Positions 1-64,000 of a stretch of DNA of 64,000 bases are shown piece by piece. The notes under the pieces were generated by a model. It saw nothing but the letters and a program-made list of their open reading frames with translations, was not told the origin of the DNA and searched no databases. Numbering within the stretch: the stretch's first letter is position 1; the number at the start of each line of letters is the position of its first letter. Made by a program: the position numbers and the translations under genes. The DNA comes from Candidatus Harrisonbacteria bacterium (GTDB taxonomy: Bacteria; Patescibacteriota; Minisyncoccia; UBA6257; 02-FULL-45-10c): contig JACROC010000005.1 in assembly GCA_016214655.1 (NCBI GenBank), positions 131,078 to 195,077 on the forward strand. The letters are read 5' to 3'.

Positions 1-1055
1 CTAAGGCGCCGTGGAGCAAAAATAAGAAACGGAACAGCTAGCTGAATGAAAAACATTACCAATACCGATGATCTTTGGAACCATTCCGGCAATTGATGAG
101 CATACCAAGCTAGAATAGTAGGCAGGGGCTGAGTTTGATAATGATAGTTCAGAGCAGTTAAATTCCGCCAACTCGGATCACCACTCAATAATTTTACCGC
201 CCCCGATAAAAATATGAATTTAAACAATAATAGACGGAAAAGCCAGGTAACCGAAACCGAATAACTGAGTAAAATCGCTAAAAATCCGACTTCCAAAAGC
301 AAAATATCCCATTGATAAGACATAAAAATTTGACCTACTGGAACCAGCGACAAATAACTTAAAAACAAAACCAGCAAGGCCAGTTTTTCCCAAAATCCGG
401 TTATCAATACTAGAGAAAAAACCGCTCCAATAATACTTACAGCGACTAACAGCCAATCACCAGCATTCAGCCAAAAAATTGTCGGAGCCAGCCAATAGCC
501 CTCCAAACCGAAACGCTGCTGTATAATTTCTAAAAAAGAATTGGCCGGTAAAATGCCGCCTGCGCCGATTAATCCCAAAATCTGCCAGCCAAAAGAAACA
601 AAAGCGATTAAATAAATTACCCCAAAAATTCTCAAGAAAAGCCAGCGAACCAAAAAATACGTTGGCGGCTTAATTTCCTTACCCCAGAACCAGCGGGTTA
701 TTCTATAAAAGAATGCGCGGCGTCTAGAAATAAAATTATAAGCCAGTTCAGAAATCCAGGAGAATCCCGGCAAATAATTGTACAACCAGAGGATCCAGCT
801 TTTTTTACGGTTAACCGCCAAGGCGCGAAAAACCGCCTCGGCTCCCGCAAAAACTTCTCCGCCAGGCATTATTAAAATAACCGATTTTTGAAATTCTTCT
901 TTGGGTATGGCCGGAAATTTATCCGCTACCTCTTGAAAGGGTACATAAACTACTTTTGAGCCAGTCAAAACTTTCCAGTGATCAATCCAAATTCGGCAGA
1001 AGGCGCAATCGCCGTCATATATCAAAAATGGCTTGTCCAATTTCTTAATCTCCAT
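1..1055 (-). CDS. DCC1-like thiol-disulfide oxidoreductase (DUF393) fused to a lipase-maturation-factor-like membrane domain; the 3' end runs off the window
   Basis: Not in the ORF track because no stop lies in the window. My translation from the ATG at 1055 gives MEIKKLDKPFLIYDGDCAFCRIWIDHW (DxxCxxC motif), followed by multi-TM sequence with SYQWDILLLEVGFL typical of the LMF family. Confidence 0.6.
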   Translation of the reverse strand, partial: MEIKKLDKPFLIYDGDCAFCRIWIDHWKVLTGSKVVYVPFQEVADKFPAIPKEEFQKSVILIMPGGEVFAGAEAVFRALAVNRKKSWILWLYNYLPGFSWISELAYNFISRRRAFFYRITRWFWGKEIKPPTYFLVRWLFLRIFGVIYLIAFVSFGWQILGLIGAGGILPANSFLEIIQQRFGLEGYWLAPTIFWLNAGDWLLVAVSIIGAVFSLVLITGFWEKLALLVLFLSYLSLVPVGQIFMSYQWDILLLEVGFLAILLSYSVSVTWLFRLLLFKFIFLSGAVKLLSGDPSWRNLTALNYHYQTQPLPTILAWYAHQLPEWFQRSSVLVMFFIQLAVPFLIFAPRRL

Positions 1056-1142
1056 AATAACTATTTTAACAAAAAAAATTTATATGGTATAATAGCCGTA
1101 TAGTCGCAAATTATAAATTACATTTAATTAACCAACAAGAAT

Positions 1143-1535
1143 ATGAGTAAAAAATTGCTTTGGGGTATTTTAGCTTTAATAGTATTATTAGTTGCAGTTT
1201 TCTTAATTCGCCGCCAGCAGCCAACTGAAACCCCTGCTACAACGGCCACGACTGCCCCATCTGCCCAAAGGATAACTGTTACCTATGAAAATAATGCCTT
1301 TAATCCGCCTGAAGTAAAAATCAAGGTTGGTGATACTGTTATATTCGACAACCAGCACTCAGTTGCTATCCGGGTATCATCTGATCCGCACCCAATCCAT
1401 ACCAGTTTCCCAGAATTAGAATCCGATACTCTTGAACCGGGAAATACTTATCAGTTGACATTTACAAAGCCCGGAACCGTAAACTATCATAATCATTTAA
1501 ATCCAAAAGCTGGGGGTAAAATTATAGTGGAGTAG
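1143..1535 (+). CDS. membrane-anchored cupredoxin-like protein
   Basis: N-terminal TM helix, then a ~90-aa beta-type domain with conserved-looking His residues (SSDPHPIH, NYHNHLNPKAGGKIIVE) resembling plastocyanin/EfeO-type cupredoxins. Confidence 0.55.
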   Translation: MSKKLLWGILALIVLLVAVFLIRRQQPTETPATTATTAPSAQRITVTYENNAFNPPEVKIKVGDTVIFDNQHSVAIRVSSDPHPIHTSFPELESDTLEPGNTYQLTFTKPGTVNYHNHLNPKAGGKIIVE

Positions 1536-1537
1536 GT

Positions 1538-1566
1538 CAAAAATCCGCCTAAGGCGGATTTTTGAT
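1538..1566. terminator. bidirectional rho-independent terminator between convergent genes
   Basis: caaaAATCCGCCttaaGGCGGATTtttg, with A/T runs on both sides. Confidence 0.7.
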
Positions 1567-1569
1567 TTA

Positions 1570-1836
1570 TTAAACTAACTCTTTTTTCTTCTCCTCAAAT
1601 TCTTTCTTATCAATTTCTCCCTTAACATAACGCTCCTTTAAAATATTTAGCGCTGACTGGCTACCCATTTCTTTCCATGGTTCTGTGCGCCACAACCATT
1701 TTGCAAACCAAACAACAGCGGCAATTACCAATACCCACCAAGCAACCATCAATATAAAACCAAAAACTCCCATCCCCCAGCCGAACCCGCTATCCCCGTA
1801 TCCGGGATAACCATATCCCCACATATAACGCATCAT
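1570..1836 (-). CDS. SHOCT-domain membrane protein
   Basis: Start moved to the internal MMRYMWGYGYPGYG. Gly/Tyr-rich N-terminus, one TM helix, and the C-terminal SHOCT signature ALNILKERYVKGEIDKKEFEEKKKEL. Confidence 0.6.
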   Translation of the reverse strand: MMRYMWGYGYPGYGDSGFGWGMGVFGFILMVAWWVLVIAAVVWFAKWLWRTEPWKEMGSQSALNILKERYVKGEIDKKEFEEKKKELV

Positions 1837-1930
1837 AGATTTAGAATTAATAATTAATAATTGACCTTTAATCATATTATAGCAGAATATGCTATAATTA
1901 ATATGGTCGAAGAAGTTTAATAAATCATAT

Positions 1931-2131
1931 ATGAACAAAAGAAAAGTTTTAGGTTTAATAGTTACTTTTTTTGGTCTAATAATGGTAGGCGGAGCGGCAC
2001 AAAGCGGTTATGGATTAGTTGCGCCATTGAGCATGTCCCTGATAGTCCTTGCCGGCTTGGCAATGATGTTTTGGGATAAAGTAAGCACCTGGATGGGCAG
2101 CGACCAATCACAAAAACCACCAATGCAGTAA
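1931..2131 (+). CDS. small two-TM membrane protein
   Basis: 66-aa ORF with two hydrophobic helices, followed by a hairpin terminator. Confidence 0.4.
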   Translation: MNKRKVLGLIVTFFGLIMVGGAAQSGYGLVAPLSMSLIVLAGLAMMFWDKVSTWMGSDQSQKPPMQ

Positions 2132-2138
2132 TGAATAA

Positions 2139-2165
2139 AAACACTCCCTAGAGGAGTGTTTTTAT
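2139..2165. terminator. bidirectional hairpin terminator
   Basis: aaAACACTCCctagaGGAGTGTTttt between convergent genes. Confidence 0.7.
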
Positions 2166-2170
2166 TTCTG

Positions 2171-3769
2171 TTATTGTCCCGAAAGAACCCACTTCTTCCA
2201 CACCGCCTCTGCAGGTTTATTACGGATACTCGCCCCCAAATCGTTATAACGCACTGGCGTATACTCTGGTCCCATAAAATCATCCCACGCAAAAAATTGG
2301 GTTACCACGCCGGCAAAAGAAGTTCGTCCGGCTAGCGCCTGGAAAAACGCTTCGTAAGCATCAGCTTGCTCTTGCCAATTACGTTTGTATCCAGCTTGTT
2401 CAACCTCGATATAGTCCGCAAATTCCATGCCAGATTTCCCACTCGTGGCACCGTCATAACTCCCTGCTCCAACCTTCAAAAATATCGGCTTTTTGTAAGA
2501 TGCTAGATTCGCCTCAACTTGATTTAAAGCCCCTATCCATGCCTGGCGCATTTCAAGTATTGAGGCGTTAGGTCGTACTCTTATCCCAATAGAATAATAG
2601 AGTCCATCTACTACATCTCTAAATTTGGGATTTCCATCAAAATAAATTTTCCCTTTGTATACCTCGCGAATTGCCGTGATAATTTCTAGCCACTTTGCAT
2701 CAGCATAATCATTCAGCGGATCAACGGTTGGCGGCCTATAATGAGGATTAAGGTCAAAAGCGTCTATGCCAGCATTTTCTGCTCTTTTGGCCCAATCTAC
2801 CAAAACATTTTTCAACTGCCCGAAATACCTATCAAGCCATTCTTTCGTTTTTGACTCATATCTACCAAAATCTGTCCCCGCTCGGTTTTCTGCCGTGTTT
2901 CCTCCAGATCCCCTCGCCGCAAATGGATTAGGAGTAATATTAATATATTTTGTATAGTCAGCCCCCATATTGTAATAAAGCGTAGTTTTAAGTCCGTATT
3001 TTCGAGCCGTTTGCGCAATCATTTCCATTTCATCCGCGGTAATTGCGCCGTCACGCCCATATTTATGCTTCAACTGACCCCAAATAAATGTAGGCATTGG
3101 CGGATCTTCCTGAACAACAAAATTATCTTTATCGCCAAGCATTTCAATAAAACTATAAACACCGATTTCTTTACCACCCAAATCACGAATTCGCGCCATC
3201 GCAGAATCTAAATTCTTTCGAGTATCTTCAAAAAATTGAAAATTATAATTAATTGACCAGGTATCGTACATTTCAACACTGGGGAATAAAGCTTTTGAAA
3301 TAAACGGTATTTTCAGATCGCTCCAAGCTGACACATAATCATATATAGTTTTTTCAAACCATTTTACTTTGAGCTGTTTTTCTTCTGAAACAGAATTTTC
3401 ATTTTTTCGTAAATAGCGATAAACAAGATCTTCGCCAGTCGTAACTGGAACTGGAACTTCAAAAGTCGTACTATTTACTCGCTTCATTTCCGCCGGTTCT
3501 CTACCTTTAATTACTAGAAAGATTTTATCGGCAAGAGGAGTATTATACGGCACCGTTGTCCAAAAACTTAGCTTTGCCGGCTTCCCGACTGGCGCCTTAT
3601 CAAGCTTAGAAAACTCACAGACTTGCCGCGCCTGGGGGATTGGTAAAACCCCGCAGCTTGGCGGCCATACGTCAAAACGGATAGCCAAATACCCGAAAAA
3701 TATAAATATCAAAACCGGGCTAAGAAGAATCAGTGCCCAGCTTAATAAATTTAATAAGATTTTTTTCAT
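2171..3769 (-). CDS. membrane-anchored extracytoplasmic protein, possibly a TIM-barrel glycoside-hydrolase-like enzyme
   Basis: Start moved to MKKILLNLL, which gives an ATGA overlap with the upstream gene. Signal-anchor followed by a ~500-aa soluble domain. The hydrolase call is only a weak impression from alternating beta/alpha patterning. Confidence 0.4.
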   Translation of the reverse strand: MKKILLNLLSWALILLSPVLIFIFFGYLAIRFDVWPPSCGVLPIPQARQVCEFSKLDKAPVGKPAKLSFWTTVPYNTPLADKIFLVIKGREPAEMKRVNSTTFEVPVPVTTGEDLVYRYLRKNENSVSEEKQLKVKWFEKTIYDYVSAWSDLKIPFISKALFPSVEMYDTWSINYNFQFFEDTRKNLDSAMARIRDLGGKEIGVYSFIEMLGDKDNFVVQEDPPMPTFIWGQLKHKYGRDGAITADEMEMIAQTARKYGLKTTLYYNMGADYTKYINITPNPFAARGSGGNTAENRAGTDFGRYESKTKEWLDRYFGQLKNVLVDWAKRAENAGIDAFDLNPHYRPPTVDPLNDYADAKWLEIITAIREVYKGKIYFDGNPKFRDVVDGLYYSIGIRVRPNASILEMRQAWIGALNQVEANLASYKKPIFLKVGAGSYDGATSGKSGMEFADYIEVEQAGYKRNWQEQADAYEAFFQALAGRTSFAGVVTQFFAWDDFMGPEYTPVRYNDLGASIRNKPAEAVWKKWVLSGQ

Positions 3770-4152
3770 TTCCAAAGCCATTCTTTCCAATCTTTCGGCC
3801 AGCCGATGAACAGAAGCAGTGCAAGCGGAGCACCCCAATTTGCCCATCGTTCAACGAAATCCCAAACAGGCATTCCCACCAACGGACGCAAAAGCGCAGT
3901 CCAAAAACCCCAAAGAGTCATCCACAGAAGTGCAAGCGGCACTGGTCTAACTAAAACTAGAATTGCCAGCAAAACATCCATGACGCCAATCCAAAATAAT
4001 AAAGTTCCGGCAGTACCAGGATCCGCAACGCCAAATTGCGCAAACCAGCCAATCCAGTCTTTTTTGCCCTGCAAAGCAAACACGCCGTGACCTAAAAATT
4101 CTCCGGCCACAGCAACGCGTAATACCCACTCTGCCTTTTTGAATGAATCCAT
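3766..4152 (-). CDS. small 4-TM membrane protein (DoxX-like?)
   Basis: 128 aa, four hydrophobic helices, translationally coupled to the downstream gene. Confidence 0.45.
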   Translation of the reverse strand: MDSFKKAEWVLRVAVAGEFLGHGVFALQGKKDWIGWFAQFGVADPGTAGTLLFWIGVMDVLLAILVLVRPVPLALLWMTLWGFWTALLRPLVGMPVWDFVERWANWGAPLALLLFIGWPKDWKEWLWK

Positions 4153-4349
4153 GATTAAAAAATTGATTAATAATTTGTGACCTTTTATTATATTATATCA
4201 CTTTATTAAAAAAAATTCTCATCCCCAATAAGAACAAAATAATTGAGGTAATTGCAGAAAGCAGGCAATAAAGACAAAGCGCTTTTAATATAAAAACTTG
4301 TACAAAGACAAACTACAAAGATACAAGAAAACCGGCCATGGTTACGTCT

Positions 4350-6596
4350 TTATAATCGATGCCTACGGAGAAGAATAGCGTTGACGGCTACAATAACCGT
4401 TGAAAGCGACATAAAAACTGCGGAAATCGCCGGCTGAAGCAGAATACCTTTTGATACCAAAACTCCGGCCGCCAATGGCAAAGCTATAAGATTATAACCG
4501 GTAGCCCAAAAAAGATTTTGGATCATTTTATTATAGGTCAGACGGGAAAGTTTAATAATTTTTACGATATCCCGGGGGTCATTTCTCACTAGAATAATCC
4601 CTGCCGATTCAATCGCCACATTAGTACCGGCGCCGATTGCTATTCCCAAATCCGCCTGAGTAAGAGCCGGGGCATCATTAATGCCGTCGCCAACCATAGC
4701 AACTTTTAAAGCACGCGATTGAAGCCGCTTAACTCGATCAACCTTATCTTCCGGAAGCACCCTGGCAAAATATTCGTCTATCTGCAATTCATTGGCCACC
4801 CAATGCGCAACTTCTTCGGAATCACCGGTAAGCATTGCCGTTCTTACTCCCAAATTTTTTAATTCTTTGACTGCTTCTTTGGATTCTTCCCGGATTATAT
4901 CCGCCAGCACAATAACGCCAGCCGGCTGATCTCCGATTATTACATAATTAATCGTTTTGCCTTGCCGGGCTAAATCCAAAATCTGAGATTTCAATTCCTC
5001 CGGAATTTCCGCTTTAAACTCTTTTAAAATCTTTTCTCCGCCAACCGCCACTGTAATACTCTTCACCACCCCCCTGACGCCCTTACCCGGCAATCTCTCA
5101 AAATTTTCTACCGGCAATAATTCCACCCCCAATCTCTCAGCTTCTTTGACTATCGCCTTACTGGCAAAATGCTCAGACCGATTATCCACTGAAGCGGCGA
5201 ATTGCAGCAACTGGTATCCGGCAGCCGGAATATCCGTCCTCCTGGGCATAGTAAATTGCGACAAAGCAAATTTAAATATAGGAAACTGCGGATTGGGAAT
5301 TATTTTATCTATGCCATACTCGCCCCTGGTAAGAGTTCCGGTTTTATCAAAAAGCACGACATCAATCTTACGGGCGGCTTCCAGCGCCAGTCTTTGCCGC
5401 ACCAACAATCCATTTTGCGCGGATTTTGTGGTAGATATGGAAGCCACCAGCGGAACAGCGAGGCCCAAAGCATGCGGACAGGCGATTACCAGCACGGCAA
5501 CAAAACGCTCTAAGGCGAAAATCGCTCCCGCCCCGACGAAAATCCAATACCAAAAAGAGGATAGTCCGCTGACAATCGCTATAATAGTCAGATAGAATGC
5601 GGCGCGGTCGGATAAAATTTGAATACGCGATTTAGACGCTTGCGCTTCTTCCACCAATCTCATAACTCCGGATAAAAATGTATTTTCTCCTATTTTAGTT
5701 ATCCGTACCTTGAGGCTGCCGTCGCCATTGATGGTTCCGGCAATTACTTCGTCATTTTTTTTCTTTGCAACCGGCTTGGATTCACCGGTAACCATGGCTT
5801 CATTAATGTCCGAACTTCCATCAATTATCATCCCATCCGCCGGAATTTTTCCGCCAGGCCTGACCAAAACTACATTATCAACCCTCAATTCACTAATAGG
5901 AACGATCTTGGTTTTATCGTTCTTCATTAATATCTCCGCGGTATCCGGCAATAATTTAGAAAGTTCTTTAAGAGCGCGCTGCGCTCCCTGCACTGACCGC
6001 ATTTCTATCCAATGACCCAAAAGCATTATGGTAATCAAGCTTGTCAGCTCCCAGAACAAAGTGCTTGGCTCACCGGTAATGGTACCTAGCCGAATTAAAA
6101 GAATTTGTAAAACACTGTAAATATACGCCGCCCAGATTGCAATGCCAATCAAGGTCATCATCCCGGGAAGGCGTCCCTTAACCTCCAGCCATGCCCCGCG
6201 CGTAAATATCCAGCCGCCATAAAAAAATACAATTGTACTCAGGGCAAGCTGAATATAATCAGAACCGAGAAATGCCGGAGCTTGCCAACCCAAAAATCTT
6301 GCAGGAAGTTCCGAATAAAGCACTACCGGAATAGTCAGGGCTAAGCTAATCCAGAATTTCCGCAAAAACATCTGAGTACTGTGCCCAGCATGTTTGTCCG
6401 CAATAGATTCAGCATCGACGGATTTCCCTTCTTTTCTCTCTGCGGGTACCAGCTTCATTCCGCACTCCGGGCAAAGACCCGGTTTTTGCCGCTGAATCTC
6501 CGGATGCATCGGGCAGGTATAAATTATCCCCTCAGACACCTCTTTATCTTCATTCGCCATCTGATTATTTTTATTTTCCATATTGCAACAATCCAT
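4350..6596 (-). CDS. heavy-metal (copper) translocating P1B-type ATPase
   Basis: DKTGTLT phosphorylation motif, GDGINDAP hinge, TGES actuator motif, and the TM metal site ACPHALGL (CPH). The N-terminus has TCPMHPEIQRQKPGLCPECGMKL, a Cys-rich metal-binding module. Confidence 0.9.
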   Translation of the reverse strand: MDCCNMENKNNQMANEDKEVSEGIIYTCPMHPEIQRQKPGLCPECGMKLVPAERKEGKSVDAESIADKHAGHSTQMFLRKFWISLALTIPVVLYSELPARFLGWQAPAFLGSDYIQLALSTIVFFYGGWIFTRGAWLEVKGRLPGMMTLIGIAIWAAYIYSVLQILLIRLGTITGEPSTLFWELTSLITIMLLGHWIEMRSVQGAQRALKELSKLLPDTAEILMKNDKTKIVPISELRVDNVVLVRPGGKIPADGMIIDGSSDINEAMVTGESKPVAKKKNDEVIAGTINGDGSLKVRITKIGENTFLSGVMRLVEEAQASKSRIQILSDRAAFYLTIIAIVSGLSSFWYWIFVGAGAIFALERFVAVLVIACPHALGLAVPLVASISTTKSAQNGLLVRQRLALEAARKIDVVLFDKTGTLTRGEYGIDKIIPNPQFPIFKFALSQFTMPRRTDIPAAGYQLLQFAASVDNRSEHFASKAIVKEAERLGVELLPVENFERLPGKGVRGVVKSITVAVGGEKILKEFKAEIPEELKSQILDLARQGKTINYVIIGDQPAGVIVLADIIREESKEAVKELKNLGVRTAMLTGDSEEVAHWVANELQIDEYFARVLPEDKVDRVKRLQSRALKVAMVGDGINDAPALTQADLGIAIGAGTNVAIESAGIILVRNDPRDIVKIIKLSRLTYNKMIQNLFWATGYNLIALPLAAGVLVSKGILLQPAISAVFMSLSTVIVAVNAILLRRHRL

Positions 6597-6599
6597 ATA

Positions 6600-6869
6600 T
6601 TATTTTCGCTTTGAAAGTTTATAAATATCTAAAATCTCTTTCACTGACCTTGAAATGCTGCCCGACCTCATCTGATCCGCCGTATGCGTAGCAAGATGAT
6701 GCTCTAAAATCAGGTCCTCAATACCTGAAAGCGCCTGCTTTACCGCGGAAGATTGATGCAAGATCGTAACACAATATGCATCCTCATCGATCATTTTTTG
6801 AAGGCCGCGTATTTGCCCTTCAAGTATTTTTAATCTCCTCATGGCCCTTCTCTTTACCGCTTCTTTCAT
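6600..6869 (-). CDS. csoR: CsoR/RcnR-family metal-sensing repressor
   Basis: RLKILEGQIRGLQKMIDEDAYCVTILHQSSAVKQAL matches the DUF156/CsoR helix pattern with Cys/His ligands. Start moved to MKEAVKRR because the promoter and operator lie inside the longer ORF. Confidence 0.8.
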   Translation of the reverse strand: MKEAVKRRAMRRLKILEGQIRGLQKMIDEDAYCVTILHQSSAVKQALSGIEDLILEHHLATHTADQMRSGSISRSVKEILDIYKLSKRK

Positions 6870-6903
6870 ATTCCCATGATACCCTAGGGGGGTATTACTT
6901 GTC
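6863..6903 (-). promoter_or_regulatory. sigma70-like promoter with an embedded CsoR-operator-like inverted repeat
   Basis: The minus strand reads TTGACA-agtaATACCCccctaGGGTATCAT-gggaat-ATG. That is a -35 TTGACA, an 18-nt spacer and a -10 TATCAT. The GC-rich inverted repeat ATACCC-N5-GGGTAT (6879-6895) overlaps the spacer and the -10. Confidence 0.6.
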
Positions 6904-6908
6904 AAGAC

Positions 6909-8123
6909 CTATTCATATCTTAATGCCTCCGCCGGTTCCATTTGAGCAGCTTGCCGAGCCGGCAACAAACCGGAAACTATACCGGTAATAAAAGTTATAA
7001 TTAAAATAACTAAAAATCCGAAGAGGTCTAAGGCGGCAAATGAAAATAATCCCCGAATACCAAATTGAGCTGCGATTAATCCGACCAAATAAGCTGCAGT
7101 CACACCTAAAATAATACCCAAAATTCCGCCAACTAAACCTATCATCCCGGACTCGATCAAAAAGAGCGACAGAATACTGTCGGAAGATGCGCCAATTGCT
7201 TTCATAACTCCTATTTGCTTTGTCCGTTCCAAAACCGCTGTGTACATCGTATTCATAATGCCGACAGCGCCAACTAATAACGAGATAAGGGCAATAACAA
7301 ACAGAACTGTTTCCACGATAGTTAAAACATCCCCGATAATATTGCCGATTTTCTCCGGAGTCAGCACAGAAAAATCTTCCACTGCTTTTTGCTGGCTTAA
7401 CTGAAATTCAATCTGCTTGGTAACTAAATCCGGATTAACACCCGGTTCAATTTTAATAGCGGCAGAAATAATCCCCGGCCGCGCACCAGTTAATTGACGG
7501 AACATATTTAAAGACGCATATACAACGTTATCCGCCATTTGCTCCCCAATCGGCGAAAGCACGCCCACCACCTTCATTCTTTTAGATTTTAAAATTATTT
7601 CCTCGCCAACTCTCATTTTATTTTTAAAAAGATCTTCCGCAATCCTATGGCCGATTACTACTTCATTGATATCTTCATTTTCCGGCCAGCGACCATCGTG
7701 TAATTTTAATCCCTGCGACTCTTCATAGATTAATTTATATTTACTCCATGGGGCACCGTGAATCATGACGGGTTTTTTCTCGCCTCGAAATTCGCTATTA
7801 ACAACCGCTATATCCATTGGCGCCACAAATCTGACGCCTCTTATATTCGCCAAAGCCAGGATATCCTGATCTCTGAATCTGGCTCCACCCACTAACGTAG
7901 CGACAGATTCTATAGGATTAGTAACCTTACCCGGACGGATAATAATTAAATCAGATCCAAACATTTGCAGGGTCTTAGCGATACTATTTTTAATTCCGGA
8001 ACTTAGGGAAAGTATAATAACTACCAGCATTATTCCGATAATAATGCCCAAAATCGTGAGCCAACCGCGGATCGGGCGGTAACGGATACTTTTTAAGGTT
8101 AAAGATAAAAATTTCTTTAGCAT
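6909..8123 (-). CDS. ABC transporter permease, MacB/FtsX type
   Basis: N-terminal TM, a large periplasmic domain, and a C-terminal FtsX-like three-TM bundle. Adjacent to a MacB-type ATPase and an HlyD adaptor. Confidence 0.85.
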   Translation of the reverse strand: MLKKFLSLTLKSIRYRPIRGWLTILGIIIGIMLVVIILSLSSGIKNSIAKTLQMFGSDLIIIRPGKVTNPIESVATLVGGARFRDQDILALANIRGVRFVAPMDIAVVNSEFRGEKKPVMIHGAPWSKYKLIYEESQGLKLHDGRWPENEDINEVVIGHRIAEDLFKNKMRVGEEIILKSKRMKVVGVLSPIGEQMADNVVYASLNMFRQLTGARPGIISAAIKIEPGVNPDLVTKQIEFQLSQQKAVEDFSVLTPEKIGNIIGDVLTIVETVLFVIALISLLVGAVGIMNTMYTAVLERTKQIGVMKAIGASSDSILSLFLIESGMIGLVGGILGIILGVTAAYLVGLIAAQFGIRGLFSFAALDLFGFLVILIITFITGIVSGLLPARQAAQMEPAEALRYE

Positions 8124-8126
8124 AAA

Positions 8127-8984
8127 CTATTCGGTATAAATCTTTTGATGAACTTGGTGATTTCGCACTAAACGACCATCTTTTAAAGTAATGACTTGAT
8201 CCGCCTTTCCGGCAATATCTGCATCGTGAGTTATGATAATTAAAGTTTTTTTCTGAATTTTATTCAGATTAACCAGCATTTCTAAAATTTTATTGCCAGT
8301 TGCAGAATCCAAATTTCCAGTCGGCTCATCACCTAAAATTATTTTCGGGTCATTAGCCAAGGCCCGAAGCAACGCAGTCCGCTGCTGTTCGCCGCCAGAT
8401 AATTCAAAGGGGCGATGCGTCATCCGCTCCTTCAAGCCAGCCTCCCGGAAATTCGCCTCCAATCTGCTCTCATCAATCTTTGTCCCGGCAAATACCAGCG
8501 GCAAAATCACATTTTCATAAGCGGTCAGCCAGGGTATTAAATTATATTGTTGGAAAACAAAGCCAAAAACACTGGAACGAAGCTCAGCGCGTTCTTCATC
8601 CGAGAACAAAGAAATATCTTTTCCTTTAAAAAAAATTTTACCGGAAGTCGGGCGATCCAAGAGTCCAATCATATTCAAAGCTGTGCTTTTTCCGGAACCG
8701 CTGGCGCCAATGATAGAAACAAAATCTCCTTCCCAAACATGGAGATCCAATCCCTGCAATGCCATAGTTTCCGCCTTGCCGGTATTAAATACCTTCCACA
8801 CCGCACTTAGACGGATCAATGGTTCGCCCAGGAATTTTTCCGGATTTTTTTTAAACCGGCCCCCACATCCCCCGCTGCAAAAATAAACCGATTTCCCCTT
8901 ACGAATAATAGTAATAAGATCGGAAAATTCCGCGAGATCCATTCCGCAAACAGGATCAATTTTTTGATCAGACCATCCGCTCAT
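8127..8984 (-). CDS. ABC transporter ATP-binding protein (MacB/LolD type) with an N-terminal YHS/TRASH metal-binding domain
   Basis: Walker A GASGSGKST, signature LSGGEQQR, Walker B IILGDEPT. The N-terminal 50 aa are DPVCGMDL...YFCSGGCGGRFKKNPEKF. Confidence 0.85.
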   Translation of the reverse strand: MSGWSDQKIDPVCGMDLAEFSDLITIIRKGKSVYFCSGGCGGRFKKNPEKFLGEPLIRLSAVWKVFNTGKAETMALQGLDLHVWEGDFVSIIGASGSGKSTALNMIGLLDRPTSGKIFFKGKDISLFSDEERAELRSSVFGFVFQQYNLIPWLTAYENVILPLVFAGTKIDESRLEANFREAGLKERMTHRPFELSGGEQQRTALLRALANDPKIILGDEPTGNLDSATGNKILEMLVNLNKIQKKTLIIITHDADIAGKADQVITLKDGRLVRNHQVHQKIYTE

Positions 8985-9002
8985 AAATGAAATTTTTGTG
9001 TA

Positions 9003-10571
9003 TTATTCAGCCGAAACAGCAACCGTCTGTCCGTCTGTAAGTCCCTTGATTACCTCAACCAATTCTCCGTCAGATATTCCGGTTTCTATTTCGCTATCCA
9101 GTAAAACGCTTCCGGTACCCGCAGCTTTCTGTCCCGACGGCAACACTTTGACGAATTTTTTTCCTCCTTTTTCATAAACCGTCAAAGCTGGAATTTTAAT
9201 AACATCATTTTTAAAAGAAGTCATTATTTTAAGATCCGCACTCATGCCATTACGAACCGCTTCATCCGACTTCTCTAAATAAATAATAATCCGGTAATAT
9301 TTATCGCCTTCCTTGATAATTTCTTTCGGTTCAATAGAAAATACCTTGCCCTTAAAATCCTGCCCGGGAAACGCGTCAAACTGAACCGCAACATTATTGC
9401 CGTTAACTTCCCGGATTTTATATATATCCAACTCGGAAACATCGGCTTGAATTTTTTGACCCAAGGCATTCAAGGAAACTGCCGGCTGGCCCGGACGGAA
9501 AATTTCCCCCTCTTCCAGCCAGATCTTATTCAACATCCCCTGGGCCGGAGCAGATAATATTGATTTCCGCACTTTATCTCTTACTGAAGCAATCTGACTT
9601 TCTGCTTCTTTAATTCCAGCCTGAGCCGCGTCAAGATCTTCTTTTCGCGTACCAGATTTCTTAAAAATCAATTCATTCTCAGCGACCGATAAACTAGATT
9701 CGGCGCTCCGTAATTTTTCCTGCGCCGAAGAAAAATTGGTCAAAGCCGTATTGATATTGGCCCGAGCCGTAGATACATCTGATCGCCAGGAATCAATTGC
9801 AGTTTGGGTAAGATTAGCTCCGGGAGTAAGAGTGTTAATCGCGATTGCCGTAATATCCAAAAATTGTTTAGTTTGATTTAAATTCTTATTAGCCGTAAAA
9901 GCATAGTCACTTAAATTACTGCTTTTGTTAAGCAGAGACAGCGAAATATTCCAAGCAACCAGCATTGATTCAATTGCTACCCGCCCAGATTCCAAACTGG
10001 TTTTAAGCTGGCCATCCGATAATGAAAGGTTAACTTGCGGGTTAGAACTTCGCGGATTACTGAACCACTGATCGGTTTTACTTTTAATGGCATCGTCGGA
10101 TTTTGTATAAGCATCCTGAATTTTATCAATCAATCCCTGTTTGGCATCTTCTAATGCGATTTTAGCGCTGGAAACCTTTGCTTCCGAGATGTTTATCTCT
10201 TCCTGAGTTGCGCCCGATAAAAGCTTATTTAAATTCGCTTTTCTTTGATCCAAAACAGCTGATAATTTTTGTATTTCTATCTCCAAGTCGGTGGTTTCCA
10301 ATTTTACCAGCGGGGCACCCTTAGAAACGCTTTGTCCTTCCTTAACATAAATCTTTTCAATAATCCCGGAAAAGGGAAGCTCTAAGTTAAATTCTTTTTG
10401 TGACACGACTTCCCCCCTTACTCTCACCACTTCCTGAATACTTCCGCGTTCAACCGGGAATAACAAAAACGCCGGTTTTTCCTGCCGGAAATATTTCTGG
10501 TATACCCAAAAAGAGACAGTAGCCAACCCCGCAACTACAATTAAAATCAAATAATAAGATAGTTTTTTCAT
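9003..10571 (-). CDS. HlyD/MacA-family periplasmic adaptor with an extended coiled coil
   Basis: Signal-anchor, lipoyl-like motifs (KEGQSVSKGAPLVKL), a long alpha-helical hairpin and C-terminal beta domains. Confidence 0.75.
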   Translation of the reverse strand: MKKLSYYLILIVVAGLATVSFWVYQKYFRQEKPAFLLFPVERGSIQEVVRVRGEVVSQKEFNLELPFSGIIEKIYVKEGQSVSKGAPLVKLETTDLEIEIQKLSAVLDQRKANLNKLLSGATQEEINISEAKVSSAKIALEDAKQGLIDKIQDAYTKSDDAIKSKTDQWFSNPRSSNPQVNLSLSDGQLKTSLESGRVAIESMLVAWNISLSLLNKSSNLSDYAFTANKNLNQTKQFLDITAIAINTLTPGANLTQTAIDSWRSDVSTARANINTALTNFSSAQEKLRSAESSLSVAENELIFKKSGTRKEDLDAAQAGIKEAESQIASVRDKVRKSILSAPAQGMLNKIWLEEGEIFRPGQPAVSLNALGQKIQADVSELDIYKIREVNGNNVAVQFDAFPGQDFKGKVFSIEPKEIIKEGDKYYRIIIYLEKSDEAVRNGMSADLKIMTSFKNDVIKIPALTVYEKGGKKFVKVLPSGQKAAGTGSVLLDSEIETGISDGELVEVIKGLTDGQTVAVSAE

Positions 10572-11275
10572 GTTACTTTAATTCTATACCATTTTAGATG
10601 TTCATACACACTCGGCCAATAAAAGCCAAAGCTTAACGCGAAAATTAATTCTTCTATTGGCACGCCGAAGATTAAAATGCCAGAAATAGCGGACAAATTC
10701 CAAACTTGCTCAACATAACCAGGATAAAGAATGGTCAAGGTTAAAAAATATATGAAATATAAACCAATAAAAATAATAGCGCTGACAAACATCTTATTTT
10801 TAAGATCGGGGCGGCAATACCGGGTAAAAAGACCGGCCCCAACTAATGCCACAGACGCGGAATAAATATGATTCCAATCAGTGAAAATTAAAAGCAAGAC
10901 AAAAATTATCGGCCCAGAAACTAATGCCCAAAAATGATATCGGTGACGGGAATGCCGGCGCTCCTCATCAGACATCGCTTCATGCAAGGTTGGGAAAAAA
11001 TTCTCATAGATAACTACTGCCAATCCGCCTATTCCGAAAGAAAATAAAAAACTTTCAATATCAAATCCTGTTCTCAACGCTAAATCAAATAAAGACGGCG
11101 GGCTCCAATATTCCGGAACAAAAAGCGGCTCAGTTGCGCCAAGAAGCGATGTCCACAAGCTAACCCTCAACATCTCTTTACGGCTTTCTTGATTCCGCAA
11201 AAAAAAGTAGACCGCGAGCCAGATGGCCAAAAGCATTAGACTCCATACCAGCCAAGCGTAGTGCTGATCAAACAT
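10568..11275 (-). CDS. polytopic membrane protein, possibly a lycopene-cyclase-domain family member
   Basis: Seven hydrophobic helices. GVPIEELIFALSF resembles the PxEE motif of CrtYc/Yd-type domains. The family call is weak. Confidence 0.35.
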   Translation of the reverse strand: MFDQHYAWLVWSLMLLAIWLAVYFFLRNQESRKEMLRVSLWTSLLGATEPLFVPEYWSPPSLFDLALRTGFDIESFLFSFGIGGLAVVIYENFFPTLHEAMSDEERRHSRHRYHFWALVSGPIIFVLLLIFTDWNHIYSASVALVGAGLFTRYCRPDLKNKMFVSAIIFIGLYFIYFLTLTILYPGYVEQVWNLSAISGILIFGVPIEELIFALSFGFYWPSVYEHLKWYRIKVT

Positions 11276-11280
11276 AATTT

Positions 11281-11541
11281 TTATAAACGGTTATATAACG
11301 AAGCAAAAAGCCAGCCGCCTAGGTAAGAATAAACTACCGCCTGAATAAGTCCAGCCACAAATCCCCCGAAGGTTACAGCTACATCACCGGCAAACTTATC
11401 TACATTTACCAGATGAACTAACCAACCGAACGATTGCAAAGAAAACTCTGGCCATAAATACACAAATGCGGCGCAAATTAAATAGACAATACCCATTCCT
11501 AATGCAGCGGCTTTCGCAAATTTTGAAACATCTAATTGCAT
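11281..11541 (-). CDS. small membrane protein
   Basis: 86 aa with 2-3 TM helices, in an operon. Confidence 0.4.
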   Translation of the reverse strand: MQLDVSKFAKAAALGMGIVYLICAAFVYLWPEFSLQSFGWLVHLVNVDKFAGDVAVTFGGFVAGLIQAVVYSYLGGWLFASLYNRL

Positions 11542-11557
11542 AAATATTTTTTTAAAA

Positions 11558-12706
11558 TTAATTTAACGACCCTTTATTTAATACTTTTAAGACAAGTGAG
11601 GCGATATAATGGCCGTTAATAAAAGCATCCTCTGTGCCGGCCACATTGTGGTCATTAGCTAAAAATAGATTAGGTTCGGGATTTTCGTTTATATATTCAT
11701 TCCCATGGAAGAAAAGCGCCGGCCGCCACTCGCCCTTAGCAATGATCTCCCGTTCATCGAAATATTTGGCAATATTATCTTTGCTCCCGTAAAAATAGAG
11801 ATAGGTGCCATTTGGTTCACGAGAAATCGCCGCCTCTTCTTCTATCGGAAAAAAATTATACCAGGGAACATTGTATTCTTTTTTAATCCTTCCCCGTAGA
11901 TGGTAATAATTTACATTAATTCCGTCTTTAATTCTTTGCGGCTTTACTAATTGATTAGCAATATTCATCGGCGTGGCAAGGACTAAAATATCACCACCGT
12001 AGGCTTTGCCGGATTTGGTTTCGATTTTAAATTTTTGATTATCCAACCGCCTTACTTTTACAACTGAATCCAAAGTTATTTTATCCCGAAAAGGCGCCGT
12101 AAGCTTTCCAAAATTGAATTTAAAAGACCAGCTCGGGACAATAATTGTGTCCAAAACAGCGAGAAAGATAGCCGCAGAAACTTCCCGCGGATTAGTAAAA
12201 TACGCTGCCCATAAAAATTGCTCCAAATATTCCTTAGTTAGATCTTCCAATCCCTTTTCTTTTATATAATCCGCAGCTTTTTGATGATAGAATTTTTTAA
12301 GATAGGGGTCGGCTTCTATTAATTTTTGATAAGAAACATCCAGCGCTTGCTTGCGAATTTTTTGCACGTGGCTGCGGAATTTAAAAAGTTCCCGCAATAA
12401 TTTTATTCCAGCCGGAATATGCTTCAGCATCCGCAAAGAATAAGCATGATAATGCTCCTGGCCGCGATGAAAATGTGCCTTGGCAAAATGCATCAAATTC
12501 ACCTTTTCAATGTAAGGCAGAATATTATGGCAATCAGCGGTAACGTAATAAGCTCCATAATTCGTCTCGCCATCCGGAGAAGTCTTGATGCGCCCACCGA
12601 TATCTTCGGTAATTAATCTAAAATCGGCGCCATTCTCCTGAAAACGCTTGGCGCATCCGAGACCATTCAATCCGCCGCCAACAATTATGATCTTATAATG
12701 CTCCAT
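11558..12706 (-). CDS. FAD/NAD(P)-binding oxidoreductase (amine-oxidase / desaturase-like)
   Basis: N-terminal Rossmann dinucleotide motif IIIVGGGLNGLGCA...E. Confidence 0.7.
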   Translation of the reverse strand: MEHYKIIIVGGGLNGLGCAKRFQENGADFRLITEDIGGRIKTSPDGETNYGAYYVTADCHNILPYIEKVNLMHFAKAHFHRGQEHYHAYSLRMLKHIPAGIKLLRELFKFRSHVQKIRKQALDVSYQKLIEADPYLKKFYHQKAADYIKEKGLEDLTKEYLEQFLWAAYFTNPREVSAAIFLAVLDTIIVPSWSFKFNFGKLTAPFRDKITLDSVVKVRRLDNQKFKIETKSGKAYGGDILVLATPMNIANQLVKPQRIKDGINVNYYHLRGRIKKEYNVPWYNFFPIEEEAAISREPNGTYLYFYGSKDNIAKYFDEREIIAKGEWRPALFFHGNEYINENPEPNLFLANDHNVAGTEDAFINGHYIASLVLKVLNKGSLN

Positions 12707-12716
12707 AGCTCATTTA

Positions 12717-12971
12717 TTATCTTAAGCCCTCAAACTTTTTCCGAAACTGGTCTTCGGTCGCTCCGCCCATCATAAAAAATTCATCATTAACCAAAATGCC
12801 AGGGCTTGAAAGAATGCCATGCTTCTGAACCAGCGCCTGTCCTTCCGGCGTAACCATATCTATTTCCTCAACAACTAAATTTGAATTTTCTTTTAACAAT
12901 TTTTCTAAGACTTTCTTGACTGCAATGCAATGGGTACACCCCTTTGGCCTGATCAACGTTACTTTAATCAT
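12717..12971 (-). CDS. small thioredoxin/glutaredoxin-like protein
   Basis: 84 aa with the CxxC motif (GCTHC) near the N-terminus, and a Trx-fold length. Confidence 0.7.
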   Translation of the reverse strand: MIKVTLIRPKGCTHCIAVKKVLEKLLKENSNLVVEEIDMVTPEGQALVQKHGILSSPGILVNDEFFMMGGATEDQFRKKFEGLR

Positions 12972-12989
12972 AATTTTTTTATTAATTTA

Positions 12990-13181
12990 TTAGCCGACCT
13001 TATTCTCGGAAGAATCTTCTGTAATATATTTATTGGGATTTTTATCAAACTCTGCCGGACAGCTATCACAACAAAAATAATACTTTTTTCCTTTATATTC
13101 CCGAACCCACCCCATTTTTTCCGCAAACTCCTTGTCCGCAGGAATTTTCATAACCGGACAAATTATCTGGTCTTCCTTCAT
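12990..13181 (-). CDS. YHS/TRASH-domain metal-binding protein
   Basis: CPVMKIP...YYFCCDSCPAEFDKNPNKY. Confidence 0.75.
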   Translation of the reverse strand: MKEDQIICPVMKIPADKEFAEKMGWVREYKGKKYYFCCDSCPAEFDKNPNKYITEDSSENKVG

Positions 13182-13199
13182 AAAAGTTATTTAAATCTA

Positions 13200-13397
13200 T
13201 TAATTTTTGATATTCATTGACCTTTTGTGACGCATCCGCCGCGAAATAATAATTGTAAAAACAATAATAAGCAATGCTGTAATCGGGCCTGCCAATTCAG
13301 CTTCGGCCAAATTAGTTATTTCCTCTTCCGCCTCGCCGAGTTCATGAGCAAACGCGGATATCGGCACTAAAAAAAGATAAGTAATAAAAAATTTCAT
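13200..13397 (-). CDS. small exported/membrane protein
   Basis: Signal peptide (ISAFAHE), an acidic stretch, a TM helix and a basic tail. Confidence 0.4.
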   Translation of the reverse strand: MKFFITYLFLVPISAFAHELGEAEEEITNLAEAELAGPITALLIIVFTIIISRRMRHKRSMNIKN

Positions 13398-13404
13398 TTT
13401 TGTT

Positions 13405-14394
13405 TTATTGATCTAAATTATTATATTCCTTATTATAAGCCGCATCCCATAAAATAATTGCGCTAATGATGGCGGCAAAAACAATCCAGGGAATAATCCC
13501 GCCAATCCCCTCCGGCAAATTCAATGACGCTTCAATGATGGATGATTCGGCAATTTTCGGGAAAATAATTTCCAGCGCCCTATTCCAAGACTGATGAATG
13601 ATTGAGTTTTCGAACCAGGCCATTCCAAATGCGCCATAAGTGAAAATAAACGATCCTAATCCAACCAATGCCCAAGCAACCCAATGTTTAACTTTTATCT
13701 GGTAAGCACTCAGCCAATTCATGGCATTAACTCCCAAAACCGCCAAGACTACAAAAAATAATAGCGGCACCATTCTTCCTAAGCCATGCAACGCGCCCAG
13801 CGATGCGCCAATAACCGGATTTCCCAGCGTAGCGACATAACCAAAAATAATATAAAAAGCCGGGTTAGGACAACCCACTCCGGCGTTACCAAGGAAAAAC
13901 CCCAAAAAGAAACTGCGGATATAATCATTTTTATCCTGTAAAAAAACCGGGAGGATTGTTTGCTTAAAGGGTAATTTGAATTTAATCAGATCAAGTTCTG
14001 AAAGACCGAAAATCAACGCCGCCATCCCGCCGGCAATAAGCATATAACTGATGATCTTATATAACTCAATAAAACCGCCGAGCCAACCCAAGGCCATGCC
14101 ATAGATAGTAAAAGTTAACGTTAGTCCTGCTCCAAAAAGCAATGCCATTAGAATCCCCTTGCCATTTTTTTTAGAAAGCGCAAGTGGCACAATGATAAAT
14201 ATCAATGGGAAAGTGCATGGCAGAAAAATCATGGAAATGCCGGCAAGAAATGCCAGAGACAAGCCGGGAATAAACTGCGGCGAGGTCCAAAGGCTAAAAA
14301 GACCGATTAGAATAATCGAAAAAAGGATAAAGGCAGCAGCCACTAGCCATATTTTTATGCTATTCACTGGCATATTTATAATTATATACCACAT
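13405..14394 (-). CDS. divergent CcdA/DsbD-like thiol-disulfide transporter
   Basis: Polytopic membrane protein with two intramembrane Cys-Pro style motifs (IFLPCTFP and GVGCPNP), as in the DsbD/CcdA core. Its start overlaps the upstream stop by 13 nt. Confidence 0.55.
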   Translation of the reverse strand: MWYIIINMPVNSIKIWLVAAAFILFSIILIGLFSLWTSPQFIPGLSLAFLAGISMIFLPCTFPLIFIIVPLALSKKNGKGILMALLFGAGLTLTFTIYGMALGWLGGFIELYKIISYMLIAGGMAALIFGLSELDLIKFKLPFKQTILPVFLQDKNDYIRSFFLGFFLGNAGVGCPNPAFYIIFGYVATLGNPVIGASLGALHGLGRMVPLLFFVVLAVLGVNAMNWLSAYQIKVKHWVAWALVGLGSFIFTYGAFGMAWFENSIIHQSWNRALEIIFPKIAESSIIEASLNLPEGIGGIIPWIVFAAIISAIILWDAAYNKEYNNLDQ

Positions 14395-14564
14395 CCCCCG
14401 CCGCCTTTTATCGGCGTTGAAATTTCTTTTTGATCAGCCTGCCGAACCCCTTGCGTCTTGGCAGAAACTTGTTTACTGACCGAATAAATCCAGGAAGCAG
14501 AAACCAATAACGCGGCCATGACTATGCTTGCCGCTAAAAGATTATTCGCTGAATTATTCTTCAT
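14382..14564 (-). CDS. 60-aa signal-anchored protein ending in GGGGCGI
   Basis: One N-terminal TM helix, a polar linker and a C-terminal Gly4-Cys-Gly-Ile. Translationally coupled to the CcdA-like gene. Confidence 0.45.
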   Translation of the reverse strand: MKNNSANNLLAASIVMAALLVSASWIYSVSKQVSAKTQGVRQADQKEISTPIKGGGGCGI

Positions 14565-14583
14565 AATTTTTAGTTATTGATTC

Positions 14584-15501
14584 CTATAACCCGCAACCAC
14601 CTCCGCCGCCACCTTGAACCGGCTGTACTTGGGAAAGAATTCTTTGAAAACCAAGTGCGCTGGAAAAATCAGCCCCCAAAACTTCCCGGGGGTTAACAAC
14701 ATCCCAAGCAACCCCTTTTTGTTTAAAGTATTGCGCAATCGTCAAATAAGTATCCGGAAACCAATAAGAATTTACCCGGAGCGCAACCTTATACATCTCG
14801 GCTTCAGAAATTCCCTGCGAAGCCATAAGCTCCAAAAGACCAAGCATGGCCATGCCGTGATTGCAATCGGGAAAATAAGTTGAATTTCCACAGCACGGGC
14901 GATAAACATTTTTTGAAACTCTTTCCACTAAAGCCTTCTGCTCCGTAGTCAGCCGTAAAAATTCATGCGCGGAATAATGGTCCATCGCATCACCGACGGC
15001 CGCTGTCCATCCTCCGGTAGAAGCAAACCTGCCGGCGCCGCCGTAACGCGGATCTGACATCGGCCCCTCCTCCAAAACTTCACTTTTATTGCCGAGCCCC
15101 AAACCCCACAGCAAATTCAAAAGAAAACCTGAATTTTCCGGGGTAATCTTCAATCTTCCATTATCGGCTCCGTAAAGCAGTTTTCTTTCTTCTTCATTTA
15201 TTCCGCCCCGCTGGGAATAAATTTCCTCAAATTTTTCTTGATCCATCACGCCGCTTTCCGCCAGCCGCCTGCCCAGATCTCCCCACACTACTGGCAACTC
15301 TACGCCGTTGGACGGCAAAACCCGCTCCTCAAATTCCGTTTGTGAACCGATTTGCTTTGTAATCGCTGCCGTCTGGCGGCTAACCGGAGCCCCCAAACCA
15401 TTAGTGTATATCCATGCAAAAGCCATAATCACTAATGATAAAATCAGGCTAAACGGTAAATAATTCTTTTGATTTTCTATATTTTGATTTTGTTCTTCCA
15501 T
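14584..15501 (-). CDS. signal-anchored Cys-rich extracytoplasmic protein ending in GGGGGGCGL
   Basis: 305 aa with an N-terminal TM helix, the conserved-looking cluster RPCCGNSTYFPDCNHGMAM, and a C-terminal Gly6-Cys-Gly-Leu. Confidence 0.6.
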   Translation of the reverse strand: MEEQNQNIENQKNYLPFSLILSLVIMAFAWIYTNGLGAPVSRQTAAITKQIGSQTEFEERVLPSNGVELPVVWGDLGRRLAESGVMDQEKFEEIYSQRGGINEEERKLLYGADNGRLKITPENSGFLLNLLWGLGLGNKSEVLEEGPMSDPRYGGAGRFASTGGWTAAVGDAMDHYSAHEFLRLTTEQKALVERVSKNVYRPCCGNSTYFPDCNHGMAMLGLLELMASQGISEAEMYKVALRVNSYWFPDTYLTIAQYFKQKGVAWDVVNPREVLGADFSSALGFQRILSQVQPVQGGGGGGCGL

Positions 15502-15508
15502 AAATTTA

Positions 15509-15898
15509 TTAATTGTTTAATTTACACCTGCTCTCTTTAGCTAAATTCTCCAAGCCCTGTTCTCCGACTAATTTTTTGCCATCCGGAAAAATCCAAGTCG
15601 GGAAAGACTCAATTCCCGCAGCCAAACAACGCTTTGGATCTTTTGGACATTCAACATAAGGCACGAACCGGAAAGAGCGTCCGAATTGTTTTTTCTCGTT
15701 CTGGCAATGCGAACACCAATTCGCTCCATACATTACAATTTTTTCATCCGCTAAACATTGCGCAAATGAATCCATGATAGTATCGGTATTTCTATTATTC
15801 CATGAAATCCACCAAATGGAAAAGGCGGAAACTAAAACTATAATTGAAGCAATATAAGTTTTCTCAAGAAAATTATATTTATTCATCGCAGCAATCAA
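15509..15898 (-). CDS. membrane-anchored thioredoxin-like protein
   Basis: N-terminal TM helix. YGANWCSHCQNEKKQFG is the CxxC Trx-fold motif of the type fused to VKOR/DsbB analogs. Confidence 0.7.
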   Translation of the reverse strand: MIAAMNKYNFLEKTYIASIIVLVSAFSIWWISWNNRNTDTIMDSFAQCLADEKIVMYGANWCSHCQNEKKQFGRSFRFVPYVECPKDPKRCLAAGIESFPTWIFPDGKKLVGEQGLENLAKESRCKLNN

Positions 15899-16376
15899 CC
15901 AATTTATTTACGATATCCTGCAACGTCCATGGCTTCTCTTCCGCCGCGGCCTTTTTAAAACCGGAAACATCTATCAGCTTCAGCCGCAGACCCCAGAACA
16001 TTGAATAAATTTTATAGGCTTGCGAAAAGACTTCTTGCGCCTCGGTTTTTTTATTTTCCGAGTGAAGTTTAGTGCCGACTTCAATAAGTCTCATGGCAGT
16101 TGCAAGTAAATGCTTAGAAATACACCAGGTTTCTCCCTCGTGTTTATCAATCATCTTTCCTAGCAATACCTTTCTGATCGCGCGGGCATCATTTAGCAGA
16201 TCAAAATATTCCGGCTTACCAGTTTTAGCTCCCGTGAAAAAGAAATGTTCTTCCAAACTAATCAGGTTCATGACCGCAATACTCAAATCCTCTTCCGTTG
16301 ATAAATCGATTTGTCCAGATTTCTTCAATGCTTCAATTTTTTTAATCAATGCTTCCAAATTTTTTTGATTATCCAT
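15879..16376 (-). CDS. cytoplasmic helical protein ending in DCCDE
   Basis: 165-aa ORF with no TM helix and a C-terminal vicinal Cys pair. It overlaps the downstream gene by 20 nt. Confidence 0.5.
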   Translation of the reverse strand: MDNQKNLEALIKKIEALKKSGQIDLSTEEDLSIAVMNLISLEEHFFFTGAKTGKPEYFDLLNDARAIRKVLLGKMIDKHEGETWCISKHLLATAMRLIEVGTKLHSENKKTEAQEVFSQAYKIYSMFWGLRLKLIDVSGFKKAAAEEKPWTLQDIVNKLVDCCDE

Positions 16377-16382
16377 ATCAAT

Positions 16383-17210
16383 TTACAAAAAGAAAATTAA
16401 TAAACCCAAGACGACCATTGCTATGCCTCCCCAAAGACGCATATTATGGGTTTCTGCCTTTTTCCATTCCTGCACCTTAGCCAAAAGCAATTGATTGCTT
16501 GCAATCAGCAGAATGATAACTAATGGCAAAATGAAAATCGCGTTATATAGAAGGAGATAGCCAAGACCGCTGATAAATGTCGCTTTATCATGCAGCAAAC
16601 CAAGAATCATCAGATACGGTCCTCCAGTACAAGGAAACTCGCATAACCCGACTAAAACACCAAGTAAAAAGGCCGTTGGCGAAGACGCCTTTTCCATTAA
16701 TTCTGCCATTTTATGATGCGCCGCCTGCGGTATCCGCAATTTGACCGGAAAAGCCGGGAAAAACTCATTCATCAGATTAATCAATCCTAAAACCACCAGC
16801 AATCCCGCCCCTACTTTTGCCATAAAATGCGGGGTGTTAAAAAGATGAAGAACCTGCAAAATCCCGAGGCCGATCAAGATATAAACCAGAAAAATGCCGA
16901 ATATGTACATTCCGCCAATCTTAAGGATACCCGACCGCAGTTTACCGATACTAAGCAAAAAAGCGATCGTTAAAATTAGAATCGAAAAAGCGCAGGGATT
17001 AATACTATCTAGCAAGGAAGACACCAATACCAGAGGCAGCAGCCATTTCCCGCCATTGCTGAAACTCCACAAAAATGCCGTGCCGGCTCCGGTAAAACGG
17101 AAAAAGAAAAATAATCCGGCCAGCAAAATAACCGCCCCAACCAAAAATCCTAATTTTGATTTTGCATTATTGCCGCTTTGATTATTAAGCGGCTCATGAC
17201 AATTAGACAT
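16383..17210 (-). CDS. ccdA: cytochrome c biogenesis-type thiol-disulfide transporter CcdA
   Basis: Six-TM protein with DSINPCAF and CEFPCTGGPY motifs. Confidence 0.8.
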   Translation of the reverse strand: MSNCHEPLNNQSGNNAKSKLGFLVGAVILLAGLFFFFRFTGAGTAFLWSFSNGGKWLLPLVLVSSLLDSINPCAFSILILTIAFLLSIGKLRSGILKIGGMYIFGIFLVYILIGLGILQVLHLFNTPHFMAKVGAGLLVVLGLINLMNEFFPAFPVKLRIPQAAHHKMAELMEKASSPTAFLLGVLVGLCEFPCTGGPYLMILGLLHDKATFISGLGYLLLYNAIFILPLVIILLIASNQLLLAKVQEWKKAETHNMRLWGGIAMVVLGLLIFFL

Positions 17211-17231
17211 AGTTTTCGCAAAGATTAATTT

Positions 17232-17744
17232 CTACGGCCGGACCACTGCCGTAAATCCCAATTCAACTTCTCCGGAATCGGTTTCTACATAAACCGAGCG
17301 CTGGATCGGACCCACGCCAGCCGGACCATGCGCCGCCGGATCAAAAGTGGCTTCAATTCTTACTTCCTCGTCTCCGGAAATAACTTGGTTAATACGCGGC
17401 ACAACTCCATGCCCGGGCATGCCGAACGGCCCGCGAGCCTTCCCATCCTTCAGCATCAGCGTCGCCGTGGTGCACATGCAGGAAGTATAAATTTTATTGA
17501 TCGTCAGCGGATTCTCCGATCTATTTTTAAGAGTGAATACCTTGCTCACTTTGCCATCAGCCATAGAAATATCGCCAAAATCAAAATTAGACTCATCAGC
17601 AACTAATTTATTTTCCGAAACCGATGACACGGATGCCGTCTGAAGATTCTTGCTTGAAGAATCTGAAGATGCCAACCAAATAATTCCGCCAAAAACCAAG
17701 AAAGTAACGAGGGTGATTATAATGACTTCTTTGTAATGTTGCAT
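17232..17744 (-). CDS. DUF1573-domain exported protein
   Basis: Start moved to MQHYKEV. FDFGDI...FTLKNRSENPLTINKIYTSCMCTTA matches the DUF1573 pattern. Confidence 0.7.
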   Translation of the reverse strand: MQHYKEVIIITLVTFLVFGGIIWLASSDSSSKNLQTASVSSVSENKLVADESNFDFGDISMADGKVSKVFTLKNRSENPLTINKIYTSCMCTTATLMLKDGKARGPFGMPGHGVVPRINQVISGDEEVRIEATFDPAAHGPAGVGPIQRSVYVETDSGEVELGFTAVVRP

Positions 17745-17836
17745 AATAACTAAAAAATTAATTTTAAAAAAATAAAATGCCCCGTAAAAGGGGTTAGAGG
17801 ACGGCAAAACCGGAAGCTGTCGACAAACAACTCCGA

Positions 17837-18244
17837 TTAAGCGCCCGAAACTAACGCCGGACTATTCTCATGCAAAGCAATCCAACTGAGTAAAGGTTGA
17901 TTGATACTGCCCAGAACCACTGCCGCGCCCAATCTCCAAAAAGAATCTGAATGCGGCGAGACTAGAGATGCCGTAAAAGCTAAGCCAAGCAAAATAAAGG
18001 CCAATGCAGTTAGAAAAATCGAAGCCCAGCCCGCCACCGCTCTAGTAAAGGTGTGAAATGCCTGCATATGGAATCCAACCACCGCAAAAGGGTTGTTGCT
18101 TGTGCAAATCTTACCCTGAAGCATTTCGGCAACGCAGCCATGCCCATGAGCCATTGTAGAAAAACCAAAAATAGCAATAGCGGCAAGAACTACAATAAGA
18201 AGAATGGCCAGTATCGATTTCATATGATTAAAGTATACCACCAA
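17837..18244 (-). CDS. membrane protein with a His/Cys-rich loop
   Basis: 135 aa with 3-4 TM helices and MAHGHGCVAEMLQGKIC. Confidence 0.45.
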   Translation of the reverse strand: MVVYFNHMKSILAILLIVVLAAIAIFGFSTMAHGHGCVAEMLQGKICTSNNPFAVVGFHMQAFHTFTRAVAGWASIFLTALAFILLGLAFTASLVSPHSDSFWRLGAAVVLGSINQPLLSWIALHENSPALVSGA

Positions 18245-18264
18245 ATTAACTGTGACGCAAATTA

Positions 18265-19479
18265 CTATTCTTGCGCCTGATATTTTACCAAATAAACAAC
18301 TCCCGCTTTATCGTCGGAGATATAGATTTTTCCTCCGGGTTGGACTAAAATATCCACCGGCCGGCCGACTGCTGTCCCATCCGGGCGCAACCAGCCGGTA
18401 ATAAAATCTTCTTCGCCAAAATAAGCTTCCTGATTATCAAATTTATAACGCACAATCTTATAACCAGTCGGGACGCTGCGATTCCAAGATCCATGGTAAG
18501 CAACCAATAAATTGTGCCAATATTGCTGAGACCACCCCTCTTCTGGAATAAAAGCCAACCCCAATGGCGCCGAGTGCGCCGGAATATCTATATAAGATGC
18601 CGCCTCAAACGGCTCTGTACACGGGTTCCTAATATATACATTCCTATCAAACTCCGCGTCATGAACGTTTTTCCCGTAACAAATTGGCCAGCCGTAATTT
18701 TTCCCCTTTTCAATAATATTAATTTCATCCGGCGGCAAATCATCTCCCAATAGATCGCGTCCCATATCAGTTGCCCAAACCTTTCCGCTAACAGGATGCA
18801 AGGCCATAAATACCGAATTTCTGAGACCGGCCGCAAACCCCTTTAAATTGCCCCCATCCGCATCTGCAACCAAAATTTTTGCCCGCCGCCAATCACTTTC
18901 ATTGCACACATTACAGCCGGAACCGACAGAAATCAAAAGCTTATCATCGTTTGGCGGCGGTAAAAACATCAAAGTTCTGGTTACATGATTCCCGCCGCCC
19001 GGCAAATCGATAATTTTCCTTTTATTAATTGCTTTTAAGTCTTTATCATCGTAGTCATAAATTGCCACTTGGTCAGTTTCAGCGATATACAGCTTGCATT
19101 TTTCAGCGCATTTAAAAGCAAGCCCGTGCGGACGATTTAAATTTTCTATAACCGTTACAGCTTCATCCGCCAATCCATCTCTATTTTTATCAGGCAAAGC
19201 TACTACTTTCCCGGCCGAAGGAATGCTAACTAATAAATTTCCCCCTGGATCCCAAGCCATAACTCGCGGAGATTCCAAGTTTTGCGCAAAAACGGAAATA
19301 GAAAATCCGGGCGGCAATTGCAATGGCATACCGGTAGTATTAATAATTTTTGAAATATCCTCCGCCGGCTTATTAATAGCCGGGCCGATGCCGCGCAAAT
19401 TGCGCCAATAAAATATCCCAATCCAGACAACTAAAAACAATAAAATTATTCCAATTGCAATAAGAGAAAATCTTTTCAT
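18265..19479 (-). CDS. PQQ-dependent sugar (glucose/sorbosone) dehydrogenase-like beta-propeller
   Basis: Signal-anchor, GKNYGWPICYG motif, and repeated propeller blades. Confidence 0.75.
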   Translation of the reverse strand: MKRFSLIAIGIILLFLVVWIGIFYWRNLRGIGPAINKPAEDISKIINTTGMPLQLPPGFSISVFAQNLESPRVMAWDPGGNLLVSIPSAGKVVALPDKNRDGLADEAVTVIENLNRPHGLAFKCAEKCKLYIAETDQVAIYDYDDKDLKAINKRKIIDLPGGGNHVTRTLMFLPPPNDDKLLISVGSGCNVCNESDWRRAKILVADADGGNLKGFAAGLRNSVFMALHPVSGKVWATDMGRDLLGDDLPPDEINIIEKGKNYGWPICYGKNVHDAEFDRNVYIRNPCTEPFEAASYIDIPAHSAPLGLAFIPEEGWSQQYWHNLLVAYHGSWNRSVPTGYKIVRYKFDNQEAYFGEEDFITGWLRPDGTAVGRPVDILVQPGGKIYISDDKAGVVYLVKYQAQE

Positions 19480-19482
19480 GAT

Positions 19483-20082
19483 TTAACTTAGGTATTCATA
19501 AAACTCCGGCCAAGAATGAATTTTTTTATAAAAGTCTGTTTCCGGGAAAACCCGGTGGCGGTCAAATAAAAATCTATGCCTCACATCTGCCAATTTTTCC
19601 AATACCCGCCTTTCATCGTCTATATAATGAGTTACCCCGAATTCAGCGGCCTTAATATTTTTGTCTTCCGGCTCAACTACAAAAAAAGTATTTTTATCAT
19701 TGAAATATTCAGGCCATAAACCACGCTTTTCCAAAAGCTTCAGCGCTTGAACGGTGCTTTTTCTCCTGGAAATCAGCAGATAATCAATCTTATTTTTTTG
19801 GAAATTATTAAGCATGGATTTTGCGCCCCGCATTAAAGGAGACAAAAGCGATAATTTCGGATCTGAATATAACAAATGCTGCAATTCCCGCCAGCGCCCT
19901 TCAGGCAAAATCTTATTCATTACCTCGGTTGGAGTGTCTTTTGGCAACAAATTAAAACCCAATCTTTTCGCCAAACGGATTTTTAAATCAGTATGGTCAA
20001 CTAATACCCCATCCAAATCAAGCCCAATAACCATATTGATATTCCTCTTTGACATAAATGAATTTTGCCTTAATATTAACAA
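19483..20082 (-). CDS. HAD-superfamily phosphatase (5'-nucleotidase-like)
   Basis: The DLDGVLVD motif I follows the internal Met (MVIGLDLDG), so the true start is probably at that Met. Confidence 0.6.
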   Translation of the reverse strand: MLILRQNSFMSKRNINMVIGLDLDGVLVDHTDLKIRLAKRLGFNLLPKDTPTEVMNKILPEGRWRELQHLLYSDPKLSLLSPLMRGAKSMLNNFQKNKIDYLLISRRKSTVQALKLLEKRGLWPEYFNDKNTFFVVEPEDKNIKAAEFGVTHYIDDERRVLEKLADVRHRFLFDRHRVFPETDFYKKIHSWPEFYEYLS

Positions 20083-20110
20083 TAAATCAGCACCTTAACA
20101 AAACGGAAAT

Positions 20111-20830
20111 ATGGAGAGAGAAGCTGCCTTTGAAGAAAAGGCCAAGAGAATACTCGCATATCTGAAAACCGATCTCCGCTATGACGAAAAATTCCTGCCT
20201 CGGCCGTTTTTCCTGGAATTCACAGGGTCTCCTTCGGCCGGAAAAACCACTACCATTACCGAACTAGATAAATTTTTCCGGCGGCAAGGTTTCCGCGTGC
20301 TACGACCACAGGAAGGCGCTGAAGTTATCCGTCACATTTCCAGAACCACTCCGCTTTATAATATACGGACCGGCTTATATGCTCTGGAACTCTTAATTGA
20401 CCTGTCCAGCAGCCACCAGTATGACATTGTCATTTTCGACCGCGGAATATTCGATGTTTATTGCTGGATGATGTACTGGGAAGAAAAATTAAGGCTAGCT
20501 GGAAATCAAAAAAAATTAATCCAGTCATTTTTTCTGTCCCAGTTCTGGGTGGATAAAATCGATGTCGCCTATTTCATGATCGCCGATCCGAAAATCGCAA
20601 TGGAGCGCGAACTCCGCATTGCGCTTTCTAGCAAGCTAGGAGAAACCACCAATCCCAAAACTATTCAAACTCTGGTAGAAAGATACCGAATTGCCTATGA
20701 ACAGCTTTCGCCCCAATATCCTCAGCTCCACCTTCTGAATACCACCGAGATATCGGAACAAGAAATGATAGAACGGGTTGCTATCAATGTTTTGAATATC
20801 CTGGAACAAAAAGCAAAAAACAGCCGCTAG
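20111..20830 (+). CDS. P-loop NTPase / nucleoside(nucleotide)-kinase-like protein
   Basis: Walker A GSPSAGKTT and a Walker B-like IVIFDRG. Confidence 0.6.
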   Translation: MEREAAFEEKAKRILAYLKTDLRYDEKFLPRPFFLEFTGSPSAGKTTTITELDKFFRRQGFRVLRPQEGAEVIRHISRTTPLYNIRTGLYALELLIDLSSSHQYDIVIFDRGIFDVYCWMMYWEEKLRLAGNQKKLIQSFFLSQFWVDKIDVAYFMIADPKIAMERELRIALSSKLGETTNPKTIQTLVERYRIAYEQLSPQYPQLHLLNTTEISEQEMIERVAINVLNILEQKAKNSR

Positions 20831-20840
20831 GCTGTTTTTT
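20815..20840 (+). terminator. rho-independent terminator
   Basis: aaaaaaCAGCCgctaGGCTGtttttt, overlapping the stop codon. Confidence 0.6.
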
Positions 20841-20844
20841 AAAT

Positions 20845-21027
20845 CTATCTGGACTCTCGCCACAAGCCCCAGCCAAGAACCGCCGCCGCTAAAAAAGCGG
20901 CTGCGCTGGCCCAAAGCGGAATTTCCACGCCGCCGATTACCGCCTCCCAGCCATAAACTAAGCGCAGTCCATGTAATAAAGCGATAATTCCAAAAATAAC
21001 GGCAGTTAATTTTAAAAATGTTCTCAT
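20845..21027 (-). CDS. small 2-TM membrane protein
   Basis: 60-aa hydrophobic ORF. Confidence 0.4.
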   Translation of the reverse strand: MRTFLKLTAVIFGIIALLHGLRLVYGWEAVIGGVEIPLWASAAAFLAAAVLGWGLWRESR

Positions 21028-21105
21028 AATATATTAATTAGAAATCAATTTTCCGGCCTTTATTTAATTTTAACACTAATTTCTCTAATCCTGTTATTAA
21101 TATAA

Positions 21106-21948
21106 TCAAGACAGAATCACAAAAAGATAAGAAAGCAGGGCAGCCAAAAAATATAATAACAAACCGGCTGACCAGCGGGATGGAATAAAATTCTTAGCCA
21201 GGATATACAATGCGACAGTACTCATGGCAAAAGGTATAAAACCTATATAGCCGTAAACCGGCATCTCAAAAATATGCGGCGCATCCGGAAGAATAATATA
21301 TTGCCATTTCCCGCCAGCCCAATAATTTAAAAATTCCCAAAGAAAACCGCCGGTTAATCCGGTAGCTACCGCCAGCCACCAAAAATCTTTGTTGATAGAT
21401 TCCCTTGGGCCGCTGACAAACGGCAACAGCATAAAAAGAGGCCCTAACCACATCAGCTGATTCAAATAAAAATTGTTGCTGAAAAGCGGCAGAACTAAAA
21501 AAATCCATCCGATGGACATAAAGACAACCGGATATCTTTTTATTAAACTCAAATTTTTCTCGGAAAACGGCAACCGTTCCACCGGACCGTTTAAAAACCA
21601 AAGAATCTCTACGATAATCGGTATCACTGTTCCAAATGATAAAATCGAAAGCGGAACCCGGATCCAAATTCCGGAAATTATCCCCGCATAACCCCATTGC
21701 GGATATACAACATTGACTAATTCATAATAAAGCCAAAAAAGCGTGGATAACGGTAAAAGAATTAAAAAGAATTTTTTTGTTTGATTATGAATAATAGATT
21801 GCTTCCACTTCCAGAAATTAAGCGCATCAATAATAAAAATAATCCCCCACCAAAGGATGGGGTACACTACCGCCGAAATCACGCCGAAAGAAAATAACAA
21901 AACTGCAACGCCAAAAGTAACTAGAATCAAACCGGCTAGAAATTCCAT
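21106..21948 (-). CDS. polytopic membrane protein
   Basis: 280 aa with about 8 TM helices and no recognised motif. Confidence 0.5.
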   Translation of the reverse strand: MEFLAGLILVTFGVAVLLFSFGVISAVVYPILWWGIIFIIDALNFWKWKQSIIHNQTKKFFLILLPLSTLFWLYYELVNVVYPQWGYAGIISGIWIRVPLSILSFGTVIPIIVEILWFLNGPVERLPFSEKNLSLIKRYPVVFMSIGWIFLVLPLFSNNFYLNQLMWLGPLFMLLPFVSGPRESINKDFWWLAVATGLTGGFLWEFLNYWAGGKWQYIILPDAPHIFEMPVYGYIGFIPFAMSTVALYILAKNFIPSRWSAGLLLYFLAALLSYLFVILS

Positions 21949-21958
21949 CTTAATTTAA

Positions 21959-23347
21959 TTATACCCCAAATTTATTTTTATCTTCCCGGTTATAAAGCAA
22001 AGCCCAATCCTGCGAAGCATTTCGCAAAAAATCGCCTAATTTTAAGCTGGACGGCTTTTCAAAATCTTCTTTACTGATAGTATGTAATTCAATGTTACGG
22101 AAAGGATAAGATGAAGAAGGGCCTAAATAACTGCCAATCGCATCATGAATTAACTTTTCCTCCTGGCCATGCGGACCTTTTAAAAACCCATTTAAAGATT
22201 GCAATAAATCCCATCTAGTTTCTACCACTGCCAAAATATCAATATCCGATTGCAATTGCTTATAGCCGCGCGGGATACTCCCATAAAAATAAACTTTAAC
22301 CAGACTCCGGCCAAAAGAAGATTTTAACTTTTCCAGGATGGAATGCAAATCTTTATCCACCTCCGGATCCACCAATATTTCTGAACCTAAATTTATATCT
22401 TCTTGTCTTTGGATTTTCACTCCGCCAGCCCACCTGGTTGGCCGGCCGCTGGCCAAATCTTCCATCACCCTCCTTTCATTAAGCTTTTGCGGTAATTGTA
22501 AAACCACCTTCCCGTCCGCCAGCGATAATTCTTTCGGGACCTCTTCAGCTGGCGCCTGCTCCAAGACTTTCAGTAGCGACTCCGGATTCTCCCGTAAAAT
22601 TTCTTCAAAGATGGGGAGATTCTCCAGTAAAATTGTCCTGCTGATAATTCTTAATAAATTGCCGTCCTGATATTCACCGGCAACAAAAATCGTCTCATTA
22701 TTTCTATCGCGCGACTGGACTTTAATAAAAGAAACTAATCTGGAAGGATCTTTTTTAGAGACTACAATGCCATGCGTGACATAATCAATAGATTTTTCTC
22801 CAAACTCCGGCTGGGCATCTTCCCGGAAAACAGTCTCAATAATCGGATCTTTCTGGCCAACATTTAAATAGTTATATTGCTTATGTTCTTCTCCTTTGAG
22901 ATTAGATCCGGTTACAATCCGCGAAAGCCACACTTCCCGCTTCTCCTTAACTAAATCCGAAAACTGGGACTTCTGCCTAATCTGAAGATTTTTAACATCA
23001 AAGCCCGCATCGAATTCGGGCGGATTTCCTTCAGCCGCTCCCAGAAAAGAAAAAAATAAGTGCGGGGAATCGCCGCGATTGCTCTTAATAATCACGTATT
23101 CCCTTTGGGAAAGCGGGTTAATAAAAGACTTGCGATTAACTTTTCTGCCCACATACTGATACGGATGCCTTTCGGAACCTGTCTCCTGGGCCATTTCTGC
23201 CCTGGTAACCAATTGACGGGCTGGCAAAGCTTCATAAGGAATTTTAAAATCAGTGCCAGCTAAAACTTCCGGCATTAATTTTTTATTAAGCTTTTCCCAA
23301 AGATTCTCTTCGGGTGATTCTTTTATTAAAGTTTCTTCTTTAAACAT
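21959..23347 (-). CDS. protein with a C-terminal minimal nucleotidyltransferase (Pol-beta-like) domain
   Basis: VKVYFYGSIPRGYKQLQSDIDILAVV is the G[SG]-x(9-13)-DxD NTase signature. The ~340 N-terminal residues are unassigned. Confidence 0.6.
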   Translation of the reverse strand: MFKEETLIKESPEENLWEKLNKKLMPEVLAGTDFKIPYEALPARQLVTRAEMAQETGSERHPYQYVGRKVNRKSFINPLSQREYVIIKSNRGDSPHLFFSFLGAAEGNPPEFDAGFDVKNLQIRQKSQFSDLVKEKREVWLSRIVTGSNLKGEEHKQYNYLNVGQKDPIIETVFREDAQPEFGEKSIDYVTHGIVVSKKDPSRLVSFIKVQSRDRNNETIFVAGEYQDGNLLRIISRTILLENLPIFEEILRENPESLLKVLEQAPAEEVPKELSLADGKVVLQLPQKLNERRVMEDLASGRPTRWAGGVKIQRQEDINLGSEILVDPEVDKDLHSILEKLKSSFGRSLVKVYFYGSIPRGYKQLQSDIDILAVVETRWDLLQSLNGFLKGPHGQEEKLIHDAIGSYLGPSSSYPFRNIELHTISKEDFEKPSSLKLGDFLRNASQDWALLYNREDKNKFGV

Positions 23348-23350
23348 AAA

Positions 23351-26300
23351 TTAGCCGGCCGTTAATTTACGGAATATGGCTAAAATATCATCTCGCCTTT
23401 GCGATAGGGCTTTTTTTAAATAACCGGCCTCACCGCCCGCTTGTATTGCTTTAGAATAAGTATTAATAGCGGCCTCAGTTCTTATCCTGTCAGCGCCGGA
23501 CAAATCAGGCAGATCATTTTTTAAATCCCCGATTCTTTCCTGCAATGCCTTGATAGACCCTTCACCGTCCAAAAAACCCGCTTCGTCAATTACTGAATGA
23601 ATAAACGCGTCATCGATTTCCTCAAAACGCTTTAATATATTCTCTAATAACAATTTATTTTTTACAGTCACCTGGCCGTTTTTAATCTCAATTAAACTAT
23701 AGTATGCCTCGTTAACCGGTTTGCCCGCAAATTGCGGATTCGCTAAAATCTCTTCCAGCTGCTTAATGGTGAAATGCTCATCAAAGCCCTTATGTCCGCC
23801 CCGCGCCCGGGAAAAAAGACTGGCGCCATTATCAATAAAAGCTACTCCGCCATCCTTAGAAAATAGCAGGTTCCAGGGAGTCCGGTCGTATTGTCCAAGC
23901 AAGGCATCCACCAGCAGCCCCGCTTGAATTTTAGGATTGTTATGATGCTCTTCGGGCAAAGTAATCCCGCCCTCTCTCCAGCCTTCTAAAAATTCCATTT
24001 TTAATTTTAACTTTCTCTCTAAAGAAATCAATTCGGTTTTGGGAACCCTTATTCCAACTCGCTCCAAAAACCTCTGGCCGACAAAATCTGCCCGCACTGT
24101 ATGTTCCGGCCCGCCTTTTAAGAGAAATTTCCTTTTCTGGACATCCTCCCAAACTTGAATCATGTGCGTTCCGATATAATTGCCCCTCAACTCCTGAATA
24201 AAATGAAGGCCCTTAATCGGATTTTCCCGGTCATACTTAATCCGCATTTCCGGATTCAAACGCGGCGCAAAATTCCGAAAAGAAGAATGTTCCGCGGTCC
24301 AGGCTTTTAATTGCTCGTTAACTGCCCTGGGTTTTAATTCCGGCTGCAACTTCCCTTTTTCATCCAGTACTAACATTCTAGGCTTATCAATTGCTTTTGG
24401 CCGGTTCTCAAAACGTTCGATTGAATGAACTTGCTCACTGCTACCGCGTCGTTTTCTTGAGAGTTCTTTTCTCCCCATCATGGCGGAAGAAAATAATTTA
24501 ATTTTTTCATCAATAGCCTCGCGCGATAAAGATACTCCACCGGCTTCTGCCAATGATTTAATTGCGATTTCCGGCACCGATCCCCGAAAACCGGAATCCA
24601 CAAAGGTAAATTCCAAGGTCACGCCGTTTTGCTTTAAATATTCCGCGATAATTTTCATCTCTTGAATATCCTCGCGAGCCCTCTCTTTCATCGGACTGGT
24701 AATAACAACATACTTAATCTTTTTAGTTTTTAATCCCAATTCGCCGGCTTTAAGCGCGGTAAAAAAATAACGGCCGTCTCTTCCAAAAATAGCCAGCCGA
24801 TCCGCTCCAAAATTCTCCAGTTTTTCTTTGGCTTCCCAATAAAGCGGCACGTCTTCTTCTTCCAAAGTTTGGTATAAATTTAAATTTACCTGATATTGCC
24901 TGGCAATTTCCTGTAATCTTGCAAATGACGGTCCGGTAATCGGCAAAATATTTTCTCTTTCCCGCGAAAGCTGCAGATCGGTAAGATTATGAGAAAGATC
25001 ATTGGCAAGATACCAGCGGATTTTTTCTGCCAATAATTGCCGGAAGTCCGGTATTTGCCGGCTTTTTTCCAGAGATGGGTGATAAAGCATAAATGCCTTA
25101 GCGCTTTCCGGAAGCTTTGGCTCTTCCGCTATTCCCTTTTCCGAAATCTGGCCCTGCAATTCGCTTAACTGCCGGAAAAGCCCGATCATAAAACCGATTT
25201 CTTTCGGATCGGCAAGTTTTTCCGCCGAAACGCTTAAAAATTCTTTTAAGAATCCGATTTCAGCCACTGCGTCATTCGGACGATTTTCTAAATTCGCCAA
25301 ACTTAAAGCTCTGGCAAAAGCCAGCGCGGCCATACGATAGCCATCTTCAGAACTAATTTGTTCCGGAAGCTTAGTTTCCGCAAATTCTTTAGAAATGATT
25401 CCTGAAAGAAAATTTAAATAATCTTCCTGCTTCTCCTTGCCAGCGGCAGAAACCGTTGCCAAAAGCCCGGCTAAATAGGTATCACGATTTACCTCCGCCC
25501 CCTGTTCCGCCCTGGAAGTAAAACGGCCGTAAAAATTAAGAAATTTTCCTCTTTCCCATTCGCGTGACCGGGCGGCAAGGCCAAAACTAGATTCGGAAAA
25601 ACCAGTTGGCTCTTCTTTTTCCGGCATCCCTTGAATAACATCTCCGTGATAAATCTGCTCCGGTTCCAATTCCTGCCCCCAACTCCAATCGCTCTGTTCT
25701 ACAGACTTTTTCGGCTCTCCGGCCGCCACTGCTTTTTTATACTCTTCCTCTAAATTCTTTAATCTTTGCGCCTCTGCTTTTTCATTAAATTCATCAAATA
25801 CTAATTTGAGGGGGGCGTAATATGATTGTTCGCTAAATAAAGCCGCTTTTCTTTTTTCAAACCATCCGGAAAAAGTCTGATCTTCGTTAGCCAGCGTTTC
25901 TAAAATTTCTTTAGCCCCGTCTCCGAGAACTGACTTTAAGGCGCGGGCGGCTTCTCCTAAATCGCCGTCTAAAAATACTTTTCGTTTATATTCTTCCGAA
26001 GTGGCATTTTTTATAAAGCGGGTAATCGCTTCAGTGACAGCCGGATCTTTTTGGCTCGCAAAAAATTCTAAAATAACGTGCTGAGCGCTTCCATCCGCAC
26101 CAGCCCAGACAGTCTTATGATTCAATAATCCTCCAAGGGTAACCGGCGCATTTTTATATCCTAAAGATTTATAAATCCTAATATGTTCACACAGACTATA
26201 ATAACTAGCTTCACTGCCCTGGTCAGCGATTTTTTTAATTTTATCTTCAAAAAATGTTTCAAAAGCCGCTCCGCTTTTTTTCATTTCAAACCATAACCTT

Positions 26301-26536
26301 CGCGCCTCCAAAAGCTTTCCCGCGCCATATATATTGGAATGGCTCCAACTAGCCAAAAAACTATCAAAATTGCTTTGCTTCTCCAACTTTACCGATACAG
26401 GATAATGAAGAGAGTCGGCTACTAAAAATTCAAATTTTCCGATTTCTTCTGGAGACAATATCCCGGCTTCCAGTTTCTGCTTTTCAGATTTTTCTTTCTT
26501 GCCCGCTCTTTCTAAATTAAACGATCTGGTAGTCAT
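23351..26536 (-). CDS. 1061-aa multidomain protein: helical N-terminal half, HAD-like middle, protein/lipid-kinase-like C-terminus
   Basis: The C-terminus has FLLKGGPEHT, then DRTPWNLLFSKDGGVAFIDNGAS (a D-x4-N catalytic loop plus a DxG). The middle has IFGRDGRYF...FVDSGFRGS. Confidence 0.55.
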   Translation of the reverse strand: MTTRSFNLERAGKKEKSEKQKLEAGILSPEEIGKFEFLVADSLHYPVSVKLEKQSNFDSFLASWSHSNIYGAGKLLEARRLWFEMKKSGAAFETFFEDKIKKIADQGSEASYYSLCEHIRIYKSLGYKNAPVTLGGLLNHKTVWAGADGSAQHVILEFFASQKDPAVTEAITRFIKNATSEEYKRKVFLDGDLGEAARALKSVLGDGAKEILETLANEDQTFSGWFEKRKAALFSEQSYYAPLKLVFDEFNEKAEAQRLKNLEEEYKKAVAAGEPKKSVEQSDWSWGQELEPEQIYHGDVIQGMPEKEEPTGFSESSFGLAARSREWERGKFLNFYGRFTSRAEQGAEVNRDTYLAGLLATVSAAGKEKQEDYLNFLSGIISKEFAETKLPEQISSEDGYRMAALAFARALSLANLENRPNDAVAEIGFLKEFLSVSAEKLADPKEIGFMIGLFRQLSELQGQISEKGIAEEPKLPESAKAFMLYHPSLEKSRQIPDFRQLLAEKIRWYLANDLSHNLTDLQLSRERENILPITGPSFARLQEIARQYQVNLNLYQTLEEEDVPLYWEAKEKLENFGADRLAIFGRDGRYFFTALKAGELGLKTKKIKYVVITSPMKERAREDIQEMKIIAEYLKQNGVTLEFTFVDSGFRGSVPEIAIKSLAEAGGVSLSREAIDEKIKLFSSAMMGRKELSRKRRGSSEQVHSIERFENRPKAIDKPRMLVLDEKGKLQPELKPRAVNEQLKAWTAEHSSFRNFAPRLNPEMRIKYDRENPIKGLHFIQELRGNYIGTHMIQVWEDVQKRKFLLKGGPEHTVRADFVGQRFLERVGIRVPKTELISLERKLKLKMEFLEGWREGGITLPEEHHNNPKIQAGLLVDALLGQYDRTPWNLLFSKDGGVAFIDNGASLFSRARGGHKGFDEHFTIKQLEEILANPQFAGKPVNEAYYSLIEIKNGQVTVKNKLLLENILKRFEEIDDAFIHSVIDEAGFLDGEGSIKALQERIGDLKNDLPDLSGADRIRTEAAINTYSKAIQAGGEAGYLKKALSQRRDDILAIFRKLTAG

Positions 26537-26580
26537 TTTTTTATGATAATACCATAAATTTTATTAATTGGCAAATTTAT

Positions 26581-26901
26581 TTAGCTGATTTTAGTTCCGG
26601 GCAACACTTCTTTGTCCGGCATAAGTATAACCGGACCGCCTTCATCACTTGCCGCCAAAAGCATCCCCTGGCTTTCCAATCCCATCAGCATTCTTGATTC
26701 AAGATTGGCAACGATCACTATTTCCCTGCCAAGCAAAGATTCCGGTTCATAAACCCTGCCTACGCCGGCAATAATCTGCCTTTTTTCCTCGCCTAAATCA
26801 ACCTGCAATTTTAACAACTTATCCGAACCCTCAACCTGTTCTGCCCCCAATATTTTTGCCACCCTTAACTCTACTTTTTGAAAGTCTTCAAAATTAATCA
26901 T
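26581..26901 (-). CDS. tRNA-binding domain protein (CsaA/Trbp111/MetRS C-terminal type)
   Basis: FEDFQKVELRVAKIL...EKLLKLQVDLGEEKRQIIAG...LVANL pattern. Confidence 0.8.
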   Translation of the reverse strand: MINFEDFQKVELRVAKILGAEQVEGSDKLLKLQVDLGEEKRQIIAGVGRVYEPESLLGREIVIVANLESRMLMGLESQGMLLAASDEGGPVILMPDKEVLPGTKIS

Positions 26902-27262
26902 TATTAATTTTATAACAAAAAATTTGCCTTAATTCAAAAGTTAGAAAACTATATTCGCCTAACAAAAAACTTAATACGCATTAAAATTCATACCCTGTCA
27001 ATTAAACAAATTTGCTTTATAAGATAGTCAGCACTCCAAACTCAAATTAAGAGCAGGTCATGAAGCGCCTCTCCGGACTGAAAATAGCTTCATTCGGACC
27101 GACCGCAGAAGATAAACTGGAATTATAAAGCCCTTCGAGGCTTTTTATTTATGTCCTTAGATTATTAAGGCCTATTGCCAAAAATAATATACTGGCATAT
27201 AGTAATATGCTTGCTCGGGTAATACGGGCAAGCGTACGTTGACAAAACAAGGAGGCAACAAA

Positions 27263-28336
27263 ATGACGGAAAAGGAAAATATTGAGGTAGTTTTCTCATT
27301 TGATACCACCGGTTCAATGTATCCCTGCCTTAGCCAAGTAAGACAAAGAGTTGAATGGGCGGTCAGAAAACTTTTCAGCGAAGTTCCGAATATCCGTATC
27401 GGAATTATCGCCCATGGAGATTACTGCGATAAAAACAGCACATATGTCGTTAAAAAGCACAATCTTTCCAGAGATGCGGAAAGCCTTTGCAGATTTGTAA
27501 GAAACGTTGAGCCGACCGGTGGCGGCGACGCCCCCGAATGTTATGAGCTGGTGCTTCACGAAGCGCGGTCGCTTGACTGGACTCACGGTAAATCTAAAGT
27601 CGTAGTACTGATTGGCGACGATGTGCCCCATGGCCCGAATGAAGCCCAAAATTATAAAAAACTGGATTGGCGGAACGAAATCAATTTGCTCCTGGAAATG
27701 GGAGTAAATGTTTATGGCGTCCAAGCGCTTAACCGCTCTCATGCTACCCAATTCTATCGGGAAATCGCCCATAAAACTGGCGGCTATCATCTTACTCTTG
27801 ACCAATTTGCCAGCGTGACGGATATGCTTCTTGCGATCTGCTATAAGCAGGCCGGATCCGCGCAACTACAGGCATGGGAAAGCGAAGTTGAAAAAAGCGG
27901 CCGTATGAACCGCAATCTGGACAGCGTCTTTGCAACCCTCTCTGGACGAAAAGCCAAAACCCGCTATGCAAGAGCAAGAGACTTGGAAGCTGTGCCGCCT
28001 GGGCGATTTCAGGTCATGACCGTTGATGAAGACCAGGTTATTCGCGACCTCGTGGAAGATAATGGACTTCTTTTCCAAAAAGGACGAGGATTCTATGAAC
28101 TCACTAAGGCCGAAACAATCCAAGGATACAAAGAAGTTGTTCTTATGGATAACGCGACTGGCGATTTATACACCGGCGCCAAAGCGCGCCAAATGCTAAG
28201 TTTACCCGAAGGCGAGACGGCCAAAATAAGGCCAGTAGTGCCGGATGGATTCACTGCCTTTGTACAAAGCACTTCATATAATCGCCGGTTGGTCGGTGGA
28301 ACCAGATTCCTATACGAAGTTGATCTATCAAGATAG
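27263..28336 (+). CDS. von Willebrand factor A (vWA) domain protein with an unassigned C-terminal domain
   Basis: Start moved to the ATG preceded by AAGGAGG. MIDAS-like FSFDTTGSM, then the GGGDAPE and VVLIGDDVPH strand pattern. Confidence 0.65.
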   Translation: MTEKENIEVVFSFDTTGSMYPCLSQVRQRVEWAVRKLFSEVPNIRIGIIAHGDYCDKNSTYVVKKHNLSRDAESLCRFVRNVEPTGGGDAPECYELVLHEARSLDWTHGKSKVVVLIGDDVPHGPNEAQNYKKLDWRNEINLLLEMGVNVYGVQALNRSHATQFYREIAHKTGGYHLTLDQFASVTDMLLAICYKQAGSAQLQAWESEVEKSGRMNRNLDSVFATLSGRKAKTRYARARDLEAVPPGRFQVMTVDEDQVIRDLVEDNGLLFQKGRGFYELTKAETIQGYKEVVLMDNATGDLYTGAKARQMLSLPEGETAKIRPVVPDGFTAFVQSTSYNRRLVGGTRFLYEVDLSR

Positions 28337-28364
28337 AAAAATATTAGCTCGACTCTGTGTCGGG

Positions 28365-28712
28365 CTATTTTAATTCCATCGCAATCAAGCCGGACTTTCT
28401 AATTTTTTCTTTATAGTCCGGGAAGGTGTAATACATTTTTTCTAATTCTTCCCCCGATCTTACATTCGGATTTATTTGCTTGGCTTTGTATTTTTTAAGA
28501 AGCGCAGTAATAGTCTTAAAAACTTTGACTCTCTTAATTTTCTTTTCCAGTTTATTTTTACCGCAAATTAGTATCAGCGTATCCCCCACTTTTATATTTT
28601 TGTATCTTTCGGTCGCGGCCCGGGTTTCCACAGTCTTTCGTCCGCTTTTAACCGCCTCAAAAATATCCCTATCCACTTCACGAAATTTTAATTTTATTTT
28701 TTTATATTCCAT
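28365..28712 (-). CDS. ASCH-domain protein
   Basis: FEAVKSGRKTVETR...IKVGDTLILI is the typical ASCH N-terminal pattern. Confidence 0.55.
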   Translation of the reverse strand: MEYKKIKLKFREVDRDIFEAVKSGRKTVETRAATERYKNIKVGDTLILICGKNKLEKKIKRVKVFKTITALLKKYKAKQINPNVRSGEELEKMYYTFPDYKEKIRKSGLIAMELK

Positions 28713-28814
28713 AACATTATTGTAATTATGATCTCACACATTGACAATAACCGGAAATTTTGATAATATATAGTCACGTTCGTTAAAATCACTAACCTAA
28801 CAAAGGAGAATGAA

Positions 28815-29093
28815 ATGGAACATGAACGCTGGCCGAAAGATACAAAAGATACGCTCTACATCGAGAGTAGCTACAACAGCATTAATCTCGGAGAACTCTG
28901 GGGAAAAATCCAACTTAAATGGCCCAGCATCACTATGAAGGAATTGGAAATCACTGCGGAACACATCCATACCGACCATCTAAGTTATGACTTGTACGAC
29001 TCGAGCGATTATACTAACTTCCTCTGCATCACTGCTTCTCCGGAGTACTTCAAACGAACCGCCAAGCCGGAGGTCCTGACCGCGACAAAATGA
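28815..29093 (+). CDS. hypothetical protein
   Basis: 92-aa ORF with an upstream TTGACA-N17-TAATAT promoter, an AAGGAG site and a downstream terminator. Confidence 0.4.
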   Translation: MEHERWPKDTKDTLYIESSYNSINLGELWGKIQLKWPSITMKELEITAEHIHTDHLSYDLYDSSDYTNFLCITASPEYFKRTAKPEVLTATK

Positions 29094-29102
29094 TATTCAC
29101 CC

Positions 29103-29140
29103 AAGCACCCGTTGCATACGCAGCGGGTGCTTTTCATTTC
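29103..29140 (+). terminator. rho-independent terminator
   Basis: AGCACCCGttgcatacgcagCGGGTGCTTTT. Confidence 0.6.
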
Positions 29141-29151
29141 TAAATGAATAA

Positions 29152-29736
29152 CTAACTATCTAAAACCTCACCAAGTAATTTTTTAAGTAACGCCTTAGGT
29201 AAGCCCATAACGCTGTCTTTAGTTCCCTTAAACCCTTTAAGATATGGATCTAAAAGCGGATGTTCGGTGATAAAAGCCCCGGCGGAATTAAGAATATCTT
29301 CATCTTGAGATAATTTTTCTATAACCTCATCCGGAATCGGGTCAAAATACGCCGTGGCAATATCCGTGCCCTTAGCACTTTTACCGTTTGCGGTATTGGT
29401 AACCAGTACCGAACTGTAAGTCGAGGGCGGATACTGCGCATAACTTTTTAAAAATTCCTTCGCCTGCTCCGGATCATTCGGCTTTTCCCGGATTTCTCCG
29501 CGGCACACCACCACCTGATCGGCAGTTATTAAAATATGCGGTTCCTTTACCCGCCTCTTCAGCTCCTCTGCCTTTGCCTCGGCTAATGCCTGAGTTAATT
29601 TAGTCGGATCATCAAAACGTATCATCTTCTCATCAATTCCGGGCGAAATAGCCTCAAACTCGTAACCCATTTCTTCAAGCACTTTTTTCCGCCACTTAGA
29701 AGAAGAACCTAAAATTATTTTCATATCCATACTCAA
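29152..29736 (-). CDS. maf: Maf-like nucleoside triphosphate pyrophosphatase
   Basis: IILGSSSKWRKKVLEEMGY.FE start and the ADQVV..G.I.EKP motif. Confidence 0.85.
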   Translation of the reverse strand: MSMDMKIILGSSSKWRKKVLEEMGYEFEAISPGIDEKMIRFDDPTKLTQALAEAKAEELKRRVKEPHILITADQVVVCRGEIREKPNDPEQAKEFLKSYAQYPPSTYSSVLVTNTANGKSAKGTDIATAYFDPIPDEVIEKLSQDEDILNSAGAFITEHPLLDPYLKGFKGTKDSVMGLPKALLKKLLGEVLDS

Positions 29737-30515
29737 TATTTAAATTCTAAAAATAACGGTGCGTGGTCAGAAGCCATATCCGGCAAAACTTCAAATCGCT
29801 CTACGTTAATATCAGGCGAAGTCAGAACATAATCTGCGAAATTCGGTTCACTGGGATTTTCATAATGCCGATATAAAGGCGTGCGCGTAGATTTAATTTT
29901 ATAATCTTTCACCAGATTACGCATTCCTTTTTCTAATATCTTCAGCGATTCAGTATCAGGAAGCAGATTAAAATCGCCGCATAATATTTTAGGCCCATCA
30001 AAGCCGTCTAAAAATTGCTTAATCCGTTTGGATTGGCCGATCCGTTCAGGAGTATCAGTTTTTGGGCCATTATTCCAAAGACCGTGATAATTCGCAATCA
30101 GCATCTCGCGACCATTTAAGTCTAAAGTAATATATTGCAACTTGCGCGCTGAAAATACGGCGCTACCCGTTTCTTTGGGCTGTTCCGGTTTATAAACTAT
30201 AAAATCTTCGATTGTCTTAAGCGGTACATCCTGGCGCGCAAACACTGCCAAACTCATCCGATTCGGGTCGTCATCAAAATAAGCAAATGACCCCTCAAAA
30301 CCCTTCAGCTCTGCAGAAATTTTATCAAATAGCGGACCGTGTAAATGCTCATCCGGATGCCGCTGATCAGCAACCGCTTGCGGACTATTCCGAACTTCCT
30401 GCAGACAAAATATATCCGCATCCCCTGCCCGCCTGCGAAAAAATCGCATCAGCGGATGCAACGCCCGACCGCTCCAAGTATTCAAAGAAATTAGTCGTAT
30501 AGATTTATTTTTCAT
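29733..30515 (-). CDS. endonuclease/exonuclease/phosphatase (EEP) family protein
   Basis: LSLNTW...CLQEV, GDFN and SDHAPL motifs. Confidence 0.75.
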   Translation of the reverse strand: MKNKSIRLISLNTWSGRALHPLMRFFRRRAGDADIFCLQEVRNSPQAVADQRHPDEHLHGPLFDKISAELKGFEGSFAYFDDDPNRMSLAVFARQDVPLKTIEDFIVYKPEQPKETGSAVFSARKLQYITLDLNGREMLIANYHGLWNNGPKTDTPERIGQSKRIKQFLDGFDGPKILCGDFNLLPDTESLKILEKGMRNLVKDYKIKSTRTPLYRHYENPSEPNFADYVLTSPDINVERFEVLPDMASDHAPLFLEFKY

Positions 30516-30711
30516 TTTTCTTTCTCTTTATATATCGCGCCAATTCAATGACCAATCCGATTGGTAAACTGACTGCCATCATTATTCCAAAAAAATTAGA
30601 CGCCAGCTTAAAATGCCCTCCGGTTATAACCGCGAAAACCACAAAAACGACCCAACCCGCTGCTCCTATTATCGTTAAAATTGTCCAAAATAATAAGTTC
30701 CGCATTTCCAA
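30505..30711 (-). CDS. small 2-TM membrane protein
   Basis: 68 aa. It overlaps the EEP gene start by 11 nt. Confidence 0.45.
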   Translation of the reverse strand: MEMRNLLFWTILTIIGAAGWVVFVVFAVITGGHFKLASNFFGIMMAVSLPIGLVIELARYIKRKKNEK

Positions 30712-30978
30712 CTATTCCAGCGAAATAATCTGGATTCCATTTTGTTTAATCTGCTCTTCTGGCCAAAACAACTTATCAATCTTAAATTTCCCGATATAAG
30801 TGACTTTCTTTTCCTTTTTCCTGCCGGTATATTTTCCTATCTTGGGATCCCATTCTTCTAAAACCAGAACGTCGCCTTCTCCTACTTCAAAGTCATCTAA
30901 TCTCAATTCATATTTCTTTTTCCCGGAAGCTACCGCATCAAAATACTCCGGCCAGATTTTTTTCTTTATAATAGACAT
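30712..30978 (-). CDS. ASCH-like / DUF3850-like small protein
   Basis: KIWPEYFDAVASGKKKYELRLDDFEVGEGDVLVLEEW pattern. Confidence 0.55.
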   Translation of the reverse strand: MSIIKKKIWPEYFDAVASGKKKYELRLDDFEVGEGDVLVLEEWDPKIGKYTGRKKEKKVTYIGKFKIDKLFWPEEQIKQNGIQIISLE

Positions 30979-31069
30979 ATTATTTACACTATAATATTAC
31001 ACGATTCTTGATTGTTACGGCAAAATTTTATTATAATTAAAATTAGTTAATTGGCATTACTCGATAAAA

Positions 31070-31276
31070 ATGAAGAAGCGATGTCCGCGATGTAAGAGAG
31101 CCTTAATTGATGTCACCGCTGTCCGAGGAGTGTTATATTGCGAAGAATGTCCCTATTATCAATGTCCGAAGTGTAATAGCAAAATGACGGAGACTGGTAG
31201 AAGAGTGTGTGGTCATGCAGATTACCTAAAACTGAGGTGTACTAGGTGTGGCCACAGAACGGAGATCGAAAGTTAA
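31070..31276 (+). CDS. double zinc-ribbon protein
   Basis: Four CxxC pairs in 68 aa, followed by the terminator AAGCCCaaacGGGCTTTTT. Confidence 0.5.
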   Translation: MKKRCPRCKRALIDVTAVRGVLYCEECPYYQCPKCNSKMTETGRRVCGHADYLKLRCTRCGHRTEIES

Positions 31277-31316
31277 CGTAACCCCCCACAGAAGCCCAAA
31301 CGGGCTTTTTCTTTTC

Positions 31317-31667
31317 TCAGCGGCCTATGGCCCATAACATTCTGTCCGCATTGATTATCTGTTTCCCTATAGCTCCCGCAAAAAGTCGGTAGGCCGGACG
31401 CTTTTCTTTTTGATAAATGACTCGGATCCCTATCAAAGTTTTACACTTTTTACAGACCAAATCCTTTCCGTAGAACTCCGGGTTTACAATTCGGTCAATA
31501 TATAAACGCTTTAATATTCCGGGACCGTCTTTTTGATATGTCAATAATGGCTTTTTGCATTTTTCACAAAAAATGAGCAGCCATCTAGAATAACTGCCTC
31601 TGACTCTCTTAAATCTGTCATTCTTGAATTTTAGTGCTCTATTTTTCATAACATTTTTATACCTCAC
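31317..31667 (-). CDS. zinc-ribbon protein
   Basis: CEKCKK...CKKCK pairs in a basic protein. Confidence 0.45.
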   Translation of the reverse strand: MRYKNVMKNRALKFKNDRFKRVRGSYSRWLLIFCEKCKKPLLTYQKDGPGILKRLYIDRIVNPEFYGKDLVCKKCKTLIGIRVIYQKEKRPAYRLFAGAIGKQIINADRMLWAIGR

Positions 31668-31873
31668 AGCATTTTAAACAAAAGCTCATTTAATTCGCGC
31701 AATCGGGATTCTAAAACATAAAGCTCAGAATTAGCCTGGTCGAATGCCGAGTTCTCGTGCCAGCCGCCGCCTTCACGTATTGCCTCTCCCCTTTCCCGTA
31801 ATTTATTTTTTATCTTATCTTTTAAATCTTTTATTTGATTTTCTAAATCTATCCTATTATTTATATTTTCCAT
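31664..31873 (-). CDS. GreA N-terminal-domain-like coiled-coil mini-protein
   Basis: Start moved to MENINN to avoid a 65-nt overlap with secA. GGGWHENSAFDQANSELYVLESRLRELNELL resembles the Gre-factor coiled-coil tip region. No C-terminal globular domain is present. Confidence 0.45.
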   Translation of the reverse strand: MENINNRIDLENQIKDLKDKIKNKLRERGEAIREGGGWHENSAFDQANSELYVLESRLRELNELLFKML

Positions 31874-31925
31874 GGCACTTTTTATCCCGCAAAATTCGCT
31901 TCGCTTATCGCGGGATTGCGAGATA

Positions 31926-34289
31926 TCACTTGCCGTGACATCTCTTATATTTCTTTCCACTACCGCAAGGACACGGATCATTGCGCCCAACTTTGCCCGC
32001 CGTGGCCTTAACGAAAGCAGGCTTTATATTCATTTGTAAGTCTCCCGAGTGCTGTTCCTGTGTCTGGATTGGCTTTGGTGCGTGTTTATGTTCTGCTGCA
32101 GCTTGCGCAATGCGTTCTTTATTTTCTTCCATCCATTTATCAAAATCGGCTAACAATTGATCATATAACATCCGGCTTTCTCGGCGATATTCTACCAGAG
32201 GATCATGCTGGCCATAAGCTCTCAAACGTACGGATTCCCTAAGCGCCTCAATATTTTCCAGATGATTCATCCAAAGCATATCCAGCATCATCAGCACTTG
32301 AGGTTGCGTACCGTCTTCCAGCATTTTTTGTCTTTTTTCATAAATAGCCGTACGTTGTTTATTAAAAATATCATCATATTCAAGCAAGTGCTTACGCGCA
32401 TCAAAATTAAAACCCTCCACCCTACTTTGCGCCTGCGTAACAGCTTTAGACACCAATCCTGATTCAATCGGCATATCCTCCGGCACATCCAAAGTTTCCA
32501 TCAGGCTTTTAATCCGGTCCCCGCCGAAAATACGCATAAGATCATCTTCTACCGACAAAAAGAATTGAGAGGAGCCAGGATCGCCTTGGCGCCCGGAACG
32601 GCCGCGAAGCTGATTATCAATGCGCCGCGCGTCATGCCTTTCCGTACCAATCACATGAAGCCCGCCAAGCGTTTTCACTTTTTCTGATTCTAAAATATCC
32701 GGCGGATTCCCGCCTAAAATGATATCCACGCCCCGGCCGGCCATATTAGTTGCAACCGTCACTGATCCGGCTCTGCCAGCCTGCGCAATAATTGCGCCTT
32801 CACGTTCATTGTTTTTGGCATTCAACACTTCATGCCGCACCCCTTCTCGATTCAAATACTGCGACAATAATTCGTTTTTCTCTATTGAGATAGTACCGAT
32901 AAGAACCGGTTGTCCCTGTTTCTGTTTTTCTTTTACTTCCTTGGCTACGGCCTGAAATTTGGCATCGGCGGTTTTATAAATAACATCCGGCAAATTTTTA
33001 CGCTGAACGGGCTTATTAGTCGGAATCGTCACTGCCGGAAGCCCATAAACTTTATCAAACTCTTCAGCTGAAGTTTGGGCAGTGCCAGTCATGCCGGCCA
33101 ATTTTTTATACAAACGAAAATAGTTTTGAATAGTGATCTGCGCGTAAGTACGCGATTCTTGCTGAACTCGCACTCCTTCCTTAGCTTCAATCGCCTGATG
33201 CAATCCGCCGGAATAGCGCCGGCCGAGCATCAAACGGCCAGTATTTTGATCAACAATAATAATTTCGTTATCTTTAACTACGTAATCCTTATCACGCTTG
33301 AAAAGAGCATGTGATTTTAAACTTTCTTCCAGATAATGCGTCAATCTCAAATTTTCCGGCGCGTAAATATTATCTATCCGCAACGCCTTTTCAACTCTAT
33401 CAATTCCCGCTTCGGTAATATCCACCGAACGGTACTTCTCGTCCACAATATAATCTTCGTCTTTTTGCAATGAAGCGGCTAACCGTGAAAAAGTTTTATA
33501 AAGTTCGCTGGATTCTGTGTCCGGCGCGGAAATAATAAGCGGAGTGCGCGCTTCATCAATCAAAATACTGTCAATTTCATCAACGATCGCATAGTTATTT
33601 CCTCGGTATTGTACCTGCTGTTCTTTGGAATACGCTAAATTATCCCTTAAATAATCGAACCCAAATTCATGGTTAGTTCCGTAAGTAATGTCCGCAAAAT
33701 AGGCATCTCTCCGGGAGATCGGCCGAAGATATTCCTGCTGGACTAAAAAACTGCCGGTGGTATCCCGTTCTTTATCCACTAACTTTTCTGCATCTTGGGC
33801 AATGTATGCCGGATCATAGATAAAAGCTCCTTCGTGCACCAGACAGGCCACACTTAATCCCAGAAAATTATAAATCTGTCCCATCCACACCGCGTCTCTT
33901 TTAGCCAAATACTCGTTTACTGTTACTACGTGTACTCCTTTACCCTCAAGCGCATTCAAATAAACCGGCGCCGTAGAGGCCAAAGTCTTACCTTCACCAG
34001 TAGACATCTCGGCAATTTTTCCTTCATGCAAAACCATGCCGCCTATCAATTGAACGTCAAAATGCCGCTGGCCCAAAGTGCGCTTAGCGGCTTCCCGGAC
34101 TAAAGCAAAAGCCCTTGGCAAAAGACCATCTAAGTCAGAACCACCCTGCGCTGAATTCCGCAGTTTATTGCCTTCCTCCCGGATTTGAACATCAGTTAGT
34201 TTTGATATTTCCAGCTCCAGTGCATTGATTTCCCCAACTTGTTTCTCTAATTTTTTTGTCGGATTAAACAGAAAATTCAACAATCGCAT
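31926..34289 (-). CDS. secA: preprotein translocase ATPase SecA
   Basis: MSTGEGKT Walker A, DEID/DEAR box, [10 protein letters not shown], and the C-terminal zinc motif [14 protein letters not shown]. Confidence 0.95.
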
Positions 34290-34388
34290 ATTAAGATACT
34301 TTAATACAAAAAACTCTTAACTTAAAGTGGTTGCGCCGATCTGTCCAGTGTAGTACCCTGTATATAGCTAATTTACAACTATGAGTCA

Positions 34389-35156
34389 GTGGTGAAACAG
34401 CTCGAAGGCGGATTTATTAATAAAGTATATCTAGAAAATGGCATAGTTATAAAAGTTTTTGGCAACGATGAGCTGGTGGGCATACCTTCCGCAGAACGGC
34501 TTAAAAGAGAAAAAACAGCGCTGGAAATTTTTGGAGGTATGGTAGCGCCTCGCCTGTTGCATTCCGAAGGACTTATTCTGCATCAAGAATATATTGAGGG
34601 AGAAACGTACGAAATCAAAGCCCGGCGCGGTGAACAAGTATTTGAAGTAGCCGGAAAAATTTTAGCAAGAATTCATCGGCACCAAATAAACCGTGATCAA
34701 ACTTCTCAATCTTACTATGAAGCACGGTTTGCCAAGGCCTTGGCAATCGCAAAACCAATACTAGACACGGAACAACTGCCGGTAAAATTTGAGGTAGATT
34801 GGAAACTGGTACGCGCCTTTGGCGCATGCTACATTCACGGAGACTTTTGGCTGGCAAACATCATCGGCAAAGAAGAGGCGCCGAAAGTGATCGATTGGGA
34901 GTTTTCCGGCCCCGGATCCCCATATGAAGATTTCGCTATTGCTGATCTCTGGATACTTCGTGAATTTCCAGGATCAGAAACCAACTTCTGGAAGGGATAC
35001 GGCAGGAAGCCAGACCCAAAAACGGTCAATGCCTTCCTAGTTTTGAGGTGCATAGAATTCTTGGCAACAACAACGCTTGATAAATATCTTCTGGAAGAAA
35101 AAGACGGATTCTATCATAATAAAGTTGCTACCCTACATGAAATTAATCAAAGATAA
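34389..35156 (+). CDS. aminoglycoside/choline-kinase-family phosphotransferase (APH-like)
   Basis: YIHGDFWLANII catalytic loop (HGD...N) and IDWEFSG (DxE metal site). Confidence 0.7.
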   Translation: MVKQLEGGFINKVYLENGIVIKVFGNDELVGIPSAERLKREKTALEIFGGMVAPRLLHSEGLILHQEYIEGETYEIKARRGEQVFEVAGKILARIHRHQINRDQTSQSYYEARFAKALAIAKPILDTEQLPVKFEVDWKLVRAFGACYIHGDFWLANIIGKEEAPKVIDWEFSGPGSPYEDFAIADLWILREFPGSETNFWKGYGRKPDPKTVNAFLVLRCIEFLATTTLDKYLLEEKDGFYHNKVATLHEINQR

Positions 35157-35697
35157 TCACATAGACAGCGGCCACTTTCATGCCTGGTGCCGGTATGATC
35201 CGACTTCCTGGAAGCACTACGCCTATCTTTTCGCAAGTATCATGGTTTGTAAAATCCGCAGATTTAAAAGTGTAACTACCCACTTGCCACTGGAGCTGCA
35301 GCATCACATTTATCCTCGCCGAAAAAAAGGAGAAAGGTTAATAAAATTCGGTGAGTTTTTAGCGGCGCTTATCCAAGTAAATTTATACTGGGAGAATGCG
35401 CCGCTTTTTAATTTTGGAACCTGGGATTTAAAACATGGCCAAATCGAATGGGAACTTGTGCCAAAAAACATTCCTCTATGCTTTGATACCGGTCATGCCA
35501 TGCTCGGCGCGAAATCATCCGAAAAAGCAAGGGAATCGATACTGACTATTTTCAAAAAGCGGGCGGGGCAAATTAAACACCTCCATGTTCACGAAAATGA
35601 CTTAATACATGATACGCATACTACGCCAAATAAAATAATTACCAAAGAACTACTCCTAGAAATAACAAAAGGCAAAACTTATATTTTTGAAAAATAA
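35137..35697 (+). CDS. short xylose-isomerase-like TIM-barrel (sugar phosphate isomerase/epimerase-like) protein
   Basis: FDTGHAM and IKHLHVHEND...HDTH metal-ligand-like pattern. It is shorter than typical family members, and the start is uncertain. Confidence 0.4.
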   Translation: MKLIKDNHIDSGHFHAWCRYDPTSWKHYAYLFASIMVCKIRRFKSVTTHLPLELQHHIYPRRKKGERLIKFGEFLAALIQVNLYWENAPLFNFGTWDLKHGQIEWELVPKNIPLCFDTGHAMLGAKSSEKARESILTIFKKRAGQIKHLHVHENDLIHDTHTTPNKIITKELLLEITKGKTYIFEK

Positions 35698-35706
35698 AAA
35701 GAAATT

Positions 35707-36027
35707 TCAATGATCCGCCAGCTTTTCTTTATACTTGCTTAATTCTTTCTTCAATCTGTCCTTCAGCTTGTCTATGGCGGCATGCATTTCTTCATTTGTT
35801 TCTTCTATCCGCAAAACCTTCATTGGCAAATCCAGATTCGCCTCGGCATAAAATATATTTCCTTTATTGTGATGCTTAGTATTCTTGGCTAGTTCTACTC
35901 TTAAAAGAACTTCGGATTTTCTCTCCCACCGCGCCAATAACTTAGCTATTCCGCTCAGTTTCTGCTCAACTAATTGATTCAGCGACGGGGTCAAATCAAA
36001 TCCGGTTGCCTTAACTTGAATTTTCAT
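35707..36027 (-). CDS. hpf: ribosome hibernation promoting factor (short HPF/RaiA)
   Basis: Start moved to MKIQVKATGFDLTPSL. The length and pattern are typical of HPF. Confidence 0.8.
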   Translation of the reverse strand: MKIQVKATGFDLTPSLNQLVEQKLSGIAKLLARWERKSEVLLRVELAKNTKHHNKGNIFYAEANLDLPMKVLRIEETNEEMHAAIDKLKDRLKKELSKYKEKLADH

Positions 36028-36047
36028 AAAAATGCTATTTGCCTGTC

Positions 36048-36168
36048 CCGCACCAAAATTGAGCACTGAATCACTCTATGGAGTCATAATGGTGACCTCC
36101 AAAATGCTATTTGTATTTAGTGAGTGCTCTCTTATGACTCCAGAGAGCAATCCAATTTTTGGTGCGGG
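36048..36168. repeat. long imperfect inverted repeat in the hpf upstream region
   Basis: CCCGCACCAAAATTG...GGAGTCATAA pairs with TTATGACTCC...CAATTTTTGGTGCGGG. There are also the direct repeat TATTTAGTGAGTGCTCTC (36113 and 36170) and AAAATGCTATTTG (36029 and 36101). Confidence 0.6.
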
Positions 36169-36239
36169 ATATTTAGTGAGTGCTCTCCTACCACTCAAAA
36201 ATAAGTATAAAGTATAAGGTAAAAAGTGAAAAGAGGGTT

Positions 36240-36375
36240 AAAAACCAAAAGCCCCTTGCGGGGCTTTTGGCTACAAATAGCGGAGCATTCCTTAGTCGAT
36301 ATCATCGCTGAGGAACGGACTTCTGCTTTCGCCGAAGCCAAGACTTCTACTTGCGTAGAAACCTCACACTCACTA
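36240..36375 (-). ncRNA. candidate ~135-nt small RNA with its own promoter and terminator (family unknown)
   Basis: On the minus strand there is TTGCTT-N17-TATACT (36381-36409). Downstream are the hairpins UUCUAC-GCAA-GUAGAA and C(UUCG)G, enclosed by GAGG/CCUC, then the terminator AAAAGCCCCgcaaGGGGCUUUUGGUUUUU. No credible ORF or SD is present. Confidence 0.3.
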
Positions 36376-36459
36376 TAAATAGTATAGCATATACATATTT
36401 AAAAAGCAATAGTTTTAAGAAGCAATAATTTATGTATCATATATAAAAACGCCTCTTAA

Positions 36460-36735
36460 TTAAAGGCGTTTCCGCGGCTCGCAAAGTTCTTTCGGCATCC
36501 GGTAACAAAAGCCAAGCTTATCTTCCCACATTGATACAACAACAATCAACAATCCGATTAGTCCACAAAAAACCAGTGCAAGACACGATAACTCCTCCAT
36601 CCATGTATAACCAAAATTTCTGAATCTAAGAAGATATAAATTTTTTAAATGATTCTTAACTAAACCATAAGCCAAAATACCACAGACTAGCCAAAACACA
36701 AGCAATACAAGCACGACTCCGATATCAAACATCAC
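36460..36735 (-). CDS. small 2-TM membrane protein
   Basis: 91-aa ORF whose stop is embedded in the terminator AACGCCtttaattaagaGGCGTTTTT. Confidence 0.45.
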   Translation of the reverse strand: MMFDIGVVLVLLVFWLVCGILAYGLVKNHLKNLYLLRFRNFGYTWMEELSCLALVFCGLIGLLIVVVSMWEDKLGFCYRMPKELCEPRKRL

Positions 36736-36826
36736 CCACCCCCTTCCTGCAAGTTTTAACTGCCAACGATCTGGAAATATTATATATCAAAATCACGTAT
36801 TCGTCAAACCCCCGCTCACTCATCTC

Positions 36827-37056
36827 AAAAAAACACCCTAACTTTAAAAGCTGGGGTTCGGTATTATAGTATATTCAAATTTTTGGCTGATTTTCCGTGT
36901 TGTCGTAGAGAAACTACGGAACGCCGGCGCAGCTTGGTACTCCGACTTTAGTCGGAGACCGCCGGCGTGAGGCGTAGCGGGCTCTCGCCGCTGGAGCGAG
37001 AGAACCGCGGTTCTCATAGACAATCCGGTAAAGCAGCCATCTTCAATAATCGAACA
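36827..37056 (-). ncRNA. candidate GC-rich structured RNA downstream of the gtrA-like gene (family unknown)
   Basis: Four or five strong hairpins in an AT-rich genome: GAGAAC-CGCG-GUUCUC, CUCUCGC-N7-GCGAGAG, CGCCGGCG[..CUCCGAC-UAAA-GUCGGAG..]CGCCGGCG and CGUAG-N5-CUACG. A terminator with a U7 run follows at 36827-36857. Confidence 0.3.
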
Positions 37057-37650
37057 CTACCTCTTAAAAACAACAAACTTCATACCGATAAAATTCCAAA
37101 AAAGCGCAGTAACAGATGCAGTTACCGCACCCACATTTGCCCAAATCGTTTCGCTGATTCCCGGCGGCGCCCCAACCAAATTAACCACTGCCGAAGCTAC
37201 GCTGACATTAATTCCAAAGCCAATTAAGTTAACAGCAATAAACTTAGTAAATTCAACTGCTTGCGGCGCGCCCTCCACGTGAAAAGTCCAATACTTATTC
37301 CAGAAATAACTGTTAATAACAGCAAGAACAAACGAAGTTGCCTTAAAAGCGGTGTAGAAGTAACCAACGCTGATACCCGACAGAAAAATCAAAAAATTCA
37401 GCACCGCAAGATCAATAGTAAAATTCAGTCCGCCGACAATCGCAAATTTGATAAATTGCAGCATTACTGGCCACCATTGGCTTAACCAATAAGCCGCCGC
37501 ATAACCAGCGGGAGTAAGTACTGTTAAACCAACAATACTAATAGCTACAGAAGATAAATTAAATTGGACACCAAGGTTGCGCAACGTCGGCAAAAGCAGA
37601 ACGCCAGCCATGAAACCAACCAGCACGCTGATCTGAAAATCTTTTTTCAT
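37057..37650 (-). CDS. GtrA-family membrane protein
   Basis: FIKFAIVGGLNFTIDLAVLNFL motif and four TM helices. Confidence 0.75.
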   Translation of the reverse strand: MKKDFQISVLVGFMAGVLLLPTLRNLGVQFNLSSVAISIVGLTVLTPAGYAAAYWLSQWWPVMLQFIKFAIVGGLNFTIDLAVLNFLIFLSGISVGYFYTAFKATSFVLAVINSYFWNKYWTFHVEGAPQAVEFTKFIAVNLIGFGINVSVASAVVNLVGAPPGISETIWANVGAVTASVTALFWNFIGMKFVVFKR

Positions 37651-38426
37651 TTCATTAAAAATTCTTTAATTGCTTCAGTTAAATCTGGCTTCTCACTGAA
37701 GCCAAGTAAATCAGTTCCGTGTCCGGCGCTCTCATATAAAATCAATTGCTTATCAGAGGTCGGAGCCGAATCGTAATACTGCTGATTTTGAACCGCATTA
37801 TTTCCGGCTGCCCGATCATCTTTCTTACTGGCCACAAATAAAACTTTCTGATTTAGGCGTAATTTTCCCACCAAATGGCCGCTATCCAATCCTCGATAAT
37901 CGCCAGCCGACAATAAAACACCCCTCTGGACTTCCGGATTTTTGATCAAAAATTGGAGACTAAGATTTGCGCCTATTGATGCTCCGATAACGGTTAATTT
38001 ATCCGGAGTTGCGCCTCGCGACTTTAGAAATTCCCAAGCGGCCATTAAGTCTTGAATGCTCACTTGGTGTTCGGTGTCAGAAAATTTTTGATATCCATTC
38101 GGTCCCCCGTCTGATTCTCCGTGACCGCGAAGATCGATCGCTATACTCTCATATTTTTCTTTCTGCATTGCCGTGGCAAAATCCTTCCAAGATTCTTTAG
38201 TAGCCGGCATCATATGCACCAGAAAAAGCCATTCCTTGGGATTGCTAACCGGATACAAAGATCCAACTATTTTCACGTCATCCGAAGTGGTTAAATTAAT
38301 TTTTTCTATCATAAAATCAATTTCCCTTGCCCTTTGCCCATAATTAAGTAATAGAATCAATGCCAAAATCGCCGCAACAATCGATATAATAACGCCTGCC
38401 ACTTTACCTAATTTCATAGGTAACAC
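37647..38426 (-). CDS. alpha/beta hydrolase
   Basis: Signal-anchor, the HGESDG segment, and the nucleophile elbow GASIGAN. Confidence 0.7.
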   Translation of the reverse strand: MLPMKLGKVAGVIISIVAAILALILLLNYGQRAREIDFMIEKINLTTSDDVKIVGSLYPVSNPKEWLFLVHMMPATKESWKDFATAMQKEKYESIAIDLRGHGESDGGPNGYQKFSDTEHQVSIQDLMAAWEFLKSRGATPDKLTVIGASIGANLSLQFLIKNPEVQRGVLLSAGDYRGLDSGHLVGKLRLNQKVLFVASKKDDRAAGNNAVQNQQYYDSAPTSDKQLILYESAGHGTDLLGFSEKPDLTEAIKEFLMK

Positions 38427-39165
38427 TCACATTCACAGTCACCTCTTGACTGCCCGATTCAATACTCGGGGCCTTGGCTGCCGCAAAAGCGCCTCCGCGG
38501 CCAAATGTCTCATAAACAGGTATTGGGGGCGGATACCCGCCGGCAGACTCGGAAAAAGTCACTACCCGGCCTATCCGGACCCGATTTTGTTTTGCCATCT
38601 CTTTAGCTTTGATAGATGCTTTTTCAAAAGCTTCTTCCCTGGCTACTTTCAGATATTTATCCGGCTCATCAATATTAAAGTTCAGCGATCCAATCTGGTT
38701 AATACCCAATTCCGGCAAGGAGCCTAAAATTTTACCAATTTTAGAAAAATTGCGTATCTTCACCAAAACGGTTTGCGTTAAAGTATAGCCGCTGATAAAA
38801 GTTTTCTTCGCCTTTTCATCATATTCATAACGCGGAAACAAATTATATCCGACAGTCTTTACATCTTTATCCGCAACGCCTTGTTCTTTTATAAATTGAA
38901 TTGTGGTATTCATTGTTTTATTATTCTCATCCGCAATTTTCTCAGGATCTGCTCCCTCGCTTACTACCGAAAATGTAAAAGTTGTTACATCCGGAGAAAC
39001 CGTGGTTTTACCTTCCGCGCTGACTATTAAAGTCCGTGACGGATATAAAGATCCCTGATATTTATAAAGCGTTTTCAAAGAAGACAGCCCTAATAAAATT
39101 AATACTAATAAAGACGCGTTGACCAACCACCAAAACCAATTTTTTAATTTCTCTGGATTAAACAT
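38404..39165 (-). CDS. SIMPL (DUF541) domain protein
   Basis: Signal-anchor and the periodic pattern of 26-kDa periplasmic immunogenic-protein-like proteins (GYTLTQTVLVKIRNF..., VTVNVSVTYEI). Confidence 0.65.
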   Translation of the reverse strand: MFNPEKLKNWFWWLVNASLLVLILLGLSSLKTLYKYQGSLYPSRTLIVSAEGKTTVSPDVTTFTFSVVSEGADPEKIADENNKTMNTTIQFIKEQGVADKDVKTVGYNLFPRYEYDEKAKKTFISGYTLTQTVLVKIRNFSKIGKILGSLPELGINQIGSLNFNIDEPDKYLKVAREEAFEKASIKAKEMAKQNRVRIGRVVTFSESAGGYPPPIPVYETFGRGGAFAAAKAPSIESGSQEVTVNVSVTYEIR

Positions 39166-39877
39166 AAGAAATCATTTTTTTTACTTCTTCTTTTTTCAGA
39201 CTGGCGCCGCCGACAAGGGCGCCGTCCACCTCCTTATATTTTAAGTAGTCTCTTAGATTTCGGGAATCAACTGAACCGCCGTACAATATTTTAGGGTTTA
39301 GGGTATAGGGTTTAGCGTTCAGGATCTTTCTGATATATTTTATAGTTTCTAATGCTGATTCTGGGGTTTCGGGATTGCCAGTGCCGATTGCCCAAACAGG
39401 TTCATAAGCTACGATAAAAGGGTTTAGGGTATAGGGTCTAGGGTATAGAAAGAGGCCAATTTTTAATTGGCGCTCGATTACTGCTTCTTTTTTGCCAGCA
39501 TTTTTTTCTTCAATAGTTTCGCCAACGCAAAGAACCGGGATCAGTTTATTCTCGGCGGCGGCTTTCATTTTTTTAGCTACCATTTCATCTGTTTCATCAA
39601 ACTTATGCCGGCGCTCTGAATGGCCAATGATAACGTATTTCACCCTAACGCTTTTAAGTTCTTTTGCTGAAACTTCTCCGGTAAAAGCGCCTTTTTCTTC
39701 GTAAAAAAGATCTTGGGCTCCCAGCCGAGATTTTTTTAAAACTTTTCCTACTTCTTCCAAAAAAGGAAATGGCGGCGCCACTACGACATTTTTATAATCA
39801 CTGGCTTTTGCCAAAGAAAGCGCCTCTTTGAGAGTGGCTGGATTCATTTTCCAGTTTAAAATCAGCAGCTTTGTCAT
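39158..39877 (-). CDS. tpiA: triose-phosphate isomerase
   Basis: NWKMN, IIGHSERR and AYEPVWAIGTG motifs. Confidence 0.9.
   Translation of the reverse strand: MTKLLILNWKMNPATLKEALSLAKASDYKNVVVAPPFPFLEEVGKVLKKSRLGAQDLFYEEKGAFTGEVSAKELKSVRVKYVIIGHSERRHKFDETDEMVAKKMKAAAENKLIPVLCVGETIEEKNAGKKEAVIERQLKIGLFLYPRPYTLNPFIVAYEPVWAIGTGNPETPESALETIKYIRKILNAKPYTLNPKILYGGSVDSRNLRDYLKYKEVDGALVGGASLKKEEVKKMISYV
39292..39315. repeat. G-tract heptamer repeat copy inside tpiA (encodes KPYTLNPK)
   Basis: The plus strand reads AGGGTTTAGGGTATAGGGTTTAG. Confidence 0.8.
39419..39449. repeat. G-tract heptamer repeat copy inside tpiA (encodes YPRPYTLNPF)
   Basis: The plus strand reads GGGTTTAGGGTATAGGGTCTAGGGTATAG, with four GGG tracts spaced by 4 nt. 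Confidence 0.8.
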
Positions 39878-39926
39878 TGCCTAAATTATATAATTTTATC
39901 TATAAAAAGGGAAAGTTAAAAAATAT

Positions 39927-41001
39927 TTAATTTCGTAAAGAAAACCAAACCTCATTTAAAAGTCTCTCGCGTAACTCATAAGTGTTAGCATGAGACAAAG
40001 CGCCAAGATAAGATTGTAATGATTGTTCAAGTGTTATTTTAGTAATATATCCTAGGTTATATTCTTTGATGCGTTTCCGTATTTTTGTAAATATGCGATG
40101 TTTTGTCTTGATTCGTATCAACCGATACTTTGGAAATATCACATGGCCAAGAAAATCAATGCCTTGATGTAACTTACGAATTATGATTTTCTTTGGATGT
40201 AGCTCCAAAGCAAGTTTCGTCTCAAGAAACTCATTGATCTGCGGCAAAAATTTTTCTAAATAATCCTGATTTTTCGAAACAATAACAAAATCATCGGTAT
40301 AGCGAATATAGTATTTTACTTTTAACCTATGTTTCATAAACTGATCAAATTCGTTCATATAGATATTGGCGAAAAGCTGCGAAGTCAAATTCCCTATCGG
40401 AATACCTTGCGCGGCGATTCTACTCTCTCTCTCTCTCTCTCTCTCGGGCAAACGTCACGCTTTTATAACTTTCAATAATAGATTCCAGAAGCCAAATGGT
40501 GTCACTATCTTTGATACGCTTTTTGATGATGGAAAGCAGGGTTACGTGATCAACGCTGTCAAAAAACTTCCTAATATCGCATTTCAATATAAAGCAAGGA
40601 TTGGCGCCATTCTTACTGACCTTTCTCACTGCTCTTTCCAAAGCTTCCACGCCTCTATGAGTTCCGTAACCGATGCGACAGGAAAACGAGGTAGAAATAA
40701 AGGTCGATTCAAAAATCGGATTGATAATCGAGAAAATAGCATGGTGCAGAACACGATCCCGAACTACCGCTTTATGAATGTGCCGTTGTTTCGGATCCTG
40801 TATATAAAAACCGGTATATGGACCGTGTTGGTAAGTTTTATTTTTCAATTCTCGTTGAAGCTGAAAAATATTTTCCTCCAGATTCCATTCAAACCGAAGC
40901 GCATCAGATTTTTTCCGCTTATCGATTTTAAAAGCCTCCCAGGCTGAAAAAAGATTCTCCGATGAAATAATTTTTGTAAACAGATTTTTATAAATTTTCA
41001 T
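39927..41001 (-). pseudogene. DGR-type reverse transcriptase, split into two ORFs by a frameshift in a (GA)11 tract
   Basis: ORFs 40420-41001 and 39927-40451 are contiguous RT halves. The N-terminus is LFSAWEAFKIDKRKK, followed by KCDIRKFFDSVDH, GIPIGNLTSQLFANIYMNEFDQF (DGR hallmark) and the catalytic RYTDDFVIV. The downstream half is offset by 1 nt. Confidence 0.85.
40423..40445. repeat. dinucleotide microsatellite (CT)11C on the plus strand, which is (GA)n on the RT coding strand
   Basis: Read directly. It encodes the RERERERE at the junction of the two RT ORFs. Confidence 0.95.
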
Positions 41002-41015
41002 AAATAATTACCACT

Positions 41016-41366
41016 ATGGATGACTTCGATATACCAATCTTTAAAAAATCATATGAGCTCTATAAGACCTTTTACGGATATCGGCTCATGGTCTCCAAAC
41101 AAGATCGCTATACCCTGTGGCAGCGCTGTGAAAATACTATTTTGGATCTCTTGGAAAACATCTTATTGGCCAGCCAATTATCCAAAGAAGCTAAATTGCC
41201 GGCATTGGAAAAATCCAGCCTGAAATTGAATCTCCTTCGGATTCTCCTCAGGCTTTCCAAAGAAACCAAGGCAATCGACAATAAAAAATATCTTTACTTG
41301 GAAGAAATAATAGATGAAATAGGCAGGATGCTCGGCGGCTGGATCAAATCCACCAAAGATCGCTAA
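41016..41366 (+). CDS. avd: Avd-like accessory variability determinant (four-helix-bundle protein)
   Basis: 116 aa, basic and all-helical. It has the typical pattern IPIFKKSYELYKTFY...DRYTLWQRCENTILDLLENIL.A......LRILLRLSKE...IDEIGRMLGGWIK. Confidence 0.8.
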   Translation: MDDFDIPIFKKSYELYKTFYGYRLMVSKQDRYTLWQRCENTILDLLENILLASQLSKEAKLPALEKSSLKLNLLRILLRLSKETKAIDNKKYLYLEEIIDEIGRMLGGWIKSTKDR

Positions 41367-41368
41367 AC

Positions 41369-41400
41369 AAAACGCTCTCCAATTATTGGAGAGCGTTTTT
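41369..41400. terminator. bidirectional hairpin terminator between avd and the TR
   Basis: aaAACGCTCTCCaattattGGAGAGCGTTttt. Confidence 0.6.
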
Positions 41401-41416
41401 AGCGATGGGAGAAATG

Positions 41417-41535
41417 ACTTCCGAGAGGCACCGAGACCAATGTTGTTCCACCTGTTGTCATCCCAGTTGTTGTTGACGTTCAGGCCATTGCCGTCGAAGT
41501 TGCCCACATTGACGCGGTTGCCGTCCGACGTGACA
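41417..41535 (-). repeat. DGR template repeat (TR)
   Basis: 119 bp that align without gaps to 41952-42070. The TR reading frame carries 11 AAC codons (VTSDGNRVNVGNFDGNGLNVNNNWDDNRWNNIGLGASRK). Confidence 0.85.
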
Positions 41536-41821
41536 AATTTGCTCGCCCCCGTCTTTGGCACTGAAAGTCGAGGTTTGCTGTCGCCTAAGGCGACTTATAT
41601 CCTCTTCTTTCTGAATTTTATTTAGGAGCACTCCGATGTTCATCGGAGACCTCCGCTAGAAGCAAGCAAGAAGTTCTGTTCTCCATCTTTATTCACACGC
41701 TATCGCACTCCGTAGAGATGCGACACTCTGGTGACGTCTCAAAGATGAGACATCTTGCGGGATTAAACCGTGGCCTAATCTACATTAGCAAGATATTTAT
41801 ATTGTAATAAATTTGTAGAAA

Positions 41822-41861
41822 TAAAAAAAGAAGCCCCCGGCGCAAAAATCGCGCCGGAGGC
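41822..41861 (-). terminator. rho-independent terminator of the DGR target gene
   Basis: The minus strand reads GCCUCCGGCGCgauuuuuGCGCCGGGGGCUUCUUUUUUU. Confidence 0.6.
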
Positions 41862-41905
41862 TCAAGAGTTCAAGAGAGACAATCCCTCCAGAACTCAAAC
41901 TTCAT

Positions 41906-41945
41906 CCTTCGACTTCGCTCAAGATGACCCTGAGCTTGTCGAAGG
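41906..41945 (-). promoter_or_regulatory. two-part hairpin immediately 3' of the VR
   Basis: CCTTCGAC-aa-GCTCA-gggtcatct-TGAGC-gaa-GTCGAAGG (minus strand), starting 1-2 nt after the target stop codon. Confidence 0.5.
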
Positions 41946-41946
41946 G

Positions 41947-42774
41947 TCAGAACTTCCGAGAGGCACCGAGACCAAGGGAGCCCCCCCTGCCGTCATCCCA
42001 GCCGCGGAAGACGAACAGGCCATCGCCGTCGAAGAAGCCCACAACGACGCGGTAGCCGTCCGACGTGACATCCGTGGTTCGCGCATACCTCGTCGGGTTC
42101 AGATAGATGCCGTTTTTCCGGTAATAGAGAATGTCCTTGAGGACTTCCTCTACTGCGGTCGGCACCTCGTACCCTTGAGGCAGCATAGCCACTTGGTCCT
42201 GGTAGGTCTTAGACTCGGAGTTCGGAACGATCTCCAGAGGCATCAGATACCACCGGAACTTCGCGGTCAGCTTGGTTGCCCAGGTTTGCTGAGAATACCA
42301 CGAACTGGGCGCGTAGCTTGCGAACTTTGGCTGGCCGTTTTGCGGATGCAGCTCCTGCAAGTGGAGGATGGTGAGCGGTTTCCCGTTCACGTTCTCGAGC
42401 CCCAGAAACGCGAAGTGCGTTTCTTTGACTGTCTTGCCTTTGACGAGCGGGCAAGGGGCGTTGAGAACATCCTCTCCCCACGGGAACTCAGCCACTTCTC
42501 GGAGCTGCTTCTTGGTGAACTTCACGCTGTACAGCGCGGTCCACTCTTCCACTCCGAAGAAGTTCTTGCCCTGAATGGCGCGAACCACCTGGTGATTCGC
42601 CGAACCCGACGCTTTGCCGCGAAGCATGAACTCGGCTACGCGTTTCGCGTAATCCGGCTCAGCCCGCAAGCGAGCGAGGTGCTCGGTTGAGACTCCGTGA
42701 TCCTGGAGCGCTTTCAAGGTCGCTCCGACTTCTCCGTAACTGGCTTTCCAGAGACCGCCTGGGTTTGTGCTCAT
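41947..42774 (-). CDS. DGR target (variable) protein, 275 aa, with no signal peptide
   Basis: GC-rich ORF with AGGAGG 8 nt upstream of the ATG. The C-terminal 40 aa (VTSDGYRVVVGFFDGDGLFVFRGWDDGRGGSLGLGASRKF) are encoded by the VR. Confidence 0.85.
   Translation of the reverse strand: MSTNPGGLWKASYGEVGATLKALQDHGVSTEHLARLRAEPDYAKRVAEFMLRGKASGSANHQVVRAIQGKNFFGVEEWTALYSVKFTKKQLREVAEFPWGEDVLNAPCPLVKGKTVKETHFAFLGLENVNGKPLTILHLQELHPQNGQPKFASYAPSSWYSQQTWATKLTAKFRWYLMPLEIVPNSESKTYQDQVAMLPQGYEVPTAVEEVLKDILYYRKNGIYLNPTRYARTTDVTSDGYRVVVGFFDGDGLFVFRGWDDGRGGSLGLGASRKF
41952..42070 (-). repeat. DGR variable region (VR)
   Basis: There are 22 mismatches to the TR. 21 of them fall where the TR coding strand has A, and all 11 TR AAC codons are changed. 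The one exception is T->G (TGG->GGG). An invariant 3' block GGTCTCGGTGCCTCTCGGAAGT is shared with the TR. Confidence 0.85.
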
Positions 42775-42971
42775 GACACTTACCTCCTTTGTTTTCCGTC
42801 TTTCTCTCTTTGTCTTTTGGAGACTTTAGAGAGTTTGCCCTGTCCGGGGCACGGCCTCATCTCGGTAATGAGACGAGTATTTTAAAAACCAATTTTTGAT
42901 TTCCAAAATACTCGTCTCATATGTTTCAGTTTCAAGGTACATCAATCCCGCACTTTGCGAGAATTAAAACA

Positions 42972-43001
42972 AAGATAGCATATTTAGTGCTATTTTGTCA
43001 A
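42972..43001 (-). promoter_or_regulatory. promoter of the DGR target gene
   Basis: The minus strand reads TTGACA-N18-TATCTT. The same TTGACAAAATAGC module occurs at 55823-55852. Confidence 0.5.
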
Positions 43002-43634
43002 CCTCTCAGTCAAAAATTTCTTCTTCACTAAACCCCAAATCCTCTGTCGTTCATCCTTCTCCCGCCAGATATGTACCAAACTCGGCAAAATAGACAAGAA
43101 AATTATAAGCAGTATTATCGGCAATAAATATTGGTCAATGCCGGGAATCGTACTGCCAAGATAATATCCGAGTAACGGCAAACCCGCCCCCCAGAGTAAT
43201 CCGCCAATCAAGTTATATACAAAAAAAGTCGGGTAATGCATTTCCCCTACTCCGGCAAGAATCGGCGCAAAAGTCCTAATGCCAGGCATAAAACGCGCAA
43301 GAACAATTGCTTTTTTACCGTATTTTTCATAAAAAATCCGCGCCTTTTCTAAATGATCTTTATGAAACAAAATTGATTCTTCCCGGCTAAAAATCATCGG
43401 ACCGACTTTTTGACCGAAAGCGTAGCCGACGTTATCTCCCAAAACCGCACCAATAAAAACTAAAAGCGAAAGTGCCCAGATATTCAAGAATCCTTGCGAG
43501 GCTAAAAATCCGGCGGTAAAAAGCAAACTGTCTCCGGGCAAAAAAAATCCGATAAAAAAACCGGATTCGGCAAAGACAATGCCGAATACTCCAAGATAAC
43601 CGGCGGTTTTAATTAGAGATATTAAATCAAACAT
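42990..43634 (-). CDS. DedA/VTT-family membrane protein
   Basis: Typical DedA pattern: FIGFFLPGDSLLFTAGFLA, GDNVGYAFG and ARFMPGIRTFAPILAG. Confidence 0.8.
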   Translation of the reverse strand: MFDLISLIKTAGYLGVFGIVFAESGFFIGFFLPGDSLLFTAGFLASQGFLNIWALSLLVFIGAVLGDNVGYAFGQKVGPMIFSREESILFHKDHLEKARIFYEKYGKKAIVLARFMPGIRTFAPILAGVGEMHYPTFFVYNLIGGLLWGAGLPLLGYYLGSTIPGIDQYLLPIILLIIFLSILPSLVHIWREKDERQRIWGLVKKKFLTERLTK

Positions 43635-43638
43635 TCAA

Positions 43639-44634
43639 TTATTTCCTTAATAAATCGGCTGCTTCATCCGGATCCACGACATTAATAGTCACTCCGGTGC
43701 CAAGCTCAAATCCCGCTCGAATGGTCACCTTAGGAATCACTTCCAAATGCCAATGGTAATGGTTATATTTTTCTTTATCCCTGATTGGCGCAGTATGAAT
43801 AAAAAAATTATAATCTGGATCTTTCAAATTCTTTTTCATCTTTTTTAGAGACTTTTGCAATGCCTCAACCACATAATCCAAATCAACATCCAGGGTATTT
43901 TCAAAATACGGCAAATGTTTCTTGGGAAAGACCCGGAACTCAAACGGCTCCTTAGAAACAAACGGCACGAAAACCGCCGCTCCCTCATTTTGATAGATAA
44001 CCCGCTTACGATGCCTTAATTCCCAATCCATCATCACGCAATGAACGCATTGTTTATTTTCCCCAAAATACCTGCCGGAACCGTTTAAAGAGTGTTGGAC
44101 ATCCGGAGGCACTACCGGGATAGCGACAATCTGATAATGAGGGTGATAAACCGATGCGCCTGCCTTTAATCCCCAATTAAAGAAAATGGAAATATAAGCC
44201 ACGCAAGGATCATTAAGAAGCATCAAATAGCGGTCCCGAAAAGATTCAAACACCTGCTGGGCTTCATTTAAAGTCAAATCTGCCAAAGTTTTATCATGGG
44301 CTCTGGTTATCACCAGATCATGATGGCCGTCGGCTCCGCTAACCGAAAACGGGCCGTTTTTGGAAATAACCGAACAAACGTCCTGGTGCACAAAAGCCGG
44401 ATATTTATTCTCTATCACTTGGAGCTGCCAATCATTATTATTGCCGTAACTTAAAATCGGCCGCCCTTGGCCGGTCTTTTGTAAATCTTCAAACGGACAG
44501 TTTCTCTTAGGCGTCCCAATCCGAGGCTCAGTTTTTTTAATAATCGCATATGGACGCTTAGCCCGGCCAGGCGCAATTACAATCCAATCGCCGGAAACCA
44601 AATCCTGACGAAGTTGAGATTTCGATTTAGACAT
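43639..44634 (-). CDS. galactose-1-phosphate uridylyltransferase-family (HIT-like) protein
   Basis: HPHYQ active-site motif (His-Pro-His) and a duplicated HIT-like half-domain length. Confidence 0.65.
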   Translation of the reverse strand: MSKSKSQLRQDLVSGDWIVIAPGRAKRPYAIIKKTEPRIGTPKRNCPFEDLQKTGQGRPILSYGNNNDWQLQVIENKYPAFVHQDVCSVISKNGPFSVSGADGHHDLVITRAHDKTLADLTLNEAQQVFESFRDRYLMLLNDPCVAYISIFFNWGLKAGASVYHPHYQIVAIPVVPPDVQHSLNGSGRYFGENKQCVHCVMMDWELRHRKRVIYQNEGAAVFVPFVSKEPFEFRVFPKKHLPYFENTLDVDLDYVVEALQKSLKKMKKNLKDPDYNFFIHTAPIRDKEKYNHYHWHLEVIPKVTIRAGFELGTGVTINVVDPDEAADLLRK

Positions 44635-44650
44635 AATATCCTCAAAAATC

Positions 44651-44896
44651 TTATTTGAGTCCCAATTTCGCTTCTACTCTTTTAAGTCTTCGCTCCAGCC
44701 CCTGAACCTCAAAACGAAAGGCGGCTTGGCTAACACGTAACTTGAGATCTTCTAATTCCATTTTGATAGCCGAAACTTCTTCGCGTAATAAAGCAATATC
44801 ATTTTCTACCTTATCAAATCTCCCAGACATTTCATCAAATCCTTTTTGTACCATTCTAGCCAATTTTTCAATTGTCATATCTTTTTTCTTAGCCAT
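44651..44896 (-). CDS. coiled-coil hypothetical protein
   Basis: 81-aa ORF with heptad-like periodicity. Confidence 0.4.
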   Translation of the reverse strand: MAKKKDMTIEKLARMVQKGFDEMSGRFDKVENDIALLREEVSAIKMELEDLKLRVSQAAFRFEVQGLERRLKRVEAKLGLK

Positions 44897-44986
44897 GCTG
44901 AAATTATATCATGACTAAACTTTAAAAACAAAAACCCGATCTATAAAAGCATCGGGCACCCAGTGAAACGCTGGGATTTTACATAT

Positions 44987-45208
44987 TTATCGAGCAATCT
45001 TCTGCTTAATACTTGAAACATCCAAATCAATACTGCTTATCTTTCGCTCAACATTGCTAAGCTTTTGTTCCGCACTGCAACTGGCCATCATAGTTATGAA
45101 AAGCCAAAATATGATCAGGCCATGACCCTTGTCAGACGCCTCCTTCTTAACCTGGCCAATATCATCGCGAATATTCTTTAATTCCCTCCGCAGTTCACTG
45201 TCGTCCAT
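44987..45208 (-). CDS. hypothetical small membrane protein
   Basis: 73-aa ORF with one TM helix, followed by a terminator (CCCGATgcttttatagATCGGGTTTTT). Confidence 0.35.
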   Translation of the reverse strand: MDDSELRRELKNIRDDIGQVKKEASDKGHGLIIFWLFITMMASCSAEQKLSNVERKISSIDLDVSSIKQKIAR

Positions 45209-45257
45209 TGCTCCCCCTGGTTAAATTCAACCTAGGATGATAATAACATATGAATCC

Positions 45258-47132
45258 TTATTTTGTCAAGCGATTCCAGTAATACCAATTCAGAACATCT
45301 TTACCCACCGGAACTGCGTTCAAGCTCCCCTCTTTGGCATTTTCAATAAGAACTAAAATCGCGATCTGCGGATTATCTGCCGGCGCATAAGCAACAAAAA
45401 AAGCGTTTGTCCTGGTATTGTTGGCAACCTGGGAGCTGCCGGTCTTACCGGCAACGCTAATTGGAAGATCAGCAAGCAGGTGCGCGGTGCCGTATGGTTT
45501 ACGCACTGTATCTTTCATGCCCTCCCGCACCTCCTTCAGATAATTCCCTAAGTAAGAAAAATCCCTTGATAATTCCGGCTGAACTTCTCGCAAAACCATA
45601 TCTTCTTTTCCCTTTTCGCTTTTTACTATCTTCTTAATGATGTGCGGCTTAAAATACTTTCCCCCGTCTGCGAACGACGCAATATAAGCGATAAGCTGAA
45701 TCGGGGTCACCTGAAAATCTCCCTGGCCGATTGAAACGTTATAAGTATCGCCAAGCCGCCAAATATCTTTGGTGCGAATTTCTTTTTCTTCCGGATCAGG
45801 CAGAAAACCAACGCTCTCTGCGTCAAGATCAATGCCGGTTTTCTCTCCAAAACCGAACTTCTGCCAATATTCTTTTAATTTGTCAATGCCCAGACCTTTT
45901 ATACTTTCAGATCCCTGACCAGGCAGACCGCCGCCGACTTCATAAAAATACACATTACTGGAACGGGCGATCGCCGACCGTAAATCAACCCAGCCATGCG
46001 CCTTCCAATCAAGGAAACGGCCTGGCTGATCGGGAAAATAAGGATTGGGGATTTCTATAAAACCAGCAGAGTAAATTTGTTTTTGGGGAGTAATCACCTG
46101 CTCATTCAGCGCCGCCAGCGCCACCATCGGCTTTACAGTTGACCCAGGAGTGTACACGCCGGAAACCGCCCGGTTAAAAAGCGGCTCAAAAGATGCATTC
46201 AATAATGCGGCCCGCTTTTTACTTTCCTCAGTTCTAGTAAATACGTTATTATCAAAACTGGGCGCGTTTACCATAGCCAGAACTTCTCCGTTTTGCGGAT
46301 TAAGCGCAATTCCGACTCCCGCATTTCGGCCCAAAGAGCGCAAGGCTTCGCTCAAGCGATTATAAAAATATTCCTGCAAACCAGCGTCAATCGTCGTATA
46401 AACATGCGCGCCGTTTTTCGGCTCATCTAATAATTTTTCATCTAAAATATTTCCCCTCGCATCGCGATACATCAGCCGTACTCCATCTGACCCGGACAAA
46501 ACTTCATCGTAATATTTTTCCAGCCCTGCTTTGCCGCGCAGATCGTTAAATTTTGCGAGCCCGGTGTAGCCAAGCACATGCGAAAATGCCGGACCTTTAA
46601 TATAATTCCTCCGGTAATCATCCTGTATTTCCAGAGCTTTAACTTTAATCTTTTTAATTGCCTCCACTTGTTCACTGGATAAATTGCGTCCCAAAGTTAT
46701 CAAACCGCTTTTTTCCAAATCAGCTTTAGTAACGGCAGATAAAAGCTCGGCTTTATCTATTTCTAAAACCTCAGACAGATCTTCAAGAACCGTATCTAAA
46801 TCAAAGCTATCCCTTTTTGCCAAGCCCACATTTAACACGACCCGATAAGAAGATTCGTTCCCAGCTAACAATTCACCAAACCGATCATGAATAGATCCGC
46901 GAATTGCAGGGATGGTAATCGGATCTTCTACGTTCATATCTGCACGAGTTTTATAAAAATCCCCTCTTTCTCCTGCTAAATAGAAAACCCGCAACAAAAC
47001 AATACCGCTAAGAACAACTGCAGTAACACCCAAAAGCTGAAAAGTTTGCCTGGAAAGAGGCAACTCCAAAACTTCATAATGTTTCGTATTGCTTTCTATT
47101 ATGGCATGCTCTAAATCAAATTCGTCTCGCAT
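45258..47132 (-). CDS. mrdA: penicillin-binding protein 2 (elongasome transpeptidase)
   Basis: N-terminal TM helix, and the SxxK (GSTVKP), SxN (SSN) and KTG (GKTGSS) motifs. Confidence 0.85.
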   Translation of the reverse strand: MRDEFDLEHAIIESNTKHYEVLELPLSRQTFQLLGVTAVVLSGIVLLRVFYLAGERGDFYKTRADMNVEDPITIPAIRGSIHDRFGELLAGNESSYRVVLNVGLAKRDSFDLDTVLEDLSEVLEIDKAELLSAVTKADLEKSGLITLGRNLSSEQVEAIKKIKVKALEIQDDYRRNYIKGPAFSHVLGYTGLAKFNDLRGKAGLEKYYDEVLSGSDGVRLMYRDARGNILDEKLLDEPKNGAHVYTTIDAGLQEYFYNRLSEALRSLGRNAGVGIALNPQNGEVLAMVNAPSFDNNVFTRTEESKKRAALLNASFEPLFNRAVSGVYTPGSTVKPMVALAALNEQVITPQKQIYSAGFIEIPNPYFPDQPGRFLDWKAHGWVDLRSAIARSSNVYFYEVGGGLPGQGSESIKGLGIDKLKEYWQKFGFGEKTGIDLDAESVGFLPDPEEKEIRTKDIWRLGDTYNVSIGQGDFQVTPIQLIAYIASFADGGKYFKPHIIKKIVKSEKGKEDMVLREVQPELSRDFSYLGNYLKEVREGMKDTVRKPYGTAHLLADLPISVAGKTGSSQVANNTRTNAFFVAYAPADNPQIAILVLIENAKEGSLNAVPVGKDVLNWYYWNRLTK

Positions 47133-47151
47133 AATGTCGTTGTTAGTTTAA

Positions 47152-47430
47152 AACAAAAAAGCCCCTCTTTAAAGGGGCTCTCGGGTATTTTAATAAACCG
47201 CATTAAAACCCTACCTATTTATCTGCCGGCACCGGCGTTCGTCCCGTCCAGCGCGGGACGCCGCCCATGTCTCGGCGCCAAAAACCTGGTTTTGCTAAAG
47301 CAAAAACTCCGCTTCGCGGAGTACGGTTCCTAGCTTTTGGCGCCTCCGAAATTGCCGTACAACAAACAGATAGGGTTTCTAAAGAATTTCTATTTCGGTT
47401 TAATAAAATAACCTCACTTAACTATATAAA
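47152..47430 (-). ncRNA. candidate GC-rich structured RNA upstream of mrdA (family unknown)
   Basis: The minus strand has GGCGCCAAAA...UUUUUGGCGCC enclosing CUCCGC-GAA-GCGGAG and UUUUGC-UUUA-GCAAAA. It also has GGCG-UCCCG-N7-CGGGA-CGAA-CGCC and the long-range pairing CCGAAAU/AUUUCGG. It ends in the terminator GCCCCUuuaaagAGGGGCUUUUUUGUUUU (47152-47179). Confidence 0.3.
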
Positions 47431-47466
47431 AAGCCCTCACAAAGAAGGCTTTCAGACAATTACCGC

Positions 47467-48210
47467 TTACCTAAGGACGCTTTCTAGATTTCTAAGCAAT
47501 CGCAGACCCTGACCAGCGCGAACGGGATTGGCATTTTTAAAATTATTTATTAGAGTTCCAAAAAGTTTGGAAATACGAACCCGTTCTCTCTTATCTACGC
47601 CACGCCAACGCTTACGAAAAGATTTTGATTGAGCTAAAATCTTTAAGGCATTAGTCCTTTTTGCTAGTCCCCACAATAACTCAAAAATTTTCTTATCAAT
47701 CTTATCAATAAATGCATGGTCAAGTTTCTCATCCAATGTTTCATCTCCTTCCACCTTTACACAATTAGGACAAACATAAATTGTTTGACCGACAGATTCC
47801 CCGAAATCCGGCATCACCAACCCTCCATAATGATAAGGATAATGACTTTGCCTCAACTCTGTTTCTACAAATTGAACGGGCGGTTGCGGGTTTAATTTTT
47901 CGCCAGAATAAGTGGGGTTTGCCACCTCCATCGGTCTAATTTCAAACAATCTGGCGTTTGACAATTTTTCAGCCAATTTTGCATCTAGCGGTGGCCAATG
48001 CGGTTCAATACATGCACGGGCATCCAGAGATTGACCACCGTGGCCGTAGTCTGGCCTATAAACGCGAAATTTTAACGGGTCGCCATTACAAATAAAACAC
48101 GGAATCTCGCGCCTATCACCAAAGCCTGTCGAATCTAGCGCCATATGATATATCCTCATATTCTTTAAATGTTCTGAACAGAGCTTAACAACGATTATAG
48201 ATTTTGTCAA
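47467..48210 (-). CDS. hypothetical protein with two CxxC pairs
   Basis: 247-aa ORF with PCFICNG and YVCPNCVK. No family is recognised and the start is uncertain. Confidence 0.5.
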   Translation of the reverse strand: MTKSIIVVKLCSEHLKNMRIYHMALDSTGFGDRREIPCFICNGDPLKFRVYRPDYGHGGQSLDARACIEPHWPPLDAKLAEKLSNARLFEIRPMEVANPTYSGEKLNPQPPVQFVETELRQSHYPYHYGGLVMPDFGESVGQTIYVCPNCVKVEGDETLDEKLDHAFIDKIDKKIFELLWGLAKRTNALKILAQSKSFRKRWRGVDKRERVRISKLFGTLINNFKNANPVRAGQGLRLLRNLESVLR

Positions 48211-48246
48211 TAATCAAAAAACGAAAACCCCTCGGTTAAAGGGGTG

Positions 48247-48336
48247 TTAATCTCCAAAAATCAGCCAATAGAGAAAAGTAGATGCGACTGAGATCAAAAC
48301 CGCGACAGAACTAAAGACAATCAGTTCTTTCCACAT
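48247..48336 (-). CDS. candidate 29-aa single-TM peptide
   Basis: MWKELIVFSSVAVLISVASTFLYWLIFGD, preceded by AAAGGGGA and followed by the terminator CCCCTTTAACCGAGGGGTTTTCGTTTTTT. It is not in the ORF track because it is too short. Confidence 0.3.
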   Translation of the reverse strand: MWKELIVFSSVAVLISVASTFLYWLIFGD

Positions 48337-48395
48337 TCAATCTTCCCCTTTCATGAACCAAATATATAATACAATATTTTAACTAAAAAAGCAAC

Positions 48396-49445
48396 TTAGA
48401 TCTTTATATCGCGAGGCCGTAAAGGATTGTTGACTACTTGGTAGTACTTATCAAATTGCTCAACTGCAATGCCGCAGCCGCGAACTACGGCGGTAAGCGG
48501 GTCGTCAATAATTCTCACCGGAACCATCAATTCTTTTTCTAATAATTTATCTAGTCCCCTCAACAGCGATCCGCCGCCGCACATATGAATTCCATTTTTC
48601 AAAATATCGCCGACCAATTCCGGCGGAGTTGCCTCAATAACTTCCCGGATAGATTCCAACATTATTCTTAACGAGCGGGCTAACGCAGTCCGAACGTGTG
48701 TTTCTTTTAGTAAAACTTCTTTAGGAAGACCAGTAGCCATATCCCGTCCCCGGATAGCCATTTCCAATTTCTGATCAACCGGCAAAGCACTGCCAATCGT
48801 AATTTTCACCTCTTCCGCAGTCGGCTCGCCAATAGCTAATTTAAATTCGTCACGGACAAACCTGATAATATCATCATTTAACTTGTCACCTGCTAACTTT
48901 AGGCTCTTAGAAGTAACAATGCCACCCATGGAAATAATGGCAATTTCCGTAGTGCCGCCGCCAATATCAATAACCGCGTTAGCAGTTGGAGCGTCGATCG
49001 GCAATCTGGCTCCAATCGCTGCCGCTAACGGTTCTTCTAATACATAGGCTTTATTCGCACCAGCGCCAATAACCGCGTCTTCCACAGATTTTCTTTCTAC
49101 TTCGGTTAAATTGCTAGGCGCGCCAATCACAGCGCGATGATAATGAAAAAGACTATTAGTAGCTCCAATTTTCCTAAAAAAATACTTCAACATTTCCTGA
49201 GTCATTTCAAAATCAGAAATAACCCCGTTAATCAGCGGGCGGATAACAGTAATATGCGCCGGGGTCCGTCCAACCATTTTTTTTGCTTCATCGCCAATTG
49301 CCAGCACTTGGCCGGTCTTATTGTTTACTGCGGCAACTGACGGCTCGCTGATGACAATTCCGCGACCGGCTACATAAACCAGCGAATTGGCGGTTCCCAA
49401 ATCAACTCCGATACTTTTTGAAAAATAATTGGATAAATTTGCCAT
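48396..49445 (-). CDS. mreB: rod-shape-determining actin homolog MreB
   Basis: IGVDLGTANS, DIGGGTTE and CGGGSLL phosphate/adenosine motifs. Confidence 0.9.
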   Translation of the reverse strand: MANLSNYFSKSIGVDLGTANSLVYVAGRGIVISEPSVAAVNNKTGQVLAIGDEAKKMVGRTPAHITVIRPLINGVISDFEMTQEMLKYFFRKIGATNSLFHYHRAVIGAPSNLTEVERKSVEDAVIGAGANKAYVLEEPLAAAIGARLPIDAPTANAVIDIGGGTTEIAIISMGGIVTSKSLKLAGDKLNDDIIRFVRDEFKLAIGEPTAEEVKITIGSALPVDQKLEMAIRGRDMATGLPKEVLLKETHVRTALARSLRIMLESIREVIEATPPELVGDILKNGIHMCGGGSLLRGLDKLLEKELMVPVRIIDDPLTAVVRGCGIAVEQFDKYYQVVNNPLRPRDIKI

Positions 49446-49449
49446 GAAA

Positions 49450-49659
49450 TTATTCTCCGCTTTCTTCTTCAGATCCCTTAAATCCGGCTGCTGGCTGACG
49501 CCCTTCTATTGGCAAACCGGTTCCAAAATGTTTCCGTCCCCGGAGACGCGGGTTATTTTTCTGCAGCTTCTTCTCCGCAAGCGTCCTTATCTCCTCTAAA
49601 GTTTTTTCGTAGTCCAATTTTTTTGGATTTTTTTCTTTTTTAAATTTAGGATTTTCCAT
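49450..49659 (-). CDS. hypothetical basic protein
   Basis: 69-aa ORF in an operon between proS and mreB. Confidence 0.35.
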   Translation of the reverse strand: MENPKFKKEKNPKKLDYEKTLEEIRTLAEKKLQKNNPRLRGRKHFGTGLPIEGRQPAAGFKGSEEESGE

Positions 49660-49660
49660 T

Positions 49661-50914
49661 TTATGCCGCTAGTTTAAAAAACTCCTTAATACTCACCAAT
49701 TTAGCAGTTTTTTCCGATCGCCTTTTTACTTCAACCCTTTTTTCCGCCATAGTCTTCTCGCTAACTACTATCCTCCACGGCGCGCCTAAAAGATCGGCGT
49801 CATTAAGTTTCTCTCCCGCCGATGCATTTCTTTCGTCATATAATACCTCCAGTTCCCCGAAATGTCTAACCAAGTTTTCATAAGTCTTATCGGCTTCTTT
49901 TTGTGCCTTGGCTGAATCTCCAAGAACGATTAAATGAACCTTGAAAGAAGCAACTGAATCCGGCCAAATAATGCCTTTTTCATCATTGTATTCTTCAACT
50001 AATGTTCCCATTAATCTGGTCGGGCCAATGCCGTAAGAACCCATAACTACCATTTTTTTCTCCCCATTCTGATCAAGATAATTCAAGTTAAAGTCTTTGG
50101 AAAATTTCGTGCCTAAACGAAAAACATTGGCGACTTCAATCCCCCGATCTGATTTAACAACGCCCCCGCACTTCGGACATTTTCCGCCTTCCGCAACTTG
50201 CGTAATTTCTTTATTTTGAGCCCAGTCACATTTCTCGCAATGCATAACCGTATCCTCGCCGGCAGAATTTAAAACTTGAAATTCGTGAGTAAACTCTTTA
50301 GTAAATGCGCCGCCGCTGGCTTCGGTAACCAATGCCTTAAGGCATAACCGGTCCATTATTTTTTTATAAGCGTCAATTACCTTCCGGTAAAAATCGTTTA
50401 AATCTTTTTCATCCAGATGAAAACTATATAAATCTTTCATCAGAAACTCTCTGCCGCGCAAAAGTCCCGCCTGAGCTCTTGGTTCTGCCCGGAATTTTGT
50501 CTGAATCTGATAAACTGCCTTTGGCAAGTCCTTATAAGAATTAATAAAATGTTTTGCAATGGCGGAAATTACTTCTTCATGAGTCCATCCGAGTCCATAC
50601 TGCAAATCCTTCTCTGACTTTATCGTCTCACCGGTTTTATAAATTACATCAACGCCCCACCTTACAGACTGCTCCCAATATTTTTTCTGAACAAGCGATG
50701 GCATCAATAATTCCTCTCCGCCGATAGCATTCATTTCTTCCCGGATAATCTGATTAATCTTATTTAAAACCTTCAGCCCCAATGGCAGCATTGAATATAC
50801 GCCGGCAGAAGATTTATTAACAAAACCGCCCTTAGTTAAAAGCTGGGCATTTTTAGACTCCTCCCCCTCCGGGAGATTTTTAGTAGTCCGGCTGAATAAC
50901 TTGGATTGTAACAT
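49661..50914 (-). CDS. proS: prolyl-tRNA synthetase (compact form with a Zn-ribbon insert, no INS editing domain)
   Basis: Class II motifs (FRAEPRAQAGLLRGREFLMKD, GSYGIGPTR), a C-terminal anticodon-binding domain, and the insert CEKCDW...CPKCGG. Confidence 0.8.
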   Translation of the reverse strand: MLQSKLFSRTTKNLPEGEESKNAQLLTKGGFVNKSSAGVYSMLPLGLKVLNKINQIIREEMNAIGGEELLMPSLVQKKYWEQSVRWGVDVIYKTGETIKSEKDLQYGLGWTHEEVISAIAKHFINSYKDLPKAVYQIQTKFRAEPRAQAGLLRGREFLMKDLYSFHLDEKDLNDFYRKVIDAYKKIMDRLCLKALVTEASGGAFTKEFTHEFQVLNSAGEDTVMHCEKCDWAQNKEITQVAEGGKCPKCGGVVKSDRGIEVANVFRLGTKFSKDFNLNYLDQNGEKKMVVMGSYGIGPTRLMGTLVEEYNDEKGIIWPDSVASFKVHLIVLGDSAKAQKEADKTYENLVRHFGELEVLYDERNASAGEKLNDADLLGAPWRIVVSEKTMAEKRVEVKRRSEKTAKLVSIKEFFKLAA

Positions 50915-51948
50915 TACAGTAATGTTAATATATCTTTCACGGTTATCGCAAGAATAAGCAAAAGCAAAAATGCAAAGCCGGCGGCATTTACAATCATTTC
51001 TGTCCTTTGATTAATCGCCTTGCCTTTAATTTTTTCTATCAGCAAAAAAAACAATCTTCCGCCATCTAAGGCTGGTATCGGAATCACATTAAAAACGGCG
51101 AGATTCAAAGAAATCAAAGCTAGCAGCTGCAAAAAATGCGCCACTCCCAGTCTGGTACTCTGGATAGCGACATTCACTATACCAACCGGGCCTATAAAAC
51201 GCTCTAAAATACTGATGTCTGTAAAAATGCCGACAACCAGATCGATAATACCAACAAAAATGGCTCCCGTCATTTTAAGCGAAGTTTTCAAGCCGTCCCA
51301 AAAACTCCGGAAAAATCCGGTCTTCGGCAAACCGGATTCCACAATAAAGATCCCCAAATTACCCTCGCCTTCTGGGACATCAGCGCGAGGAATTACATTA
51401 ATGGTTAACTTTTCCTTACCTCGTTCGACATTCAAAATCATTTCTCCGCCCTTATTCTGTTCGACTGCCCCTAATAACTCCGGGATAAGCTTGAAATCAA
51501 CCAATCTATCGCCTTTTTGAATCCCAGCCAGCGCCGCAATACTGCCCTCCTTGATATCAGTAACCAAAACTGCCTGCGGAATACCAACCATAAAAACAAT
51601 GGTTATCAAAAGCCATCCCAGCAAAAAGTTCATCAAGACGCCGGCGACAATGATCAATGCTCGCTTAAAAATACTTTGATGGCTGAAGCTTCTCTGGACA
51701 TCCGCATAAGAAGTTTCATCCGCATGCCGCTCGCCGTAAATTTTTACGAAACCGCCAAACGGCAGCCAATTAAAACTGTAAATCGTCTCGCCGATTTTCT
51801 TGCCCCAAAAACGGGGCGGCAATCCAAAACCGAATTCTTCCACCAAAAGCCCGAACCACTTGGAGGCAAAAAAATGTCCGGCTTCATGAATAACTACTAA
51901 TACAGAAAGGCCGACAACTATTAAAATAACGGAAAGCACTTCAAACAT
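50914..51948 (-). CDS. rseP: RIP site-2 metalloprotease RseP
   Basis: HEAGHF zinc motif, a PDZ domain, and C-terminal NLLPIPALDGG. Confidence 0.85.
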   Translation of the reverse strand: MFEVLSVILIVVGLSVLVVIHEAGHFFASKWFGLLVEEFGFGLPPRFWGKKIGETIYSFNWLPFGGFVKIYGERHADETSYADVQRSFSHQSIFKRALIIVAGVLMNFLLGWLLITIVFMVGIPQAVLVTDIKEGSIAALAGIQKGDRLVDFKLIPELLGAVEQNKGGEMILNVERGKEKLTINVIPRADVPEGEGNLGIFIVESGLPKTGFFRSFWDGLKTSLKMTGAIFVGIIDLVVGIFTDISILERFIGPVGIVNVAIQSTRLGVAHFLQLLALISLNLAVFNVIPIPALDGGRLFFLLIEKIKGKAINQRTEMIVNAAGFAFLLLLILAITVKDILTLL

Positions 51949-51994
51949 TGCTTCTAATTATAACCTTGCCGCATTGATCTGGCTACATCAAAAA

Positions 51995-52021
51995 CAAAAT
52001 CCTCCTGGCACACAGGAGGAA
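51995..52021 (-). terminator. rho-independent terminator
   Basis: The minus strand reads UCCUCCUGugugcCAGGAGGAUUUUGUUUUU. Confidence 0.6.
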
Positions 52022-52029
52022 TAATCCTA

Positions 52030-53247
52030 TTAAGACAAGAGGAAGAGATATGTCTTAAAAACTTCGGGGCTACTCTTCACGTACATACAAAACCAATAAG
52101 TCAGTCCGGACATCACCAATCCCAACATCGCATAACCCCTCATACTTTCTACTGGTATCTCGGAAAGCTTCGTTAAAATGTAGAGAACAAAGAAAGTCCC
52201 TCCGATCTTCTGCAACTCGCCAATTCCATAAACTGAACCGAAGAACAGCGCCGCTACGCCCGCAGCAATAGTTATCATCTGAAACAGGATGTAATTGTAC
52301 CTCCGGTGGTCATACCACCGGGTAGAAGCAATCAAAAGACCCAGATAACCAACAAAACTGCCTAGAAAAAGAGAACCTCTTTCAAATATCTGAAACAATT
52401 GCGGATCTGCACCCGTCACTTTCACTGCCACGAAAAAAGTCAAAATAGCAAAAGCCACGGTTGTTGCCCGCCCCATAGCATCCTTATCATCAAATCCCAT
52501 TATTACTACAAACGGAAGAACAATCACCGCAAAACCAAGTAAGCCCATTAAGGCGCCGACAGAGATGAAACCGATAATCGCACTTTTATAAAGAAGTGCT
52601 ACGGCTGTCCATACCGCGAACAATATAGAAAAAACACCGGTAGGACTTCCTTTCCATTTACGGACACTGCGGGTAAAGAGCACTGCTCCGCCAAAACCAA
52701 GGCAACCAGTCAGTCCAACATATTGACCCACATCCGCTCCTAAGCTAGTGCCGTACCAAACCAGACCCAAACTCAACGCATAGAAAACTGATTCGTAAAG
52801 AATGGCAGGAATCTCCATTAACAACATCATTAAATCTTTAACAATCAATCCGAATAAATAAGAAAAACAAGCTACTCCGATGACAATTGCCAAGACCCAA
52901 AGGATATTTACAAAAGTGATCAGGCCAGCAAATCTCTGCAGCGGAGTAAGTTTTTGAACCGGCGCTAAAGTCGCATCTTCTAAAGAAAGTAAGTCTTCCA
53001 AAGATACCCGCTTCTTAACGAGTTTGGATGCTTGATCTAAATATTTCGCCGTGGCCAGAACTGACTCTTTCTGCGTGATTACTCCCGCGTCCGAAATTTC
53101 CTTAAGCACCAAAACAGACTGCTTCAGCGGAAGAAGCTGGCTGACTTCATATTCGCTAAATTGTGTTTTTTCCTGACCGGCAAAGCTATTACCGGTTATC
53201 AACAATAAAGCAATAAGCCACCCGCTCACTATCTGGATCGCCTTCAT
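52030..53247 (-). CDS. exported domain plus ~8-TM membrane protein
   Basis: 405 aa with a signal peptide, a ~100-aa soluble segment and a polytopic region. Confidence 0.5.
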   Translation of the reverse strand: MKAIQIVSGWLIALLLITGNSFAGQEKTQFSEYEVSQLLPLKQSVLVLKEISDAGVITQKESVLATAKYLDQASKLVKKRVSLEDLLSLEDATLAPVQKLTPLQRFAGLITFVNILWVLAIVIGVACFSYLFGLIVKDLMMLLMEIPAILYESVFYALSLGLVWYGTSLGADVGQYVGLTGCLGFGGAVLFTRSVRKWKGSPTGVFSILFAVWTAVALLYKSAIIGFISVGALMGLLGFAVIVLPFVVIMGFDDKDAMGRATTVAFAILTFFVAVKVTGADPQLFQIFERGSLFLGSFVGYLGLLIASTRWYDHRRYNYILFQMITIAAGVAALFFGSVYGIGELQKIGGTFFVLYILTKLSEIPVESMRGYAMLGLVMSGLTYWFCMYVKSSPEVFKTYLFLLS

Positions 53248-53388
53248 CGACTACCTCCTCTCAGTTTTCAACCGAGCTATCAACTCTGTTCTGGCTAGAT
53301 ATTATCATATAATTCTTCAGTTGTCAAAAATAAAAAACTGTGGTAATATACAAAACATTCACTTTAACAACCCGCGGAAAGGAGAAAT

Positions 53389-53712
53389 ATGATCCCAATC
53401 GAACCAAAATGGCTTTCTGCCCTGCCAGTTGTTGGTAACGATGTCAAAGTCCTTTTAAAAACCGGCGGCTATCTCCGCTCACCCCAAGCTCGAATCCGTC
53501 ATGACACCGTAAAACTTCATGTCGAGACTATTTCGACACCCCATACAACCAATAAATATCCCTATATTAGGCACACCGCCGAACTGCCAATTTCACTTTT
53601 ATTACTAATTCGGTTCACGGATCAAAATAACGAAATACAAACTCTAAGAAGTCCTTGTGTTGATTCAATTATCGATCTCGAATCACAAAATTTACAACTT
53701 ATAACATTATAA
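53389..53712 (+). CDS. hypothetical protein
   Basis: 107-aa ORF with AAAGGAGA 5 nt upstream of the ATG. Confidence 0.4.
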   Translation: MIPIEPKWLSALPVVGNDVKVLLKTGGYLRSPQARIRHDTVKLHVETISTPHTTNKYPYIRHTAELPISLLLLIRFTDQNNEIQTLRSPCVDSIIDLESQNLQLITL

Positions 53713-54247
53713 TTTCTTTAATCTTATTTAGTAAAAGTATTTCGATTTCACTATTTATCTCATCTACTAATTTTTGAACCTCTTCTTTTTGCTTAAAAGC
53801 CGCGTCCTCGGATAAATTTTTACCCTCCTCCATCTTTTTTATTTCTTTATTAGCCTCGTCCCGCGCGCCCCTTATCCTGATTCTAATTTCTTCCGTCATT
53901 TTGCGGACTACTTTTTCAAACTCCTTCTTACGCTCATCGGTTAAAGATGGGAGGTTAATTCTTATCAGATTGCCGTCAGTATTTGCCGGGACATTAAGAG
54001 ATGAGGTTTCAATGGCTTTTGCAACCGCAGCCACGACCGACTTATCCCAGACGCTTATCTGAATTTCCCGCGGCGGCACCACTGAAATAGAACCAAGCGC
54101 TTTCACCGGCATCTGCTGGCCATATACTTCAACTTTAATATCCTCCACCATCCGCGGAGACGGCCTCCCGCTCCGGATAGTCTGGAATTCGGTTCTAAGA
54201 GACTCCACTGCAGATTTTAATTTTTGTTCTAATGGTTTTAAGTCCAT
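53699..54247 (-). CDS. frr: ribosome recycling factor
   Basis: Full-length match to the RRF pattern (FQTIRSGRPSP, LNVPANTDGNLIRINLPSLTDERKKE). Confidence 0.9.
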   Translation of the reverse strand: MDLKPLEQKLKSAVESLRTEFQTIRSGRPSPRMVEDIKVEVYGQQMPVKALGSISVVPPREIQISVWDKSVVAAVAKAIETSSLNVPANTDGNLIRINLPSLTDERKKEFEKVVRKMTEEIRIRIRGARDEANKEIKKMEEGKNLSEDAAFKQKEEVQKLVDEINSEIEILLLNKIKEIIML

Positions 54248-54410
54248 TTTCTTATTTTAATTGATAAAAATTTTATTGTCATCAATACTTATCGCTTTAC
54301 CTGTTTATCTATCAACCACAAACTTTATTCAAATTCTGCCCAATAAACCAGCTAACCCTACTATCCTATCAGATAGCGATTCAAATATAATATAATTTTA
54401 AATTTTCTTT

Positions 54411-54869
54411 TTATAAAACTCGTCTTTTATTTAAAAATTTCCACCGCGGCCCATTTTTCTGTGGCATATTGTCAAACATAAATGCAATGTGATTAAACCA
54501 ATCATCCAAGAAAGAGCTAGCTTCAATTTTAAAATGGCCGGACTTTGGTTTTCTTATATTTTCTTTTTTACTGCGATGATAGCTTTTATATTTACCGTTA
54601 CCAAGTATAGATTTTTTAATGGCGCTAATGGTAAGAGGAGAAACCCACAATTTTCTGCTAATTTCTTTATAACTGACGTCTTTTCTTATAAGTGAGATAG
54701 TAGCCATGCGCCTTGCCATGGTTTCCCTTTCTTGATCCGTTGTAAATAAATTAAATAATCGTTCAATTTCTTTTGACGATTTCGCCTTAAAAAACTCCTC
54801 TATCAGCTTTTGCCAAATCAAATTTTCTATATCTTTAGCCGTTCTAATTATTCTTCTATCCACCTTCAT
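54411..54869 (-). CDS. TrpR/YerC-like helix-turn-helix protein
   Basis: TTDQERETMARRMATISLIRKDVSYKEISRKLWVSPLTIS. Confidence 0.6.
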   Translation of the reverse strand: MKVDRRIIRTAKDIENLIWQKLIEEFFKAKSSKEIERLFNLFTTDQERETMARRMATISLIRKDVSYKEISRKLWVSPLTISAIKKSILGNGKYKSYHRSKKENIRKPKSGHFKIEASSFLDDWFNHIAFMFDNMPQKNGPRWKFLNKRRVL

Positions 54870-55089
54870 AATATTTTTACTACCCCACTATCTTATAAGA
54901 TAGTATTTATAAAATACAAATAAAATTTATAGTAAAAGTAATTTTTACTCTCGGAGTTGAATCTTATTTGGGATATTTAATCCTCCAGTTTTGCGCACCA
55001 ACTCTTATTTTTTAATCTGAAATCATGACACAAAAGCCGTAGCCGTTGCGTGATGCATAACTTCCTAATCAAGATATCAAATTAATGTA

Positions 55090-55127
55090 AAATAGAAAAC
55101 CCCTGCATACGCAAGCGTATGCAGGGG
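55090..55127 (-). terminator. rho-independent terminator of the GC-rich paralog
   Basis: CCCCTGCATACGC-aa-GCGTATGCAGGGG, followed on the minus strand by a U-rich run. Confidence 0.65.
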
Positions 55128-55157
55128 TCTGTCCTAGGAACCAAAGTCCCAAGGTTC

Positions 55158-55694
55158 CTAAGAGTTGCGGGAGAAGACCTGGAAGCCGTCGTACCACACG
55201 TACGGATTCTCAACCGAGATGGCATCGACGCTCCAGCCAGCGCTGCGCCAGCGGACGCTCACCGCCCAGAGAACTCCTTTGGCATCGCGGACATAGAAGA
55301 TGTTCGCGTAGCCATTGGTAAGGAGTTTTCCGGACTCGCCTTTGGGCTGCTTTTTGAGAAGCTCCCAGATGCTGGCTAGGGTGGTCTCCGCCTTATCTCC
55401 CAGTTCTGCCAGGATCGGCGCCTCCGGAGAGGCCTTCTTGAGCTTACTGATGCGGAGCTCGGTTTCGGCTTGCGGCTCCTCCACTTTAGCGAGGAAGTGC
55501 TGCCGGAAGTTGTCTCCGAGGTAGGCGATCTTTACCTTTTTGTTGGTCGTAGTGAGGTGGTCGCTGGCGACGAACCTGCCAGCAGACATAAGCCTAAACG
55601 CGCTAACGAATTCCAAGAACAGCGAGTCCCAAGTCTTCTCCTTGCGGAGAAACTTCTTGAACTCTCTCAGCCACTGCGCGCCTTCTTCGCTCAC
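55158..55694 (-). CDS. GC-rich paralog of the DGR target protein (no cognate TR)
   Basis: 178-aa ORF with a GTG start. Its C-terminus VSVRWRSAGWSVDAISVENPYVWYDGFQVFSRNS parallels the target's VVVGFFDGDGLFVFRGWDDGRGGSLGLGASRKF. The promoter and leader box are shared with 42925-43001. Confidence 0.55.
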   Translation of the reverse strand: MSEEGAQWLREFKKFLRKEKTWDSLFLEFVSAFRLMSAGRFVASDHLTTTNKKVKIAYLGDNFRQHFLAKVEEPQAETELRISKLKKASPEAPILAELGDKAETTLASIWELLKKQPKGESGKLLTNGYANIFYVRDAKGVLWAVSVRWRSAGWSVDAISVENPYVWYDGFQVFSRNS

Positions 55695-55822
55695 CAGCTT
55701 CGTTAAGAAGTCTGTGAACGGTCAACTACGTCTTGGAGCGTCAACCGAGTGTCTTCCATGACAGTCAGTCTCCTTGCTTCAGTTTTAAGGTACATCAATC
55801 AAGCCTAAGCCTGATCAAAATA

Positions 55823-55852
55823 ATAATAGCACGTTTTTAGCTATTTTGTCAA
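55823..55852 (-). promoter_or_regulatory. promoter of the GC-rich paralog
   Basis: The minus strand reads TTGACA-N18-TATTAT, followed by the shared box GATTGATGTACCTTAAAACTGAA (55778-55800). Confidence 0.5.
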
Positions 55853-56024
55853 ATCTGAAACTAGCCCTAAACCCTACAAACGTACGGCAAAAAATAGAGT
55901 AAGATACCCAAGAAAATTACCATTACTATGAGAAAAAAAGCCTTATCCATTGCGGAGGACGCAGTACGTAGAACGTAGCCCGTAGAATAAATAAACCTAT
56001 GAACTACTGCCTATGACCCGCGGA

Positions 56025-56870
56025 CTAAATAGCTTCCAACTGAAGCCGTTTATTTACATTATAACTCTTTATCAAAAATAATCTATGCAGAACCGACTTT
56101 AACGCATCTAAATTTTTAACCGGATCCTGGCGCAGTTTTAAGATTAACGATTCAAAAAATTTATCCAATAATTCCGGCTTTTCTTTCTGTTCTTCCACCA
56201 GTTCCTTAATAAGATCAGATTTTGCTTTACCGTTCATTCTTAAAAAATTATTTACATAACCTTCGGCTTGTTTCATAAGATCATCGCTTAATAAGCGCAC
56301 TGCTCTCCCTGGCCTCCCCAGAGATAATTTCACAATTTTTTGGTCATCCGATGACCCAAAATTATCACTCTCAATATTAAGGTCATCCGATGACCTTATA
56401 TTTAGACATTTATATATCTCTTCATCGCTAAGGCGCCCAAAATAGATCTTCTGCATACGAGACAATAATGGCAGTAATAAATTATCCAATTGATTTACTA
56501 TTAAAATAATCAGAGAATGCTCCGGCGGCTCTTCGGTAATTTTCAAAATAGCATTCTGCGCCTGCGGAGTCAGATTTTCCGCGTCATTGATTACCACTAA
56601 ACGCTTTGAAGAAATATTTGGTTTCTGCCATAAAAAATTTTTAATCTCCCGCATGGCATCTATCCCACTTGAATCCGCCAAAATTAAAGCGTCGCTTAAC
56701 GGTCTAGCCGACAAATTTAATTCCCCGCTTTCCAATAAATTAGCCAAATGTTTTGCAAAATAGAACTTCCCCACCTCCGGCTCGCCAAAAAAAATATAGC
56801 CATGAGCTAACTTTCCGGATTTAACCAGCGTCTTAAAATCTTTAACTAAGTGTTCGTGGCCAACAAACAT
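56025..56870 (-). CDS. holB: DNA polymerase III delta-prime subunit
   Basis: LAHGYIFFGEPEVGKFYFAKHLA (degenerate P-loop) and LKITEEPPEHSLIILI (sensor region). Confidence 0.75.
   Translation of the reverse strand: MFVGHEHLVKDFKTLVKSGKLAHGYIFFGEPEVGKFYFAKHLANLLESGELNLSARPLSDALILADSSGIDAMREIKNFLWQKPNISSKRLVVINDAENLTPQAQNAILKITEEPPEHSLIILIVNQLDNLLLPLLSRMQKIYFGRLSDEEIYKCLNIRSSDDLNIESDNFGSSDDQKIVKLSLGRPGRAVRLLSDDLMKQAEGYVNNFLRMNGKAKSDLIKELVEEQKEKPELLDKFFESLILKLRQDPVKNLDALKSVLHRLFLIKSYNVNKRLQLEAI
56342..56395. repeat. two copies of the 15-nt palindrome GGTCATCCGATGACC inside holB
   Basis: The copies are at 56342-56356 and 56381-56395. Each encodes SSDD in RSSDDLNIESDNFGSSDDQK. Confidence 0.85.
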
Positions 56871-57880
56871 TATCGTTTATTAAGCAAAGTCCTTTTATAT
56901 ACATCTAAATGATTCAAGATAATGCCGGCGCCTTTGGCTACGCAGAAGATCGGTTCTTCGGCTATATAAGTTTCTACGCCGGTCATGCGCTTAAAAAATT
57001 CATCAATATAGCGGAGCTGAGCGCCGCCGCCGGATACGATAATCCCCTTTTCCATAATATCCGCCACCAATTCCGGAGGAGTTTCGTTAAACACATTTTT
57101 AACCGATCCGGCAATATCAATAAGATGCTGATTCAAGGCATCGGCGACCTCGTTGGAATTGACAATAATATCCTTCGGCAATCCGGAAACCATGTCCCGG
57201 CCCCGTATCTGCAATTCCAGCTTGTCTTTAGAGGGAAGCGCGGCGCCAACTTCAATTTTAATCAGCTCGGCAGTTTGTTCACCTATGTGAAGCGCGTATT
57301 TCTTTTTAATATAATCTGTAATAGCTTGGTCAAATTTATTACCGGCCACCCGCAAACTGGACCAAGATACAATACCACCAAGAGAAATAACCGCAACTTC
57401 CGATGTGCCCCCGCCGATGTTAATAATCATATTTCCGGAAGAATTATTAATAGGAATACCAGCTCCAAGCGCAGCCAGCAGCGGTTCTTTAACGATATAA
57501 GCCTCTTTAGCGCCTGCTTCTTTAGCGGCATTCATAATTGCCCGCCGTTCAGTCGGCGTAATGCCCGCCGGAGCGGAAATAACCACATCCGGCCTGACTA
57601 AATTAAATCGCCCGGTGGCTTTAGCAATGAAATATTTAAGCATTGCTTTGGTAATGTAATAATCAGCAATCACGCCGTCCTTAAGCGGCCGATAAGCGGC
57701 AATGTCGCCTGGAGTTTTACCAACCATATCTTTGGCTTCTCGGCCGACAGCTAAAACACCGTTATCAGGCAAACTAAGCGCAACAATAGTCGGCTCATTG
57801 ATAATAAATCCTTTCCCCGGAACAAATACGATTGTATTTGCCGTACCAAGGTCTATGCCTATTTTTCTAGTAAACATCAA
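56870..57880 (-). CDS. mreB: second MreB paralog
   Basis: IGIDLGTANT, NIGGGTSE and SGGGAQL motifs. Confidence 0.9.
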   Translation of the reverse strand: MMFTRKIGIDLGTANTIVFVPGKGFIINEPTIVALSLPDNGVLAVGREAKDMVGKTPGDIAAYRPLKDGVIADYYITKAMLKYFIAKATGRFNLVRPDVVISAPAGITPTERRAIMNAAKEAGAKEAYIVKEPLLAALGAGIPINNSSGNMIINIGGGTSEVAVISLGGIVSWSSLRVAGNKFDQAITDYIKKKYALHIGEQTAELIKIEVGAALPSKDKLELQIRGRDMVSGLPKDIIVNSNEVADALNQHLIDIAGSVKNVFNETPPELVADIMEKGIIVSGGGAQLRYIDEFFKRMTGVETYIAEEPIFCVAKGAGIILNHLDVYKRTLLNKR

Positions 57881-57883
57881 TTT

Positions 57884-57951
57884 AGTGGACTAGCCACTAG
57901 CGATTAGCCACTAGTATTTTTCTAGTCGCTAATCACTAAACACTAGTCGCT
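57884..57951. repeat. long imperfect intercistronic hairpin built from CTAG-containing short repeats
   Basis: AGTGGACTAGCCACTAGCGATTAGCCACTAG-tattttt-CTAGTCGCTAATCACTAAACACTAGTCGCT. The right arm overlaps the murA stop. Confidence 0.6.
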
Positions 57952-59202
57952 TCTTATAATGTCCGCTCCTAACTCTCTTAATCGTTCATCAAATTTTTCA
58001 TACCCCCTGTCGATCTGTTCAATGCTGCCAATCGCGCTCTGTCCTTTGGCAACTAAAGCGGCTATTACCAAAGTAGCGCCTGCCCTTAGATCTAAACTTT
58101 GAATTTCCGCGCCATGAAGCACTGTCGGGCCGTTAATTATCGCGCGATGCGGATCTAAAATTACCGCGTCTGCTCCCATTTTTCGGAGCTCATCAATGTA
58201 TTTTAATCTACCCTCATACATTATGTCAAAAATTAATGATGATCCCTTAGCCTGAGTAGCTAAAACCCCAAAAGGCGCTTGCAAATCCGTCGGCAAACCA
58301 GGATAAGGCAAGGTCTGAATTTTAGCCGCATGCAATCCAGATCTCATGCCATCAATCCCCAATACACTGCCCCTCAAATTAAAAACAACCCCGAATTCTT
58401 TGAGTTTGCGCAACGGCAATTCCAGATGACTTTCCTCAACGCCAACAATATTAATATTACTTCTGGTTGCCGAAGCCAGAACCGCAAGCGTCCCAGCTTC
58501 AATGGGATCATTAATAATGGTGTGTTCTATTGCGCCGCTTAATCCCTTACCGCTGTTAACTTTAAAAGTGTGGCTTTTGTCGCCGGCAACCGTAACTCCT
58601 AATTTAGCCAAAAAATCAATCAAATCCAGAACATGGGGCTCAATTGCCGCCAAAGCAATAGCGAAGGGGTGCGCTTTTGCCAGCATTAATAAATTTTCCG
58701 TAGCCGTAACGCTAAACTCTTTTAAACAAACCCGGTCATTTTTAAAATTTTTCAAAAAGATAGTATGTATTCCGGATCCATCATCAAATTCCACTATCGC
58801 ACCCAAATCCCGGAAAGCTTCCAAGTGTGTATCTATAGGACGACTCCCAATCTTACATCCTCCAGGAGTTACAAAACTCACCTTTCCAAACCTGGCTAAC
58901 AATGGACCCACTAATAAAATGGATGACCTTATTTGGCACATTAGGTTTTGATCCAGTTTTTCGGGATTAATATCGCTATTATCGATTTCTATACTGTGTC
59001 CCGAAAGCCATTTTTGTCTTGAACCGATGCTCTTTAATATTTCCAGAATAACCAGGACGTCACCTATCCGTGGAATATTGTGAAGGATGCAAGTTTGATC
59101 AGTTAATAAAGTAGCGGCGATAATCGGGGTAGCGGAATTCTTACAGCCGCCGACCCGAATATCCCCATCCAAAGCTTTCCCGCCATTGATAATAAACTTC
59201 AT
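57943..59202 (-). CDS. murA: UDP-N-acetylglucosamine 1-carboxyvinyltransferase
   Basis: GGCKNSATPIIAA and GGCKIGSRPID (active-site Cys loop). Confidence 0.9.
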   Translation of the reverse strand: MKFIINGGKALDGDIRVGGCKNSATPIIAATLLTDQTCILHNIPRIGDVLVILEILKSIGSRQKWLSGHSIEIDNSDINPEKLDQNLMCQIRSSILLVGPLLARFGKVSFVTPGGCKIGSRPIDTHLEAFRDLGAIVEFDDGSGIHTIFLKNFKNDRVCLKEFSVTATENLLMLAKAHPFAIALAAIEPHVLDLIDFLAKLGVTVAGDKSHTFKVNSGKGLSGAIEHTIINDPIEAGTLAVLASATRSNINIVGVEESHLELPLRKLKEFGVVFNLRGSVLGIDGMRSGLHAAKIQTLPYPGLPTDLQAPFGVLATQAKGSSLIFDIMYEGRLKYIDELRKMGADAVILDPHRAIINGPTVLHGAEIQSLDLRAGATLVIAALVAKGQSAIGSIEQIDRGYEKFDERLRELGADIIRSD

Positions 59203-59243
59203 GGAAACTAAGATGATGCTAAGTTATAATTCAATTATATATC

Positions 59244-60578
59244 ATGACCCTTCGAACTAGAAGAATCTTATTCTACGGATTAACGCTGGTTTTCATATTT
59301 ATCGGTACAATCGTTATTTTCTACTCCAGCGGCTGGAGGTTTGATCTGGAAACCATGCAAATCAATAAATTGGGGGCACTATTTTTTGAAACCATAACCC
59401 CCACCGACGCAACTATCACTATCGACAAAAACAAATTCGAATTCCACCAAGGGTTTCTGCAATCCGGAATTTTAATCGCCAATCTCTTTCCCAAAACCTA
59501 CACAGTCAGAATCACCAAGGAAGGCTATCAAAATTGGATCAAAGAGCTGGAAGTTTTTCCTTCATTAGTGACCACGGCCCCGCCAATCGTCCTTCTTCCG
59601 GAAAAACCGGATTTAAATAAACCGCTGGTGAACAAAATCGCTGATTTTTGGGTTACTCCTGAACATTTAATTACTCTTGCCAGTGACGGAACACTTGAAT
59701 TCGGAGGGCAAAAAATTATCGGCAACCAAATTTATAAATGGTCAAAAACCGAAAATTTAATTATCACCACCCAAAAAAAAGGTTCTTATTTTCTAATAGA
59801 TCTAGACCATCCAAGCAGCGCCACCAATCTCAGTTTAATATTCGCTAATCTTAAACCGGCAAAAATGCGGCGCGCGCAAATTCAAAGCATTGATTTTCAT
59901 CCGCTTAACGAAAATCAATTTATAATTTCTACCACCGAAGGACTTTTTATTTTAAATATTGACAAATTAGCCCTTGCATCTATTCACGAAAATCCGGTCA
60001 GCTCTTTAGATATAAATAATGCCGAGATTATTTTTACCGACAAAAATAAAATCTTTTTATACAATCTAACCATAGACACCAAAGAATTCCTGACTGATAA
60101 AGAATTTCAGGACATAAGAGACATTCAAATCTCTCCCTCGAAATATTTGGTGTCCTTACTGGAAAAGAACGGCCAGCTTTATATTTTCGACCGTAAATCT
60201 CTGAATTTAACAGAAATCGCGGAAAATATTTCTAAAGCGATCTTTGCTCCGGACAGTAAAAAAATCGCGGCGATCGGTAATAATAAAGAATTATCCATTT
60301 ATTATCTTGCGGACCCAAATCAAGAAAGTGAAAAAAATGAAAAACCGGCTCATTTCAACATCGGCTCCATCCAGGAAGAAGCCCTGAGCTGGCATAAAAA
60401 TTCTAATTATCTTTTTATTAAATATCCGTCCAATCTTTATCTCCTAGAGGCTAATAACTTATTGCCGATAAATTTTCAAATGATTGACCTGGAAAATAAG
60501 AAATATCAGTATGGCGCCGGAGAAAATTCCGTCTACCTATTAAAAAATGGCAGTTTATACAAACTGCCGTTAAATTGA
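59244..60578 (+). CDS. membrane-anchored PEGA-domain plus beta-propeller-like protein
   Basis: N-terminal TM helix and a PEGA-like segment (LFPKTYTVRITKEGYQNW), then a repetitive beta-rich C-terminus. Confidence 0.45.
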   Translation: MTLRTRRILFYGLTLVFIFIGTIVIFYSSGWRFDLETMQINKLGALFFETITPTDATITIDKNKFEFHQGFLQSGILIANLFPKTYTVRITKEGYQNWIKELEVFPSLVTTAPPIVLLPEKPDLNKPLVNKIADFWVTPEHLITLASDGTLEFGGQKIIGNQIYKWSKTENLIITTQKKGSYFLIDLDHPSSATNLSLIFANLKPAKMRRAQIQSIDFHPLNENQFIISTTEGLFILNIDKLALASIHENPVSSLDINNAEIIFTDKNKIFLYNLTIDTKEFLTDKEFQDIRDIQISPSKYLVSLLEKNGQLYIFDRKSLNLTEIAENISKAIFAPDSKKIAAIGNNKELSIYYLADPNQESEKNEKPAHFNIGSIQEEALSWHKNSNYLFIKYPSNLYLLEANNLLPINFQMIDLENKKYQYGAGENSVYLLKNGSLYKLPLN

Positions 60579-60968
60579 TCGTTGAGAAAAAAGATAAGTG
60601 ACGCCACCCAATATTCCCCCGACTAGATCAAAAAATAAATCAGATAATGTGTCAGTCAGGCTAAGTTCCAAGGTTTGTAAAAAATAATTAGTTGAATATT
60701 CATAAAATTCCCACAGCACTCCGATAAGCATCACAAAAGATACAATAAAAAGAAAGTTGGCATACCTGTTTCCGTTTGGCAGTAAGTTAAAATATTCAGC
60801 GGAAAAATTTAAAAACAGAGATGCAGTCAATAGTCCGCCAAGAAAATGCATAACCATATCCAGCCACCAAATTGCCTCAAGATCCGCAATTGAACTATTA
60901 GAATAGATCTGCCCGGCAATTAATAATAGAGCCGAAGCTAAAATAAATTTTTTATCAGCGAGAAACAT
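60570..60968 (-). CDS. 4-TM membrane protein (VanZ-like?)
   Basis: 132 aa and hydrophobic. The family call is weak. Confidence 0.4.
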   Translation of the reverse strand: MFLADKKFILASALLLIAGQIYSNSSIADLEAIWWLDMVMHFLGGLLTASLFLNFSAEYFNLLPNGNRYANFLFIVSFVMLIGVLWEFYEYSTNYFLQTLELSLTDTLSDLFFDLVGGILGGVTYLFSQRSI

Positions 60969-61418
60969 TTACCTCTTTGCCCATTGCGGAGCTCTTCTGG
61001 CCTTTTTAAGTCCGTACTTCTTACGTTCTACCATCCTGGCATCGCGAGTTAAAAATCCATGCCGCCTTAATCGCTTCCTGAAATCTGCATTAAAAAGCAC
61101 TAAAGCTCTAGAGATACCGTGGCGCACGGCCTCTGCCTGGCTGCTTAGTCCCCCGCCACTTACCTTAACCGTACCGCCAAGTTTATCTATAATATTCATA
61201 GTCTCCAAAGGTTTTAAAACCTCCTTCTGGAGATAGCTATCCTTAAAATATTCTTTATAATCCTTACCATTAATAGTCACGCCTTGATATTTGGTAGATA
61301 ATCTTACCCGCGCTACAGCAGTCTTTCTCCCGCCCCTGGCTTCGAAATACCTGGTCGGCTTAACCTCCGCCGGCCTCGCTGTTATTTTTTTTGTGGTTGT
61401 AGTTGATTTTTTCACCAT
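60969..61418 (-). CDS. rpsI: 30S ribosomal protein S9
   Basis: GGG.SGQA-like VSGGGLSSQAEAVRHGISRAL and a C-terminal KKARRAPQWAKR. Confidence 0.9.
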   Translation of the reverse strand: MVKKSTTTTKKITARPAEVKPTRYFEARGGRKTAVARVRLSTKYQGVTINGKDYKEYFKDSYLQKEVLKPLETMNIIDKLGGTVKVSGGGLSSQAEAVRHGISRALVLFNADFRKRLRRHGFLTRDARMVERKKYGLKKARRAPQWAKR

Positions 61419-61423
61419 ATAAC

Positions 61424-61762
61424 TTATTTTATTGTTAATCTTTTCATCCTTTTCGGCTTTAATGAATTCTTCGGCAGCATATGCCCTACCGCATCCCGCA
61501 AAACTTTGCCGGGATTCTTTTCAAATAATTCTTTAAGAGTCGCAGACTTAAGATGGCCCATATAACCGGTATGCCAATGATATTGCCTCGTTATGGGCTT
61601 ATTTCCGGAAAACGCCAATTCTTTGACATTCTCCACTACGACTTTATCCGCGCCAGCAAGACGAGGTTCGTAGTACGCGCTTTTCTTACCCTGCAAAATA
61701 CAAGCTATCTCTGAAGCCAACCGTCCTAGTCTTTTATTTTTAGCATCTAATCGATATTCCAT
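61424..61762 (-). CDS. rplM: 50S ribosomal protein L13 (short form)
   Basis: LGRLASEIACILQGK, HTGYMGHLK and AVGHMLPKN. Confidence 0.85.
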   Translation of the reverse strand: MEYRLDAKNKRLGRLASEIACILQGKKSAYYEPRLAGADKVVVENVKELAFSGNKPITRQYHWHTGYMGHLKSATLKELFEKNPGKVLRDAVGHMLPKNSLKPKRMKRLTIK

Positions 61763-61786
61763 AAACCAGATAAGTCCGATAGGACC

Positions 61787-62122
61787 TTATTGAACAAACT
61801 CAATTACTGCTTGTTGCGCCGCATCTCGTTTACGGCGAAGCGCTGTTTTTAAAATCCGCAAATATCCACCGGCGCGATTCTGATATTTCGGAGCGATATC
61901 ATAATAAAGTTTGGTAGCCGATTTTTTAGGAAGCTTGGACAACAAACGCCGCAGACTGGCTAAATTCTGCTCTTTAGCAATAGTTACCAGCTTTTCCACT
62001 AATGGCCTAACCTCTTTAGCGCGAGCCTCGGTTGTCTGCATTTTTTCTTTCATTATTAAATTATGTACAAGGGTTTGAACAAATAATTTTCTTCGCCCCC
62101 GAATTCTGTGGAATTTTCTCAT
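61787..62122 (-). CDS. rplQ: 50S ribosomal protein L17
   Basis: TTEARAKEVRPLVEKLVT.AK and GGYLRILK. Confidence 0.85.
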   Translation of the reverse strand: MRKFHRIRGRRKLFVQTLVHNLIMKEKMQTTEARAKEVRPLVEKLVTIAKEQNLASLRRLLSKLPKKSATKLYYDIAPKYQNRAGGYLRILKTALRRKRDAAQQAVIEFVQ

Positions 62123-62896
62123 CTATTTTTTCTTTTTTGAAGTCTTCTTTTTCGCGATTTTCTTTTCTTTTTCTGCTTCAACTGGTTTCACTTCTAATTC
62201 CTTGACTTCGATATTGGAAATTTTTTCAAAATGATCCTTCAGGATATTACTGGCTTTATGCAGGGCCGCCGAAGGAGTGATACTGCCATCCGTGGTAATG
62301 GAAACAATCAAACGATTATAATCGGTCCGGTCTCCAACGCGCATGTTTCCTACCGAAAAATTAGCCTTTACTACCGGAGAAAAAGAGGCGTCCAAAGCGA
62401 TTGCGCCAATTGGCAACTTTTCAGATTTAGCCGATTCAACTGGAACAAAACCCAATCCCCGTTCAACTCGTAATTCCATTTCCAATTCAGATGACTTACT
62501 GGTTAAAGTAGCAACTTTGACATCCGGAGTGATCAAGTCTACTTCAGAATTTAATTCGATATCAGAAGCCGTAACAGCTTTCCCGCCTTTTACTTTAAGA
62601 GTCAAAGTCTGCGGCTCGTCAGTATGCAGGCGGAAACGGATCTTTTTCAAATTCAATCCCATTTCTACCATGTCCTCCATAACGCCACTCAAACTGGAAA
62701 ATTGATGCTGTACATTTTTAACTTTAAATTGAGTTATGGCTGCGCCGGGCAAAGACGAAAAAAGAACCCGCCTCAGAGCGTTTCCGACAGTCAAACCATA
62801 ACCAGTATAGAGACCCTCAATTTCAAAAACTCCCTCGGTATCCGTCTCCGAAACCTTTTTAATAGTTACCGACTCACTTAAATAAGCAAATTGCAT
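62123..62896 (-). CDS. rpoA: RNA polymerase alpha subunit; N-terminal domain only, followed by a Lys-rich tail
   Basis: GYGLTVGNALRRVLFSSLPGAAIT and the rest of the alpha-NTD. The protein ends after ~235 aa of NTD with EKEKKIAKKKTSKKKK. Confidence 0.9.
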   Translation of the reverse strand: MQFAYLSESVTIKKVSETDTEGVFEIEGLYTGYGLTVGNALRRVLFSSLPGAAITQFKVKNVQHQFSSLSGVMEDMVEMGLNLKKIRFRLHTDEPQTLTLKVKGGKAVTASDIELNSEVDLITPDVKVATLTSKSSELEMELRVERGLGFVPVESAKSEKLPIGAIALDASFSPVVKANFSVGNMRVGDRTDYNRLIVSITTDGSITPSAALHKASNILKDHFEKISNIEVKELEVKPVEAEKEKKIAKKKTSKKKK

Positions 62897-62900
62897 TTTA

Positions 62901-62973
62901 GTTAGGGGTTAGGGGTTAGGGGTTAGGGGTTAGAAATTTACTAAACCCTCAACCCTATACCCTCGACCCTCAA
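62901..62973. repeat. (GTTAGGG)4 tandem heptamers facing a CCCT-rich inverted arm; rpsD-rpoA intercistronic hairpin
   Basis: GTTAGGGGTTAGGGGTTAGGGGTTAGGGGTTAG-aaattta-CTAAACCCTCAACCCTATACCCTCGACCCTCAA. Confidence 0.85.
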
Positions 62974-62982
62974 TTTATTAAT

Positions 62983-63594
62983 TTATTTAGAATAATAATC
63001 GACGACCATATTTACATCAAACAAAACCTCCATATCTTTAGGCAAGGAAACCACTTCGCCTTCAAATTTTTCCTTGTCCAATTTTAGCCAAATTGGCGCT
63101 TCGTATTTTTTTAATCGTTCTCCCAAATCTTTTAATTGCGCGATATCTTTAGATTGCGGTCGGATACCAATTTTATCTCTAACCCGCACCAAATAAGAAG
63201 GGATACCGACTTTTTTTCCGTTAACAACAATATGCCCGTGGCTGACCAATTGGCGCGCCAGAGATCTCGACGGAGCAAGGCCTAACCGAAAAACCGCATT
63301 ATCCAGTCTGCGCTCCAATAATTGAATGATCATCTGTCCGGTTACACCCGGATTCTTAACGGCAGTGACAAAAATCTTTTTCATCTGTGCTTCCCGGATG
63401 CCATAACTGTATTTAATTTTTTGCTTTTCCTGCAGCTGTTGGCCAAATTCCGAATAAGCATGCCGGTCTTTACCATGCAATCCAGGCCGATATGCTTTTT
63501 TGATCATTACACATTTTGGTGAATTACAACGATGCGCTTTCAAGAAAAGCTTAGTTCCCAATGACCGTTCTTTTTTTTCTCTGGTATCAAACAT
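62983..63594 (-). CDS. rpsD: 30S ribosomal protein S4
   Basis: The N-terminus has LFLKAHRCNSPKC, and the S4 domain has RLDNAVFRLGLAPSRSLARQLVSHGHIVVNGK. Confidence 0.9.
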   Translation of the reverse strand: MFDTREKKERSLGTKLFLKAHRCNSPKCVMIKKAYRPGLHGKDRHAYSEFGQQLQEKQKIKYSYGIREAQMKKIFVTAVKNPGVTGQMIIQLLERRLDNAVFRLGLAPSRSLARQLVSHGHIVVNGKKVGIPSYLVRVRDKIGIRPQSKDIAQLKDLGERLKKYEAPIWLKLDKEKFEGEVVSLPKDMEVLFDVNMVVDYYSK

Positions 63595-63612
63595 GTTGAA
63601 AAAATTAATTTA

Positions 63613-64000
63613 CTAAACGCGCCGAACCTTTGGCGGCCTAGGTCCATTATGCGGGATAGGGGTCATGTCTTTGATTGATAATATGTTAAAACCTTGATTC
63701 GCGAAAGAGCGGATTGCAGAATCCCGTCCACTGCCAACGCCATTCACAAAAACGTCTAAATCCGCTAAACCGGTTTTCTTCAATTTTTCGGCAATTGCCG
63801 AAACCACCCTAGAAGCGGCAAAAGGAGTCGCCTTTTTCGGTCCGGAAAAACCAAGTGATCCGGCAGATGCCCAAGCCAAAGTATTACCCTGCTGATCGGT
63901 AACAGTAATGATAGTATTATTGTACGAAGCGCCGATATAAACATTACCGCGCATCAATTTCTTTGCACCGGAAACAACCCTGGCTGATGTCTTGGCGATA
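63613..64000 (-). CDS. rpsK: 30S ribosomal protein S11; the 5' end runs off the window
   Basis: ASYNNTIITVTDQQGNTLAWASAGSLGFSG.KK.TPFAA and a C-terminal PHNGPRPPKVRRV. The frame stays open upstream of the listed Met to the window edge. Confidence 0.9.
   Translation of the reverse strand, partial: IAKTSARVVSGAKKLMRGNVYIGASYNNTIITVTDQQGNTLAWASAGSLGFSGPKKATPFAASRVVSAIAEKLKKTGLADLDVFVNGVGSGRDSAIRSFANQGFNILSIKDMTPIPHNGPRPPKVRRV

Follow-up and report, generated by a model that had tools for sequence, protein, structure and literature searches.

A gene of Candidatus Harrisonbacteria (Patescibacteria), located at 8127..8984 (minus strand) of the 64-kb stretch of DNA that was analysed (the window), encodes an ABC nucleotide-binding domain (NBD) with a YHS module at its N-terminus. 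The gene is complete (285 aa plus stop) according to the ORF list and to the Pfam YHS and ABC_tran matches, and its domain content marks the product as the ATPase subunit in an ABC system of type VII (MacB-like). We propose, with a confidence that stops somewhat short of even, that the YHS module is a putative sensor of a thiophilic metal, probably Cu(I), and that it would regulate the type VII pump of a copper and envelope-thiol defence island.

Pfam assigns residues 9-53 (8826..8960, minus strand) to the YHS family PF04945 with a score of 35.6 bits (E 9e-9; gathering cut-off 30.3). The match spans positions 2-45 of the 47 in the profile. The earlier note had called this segment YHS/TRASH and had allowed that profiles might miss it. 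The YHS assignment held, and the TRASH assignment did not: the TRASH signature is reportedly C-x2-C-x19-22-C-x3-C (Ettema et al., in 2003), and the N-terminal module did not combine these four cysteines with a match to the TRASH-type Pfam models. The putative ligands are D10-x2-C13 and C36-x3-C40, with M15 also conserved, and D10, C13, C36 and C40 are unchanged in 107-109 of 109 family members. They satisfy the D/C-x2-C ... C-x3-C ligand pattern of YHS domains, whose definition includes the D-x2-C...C-x3-C set (PMC4626032). In the AF2 model of the whole protein (pLDDT 91.5, pTM 0.88) the module has a pLDDT of 90-96. We propose from the model that the first 55 residues form a YHS/TRASH-type knuckle with a putative Asp-Cys3 metal site and a conserved Met.

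The NBD occupies residues 56-285 (8130..8819, minus strand), as defined by Pfam, NCBIfam, motifs and Foldseek. ABC_tran covers residues 76-222 with 105 bits, and all the NBD motifs were found (Walker A from residue 93, Q-loop 145, LSGG 195, Walker B D219-E220 and H253), so that by its motifs the domain is catalytically complete. F66, ∼10 residues past the linker, is taken by us to be the A-loop aromatic, by alignment with MJ0796. The best NCBIfam models for residues 55-281 were LolD, MacB, DarD and YbbA. Every score was below the equivalog cut-off (LolD TIGR02211, 228 vs 308; MacB, 208 vs 966; YbbA, 195 vs 336), and hence the match is at the family level and does not make the protein a LolD, MacB or YbbA orthologue. 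The best Foldseek matches of the NBD were MJ0796, MacB, Spr0694, LolD and YbbA, with 40-47% identity over ∼224 columns each, and MetN was also among the structural matches. The chain ends ∼30 residues past the H-loop, and no C-terminal regulatory domain of the MetN, ModC or MalK type is present. Only four residues link the YHS module to the NBD, and the region from C40 to P55 is free of indels in the homologue alignments. The direct fusion to a MacB/LolD-type NBD described in the earlier note was thus borne out.

Both partners that had been named for this ATPase were recovered. A HlyD/YknX-type membrane-fusion adaptor of 522 aa (9003..10571, minus strand) lies 18 nt upstream; it matches HlyD_D23, HlyD_3 and TIGR01730 (133.7 bits for the last, cut-off 94.9), and its N-terminus contains a hydrophobic stretch resembling a membrane anchor. 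A permease of 404 aa (6909..8123, minus strand) lies 3 nt downstream, and combines the MacB periplasmic core (MacB_PCD, PF12704, 106 bits) with the FtsX C-terminal domain (PF02687, 63 bits). Its periplasmic domain carries a family-specific M120-x-H122 motif, with H122 in 20/21 permeases of the family vs 1/39 control permeases. When the composition of the adaptor (0 His, 0 Cys, 5 Met) was inspected for a CusB-like Met/His metal site, none was evident, an observation that counts against a copper pump. The term tripartite, used in the earlier note, is sound as to the HlyD-type adaptor and doubtful otherwise: no outer-membrane factor (TolC/OEP) gene was detected among the ORFs scanned at 2-26 kb of the window, and Patescibacteria are regarded as monoderm, without an outer membrane.

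Beyond the permease lie the copper genes. A CsoR/RcnR-family repressor of 90 aa, predicted to be metal-sensing (6600..6872, minus strand; PF02583, 80 bits), starts at the ATG at 6872. The TTG at 6905, called as its start by the ORF finder, was rejected because it is part of the -35 box. The next gene codes for a P1B-type copper ATPase of 748 aa (4350..6596, minus strand), which scores 544 bits with TIGR01511 (cut-off 397) and 561 bits with TIGR01525, and has an N-terminal HMBD (PF19335) and a transmembrane CPH motif at residue 379. A sigma-70-like csoR-copA promoter, TTGACA-18-TATCAT (6876..6905, minus strand), agrees at 11/12 positions and is the best in 13 kb. It overlaps a CsoR-type operator palindrome, ATACCCCCCTAGGGTAT (6879-6895), that is unique within the window, where 0.05-0.10 chance matches are expected. 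A search of the window with relaxed patterns found no second CsoR box ahead of the cassette. That csoR and the Cu-ATPase are next door is correct as previously noted, whereas common regulation in the window does not follow, since csoR-copA is served by a promoter and an operator of its own, situated between the permease and csoR; the window cassette would therefore adjoin the copper regulon and is not demonstrably part of it. The repressor has a Cys...His-x3-His (C-H-H) fingerprint. Proven Cu(I) CsoR proteins carry C-H-C rather than the C-H-H of the neighbouring repressors here, which makes the identity of the metal insecure.

The same co-directional gene array includes a stand-alone YHS protein of 63 aa (12990..13181, minus strand; PF04945, 41.4 bits), which is a candidate for supplying metal to the fused YHS module, as a donor or chaperone. 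Homologues of this protein are found beside the cassette in locus L092, and another YHS match is found in L087. DsbD/CcdA-like, thioredoxin-like and peroxiredoxin-like genes surround the cassette both in the window and in L001.

The earlier note had presented the architecture as unusual. Instead, the YHS-NBD fusion was found in at least 120 protein clusters (identity ≥62%), and all the named ones are from Patescibacteria. Most homologues have PF04945 in their precomputed annotation, and the automatic annotation of JGI flags some of them as "YHS domain-containing". Judging by its distribution among these sequences, the fusion is no rarity but is fixed throughout a large clade of Patescibacteria. 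No published account of a YHS-ABC ATPase fusion was found in the literature search. Against 1.84 billion representatives, a profile of the YHS module detected 16,683 clusters with a YHS-like domain, the best 150 matches being multi-YHS repeat proteins. In a 5.8-billion-protein collection, a short-query search gave no candidates, and what the N-terminal profile retrieved was limited to short YHS proteins plus a few fragments. L119, considered as an independent YHS-ABC fusion, was rejected: it has a gene for a secreted YHS protein of 98 aa and then, after a gap of 147 nt, a separate gene for an unrelated ABC ATPase. The nearest YHS domains outside the family (38-52% identity) are mostly N-termini of CopA-like ATPases, which is in keeping with copper. 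The nearest solved relatives of the module are monooxygenase alpha subunits and ribosomal L24e, which are not known to be sensors and speak against copper sensing; in the crystal, the YHS domain of toluene-4-hydroxylase is free of metal (PMC4626032).

The adaptor - YHS-NBD - permease cassette is kept wherever a related locus includes enough DNA, and the adaptors of these loci match the YknX_C, Beta-barrel_YknX and CzcB_C models. Of 18 informative YHS-ABC loci, 11 have a Cu-ATPase gene no further than 10 kb away, vs 0/69 control loci of YHS-less relatives with 40-52% identity from phyla other than Patescibacteria (Fisher p = 1e-9). The controls came from 80 contig-scan loci that were found via generic ABC motifs (DEPTGNLD, FGFVFQQY). 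In seven of the 18 YHS-ABC loci no copper gene is in reach; the cassette adjoins znuABC and ATP synthase genes in L003, and uvrAB in L005. Gene order differs among loci, which argues for selection rather than for one inherited arrangement. In L001 and L105 a CsoR-type palindrome heads the array csoR-...-hlyD-yhsABC-ftsX-copA, and in L098 a CsoR-type box overlaps a TGcTATAAT promoter reading into hlyD. No strict CsoR box was found in L087, L090-L092, L094 or L095. The cassette is tied to csoR/copA islands statistically and, in L001, L105 and L098, at the operator level, and the metal-homeostasis context is stronger than had been noted.

Taken together, these results suggest the following model. 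Candidatus Harrisonbacteria would operate a three-gene type VII machine composed of the adaptor, the YHS-NBD motor and the MacB_PCD/FtsX permease. The YHS module, which the short indel-free linker is predicted to fix to the first beta strand of the NBD, would bind a thiophilic metal, Cu(I) being the likeliest, within the cytoplasm, and the stand-alone small YHS protein of the island may pass the metal on to it. Metal on the module would modulate how the motor binds ATP or dimerises, such that the pump follows the cytoplasmic metal load. By mechanotransmission the pump would act on a target at the outer face (copper, or copper-bound or copper-damaged envelope material), and would drive it out via the adaptor tube. 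In this way it would complement the P-type ATPase, which clears the cytoplasm. We infer the identity of the metal, activation as against inhibition, and the transported substrate, and the "metal-gated export" suggested in the earlier note would have the same standing. In a more specific version, the cassette would be a pump with which monoderm Patescibacteria defend the envelope against copper (or silver), its motor being switched on directly by Cu(I) on the YHS module. It would be a functional ABC counterpart of CusCBA, and the first example of an ABC transporter under post-translational gating by an N-terminal metal-binding domain of the ATPase. This version is conceivable, and we hold it to be doubtful.

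The strongest competitor of the sensor model is a structural zinc ribbon, in which a permanent Zn(II) at the Asp-Cys3 site stabilises the N-terminal knuckle, and the knuckle serves in folding, in holding the two motor subunits together or in partner docking, with no sensing. This is unlikely in our judgement, and it retains real weight. The closest relatives in fold and sequence, the ribosomal L24e TRASH domain and the C-terminal domain of soluble diiron monooxygenase alpha subunits, are structural or permanently metal-bound; L24e binds Cd via its Cys residues (PMC4626032). The module is modelled as rigidly attached to the NBD, the fusion is invariant over the clade, as expected of an integral structural element, and the 7/18 loci lie in housekeeping or other non-copper surroundings. 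However, a structural ribbon leaves unexplained both the enrichment of csoR/copA neighbours (11/18 vs 0/69) and the CsoR-type operators ahead of the cassette, and the closest non-family YHS domains belong to copper ATPases. A Met near the Cys (M15/C13) and an Asp as first ligand are typical of the Cu-associated YHS subtype, and by general metal-site chemistry M15 and the Asp ligand point to that subtype here.

A thiol or zinc-redox switch, in which the three Cys report oxidative or disulfide stress and tie the pump to the surrounding genes for extracytoplasmic thiol repair, appears improbable. It would account for the three Cys that are invariant in the family and for the DsbD/CcdA-, thioredoxin- and peroxiredoxin-like neighbours in the window and in L001. 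However, the copper reading predicts such neighbours just as well, as copper itself provokes thiol mis-oxidation; the conserved Asp and Met suit metal ligation better than disulfide chemistry, and the literature search found no precedent for a YHS redox switch. We give still less credence to a substrate-loading or chaperone site, at which the YHS module would catch Cu(I) and hand it over to the ABC permease for export across the membrane, or to the P-type ATPase, so that the fused domain would handle copper and not just sense it. In its favour, the Cu-ATPase and the stand-alone YHS protein are close by, and the periplasmic domain of the permease has its family-specific His/Met patch. Against such a hand-over, MacB-type permeases are described as mechanotransmitters with no transmembrane substrate path (PMC6172431). 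Moreover, the adaptor is without metal-binding residues, and a 4-residue linker at the membrane-distal N-terminus of the NBD would, in the model, provide poor hand-over geometry.

The earlier note had also allowed for a true start codon downstream of the YHS segment, and this possibility did not come true. In-frame alternatives to codon 1 are found at codons 15 (ATG), 56 (TTG) and 62 (GTG), and no Shine-Dalgarno sequence precedes codon 1 or any of these three. NCBI calls the identical protein as 271 aa from Met15 (P0001), with the loss of two ligands, and several homologues are likewise annotated from the internal Met. However, protein-level conservation extends to the residues ahead of Met15 (D10 in 107/107 and C13 in 108/108), and the homologues called as truncated keep the upstream motif in frame, with an ATG just past the adaptor stop codon; in L087, whose homologue is called from the internal Met, MKQKNIQSKIDPVCGM is in frame directly 3' of the adaptor stop codon. 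The long start is therefore correct, and the 271-aa NCBI gene call is, on this comparison of sequences, truncated. That the YHS-like stretch is a gene-call artefact, an untranslated leader ahead of a true start at Met15 or Leu56, is hardly credible, the conservation of the upstream residues ruling out a downstream start and the PF04945 match requiring residues 9-53. Public gene calls of the YHS-NBD family are often cut at the conserved Met of DPVCGM, which hides the YHS domain.

Type VII ABC systems (MacB, LolCDE, FtsEX, YbbAP and BceAB) are under intense structural study. To our knowledge none of them is linked to copper or has a motor that carries a sensor. If the sensor model is true, it would represent a new regulatory principle for ABC proteins, an N-terminal metal switch beside the ATP site. 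It would also hint at a way for wall-bounded bacteria that lack an outer membrane, such as Patescibacteria, to rid the outer side of their membrane of copper or of material damaged by it. We know of experimental evidence for sensing by a YHS domain from one adenylyl cyclase only, and the 285-aa soluble protein would give this domain a second tractable test system.

Given the monoderm lineage, the closest solved analogue is the Spr0693-0694-0695 (Streptococcus pneumoniae, PDB 5xu1) or YknXYZ (Bacillus) type. Like the cassette, these systems have a separate NBD, a MacB_PCD/FtsX permease and a membrane-anchored HlyD/YknX-type adaptor, and the NBD described here is 44-45% identical to that of 5xu1 and structurally superposable. 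Unlike the YHS-NBD protein, the solved type VII NBDs lack an N-terminal extension (the Foldseek alignments extend over only ∼224 columns), and the substrates known for the Gram-positive MacAB-like pumps are peptides and antibiotics, with no metal link, whereas the cassette is found in copper islands. With E. coli MacAB-TolC, LolCDE and YbbAP the cassette has in common the NBD family and fold and the domain organisation of the permease. However, in MacB the NBD and the permease form one polypeptide, with TolC as its partner, while here the genes are separate and no outer-membrane factor was seen; the YHS module is a further difference, and the LolD, MacB and YbbA cut-offs were missed.

In MetNI, ModBC and MalK, sensors fused to the ATPase subunit gate ATP hydrolysis. 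Those domains are C-terminal, on importers, and act by trans-inhibition, whereas the YHS module is N-terminal, has another fold and belongs to an exporter-like type VII system. The P1B copper ATPases, including YHS-CopA, likewise carry an N-terminal cytoplasmic metal-binding module on an exporter motor, and N-terminal metal-binding domains tune the motor in P1B ATPases; they differ in that the motor is of the P-type and the metal is the substrate transported through the same protein. The CusCFBA pump resembles the cassette as an adaptor-containing envelope pump that is encoded with, and complements, the copper P-type ATPase CopA. However, Cus is RND-driven and has a Met metal site in its adaptor, whereas the adaptor here has 0 His/Cys and 5 Met. 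In Campylobacter jejuni a YHS protein, FetA, is encoded with an ABC transporter, FetBCD, although there the YHS domain, on a membrane protein of its own, has a predicted periplasmic location and the system takes up iron (PMC10783030). A precedent for a YHS module as a Cu-dependent switch of a fused enzyme is the adenylyl cyclase of Mycobacterium phlei, which is activated by Cu only when its YHS domain is present (PMC4626032). There the YHS domain is C-terminal, the output is a cyclase and Cu2+ was tested in vitro; as in the protein described here, a D-x2-C...C-x3-C YHS domain is joined by a very short linker (8 residues in the cyclase) to an enzyme that depends on dimerisation (PMC4626032).

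The gene under study is a single ORF of the minus strand that fills positions 8127..8984 and codes for a 285-aa protein, here YHS-NBD. Pfam assigned residues 9-53 to the YHS domain (PF04945; 35.6 bits; curated cut-off, 30.3) and residues 76-222 to ABC_tran (105 bits). LolD, MacB, DarD, YbbA and FtsE were the top NCBIfam models for residues 55-281, and YHS-NBD scored under the equivalog cut-off of every one; hence, it was assigned to family level, and not as an orthologue of any of the five. The catalytic motifs are complete: Walker A (93-100), Q-loop, LSGG (195), Walker B with the catalytic Glu (D219-E220) and H-loop (H253). On the same strand, the gene for a 522-aa HlyD-type adaptor (9003..10571) precedes YHS-NBD by 18 nt, and that for a MacB_PCD+FtsX permease (6909..8123) follows after 3 nt. 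A 36-nt gap separates this three-gene cassette from the gene of a 90-aa CsoR/RcnR-family repressor (6600..6872), and after another 3 nt a P1B copper ATPase gene (4350..6596) closes the tightly packed series. The earlier note had described a MacB-type ABC ATPase with an N-terminal YHS/TRASH domain upstream of csoR and a Cu-ATPase, and its domain calls and gene order were correct.

An internal start codon, which the same note had raised as a case against the fusion, was not borne out. Besides codon 1, in-frame start-like codons occur at positions 15, 56 and 62, and a Shine-Dalgarno sequence is absent before all four. The NCBI record of the identical protein from Candidatus Harrisonbacteria (P0001) starts at Met15 (271 aa), as do the records of several homologues (P0009, P0011, P0053, P0055, P0087 and P0103); such a start drops two ligand residues (window 8942..8984), and domain scans then miss the YHS domain. 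The residues before Met15 are conserved as protein across 109 aligned homologues (D10 in 107/107, V12 in 101, C13 in 108/108 and G14 in 107). In L087, the contig of one of the 'short' homologues, the frame extends upstream as MKQKNIQSKIDPVCGM, immediately past the adaptor stop codon. Met15 itself is conserved as part of the YHS motif DPVCGM, and this misled the gene callers. From these three observations we conclude that the long start is real, and that a gene-call artefact is excluded.

Family-wide invariants of YHS-NBD are D10, C13, M15 (108/109), F35, C36, C40, F44, P48, F51 and P55. The putative ligand pattern, D10-x2-C13-x22-C36-x3-C40, is the one published for YHS domains, in which Asp commonly replaces the initial Cys of the TRASH signature (PMC4626032). 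The sole member with Leu at Met15 (DPVCGL) is P0100 of locus L003 (8001..8879), which adjoins znuABC and an ATP synthase operon, with no copper genes beside it. AlphaFold2, run with the 109-sequence alignment, gave a model with a mean pLDDT of 91.5 (90-96 in the YHS part) and a pTM of 0.88, in which ∼4 residues link the last YHS helix to β-1 of the NBD; the C40-P55 stretch is indel-free across the family. A PDB sequence search with the YHS module returned phenol hydroxylase PHN (E 2e-6), followed by L24e. With the whole model, Foldseek returned NBDs only (MJ0796, MacB, Spr0694, LolD, YbbA, BceA, HrtA and FtsE), each aligned over ∼224 columns, so that no solved type VII NBD carries such an N-terminal domain.

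A search of 5.8 billion proteins yielded at least 120 distinct 90%-identity clusters with 62-83% identity to YHS-NBD, nearly all with precomputed PF04945+PF00005; in the few that lack the YHS flag, either the start is truncated or the score is below threshold, and the motif is still visible. Among the matches listed, all named hosts are Patescibacteria (Harrisonbacteria, Nealsonbacteria, Magasanikbacteria, Yonathbacteria and Paceibacterota). The best YHS-less NBDs in 185,579 species genomes reached just 40-52% identity, over residues 56-275, which indicates that the fusion marks a distinct clade and is fixed within it. The YHS profile matches 16,683 50%-identity protein clusters, and its top scorers (P0121-P0270, e.g., P0202) carry 2-9 tandem YHS repeats in proteins of up to 2065 aa. 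L119, a candidate further fusion locus, was rejected as a false lead: it holds a separate secreted YHS protein gene followed by an unrelated ABC ATPase gene.

Relatives' loci (three contig look-ups, plus 25 fusion loci retrieved from metagenomes by scanning with an N-terminal alignment) were searched by tblastn with the window's proteins. The cassette, in the order adaptor, YHS-NBD, permease, was found in every locus with enough DNA. A CopA-like P1B ATPase lies within 10 kb of it in 11 of the 18 loci with informative flanks (the window, L001, L087, L089, L090, L091, L092, L094, L095, L098 and L105), and a CsoR-family gene was seen in seven YHS-NBD loci; the order varies (csoR-...-cassette-copA, csoR-copA-cassette, or divergent). 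None of 69 control loci, which surround YHS-less MacB/LolD-type NBDs and are 9 kb or longer, had a CopA-like or CsoR-like gene. For CopA adjacency, Fisher's exact test gave p = 1e-9, with controls drawn from other phyla and fusion loci that are mutually related. The same YHS pattern also retrieved 55 non-fusion loci, in most of which a CopA-like ATPase comes immediately after a YHS domain, on the same strand. The seven loci without the ATPase (L003, L005, L097, L099, L101, L108 and L110) and the nearest solved relatives would suit a YHS module that is a permanent structural Zn ribbon; this reading leaves the neighbourhood statistics unexplained, and we regard it as possible but rather unlikely.

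With 544 bits (cut-off, 397), the window's ATPase matches the Cu-type model TIGR01511. It has a CPH (CopB-like) transmembrane motif, CPC being absent, and its N-terminus is HMBD (PF19335), neither HMA nor YHS. All cassette-adjacent CsoR-family proteins (window, L001, L087, L091, L092, L098 and L105) show a Cys...His-x3-His (x-C-H-H) fingerprint, which we take to be closer to RcnR-type sensors than to Cu(I)-CsoR (x-C-H-C). Judged by this fingerprint, the metal could be another thiophilic or borderline ion, and not copper.

The 36-nt gap between the permease stop and the true csoR start (ATG 6872, giving 90 aa) contains a TTGACA-18-TATCAT promoter (6876..6905), which at 11/12 positions outranks every other promoter-like site in 13 kb; the TTG 'start' of the ORF list (6600..6905) is its -35 hexamer. 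A perfect palindrome, ATACCCCCCTAGGGTAT (6879-6895), overlaps this promoter; the window has no other copy, and chance would give 0.05-0.1 matches. On the basis of promoter and palindrome, csoR-copA is predicted to be an auto-regulated unit of its own. No second palindromic box was found before the cassette or the upstream co-directional array of the window, and here the cassette merely adjoins the presumed CsoR regulon. A box of the same type lies in front of csoR in L001 and L105, where csoR is the first gene of an array running through the cassette to copA, and L098 has three boxes, one overlapping a TGcTATAAT promoter that reads into the adaptor gene; the cassette thus falls within the presumed regulon in some genomes. 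Regulation of the pump at the protein level would at least fit the window's arrangement.

Genes for DsbD/CcdA-, thioredoxin- and peroxiredoxin-like proteins surround the cassette, as would suit a YHS module acting as a thiol-redox switch, but no precedent for such a role among YHS domains was found in the papers searched, and it appears improbable.

The co-directional array of the window spans 13 kb, with gaps mostly below 25 nt, and its extracytoplasmic thiol-redox and unclassified genes lie at 12717..17807 (-). As a conserved set, DUF1573, SfLAP-like, DsbD/CcdA-like and thioredoxin-/peroxiredoxin-like genes go with the cassette both here and in L001 (469..6457). Between it and the adaptor gene (10568..12706, -) are genes for a lycopene-cyclase-domain membrane protein, which shares 4 nt with the adaptor gene start, a DUF5676 two-TM protein and an FAD amine-oxidase/CrtI-like protein, all absent from the same position in L001; a carotenoid-type function would be unusual for a Patescibacteria genome. 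A 305-aa protein without a Pfam match (14584..15501, -), which also has a CCG...C.H cluster, and an adjoining 60-aa ORF (14382..14564, -) both finish in Gly4-6-Cys-Gly-(Leu/Ile)-stop. The same tail (GGGGCGV, GGGGGCGV) occurs on ∼320-aa ORFs in the copper islands of L090 (ORF end 5442) and L105 (ORF end 3235), the latter directly upstream of csoR.

ATP hydrolysis requires NBD dimerisation. The YHS module is fixed ∼10 residues ahead of the invariant F66, which, from an alignment with MJ0796, we take to be the A-loop aromatic. A study on MacB reportedly describes mechanotransmission by MacB-type systems. In such systems, ATP-driven NBD closure is coupled to movement of the periplasmic domain (PMC6172431). 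An adenylyl cyclase that depends on dimerisation becomes copper-activated through a YHS domain fused to it by an 8-residue linker (PMC4626032). For these reasons, we favour the YHS module as a cytoplasmic thiophilic-metal sensor, most likely of Cu(I), that modulates the NBD, with metal and sign of regulation putative. Binding of Cu(I) would modulate nucleotide binding or NBD closure, a 63-aa YHS protein (12990..13181) may donate the metal to the fused domain, and the putative pump substrate would be located on the outer side of the membrane. A YHS module that loads the substrate is very improbable, since MacB-type permeases are described as having no transmembrane path and the fusion geometry is at odds with it.

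No CusB-like site was found in the adaptor, which has no His, no Cys and only five Met. The periplasmic domain of the permease (6909..8123, -) has a family-specific patch, GEKKxxM-x-H-A-x-x-W plus IGEQM-x-DN (residues 103, 120, 122 and 196). H122 occurs in 20/21 members of the family but in 1/39 YHS-less MacB-type controls, M120 in 15/21 against 1/38, and M103 and M196 in 15/21 each. Such a patch may serve as a site for metal or substrate outside the cytoplasm, a lead short of evidence. L095 (2516..4966) and L101 (2936..5384) have two tandem FtsX-type permease genes 3′ of YHS-NBD, with ∼60% identity to the window permease, which by analogy suggests a heterodimeric permease in the fashion of LolC/LolE.

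The architecture is already visible to automatic annotation, and some family proteins carry the JGI label 'ABC-type lipoprotein export system ATPase subunit/YHS domain-containing protein'. A paper on a YHS-ABC fusion was not found in the full-text literature on YHS/TRASH, copper, MacB and Patescibacteria efflux, subscription journals being mostly outside its reach. Sensor module and motor of YHS-NBD are each of a known kind, whereas their combination and its context are undescribed. The nearest published systems are the YHS adenylyl cyclase (PMC4626032) and Campylobacter FetA, a separate membrane protein, with a YHS domain predicted to be periplasmic, that is encoded with the FetBCD ABC transporter (PMC10783030).

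Follow-up and report, generated by a model that had tools for sequence, protein, structure and literature searches.

The Mer system passes Hg(II) from the CxxC motif of MerP via the CC of MerT to the CC tail of MerA. In the reducing branch of System I cytochrome c maturation, the order is CcdA, a CcmG-like thioredoxin (Trx) and CcmH, a dedicated disulfide reductase with an LRCxxC motif. SoxY is a beta-sandwich protein whose carrier cysteine lies within a C-terminal GGCGG. The Scs operon is linked to copper and includes a DsbD-class protein (PMC3322552). We analyzed a 64-kb stretch of DNA (the window) from a Candidatus Harrisonbacteria MAG, in which ten genes lie next to copper export genes. 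On our best reading, this block would encode an extracytoplasmic relay for thiols or Cu(I) that is linked to copper. To judge from its conserved cysteines, the uncharacterized surface protein g5 may handle copper, or thiols damaged by it, outside the cell in a new manner.

As shown in Table 1, ten minus-strand open reading frames (ORFs; g1 to g10 in transcription order) were present in the ORF list of the window with the motifs described in an earlier, sequence-only reading. The C-termini quoted there, DCCDE (g3), GGGGGGCGL (g5), and GGGGCGI (g6), were exact. The successive gaps from g1 to g10 were 21, 6, -20, 7, 19, -13, 7, 18, and 18 nt, which confirmed the tight packing (21 nt at most, or overlaps), and the FAD gene followed g10 after 10 nt. 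With 68 of the window's 81 ORFs running along the minus strand, shared orientation by itself says little. The close spacing, unlike co-orientation, is informative: all 17 same-strand pairs within 4350-20082 were separated by 30 nt or less, compared with 19 of 37 elsewhere. The reported continuation into the FAD gene, the YHS-fused pump, csoR, and the Cu ATPase was also found, but the DUF5676 gene and the lycopene-cyclase-domain gene had been omitted from it. At the other end, a conserved 135-aa gene (up135) had been overlooked.

Table 1. Features of the locus, listed in transcription order of the minus strand.
Feature	Position in window	Strand	Description
up135	17837-18244	-	135 aa, two TM; no Pfam match
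g1	17232-17744 (start alternatively 17807)	-	membrane-anchored DUF1573, Ig-like; Pfam 48.2 bits vs cut-off 26.1
g2	16383-17210	-	1+6-TM, DsbD/LysE superfamily, CcdA-like architecture
g3	15879-16376	-	165 aa, cytoplasmic helical bundle; no family match
g4	15509-15898	-	TM-anchored thioredoxin-like, CSHC; Pfam Thioredoxin 23.6 bits vs 23.5
g5	14584-15501	-	305 aa, founding member of undescribed family
g6	14382-14564	-	60 aa; TM helix and GGGGCGI tail, no globular domains; no family match
g7	13405-14394	-	canonical CcdA-type DsbD_TM; Pfam 33.2 bits vs 27.1; LPCTFP and GCPNP motifs
g8	13200-13397	-	65 aa; signal peptide, acidic stretch, C-terminal TM helix; no family match
g9	12990-13181	-	63-aa cytoplasmic YHS/TRASH, FCCDSC motif; Pfam YHS 41.4 bits vs 30.3
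g10	12717-12971	-	84-aa cytoplasmic Thioredoxin_3/MJ0307-like, CTHC; Pfam Thioredoxin_3 36.9 bits vs 24.8
FAD/amine-oxidase-like	11558-12706	-	Pfam
DUF5676	11281-11541	-	Pfam
Lycopene-cyclase-domain protein	10568-11275	-	Pfam
HlyD	9003-10571	-	Pfam
YHS-fused ABC ATPase	8127-8984	-	Pfam
MacB permease	6909-8123	-	Pfam
CsoR operator-like palindrome ATACCCTAGGGGGGTAT	6879-6895	.	overlaps best minus-strand promoter-like site 6905-6876
CsoR-family repressor	6600-6869	-	Pfam Trns_repr_metal 80 bits; C-H-H ligand fingerprint, not C-H-C
P1B-type copper ATPase, CopB-like	4350-6596	-	membrane CPH motif, N-terminal HMBD, N-terminus MDCCNME

The main support for more than a chance assembly comes from the conservation of gene order across 85 loci, of which 80 were from GTDB species genomes and five were places reached through lookups of three g5 homologues, including two near-duplicate pairs. 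Among the 80 GTDB loci, every title that names a lineage names Patescibacteria/CPR. The recurring one-strand order was up135, DUF1573, the CcdA-like g2, either g3 or a 4-5-TM CPIC..NCC protein, sometimes g4, and g5, so that the sequence-only reading does not fail for want of relatives that keep the order. The ten genes were not borne out as one unit, however. To judge from these neighborhoods, the block is composed of two separately recurring modules, A (up135 and g1 to g6) and B (g7 to g10), with g6, g8, g9, and the FAD gene as lineage-specific inserts.

The association with copper was strong. A Cu P-type ATPase was encoded within 8 kb of g5 in 57 of the 85 loci and csoR in 40. The cassette was headed by csoR, preceded by a TACCC-N5-GGGTA box, in at least 12 loci, and about 21 relatives had this box 11-13 nt before csoR. 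The adjacent ATPases were of the CPC+HMA or CPH+HMBD copper types; across Patescibacteria, module A is conserved next to CsoR and CopA/CopB pumps. Furthermore, the DUF5676, lycopene-cyclase-domain, YHS-ABC, HlyD, and MacB genes recurred near g5 in relatives, while the FAD gene did not. Because the sole CsoR box of the window sits downstream of g1-g10, ahead of csoR-copB, copper induction of the ten genes is here a prediction drawn from the relatives.

In the g5 protein, an N-terminal TM helix precedes a novel domain with a FASTGGW motif, a three-helix bundle with the motif RPCC-x7-C-N-H-G-M-A-M (RPCC..FPDCNHGMAM), and a Gly-rich tail ending in C-G-L. The family comprises more than 7000 clusters at 90% identity and 599 at 50% identity, and no sequence match to it was found in Pfam, NCBIfam, or PDB. 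Its four cysteines are invariant, and the tail C-G-[VIAL] stood at the C-terminus in 120 of 120 sequences. In the predicted structure (pLDDT 87.5) the bundle appears to have a CcmH-like fold. The hhalign alignment placed RPCCGNS..DCN of g5 onto RCPKCQNQ..DSN of CcmH, which was not significant by sequence (E 0.05, probability 1%), and the Foldseek E of 2.4 likewise counts against the relation. Unlike CcmH, g5 has no CxxC and instead carries a vicinal CC together with C, H, M, and M. Its Gly-rich arm, with the cysteine three residues from the end, recalls SoxY. The 4-5-TM CPIC..NCC protein was also found fused to g5, and a fusion of a membrane CPVCG domain to g5 adjoined cupredoxin, rhodanese, and Ferric_reduct genes. 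The small g6 is a mini-paralogue of g5: its 65-aa equivalent in locus L005 matched the neighboring g5 both N-terminally (57% identity, E 3e-15) and in the tail (E 2e-4). Genes of this type are rare and occurred in two loci only. The statement that each piece of the block is individually known was wrong for g3, g5, g6, and g8, which matched no described family.

In module A, the conserved cassette starts with up135, whose homologues immediately preceded DUF1573, in the same orientation, in 49 of 83 loci. An H..C-x9-C..H loop of the protein is predicted to be extracytoplasmic, and its C-terminal part carries the motif W-L-x-L-x-E-x-S-P. The DUF1573 gene was present in 58 of the 85 loci, with the invariant motifs TSCMCT, GMPGHG, and DPAAHGPAG, and g2 homologues followed it immediately in 48. 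The g2 protein carries DSINPC in TM1 and C-E-F-P-C-T-G-G-P in TM4, while all its family matches in Pfam and NCBIfam remained below threshold (SfLAP 29 bits vs 35, ArsG 29 vs 200, DsbD 16 vs 330). Its earlier designation as CcdA thus holds at the level of architecture (Cys in TM1, CxxxC in TM4) and not at the level of family. EGETWC..KHLL is invariant in g3, whose disordered C-terminus reads D-C-C-D-E; in other genomes the CPIC..NCC protein takes its slot. The g4 gene was found in 13 of the 85 loci, each time directly before g5, and among solved structures its product was closest to the Trx domain of the Synechococcus VKOR fusion (PDB 3kp8/3kp9, E 5e-16).

We propose that two thiol-relay modules lie in a Patescibacteria copper-resistance island, with the ten genes as its upstream half and g5 as the terminal component that handles Cu(I) and/or thiol lesions; we give this explanation as a whole a probability of roughly 0.45. 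The cysteine-lined g2 would link a cytoplasmic partner, either g3 with its flexible terminal Cys-Cys or elsewhere the membrane protein ending in NCC, to Cys/Met/His proteins at the outer face. These membrane-tethered proteins would be up135 and DUF1573 with its CMC, joined in some loci by g4, the PDI-like thioredoxin with CSHC. At the end of the path, g5 would combine the CcmH-like bundle and its CC-x8-C-x-H-x-M-x-M cluster with the SoxY-like glycine-rich arm. The arm and cluster may capture Cu(I) released by the pumps and/or resolve Cu-thiolate or disulfide lesions on surface proteins, and g5 would be re-reduced via g2. The scheme starts from the observed gene content, motifs, fold similarity, gene order, and copper neighborhood; in it we infer the topology, which way electrons or metal flow, and the copper binding. 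Since CC/C/H/M/M, CMC, and terminal CC are typical soft-metal ligand sets, direct handling of Cu(I) is at least as likely as thiol repair.

Those vicinal CC, CMC, and H/M motifs could equally mean pure metal binding without redox cycling. In a Mer-like thiol-ligand relay, g2 would be a transporter and not an electron conduit, and Cu(I) or another soft metal would pass from the CC tail of g3 via the TM1/TM4 cysteines of g2 to the CMC of DUF1573 and to g5 with its CC/C/H/M cluster and its arm, for ATPase-independent efflux or hand-off. We consider this unlikely but place it first among the alternatives. The best full-length weak match of g2 was the efflux permease ArsG, scoring as high as DsbD-type matches that are equally sub-threshold, so g2 may move metal instead of electrons; transport is also the function of SfLAP and of other members of the LysE/DsbD superfamily. 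Moreover, the dedicated cytoplasmic partner encoded beside g2 in 43 loci ends in a vicinal CC and is not a thioredoxin, g2 has an extra Cys in TM4 (CEFPC), and several adjacent ATPases start with MDCC or HSCC. In Betaproteobacteria, too, the trio of DUF1573, CcdA-like protein, and g3 was found in high-GC islands with Cus and Cop genes (CusCBA/CusF/CopA), and by analogy the transfer of Hg(II) in Mer follows the same logic. However, cysteines in TM1 and TM4 are the hallmark of CcdA, Trx-like partners (g4, AhpC/TSA redoxins) are co-encoded in many loci, and the same islands already hold copper pumps. In addition, the CxC of DUF1573 is replaced by U-G-C in selenoprotein relatives (PMC9312934), which marks this site as redox-active and points to redox chemistry.

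The idea of the sequence-only reading, pure repair or isomerization of envelope disulfides under copper stress as an analogue of Scs or DsbD-DsbC, ranks second and is likewise unlikely; thiol-damage repair is plausible as one among several fitting mechanisms. The CcdA-type conduits would reduce g4, DUF1573, and g5, which would in turn reduce or rearrange the non-native disulfides that copper catalysis forms in surface proteins, and no component would bind copper. Two CcdA-type proteins and Trx-like proteins are indeed encoded, the active site of g4 is a C-x-H-C of the PDI/DsbA kind and the protein itself is nearest to the Trx domain of VKOR, the predicted fold of g5 is that of CcmH, a disulfide reductase, and Scs offers a precedent for a copper link. 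On the other hand, the ligand set of g5 is typical of Cu(I), and DUF1573, up135, g3, g9, and accessory proteins are rich in Cys/His/Met motifs of the metal type. Furthermore, g4 is missing from 85% of loci, and the neighbors include copper binders such as CopG (in 4 loci), cupredoxin, and YHS proteins.

It is improbable that the arm cysteine of g5 and g6 holds a rhodanese-loaded persulfide in the manner of SoxY, either trapping copper as Cu-S species or serving another extracytoplasmic sulfur transfer. The tail follows the SoxY pattern Gly-Gly-Cys-Gly-X with Cys at -3, a lipoprotein fusion of rhodanese and g5 with an intact CRSGSM loop adjoins CopG/DUF411, rhodanese genes adjoin g5 in L087, L048, and L057, and the best NCBIfam match of g7 was TsoB, a rhodanese/DsbD fusion protein. 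Yet only a few loci had rhodanese, genes for sox, sqr, or persulfide dioxygenase are absent from the cassette, g5 is predicted to be helical and not a beta-sandwich, and the CsoR-family regulators of the cassette loci have either C-H-C, the Cu type, or C-H-H as ligands, unlike the C-x-C of CstR.

Ordinary cytochrome c maturation is very improbable: although the order of CcdA-like protein, TM-anchored Trx, and CcmH-like fold mirrors the System I branch, the 64-kb window contains no CxxCH, the 85 loci contain it only as 10 zinc-ribbon-like singletons among 1926 ORFs, no Ccm, Ccs, or Res genes were found in the Pfam-annotated loci, g5 has neither the LRCxxC motif nor a match to PF03918, the neighbors are copper pumps, and CPR bacteria are as a rule reported without significant respiratory capacity (PMC5220378). 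The sequence-only reading had argued against this function as well, and that part stands; because of the CcmH-like fold of g5, however, the tie to cytochrome c maturation would be one of ancestry or analogy, not absent.

Under the proposed relay, module B (the CcdA protein g7, the small Trx g10, and the YHS protein g9) would act as a conventional second reductant conduit. It recurred behind csoR in fewer relatives than module A. Homologues of g7 followed csoR and were paired with Trx_3 or a TM-anchored AhpC/TSA redoxin, and g10 homologues adjoined those of g7 in L026, L053, and L057; g10 is likely the cytoplasmic partner of g7. The g9 gene was present in 3 of the 85 loci, and g8 showed no conservation in the 85-locus comparison. 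Predicted cleavage of g8 at AFA|HE would leave His as the first mature residue. Some g5 genes are solitary, with no copper gene nearby (L001/L002).

ORF calling on the window recovered all ten minus-strand genes with their motifs, here numbered g1 to g10 in transcription order. The intergenic distances from g1 to g10 were 21, 6, -20, 7, 19, -13, 7, 18, and 18 nt, and g10 was followed after 10 nt by the FAD gene. According to Pfam, an FAD/amine-oxidase-like gene, DUF5676, a lycopene-cyclase-domain gene, HlyD, a YHS-fused ABC ATPase, MacB, CsoR, and a copper ATPase lie 3′ of the ten genes. A common orientation by itself is uninformative, because 68 of the 81 window ORFs are on the minus strand and the whole window has a negative GC skew. 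Within 4350-20082, all same-strand neighbors (17 of 17 pairs) were spaced by at most 30 nt, compared to 19 of 37 pairs in the remaining window. Consensus scans of the window returned promoter-like and terminator-like sites at chance level (35 versus 39 expected, and 18 versus 19 expected, respectively), so the transcription unit is not defined by them. A putative CsoR-type palindrome, ATACCCTAGGGGGGTAT, directly upstream of csoR and overlapping the best -35/-10 match, was the sole convincing regulatory element found in the window. Its position indicates that the recognizable copper-responsive promoter here would serve csoR and the copper ATPase gene copB, downstream of the ten genes. No tRNA gene was found across the 64 kb of the window.

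Positions of the features of the copper island in the window
Feature	Position	Strand
Cupredoxin / SHOCT-domain protein, beyond the ATPase	1143-1535 and 1570-1938	+ and -
copB, copper ATPase	4350-6596	-
csoR	6600-6869	-
CsoR-type palindrome	6879-6895	
ABC ATPase of the MacAB-like pump, N-terminal YHS	8127-8984	
Lycopene-cyclase-domain gene	10568-11275	
DUF5676 protein, 2 TM	11281-11541	
FAD/amine-oxidase-like gene	11558-12706	
g1-g10	12717-17744	-
g10, Thioredoxin_3	12717-12971	-
g8, 65-aa exported protein	13200-13397	-
g1, DUF1573	17232-17744	-
up135, 135-aa protein	17837-18244	-
462-aa nucleotidyltransferase-domain protein, upstream of the island	21959-23347	
1061-aa protein without a confident domain, upstream of the island	23351-26536	

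The scan of species-representative genomes found relatives of the 305-aa Cys-cluster protein g5 in at least 581 genomes, and among the best 80 loci the lineage was Patescibacteria/CPR wherever the title named one. These 80 loci and five places reached through lookups of three g5 homologues gave the 85 loci compared; the five included two near-duplicate pairs, and one member of each pair was left out of clustering. ORFs were called in the 85 loci and then compared with the window proteins. A same-strand order recurred, consisting of up135, DUF1573 (g1), the CcdA-like g2, either g3 (a helical protein ending in DCCDE) or a 4-5-TM protein, sometimes the TM-anchored thioredoxin g4, and g5. Among these loci, up135 was present in 49, DUF1573 in 58, g2 in 48, g3 in 26, and g4 in 13. 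The 4-5-TM protein, which carries CPIC and ends in NCC, stood at the place of g3 in 17 loci and never occurred together with it. The two-TM His/Cys protein up135 had been overlooked by the sequence-only reading.

A copper P-type ATPase was encoded within 8 kb of g5 in at least 57 of the 85 loci and csoR in at least 40, and these counts are lower bounds, since many contigs end nearby. The neighboring ATPases were of the CPC plus HMA (CopA) or CPH plus HMBD (CopB-like) type. That of the window, with E1-E2_ATPase, Hydrolase, and HMBD matches in Pfam and the CPH motif ACPHALGLA, is CopB-like. In at least 12 loci csoR headed the cassette; L005, for example, reads csoR, DUF1573, CcdA-like, mini-protein, g5, SHOCT, CopA. 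In about 21 loci, csoR was preceded by a TACCC-N5-GGGTA box at a distance of 11-13 nt. The window CsoR (Trns_repr_metal, 80 bits in Pfam) has the ligand set C-H-H, and among 33 copies (that of the window and those of 32 loci) C-H-H occurred in 26 versus the canonical Cu(I) set C-H-C in 7. The C-H-H variants keep the TACCC-N5-GGGTA operator and adjoin copper ATPases. The sequence-only reading had itself raised the objection that its gene order might be kept in no relative; the cassette order recurs, so this objection falls away, and the copper link of the cassette is solid.

The ten genes had also been taken for one operon, but the second half recurs as a separate module. The DsbD_TM protein g7 was found again behind csoR together with a Thioredoxin_3 protein like g10 (L026, L053, L057), or was paired with a TM-anchored AhpC/TSA redoxin (L004, L009, L010, L060, and others). 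The genes g8, g9, and the FAD gene were without conservation among the compared loci.

Profile searches assigned g1 to DUF1573 (48.2 bits against a cut-off of 26.1 in Pfam), g7 to DsbD_TM (PF02683, 33.2 against 27.1 bits, with LPCTFP and GCPNP in its sequence), g9 to YHS, and g10 to Thioredoxin_3. The CxC motif of DUF1573, TSCMCT, was invariant in 56 aligned sequences, and selenoprotein relatives have U-G-C at this motif (PMC9312934), which marks the site as redox-active. The earlier assignment of g2 to CcdA holds for its architecture, a 6-TM core with conserved NPC in TM1 and CEFPCTGGP in TM4, but every profile score was below threshold: DsbD_TM was not matched, and SfLAP, ArsG, and DsbD reached 29.2 against 35, 29 against 200, and 16 against 330, respectively (Pfam/NCBIfam). 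In a pairwise alignment the TM4 cysteines of g2 and g7 lined up, at an E-value of only 0.95, and the PDB sequence search found no solved relatives of either protein. The Thioredoxin match of g4 was borderline in Pfam, while its residues 55-123 matched the Trx-like domain fused to Synechococcus VKOR (3kp8, E 5e-16; 3kp9, E 4e-15). However, g4 has one TM helix and no fused or adjacent VKOR 4-TM domain, and no cassette gene matched VKOR in Pfam.

The remaining proteins, g3, g5, g6, and g8, had zero matches in the Pfam, NCBIfam, and PDB sequence searches, so the statement that each piece is individually known is incorrect for these four. To judge from its sequence, the 60-aa g6 is a deletion paralogue of g5 which comprises the TM helix and the tail. 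Its 65-aa equivalent in L005 matched the neighboring g5 with 57% identity at the N-terminus (E 3e-15) and also in the tail (E 2e-4). Such mini-genes were found in 2 loci, so the system does not generally include the g6 type. The exported g8 has a predicted signal cleavage between AFA and HELGE, which would leave His first; an acidic run comes next, and the C-terminus forms a TM helix. The N-terminal His could be a metal site of a protein particular to the window among the compared loci.

The g5 homologues form more than 7000 clusters at 90% identity and 599 at 50% identity, all "hypothetical" and without a Pfam domain. Together with g3 and up135, which likewise have no family assignment, g5 retains 55-80% identity across otherwise fast-diverging lineages. 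The alignment of 38 members contained 59 invariant columns, including FASTGGW and RPCC-x-N-x3-FPDCNHGMAM, and four invariant cysteines, namely C203, C204, C213, and one three residues before the C-terminus. In 120 of 120 homologues a Gly/Ser-rich stretch leads to the ending C-[GSD]-[VIAL], most commonly C-G-V, with the cysteine at -3 and Gly or Ser before it. The tail was duplicated in a few homologues, and the ending was CGVQ in a few loci.

CcmH, a thiol-disulfide oxidoreductase that is built as a three-helix bundle and lacks the thioredoxin fold, carries its cysteines on the loop joining helices 1 and 2. It was the best structural match of g5, a match not significant by sequence. The AlphaFold model of g5 (pLDDT 87.5, pTM 0.80), with an N-terminal TM helix and a disordered tail, predicts a three-helix-bundle fold with the cysteines on the helix 1/2 loop as in CcmH, and C203, C204, and C213 are located between helices 186-196 and 214-228, at the position of the CcmH Cys loop. 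The profile-profile comparison chose the same region and placed RPCCGNS..DCN on RCPKCQNQ..DSN, at a non-significant level (hhalign E 0.052, probability 1%). PF03918 (CcmH) matched none of the 38 members, even at E 10, and both LRCxxC and any other CxxC are absent from g5, whose motif is RPCC[GND]N. Since the sequence relation was non-significant and PF03918 was not matched, g5 was not filed in the CcmH family, and we describe it as CcmH-like in its predicted fold and outside that family.

Fusions among its more distant relatives gave further information on g5. In one relative, a lipoprotein, a rhodanese domain with an intact CRSGSM loop forms the N-terminal part, and the gene adjoins DUF411/CopG and CopY-type regulator genes; among the 85 loci, CopG/DUF411 occurred in 4 and rhodanese in 2. 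Several relatives have a membrane domain of about 200 aa with AACPVCG, and downstream of one of these genes a cupredoxin, a rhodanese, and a membrane protein of the Ferric_reduct type are encoded. Moreover, one distant relative is fused to the 4-5-TM CPIC...NCC protein, which links the two functionally and would fix the topology, with the CC tail inside and the g5 domain outside. The lipoprotein signal and the fusions thus indicate that the g5 domain is extracytoplasmic.

Homologues of g3 numbered more than 7000 at 70-83% identity, some of them on contigs binned as Betaproteobacteria, for which mis-binning seems unlikely because of the high GC. The order on these contigs was DUF5676, DUF1573, CcdA-like, g3, and then a 313-320-aa protein and an AhpC/TSA redoxin, in the company of CusF, CusCBA, an HMA copper ATPase, MsrA, SHOCT, and a lycopene-cyclase-domain gene. 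The trio of DUF1573, CcdA-like protein, and g3 showed about 75% amino-acid identity at 5848-7936 of L088 and 6682-8501 of L089, two betaproteobacterial contigs, which implies either cross-phylum transfer or extreme constraint. The 313-320-aa gene after g3 was considered as a g5 homologue and rejected, as it was unrelated by comparison. These results indicated that the trio is a cross-phylum accessory module of copper islands, with g5 as its Patescibacteria-specific partner, and because betaproteobacterial Cus/Cop islands share the trio, it may be a mobile accessory of copper resistance.

We rate the cassette as a copper-linked envelope thiol relay whose parts come from several protein families that are very widespread and undescribed, and the best-supported interpretation is a cysteine relay across the membrane that is linked to the copper regulon. 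Inside the cell, the dedicated partner would be g3 or the NCC membrane protein with its flexible vicinal-Cys tail, and the membrane step would be carried out by the CcdA-like g2. Outside, the relay would continue through the tethered Cys/Met/His proteins up135 and DUF1573, sometimes with the PDI-like CSHC thioredoxin g4, and end at g5; with its cluster, which is CcmH-like, and its SoxY-like arm, g5 may take up Cu(I) as it exits the pump and/or resolve Cu-thiolate/disulfide lesions. The proteins g7, g10, and g9 may represent a second, conventional reductant conduit. In the literature on CPR copper/thiol systems, on DUF1573 and copper, and on CcmH and copper, we found no description of the cassette.

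The repair of copper-induced thiol damage, which was proposed by the sequence-only reading, is an admissible function of the relay, and direct copper handling is at least as likely, in view of the invariant CC/C/H/M/M, CMC, and CC motifs and of CopG, cupredoxin, and YHS as neighbors. One of the closest known systems is Scs (ScsABCD) of Salmonella, Proteus, and Caulobacter, a copper-linked operon that confers copper tolerance and has a proposed role in protecting envelope thiols under copper stress (PMC3322552). Both systems are copper-linked and pair a membrane reductant conduit of the DsbD class with partners of thioredoxin fold outside the cytoplasm. However, g2 and g7 are 6-TM CcdA-type cores without the alpha and gamma domains of ScsB, the partners are DUF1573, a VKOR-type thioredoxin, and the CcmH-like g5 instead of ScsC and ScsD, and the island has a dedicated cytoplasmic CC-tail protein. 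No sequence relation of island proteins to Scs proteins was detected.

In the TlpA-Sco/CoxB and YcnL-type pathways, copper-binding proteins have their Cys ligands held in the reduced state by an extracytoplasmic Trx-like protein that CcdA supplies, and these pathways serve cuproenzyme assembly or copper uptake. In contrast, detoxification is suggested by the context of CsoR, efflux ATPases, and the MacAB-like pump, and Sco or Cox genes were not seen there. The cargo of g2 could be electrons, by analogy with CcdA. On the other hand, g2 could hand on the metal in the manner of Mer, a relay in which MerP, MerT, and the C-terminal CC of MerA pass a soft metal between paired cysteines; the weak ArsG/SfLAP similarity and the CC-tailed partner are in favor of this alternative. 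Like Mer, the island encodes outer-face, membrane, and cytoplasmic proteins with Cys pairs, the cytoplasmic one with a flexible vicinal CC tail, but it has no reductase, its context is copper rather than mercury, and homology to Mer proteins was not detected.

A further alternative, a minority possibility, is that the g5 arm carries sulfur, which is in line with the rhodanese fusions. The C-terminal GGCGG arm of SoxY carries covalently bound sulfur intermediates between enzymes (PMC6067878), and the tail of g5 and g6 is also flexible and Gly-rich, with a single Cys three residues from the end. Yet the g5 tail ends in V, I, L, or A and not in Gly, the g5 model is helical whereas SoxY is an Ig-like beta-sandwich, and no SoxZ or other sox genes were found in the compared loci.

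The arrangement also resembles the reductive branch of System I (DsbD/CcdA, CcmG, CcmH) in its order of conduit, membrane-anchored Trx-like protein, and three-helix-bundle thiol protein. However, g5 has RPCC-x8-C where CcmH has LRCxxC and is extended by a further domain at its N-terminus and by the Cys arm at its C-terminus, and the island has no heme-handling genes or apocytochromes and a copper pump as its genomic partner. A role in cytochrome c maturation had already been doubted, and the checks bore this out. CxxCH was absent from window ORFs of at least 80 codons and occurred in 10 of 1926 ORFs of at least 100 aa in the 85 loci, each time singly and in a zinc-ribbon-like context. No Ccm, Ccs, or Res genes were present in the Pfam-annotated loci, and there was no association of g5 with Ccm genes or c-type cytochromes in the window or the 85 loci. 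CPR bacteria are, as a rule, reported to be without significant respiratory capacity (PMC5220378). Cytochrome c maturation was rejected because CxxCH motifs are absent from the window and Ccm/Ccs genes from the loci, and mercury resistance because the island has no MerR or MerA. Membership in Scs, the System I branch, the SoxY arm, and Mer thus fails in each case on at least one defining feature tested.

Taken together, the cysteine relay can be extended to a joint reading, which is tentative and to which we give a probability of roughly three in ten. The g5 family would be a new class of extracytoplasmic carrier, a CcmH-derived thiol module with a SoxY-style "swinging arm" that shuttles either Cu(I) or an adduct (Cu-thiolate or persulfide) among the pump, DUF1573, and the CcdA-like partner. 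With g3, it would form a complete trans-membrane copper cysteine relay, near-universal in Parcubacteria-type Patescibacteria and partly common to proteobacterial copper islands, and this would be the main surface copper handling in glutathione-poor, periplasm-less cells. Patescibacteria account for a large share of bacterial diversity, and their envelope redox and metal biology is almost unexplored. The cassette spans several hundred species genomes and thousands of metagenomic sequences, and its steady linkage to CsoR and CopA/CopB gives these "hypothetical proteins" a concrete, testable function. Should the arm-plus-cluster protein g5 prove to bind Cu(I) or to pass it on, a new kind of copper chaperone or redox partner outside the cell would be added, and the CcmH fold would have been reused outside cytochrome maturation. 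Furthermore, the trio common to betaproteobacterial Cus/Cop islands makes the module open to study in cultivable bacteria.

Other genes of the island were also compared. The lycopene-cyclase-domain, DUF5676, and FAD/amine-oxidase-like genes lie inside the copper island, in an organism without expected carotenoid synthesis; cyclase-domain genes recurred in 7 loci and DUF5676 in 24, both also in betaproteobacterial L088, and the FAD gene in none. The YHS-fused ABC ATPase of the MacAB-like pump was noted for 11 related loci, and the trio of HlyD, YHS-ABC, and MacB adjoined the cassette in L003/L004 and L023. Cupredoxin homologues lay no more than 8 kb from g5 in 5 loci, and SHOCT proteins did so in 17. 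The window ATPase begins with MDCCNME, and the ATPases of L012, L040, L047, and L073 also begin with MDCC or HSCC. A terminal CC is present in g3 and the NCC membrane protein as well, and small TRASH or His-rich proteins end in CCH. It seems that vicinal cysteines at protein ends recur in these islands. An undescribed pair also recurred (for example at 10887-11851 of L004, in L010, L013, and L044, and in L088), consisting of a membrane protein with ISCCAHYLVN and an exported protein of about 150 aa with the motifs LDTHS..DL and GGHHRE. In addition, DUF302, DoxX, ICMT-like, and DUF3105-like genes were recurrent in the islands.

Follow-up and report, generated by a model that had tools for sequence, protein, structure and literature searches.

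Two neighbouring genes on the minus strand of a 64-kb stretch of DNA (in the following, the window) raise the question why a membrane protein should end in a run of glycines with a single cysteine. The first gene (14584..15501) encodes a protein of 305 aa, here called FAM as is its family, whose C-terminus reads ...VQPVQGGGGGGCGL; the second (14382..14564) encodes a protein of 60 aa ending ...PIKGGGGCGI. Both share the ending G(4-6)-C-G-[IL]-stop, and a six-frame scan of all 64 kb revealed no further ORF with such a tail. The original prediction had noticed this pairing and had assigned a single N-terminal TM helix to each protein, and both observations are borne out, since one N-terminal hydrophobic helix is present in FAM and one in the 60-aa protein. 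The FAM tail QGGGGGGCGL is encoded by 14587..14616, with the codon TGC of Cys303 at 14593..14595, 3 residues from the C-terminus, and Cys58 of the 60-aa protein is encoded by TGT at 14391..14393. The two tails use different Gly codons (GGT GGC GGC GGA GGT GGT TGC GGG TTA in FAM and GGC GGC GGG GGA TGT GGT ATA in the 60-aa ORF) and the G+C content of the window is 41.8%; therefore, the tails are neither a DNA repeat nor the GC-rich artefact that had been named as a possible cause. The answer favoured here is that the FAM tail is probably a tethered thiol arm within a copper-defence and thiol-redox operon.

FAM combines an N-terminal TM anchor with a globular domain and four invariant Cys and ends in a disordered Gly-rich tail. 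It belongs to a very large, undescribed family of Patescibacteria that is marked by this Cys-tipped tail and comprises more than 7,169 homologs (720 clusters at 50% identity) from at least 575 species, extending to some DPANN archaea. Pfam and NCBIfam scans of FAM and of the 60-aa protein assigned no family, in agreement with the earlier failure to recognise either of them, and a Pfam scan of 53 FAM members gave no match at E<=10. Likewise, the FAM profile had no match among PDB sequences at E<=10, and Foldseek found nothing in the PDB for the whole FAM model. An Rfam scan of the whole window gave no matches, promoter and terminator counts were those of the shuffle background, and a literature search with the tail strings returned primer-like strings only.

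Conservation of the terminal Cys in orthologs had been put forward as a check of the tail. Counted from the C-terminus, this Cys occupies position -3 in every close homolog (120/120) and in 116 of the 134 complete diverged representatives, of which 129/134 have a Cys within the last five residues. Most tailed sequences (236/249) stop two residues past the Cys; position -2 is occupied by G, then S, then A in order of frequency and position -1 by V, then A, I and L. Short variants without the last helices still end in C-x-[AV]. Glycine makes up 39% of the eight residues preceding the Cys, and the AF2 model gives the FAM tail a pLDDT of 52-67. A selenocysteine variant of the tail was rejected, as no family ORF in the sets examined stops just before the Cys position. 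Furthermore, ten FAM proteins carry two to three tandem tail units on linkers of about 12-15 aa. Multiple tail units are typical of metal-capturing tails.

The 60-aa ORF, annotated as HZB99_02365, is a real gene. Its product consists of a FAM-like TM anchor, a linker and the tail GGGGCGI, and the anchor aligns in register with that of FAM (z 6.9). A word-index search of 5.8 billion proteins returned only the protein itself. By reading the contigs that hold the closest FAM relatives, a 59-aa ortholog was found in the same position in two loci (L081/L082), with 43% identity (E 7e-16). In addition, analogous anchor-plus-tail mini-genes of another lineage (L017/L021/L064) are under purifying selection (pN/pS 0.13-0.35), and the homologs on which the reality of the ORF had been made to depend do exist. 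The mini-protein looks like a cut-down, internally deleted copy of the neighbouring FAM, and the constant partner of its gene is the upstream FAM gene, not the CcdA-like gene; neither point was part of the original prediction. The latter gene (13405..14394, minus strand; PF02683 at 4.1e-08) encodes a CcdA/DsbD_TM-like membrane protein of 329 aa and lies immediately downstream of the 60-aa gene. It had been called divergent, which is true of its sequence only, for it is co-directional with both tailed ORFs. The reported 13-nt overlap between the stop of the 60-aa gene and the start of the CcdA-like gene holds if the first ATG is the start, and does not hold if an internal Met at residue 8 is used.

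The TM anchor of FAM (residues 14-34, ...AWIYT; 15400..15462, minus strand) coincides with an AF2 helix of the same extent and contains the nearly invariant Y32. The FAM domain is predicted to lie outside the cell. Lysine and arginine are richer on the N-flank of the anchor than on its C-flank in 70 proteins and the opposite is found in 23, lipoprotein variants of FAM exist, and one representative (P0127) carries an N-terminal CopZ-like HMA domain. From this positive-inside bias, the lipoprotein variants and the HMA fusion we infer that the tails are extracytoplasmic, as had been proposed. The ferredoxin-like domain with MxCxxC of HMA/CopZ proteins is absent from the FAM of the window and present only as the P0127 fusion. 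Other natural fusions join FAM to rhodanese, to a membrane protein that has CC within a TM helix (P0135) and, in about 20 representatives, to a multi-TM domain with an intramembrane CPxC. The AF2 model of a CPxC fusion, in which the CPxC region itself is of low confidence and which is therefore uninformative as to docking of the tail, leaves the tail disordered (pLDDT <50); disorder even in this fusion is counted against an arm that carries Cu(I).

The dense Cys/His cluster that had been reported for the 305-aa protein is found at residues 201-216 (14854..14901, minus strand) and reads RPCCGNSTYFPDCNHG. Its motif R-P-C-C-x-N...F-P-D-C-N-H-G consists of the invariant columns R201, P202, C203, C204, N206, F210, P211, D212, C213, N214, H215 and G216, and CC.N....DCNH is present in every complete diverged representative. 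Exactly four Cys, namely the CC pair, the Cys of DCNH and the tail Cys, occur in 120/129 members. The cluster is situated in the loop between helix 1 and helix 2 of a three-helix segment (residues 183-262, approximately; 14716..14955, minus strand), and the FAM core thus resembles the redox domain of CcmH, a likeness that the original prediction did not contain. FAM shares a three-helix bundle with the periplasmic domain of CcmH/CycL/NrfF (PF03918) and, like CcmH (PDB 2HL7, 2KW0), appears to be a single-TM-anchored extracytoplasmic protein with reactive Cys in this loop after a conserved Arg; in both cases an electron conduit of the CcdA/DsbD type is encoded together with the protein, as is an anchored thioredoxin resembling CcmG. 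The CcmH motif in the loop is LRCPKC or, more generally, L-R-C-x-x-C (PMC3884852), whereas FAM has R-P-C-C-x-N...D-C-N-H; in the FAM loop R-P-C-C-G-N...D-C-N-H the Arg and D-x-N align with CcmH and the Cys spacing differs. FAM also differs in an extra N-terminal subdomain of about 120 aa, a C-terminal helical extension and the Cys tail, in having no HMM match to the family, and in its context, which is copper and not cytochrome c or heme handling. An hhalign comparison gave a weak match (P 0.018 over 62 columns), whose score was reached by 5/150 column-shuffled controls. The weakness of the CcmH link in sequence is likewise counted against a Cu(I) arm.

In the window, the gene array is unbroken from 18244 to a CopB-type ATPase gene at 4350, and all of its members described here are encoded by the minus strand. 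It is opened by a membrane protein of 135 aa (TM135; 17837..18244), which is present in 29/76 loci and is the first gene of the module each time. A DUF1573 Ig-like protein with a CMC motif follows (17232..17807; PF07610 at 1.1e-12; 50/76 loci). This motif is found in 48/53 DUF1573 proteins, and selenoprotein forms of DUF1573 carry UGC (PMC9312934). The next gene (16383..17210; SfLAP/DsbD matches) encodes a second CcdA/DsbD-superfamily membrane protein, of 275 aa and with three invariant Cys; this type occurs in 36/76 loci, upstream of FAM every time and with the three Cys in 36/36. The soluble 165-aa protein u165 (15879..16376) ends in ...VDCCDE. All 22 u165 homologs end in [DEAN]CC[DEKN]E, and in 22 loci the gene is flanked by the CcdA-like gene on one side and FAM on the other. 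A membrane-anchored thioredoxin-fold protein (WCSHC; 15509..15898; PF00085) precedes FAM; an anchored thioredoxin with C[PSA]HC is found directly upstream of FAM in 10/76 loci.

Beyond the tailed genes and the 329-aa CcdA-like protein, a small membrane protein of 65 aa, a YHS-domain protein (63 aa) and a Thioredoxin_3 protein (84 aa) are encoded at 12717..13397, and the block CcdA1 > s65 > Trx3 recurs in four other loci (L027, L031, L056, L060). An FtsX/MacB permease, an ABC ATPase with an N-terminal YHS domain and an HlyD/CusB-like adaptor (6909..10571) form a block that comes after FAM also in loci L084/L085. The array continues with a CsoR/RicR-family metal-responsive repressor with a C-H-H fingerprint (6600..6905; phmmer 9e-37 to a CsoR-type seed; top NCBIfam match RicR); a PF02583 match was obtained at locus L083. 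The last gene (4350..6596) encodes a CopB-type (P1B-3) copper P-type ATPase with an N-terminal HMBD, CPH at residue 373 and MSLST in TM6, which scores 544 bits to TIGR01511 against a cutoff of 397.

The FAM gene belongs to a conserved copper-defence and thiol-redox operon. Across loci the same-strand order is TM135 > DUF1573 > CcdA-like > (u165) > (Trx) > FAM, followed by CopA, CsoR and similar genes, and every other module member has invariant Cys motifs. The co-occurrence with CcdA/DsbD-like and copper genes, for which a search had been recommended, was examined in the 46 loci with at least 4 kb of flanking sequence on each side. A CcdA-like gene lies within 6 kb of FAM in 42 of them and mostly adjoins it; CopA or CsoR is present in 44 and CopA in 38. 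A thioredoxin-fold gene is close to FAM in only 8/46 loci, which is counted against a Cu(I) arm, as is the fingerprint of the regulators: the adjacent CsoR-family proteins are mostly C-H-H (27 vs 7 with the canonical Cu(I) signature C-H-C), so that the regulator does not settle which metal is sensed.

With roughly even chances of being right, we propose that FAM is the extracytoplasmic, membrane-anchored end component of a Patescibacteria-typical copper-stress thiol system with a swinging Cu(I)/thiol arm. The invariant CC...C-x-H cluster sits in the CcmH-like three-helix redox module, and the last 15 or so residues are a disordered Gly-rich arm whose only Cys, an invariant one, lies 3 residues from the free C-terminus. 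As a tethered thiol, this arm could take up Cu(I) that the co-encoded CopB/CopA pump, for instance, releases on the outer side of the membrane. It may then pass Cu(I) to the core Cys3-His site and the Cys-lined CcdA-like proteins, or swap Cu(I)/disulfide with them. The CcdA-like proteins, together with the anchored thioredoxin where present, would hold all four FAM Cys reduced, and the 60-aa protein, an arm-only paralog made of anchor, linker and tail, would provide a second tethered thiol beside the same membrane partners. A single Cys alone cannot chelate Cu(I), and a second ligand from the core or a partner is needed. Counted in favour of the Cu(I) arm are Cys conservation, tandem tails, disorder, the copper context, the fusions, the CcmH-like loop, the Cys of the module and the precedent of the Scs proteins.

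The copper-induced Scs system of Salmonella, Proteus and Caulobacter is the closest functional analog of the role proposed for FAM. Cu+ is bound there by ScsB, which is DsbD-like, and by the thioredoxin-fold proteins ScsC/ScsD, and is handed on to CueP, a Cys-dependent copper-binding protein that can obtain Cu+ from CopA as well (PMC10907172). In this copper-linked envelope thiol system, thiol proteins that are either anchored or soluble are combined with a membrane protein of the DsbD kind. FAM loci likewise co-encode a DsbD/CcdA-type membrane protein (42/46, within 6 kb) and are linked to copper sensing or export (CopA or CsoR in 44/46; in the window, the array includes both a CsoR-family gene and the gene of a CopB-type ATPase). 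However, Scs proteins have no sequence or fold relationship to FAM, they are thioredoxin-fold proteins with CxxC and lack a C-terminal Cys arm, and they are controlled by CpxR/A in diderm bacteria whereas CsoR is the regulator in Patescibacteria. Copper hand-off is also the task of the CXC tail in domain 3 of CCS, which handles a disulfide as well, and of the C-terminal HCH of Ctr1. Both tails are short and disordered and bring the Cu(I) that they have picked up to a site on a partner, but they are eukaryotic, cytosolic, have two ligands per tail and are unrelated to FAM in sequence and fold.

The same loci can be read without any metal being carried, which we regard as possible though rather unlikely. 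FAM would then be a CcmH-like disulfide reductase/isomerase in a pure thiol-disulfide relay that mends copper-oxidised envelope proteins, and the tail Cys would act as a resolving or shuttle thiol, engaging the core Cys cluster in a mixed disulfide. Being slim, the tail would have direct access to the Cys buried in the CcdA-like protein and would replace the usual thioredoxin-fold partner, which fits the frequency of CcdA-like genes (42/46) compared with thioredoxin-fold genes (8/46). The CcmH-like fold, whose Cys cluster occupies the loop that corresponds to that of CcmH, points in the same direction, the cascade DsbD > CcmG > CcmH is an established pattern (PMC3884852), and extra envelope thiol repair is known to be demanded by copper stress (PMC10907172); the rhodanese fusions hint at sulfur/thiol chemistry. 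However, the tandem tails and arm-only mini-proteins are better explained by additional sites of capture than by additional resolving thiols, and the HMA (CopZ-like) fusion and the tight copper-pump linkage suggest a metal hand-off. Furthermore, the redox arms characterised so far, those of TrxR and MerA, have two adjacent redox residues and not one.

In MerA (-CC-x-x) and in high-Mr TrxR (-GCUG or -GCCG) a flexible arm, with its reactive residue close to the free C-terminus and flanked by Gly, connects a buried site with a partner and ferries Hg(II) or electrons from one to the other. The original prediction had compared the FAM tail with these arms, and the comparison holds as far as the flexible arm near the C-terminus is concerned; within the module, the cytoplasmic u165 ends in -CC-x-E. 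It does not extend to the remainder of the proteins: MerA and TrxR are cytoplasmic flavoprotein disulfide reductases with two adjacent redox residues, whereas FAM, predicted to be extracytoplasmic, has one tail Cys, and Pfam and NCBIfam scans detected no pyridine-nucleotide disulfide oxidoreductase domain in it. An ATP-independent Mer-like thiolate relay, by which these ultra-small bacteria would move Cu(I) or a different thiophilic metal through their membrane, is improbable. Its stations would be a cytoplasmic -CC-x-E protein, a CC-lined channel of the CcdA superfamily and extracytoplasmic -Gly-Cys-Gly-Val tails. The tails would be membrane-tethered substitutes for a soluble low-molecular-weight thiol, their Cys-Gly end mimicking glutathione where a diffusible thiol cannot be kept outside the cell, and the 60-aa protein would be the minimal unit, a lipid-anchored single thiol.

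A structural or covalent role seems quite improbable. In this case the tail Cys would form an interchain disulfide (in dimers, or between FAM and the mini-protein) or would take a covalent modification by a lipid, a cofactor or a surface polymer. The strict succession of Cys at -3, a small and then an aliphatic residue does resemble a motif that an enzyme or a C-terminus-binding domain might recognise, and the genes of the two tailed proteins are side by side, but no recurrent modifying enzyme or PDZ-type partner was found in 80 loci, some variants have the Cys at -1 or -4, and a second anchor is unneeded because both proteins are already membrane-anchored. The features of known C-terminal signals (CaaX, CTERM) are also absent, as the original prediction had stated. 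GlyGly-CTERM, PEP-CTERM, MYXO-CTERM, LPXTG, the CaaX box and the lipobox are similar in so far as a Gly- or Cys-containing motif is placed at or near the C-terminus of exported proteins. The first four need a TM helix and a basic cluster, whereas FAM ends two residues past the Cys and has no NCBIfam match; a CaaX box needs Cys at -4 and a cytosolic protein, whereas the Cys of the predicted extracytoplasmic FAM is at -3 with Gly at -2; the lipobox is an N-terminal feature and so inapplicable to the tail.

It is very improbable that the locus is an ordinary cytochrome c maturation thioreduction module (CcdA, ResA/CcmG, CcmH) that merely went unrecognised. Although the locus brings a CcdA-like gene together with those of an anchored thioredoxin and of a protein with a CcmH-like fold, the absence of a WWD heme-handling ORF from 80 loci and the chance-level occurrence of CxxCH (11/2,037 ORFs) speak against it. 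FAM has neither the LRCxxC motif nor a PF03918 match, the adjoining genes are copper genes, and Patescibacteria are described as generally without electron transport chains (PMC7507113). Chance or artefact, with the Cys placed fortuitously in a low-complexity Gly run and the 60-aa ORF being spurious, has next to no probability left, since against the lone self-match of the 60-aa protein in the word-index search stand a tail kept across hundreds of diverged clusters and limited to these two ORFs in the window, its differing codon usage, the mini-protein ortholog and the pN/pS values of the other mini-genes, and it is refuted by these conservation data.

Patescibacteria (CPR) represent a large share of bacterial diversity. 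To our knowledge, most of their conserved proteins have no known function. One such family is now defined and set in a coherent operon that ties copper export to extracytoplasmic thiol chemistry and spans a CsoR-family regulator with a CopB/CopA pump, CcdA-like proteins, DUF1573, a CC-ending soluble protein and the tailed protein. If the tail is indeed a tethered Cu(I)/thiol arm, it would represent a new envelope copper defence for cells without a periplasm and most of the redox machinery, and it would give functional handles on DUF1573, DUF5676, the CC-tail protein and the CC-lined CcdA-like proteins, with the arm-only 60-aa protein as a minimal experimental system.

Two adjacent open reading frames (ORFs) on the minus strand end in a glycine-rich tail with a single cysteine, as the original prediction had noticed: a 305-aa ORF (14584..15501) with the C-terminus ...VQPVQGGGGGGCGL and a 60-aa ORF (14382..14564; annotated as HZB99_02365) ending ...PIKGGGGCGI. 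The larger protein also carries the Cys/His cluster RPCCGNSTYFPDCNHG (residues 201-216). Scanning all six frames of the 64-kb window revealed no third ORF with such a tail. The glycine codons differ between the two tails, which are thus not copies of one DNA repeat, and with a window G+C content of 41.8 % an artefact of GC-rich repeats can be dismissed. The neighbouring CcdA/DsbD_TM-like gene (13405..14394), thought to be divergent, lies on the same strand as both tailed ORFs; its supposed 13-nt overlap with the end of the 60-aa ORF exists if the first ATG is the start, and is gone with an alternative Met at residue 8. Neither tailed protein, both of families that the first reading did not recognise, matches Pfam or NCBIfam, and no Rfam family reaches the gathering score anywhere in the window (1..64000).

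The 305-aa protein has more than 7,169 homologs in a large protein database. All those bearing a name belong to Patescibacteria, the window itself being part of a Candidatus Harrisonbacteria MAG. An exhaustive profile search yielded 720 clusters at 50 % identity (E<=1e-3), 286 of them with E<=1e-30, and the gene occurs in at least 575 species of a genome collection. The family extends beyond Bacteria, since one cluster takes in a DPANN archaeon; the representative P0273 comes from an archaeon of Candidatus Diapherotrites. The family has an invariant core, R-P-C-C-x-N...F-P-D-C-N-H-G-M-A-M. The terminal cysteine, whose conservation in orthologs was to be checked, stands exactly at position −3 in 120/120 close homologs. 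Among 134 complete, more diverged representatives at the 50 % level it lies within the last five residues in 129 (116 at −3, 6 at −4, 6 at −1 and 1 at −5), and 120 of these 129 proteins have exactly four domain cysteines (CC, the C of DCNH and the tail Cys). Position −2 is G, S or A in falling frequency, the final residue is mostly V, then A, I or L, and glycine makes up 39 % of the eight residues preceding the tail Cys. Short variants without the last helical segment still end in C-x-[AV], and ten proteins possess two or three tandem tail units joined by linkers of about 12-15 residues. On sequence grounds, the C-terminal cysteine tail is among the traits that define the family. No curated model covers the family, its four-Cys signature, the Gly-rich tail with a single Cys or the arm-only mini-protein, and literature searches found no work on any of the four.

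A word-index search with the 60-aa protein returned only itself. However, the contigs of the closest family relative (67 % identity) contain a 59-aa gene at the equivalent position, 20 nt downstream, whose product has the same anchor, the C-terminus TGGCGI and 43 % identity to the 60-aa protein (E 7e-16). Further mini-genes with anchor and tail follow the family gene at L017, L021 and L064 (tail SGCG[VL]Q(Q)) and at L055, all loci on other contigs; those of the first three have a pN/pS of 0.13-0.35 overall and about 0.05-0.1 in the transmembrane (TM) segment. Homologs, the lack of which would have counted against the ORF, thus exist. The TM anchor of the 305-aa neighbour, which is conserved across the family (...AW.YT), and the window's mini-protein can be aligned in register (z 6.9 against shuffles). 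By these comparisons the 60-aa ORF is a genuine gene, and it looks like a shortened version of its neighbour. What follows the mini-gene is CcdA-like in the window, of the CcdA-like APCC type at L017/L021/L064 and of the TM141 membrane protein type at L082, so the constant partner is the upstream family gene.

Natural fusions bear on the location of the tail. In P0127 a CopZ-like HMA domain is fused N-terminally of the anchor, presumably on the cytoplasmic side. Rhodanese domains precede the family domain in P0145, P0157 and P0197, two of them with lipoprotein signal peptides. Together with a positive-inside bias of the anchor (70 versus 23), the lipoprotein forms and the HMA fusion place the domain and tail outside the cytoplasm, in agreement with the predicted extracytoplasmic tails. 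In addition, a TM141 protein (SCCAHY inside a TM helix) is fused to the family domain in one cluster (P0135), and about 20 representatives as well as L040 carry a multi-TM domain of ~200-250 aa with an intramembrane G-x-A-C-P-x-C-G ahead of it (paralogous long form at L040 13468..14958, minus strand; also P0196). No family or specific fold matched this multi-TM domain.

AF2 gives a confident model of the 305-aa protein (mean pLDDT 85.5, pTM 0.79): residues 14-34 form a TM helix, residues 62-290 a largely helical globular part, and the tail is modelled with low confidence. CcmH is a thiol-disulfide oxidoreductase built as a three-helix bundle with a single TM anchor; DsbD/CcdA and CcmG feed it, and its LRCPKC motif sits in the loop that joins helices 1 and 2 (PMC3884852). 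With hhalign, YRPCCGNSTYFPDCNHGMAM..ELMASQG aligned on CcmH LRCPKCQNNS-IADSNSMIA..ELM-QEG; the deep-profile comparison covered 62 columns (P 0.018), a value equalled by 5/150 column-shuffled controls. The modelled core is CcmH-like in fold and architecture. Membership of PF03918 was rejected because of the different motif, the missing HMM match and a copper rather than heme context; no signs of cytochrome c maturation were found at the family loci.

Across 76 loci the recurrent same-strand order is TM135 (a 135-aa membrane protein), DUF1573, a CcdA-like protein (275-aa or APCC type), optionally a 165-aa soluble protein and an anchored thioredoxin, and the family gene; after it comes a copper P-type ATPase, a CsoR-family repressor, TM141, SHOCT, DUF302 or DUF5676. 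Of the 46 loci flanked by at least 4 kb on either side, 42 have a CcdA-like gene, 44 CopA or CsoR, 38 CopA, 31 DUF1573 and only 8 a thioredoxin-fold gene, which bears out the suggested co-occurrence with CcdA/DsbD and copper ATPase genes. The window has exactly this order. The other module members all have invariant Cys motifs, such as the CMC of DUF1573, which selenoprotein forms replace by UGC (PMC9312934). The 165-aa protein (15879..16376, minus strand; ...LVDCCDE), without a Pfam match, ends in [DEAN]-C-C-[DEKN]-E in 22/22 homologs of the loci and is a second operon protein with a C-terminal Cys motif, presumably cytoplasmic. The window copy of TM135 (17837..18244, minus strand) contains a stretch rich in His and Cys, MAHGHGCVAEMLQGKIC, whose H-x-H-x-C pattern was not found in the 29 homologs.

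Past the module, the window's array continues unbroken with gaps of at most 29 nt to a CopB-type ATPase. It comprises YHS, Thioredoxin_3 and an FAD-type protein, then DUF5676 and a lycopene-cyclase-domain membrane protein; the last two recur with an FAD/NAD-binding oxidoreductase-like protein in a metal island (10568..12706, minus strand; L083 3842..5683). An HlyD/CusB-like adaptor, an ABC ATPase with N-terminal YHS and a MacB/FtsX permease follow (6909..10571, minus strand), a tripartite-type efflux set in an organism for which no outer membrane is expected; the same block also stands after the family gene in L084/L085. Next come a CsoR-family gene (6600..6905, minus strand) and the CopB-type ATPase (4350..6596, minus strand; CPH in TM4, MSLST in TM6, TIGR01511 544 bits), which begins with MDCC... 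and an HMBD (YTCPMHPE...CPECGM) in place of a His-rich start. Among 34 CsoR-family regulators in the loci, the fingerprint is C-H-H in 27 versus the canonical Cu(I) C-H-C in 7, so that their effector is not certain. TM141 (~141 aa; L001 ~11066..11491, L082 2074..2376), often found after the family gene, has an invariant SCC[AT]HY within a TM helix and no Pfam/NCBIfam match. The APCC type (L063, after the family gene; L008, L021, L064, L071, L072) is a CcdA/DsbD-superfamily protein of about 285 aa with two CC pairs (LFAPCC..., ...TTCCAP...) where CcdA has a single Cys, which resembles a metal site lined with thiolates more than it does a disulfide relay. In one lineage (L084 5908..6354, L085 1246..1692) genes for a VKOR homolog (PF07884) and a DoxX protein come directly after the family gene; VKOR, of the disulfide-forming pathway, is odd beside a reducing CcdA pathway.

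The observation of two tailed proteins is confirmed. Its interpretation stands in part: the conservation, the location and the associated genes bear it out, while the mechanism of the arm is only proposed. The arm is Gly-rich and disordered with an invariant single Cys near the free C-terminus, the core has three further invariant Cys and one His, and the gene consistently occurs with those for Cys-lined membrane proteins of the CcdA superfamily and with genes of copper export and sensing. We infer a tethered thiol working outside the membrane. The main alternative to a metal role is a metal-free thiol-disulfide relay, in which the slim tail would stand in for a thioredoxin-fold partner and gain access to the buried Cys of CcdA. 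Such a relay would account for the usual absence of a thioredoxin gene, but is less likely, since tail units in tandem, arm-only mini-proteins and the fusion to an HMA domain favour a metal role. AF2 of the natural fusion leaves the tail disordered, so neither a metal nor a redox role has structural support.

The arm is reminiscent of those at the C-termini of MerA and TrxR, as well as of the copper tails of CCS and Ctr1. The system works like DsbD/CcdA-dependent envelope thiol systems (CcmG/CcmH, Scs), but the family is a member of none of CcmG/CcmH, Scs, MerA, TrxR, CCS or Ctr1. In function, the nearest precedent is the Scs/CueP system, which is induced by Cu (PMC10907172). With moderate confidence, a role in metal handling is preferred, in which the arm thiol would capture Cu(I) at the pump's exit and Cu(I) would be handed between the pump exit, the core Cys3-His site and membrane partners, while CcdA-type proteins may keep the thiols reduced.
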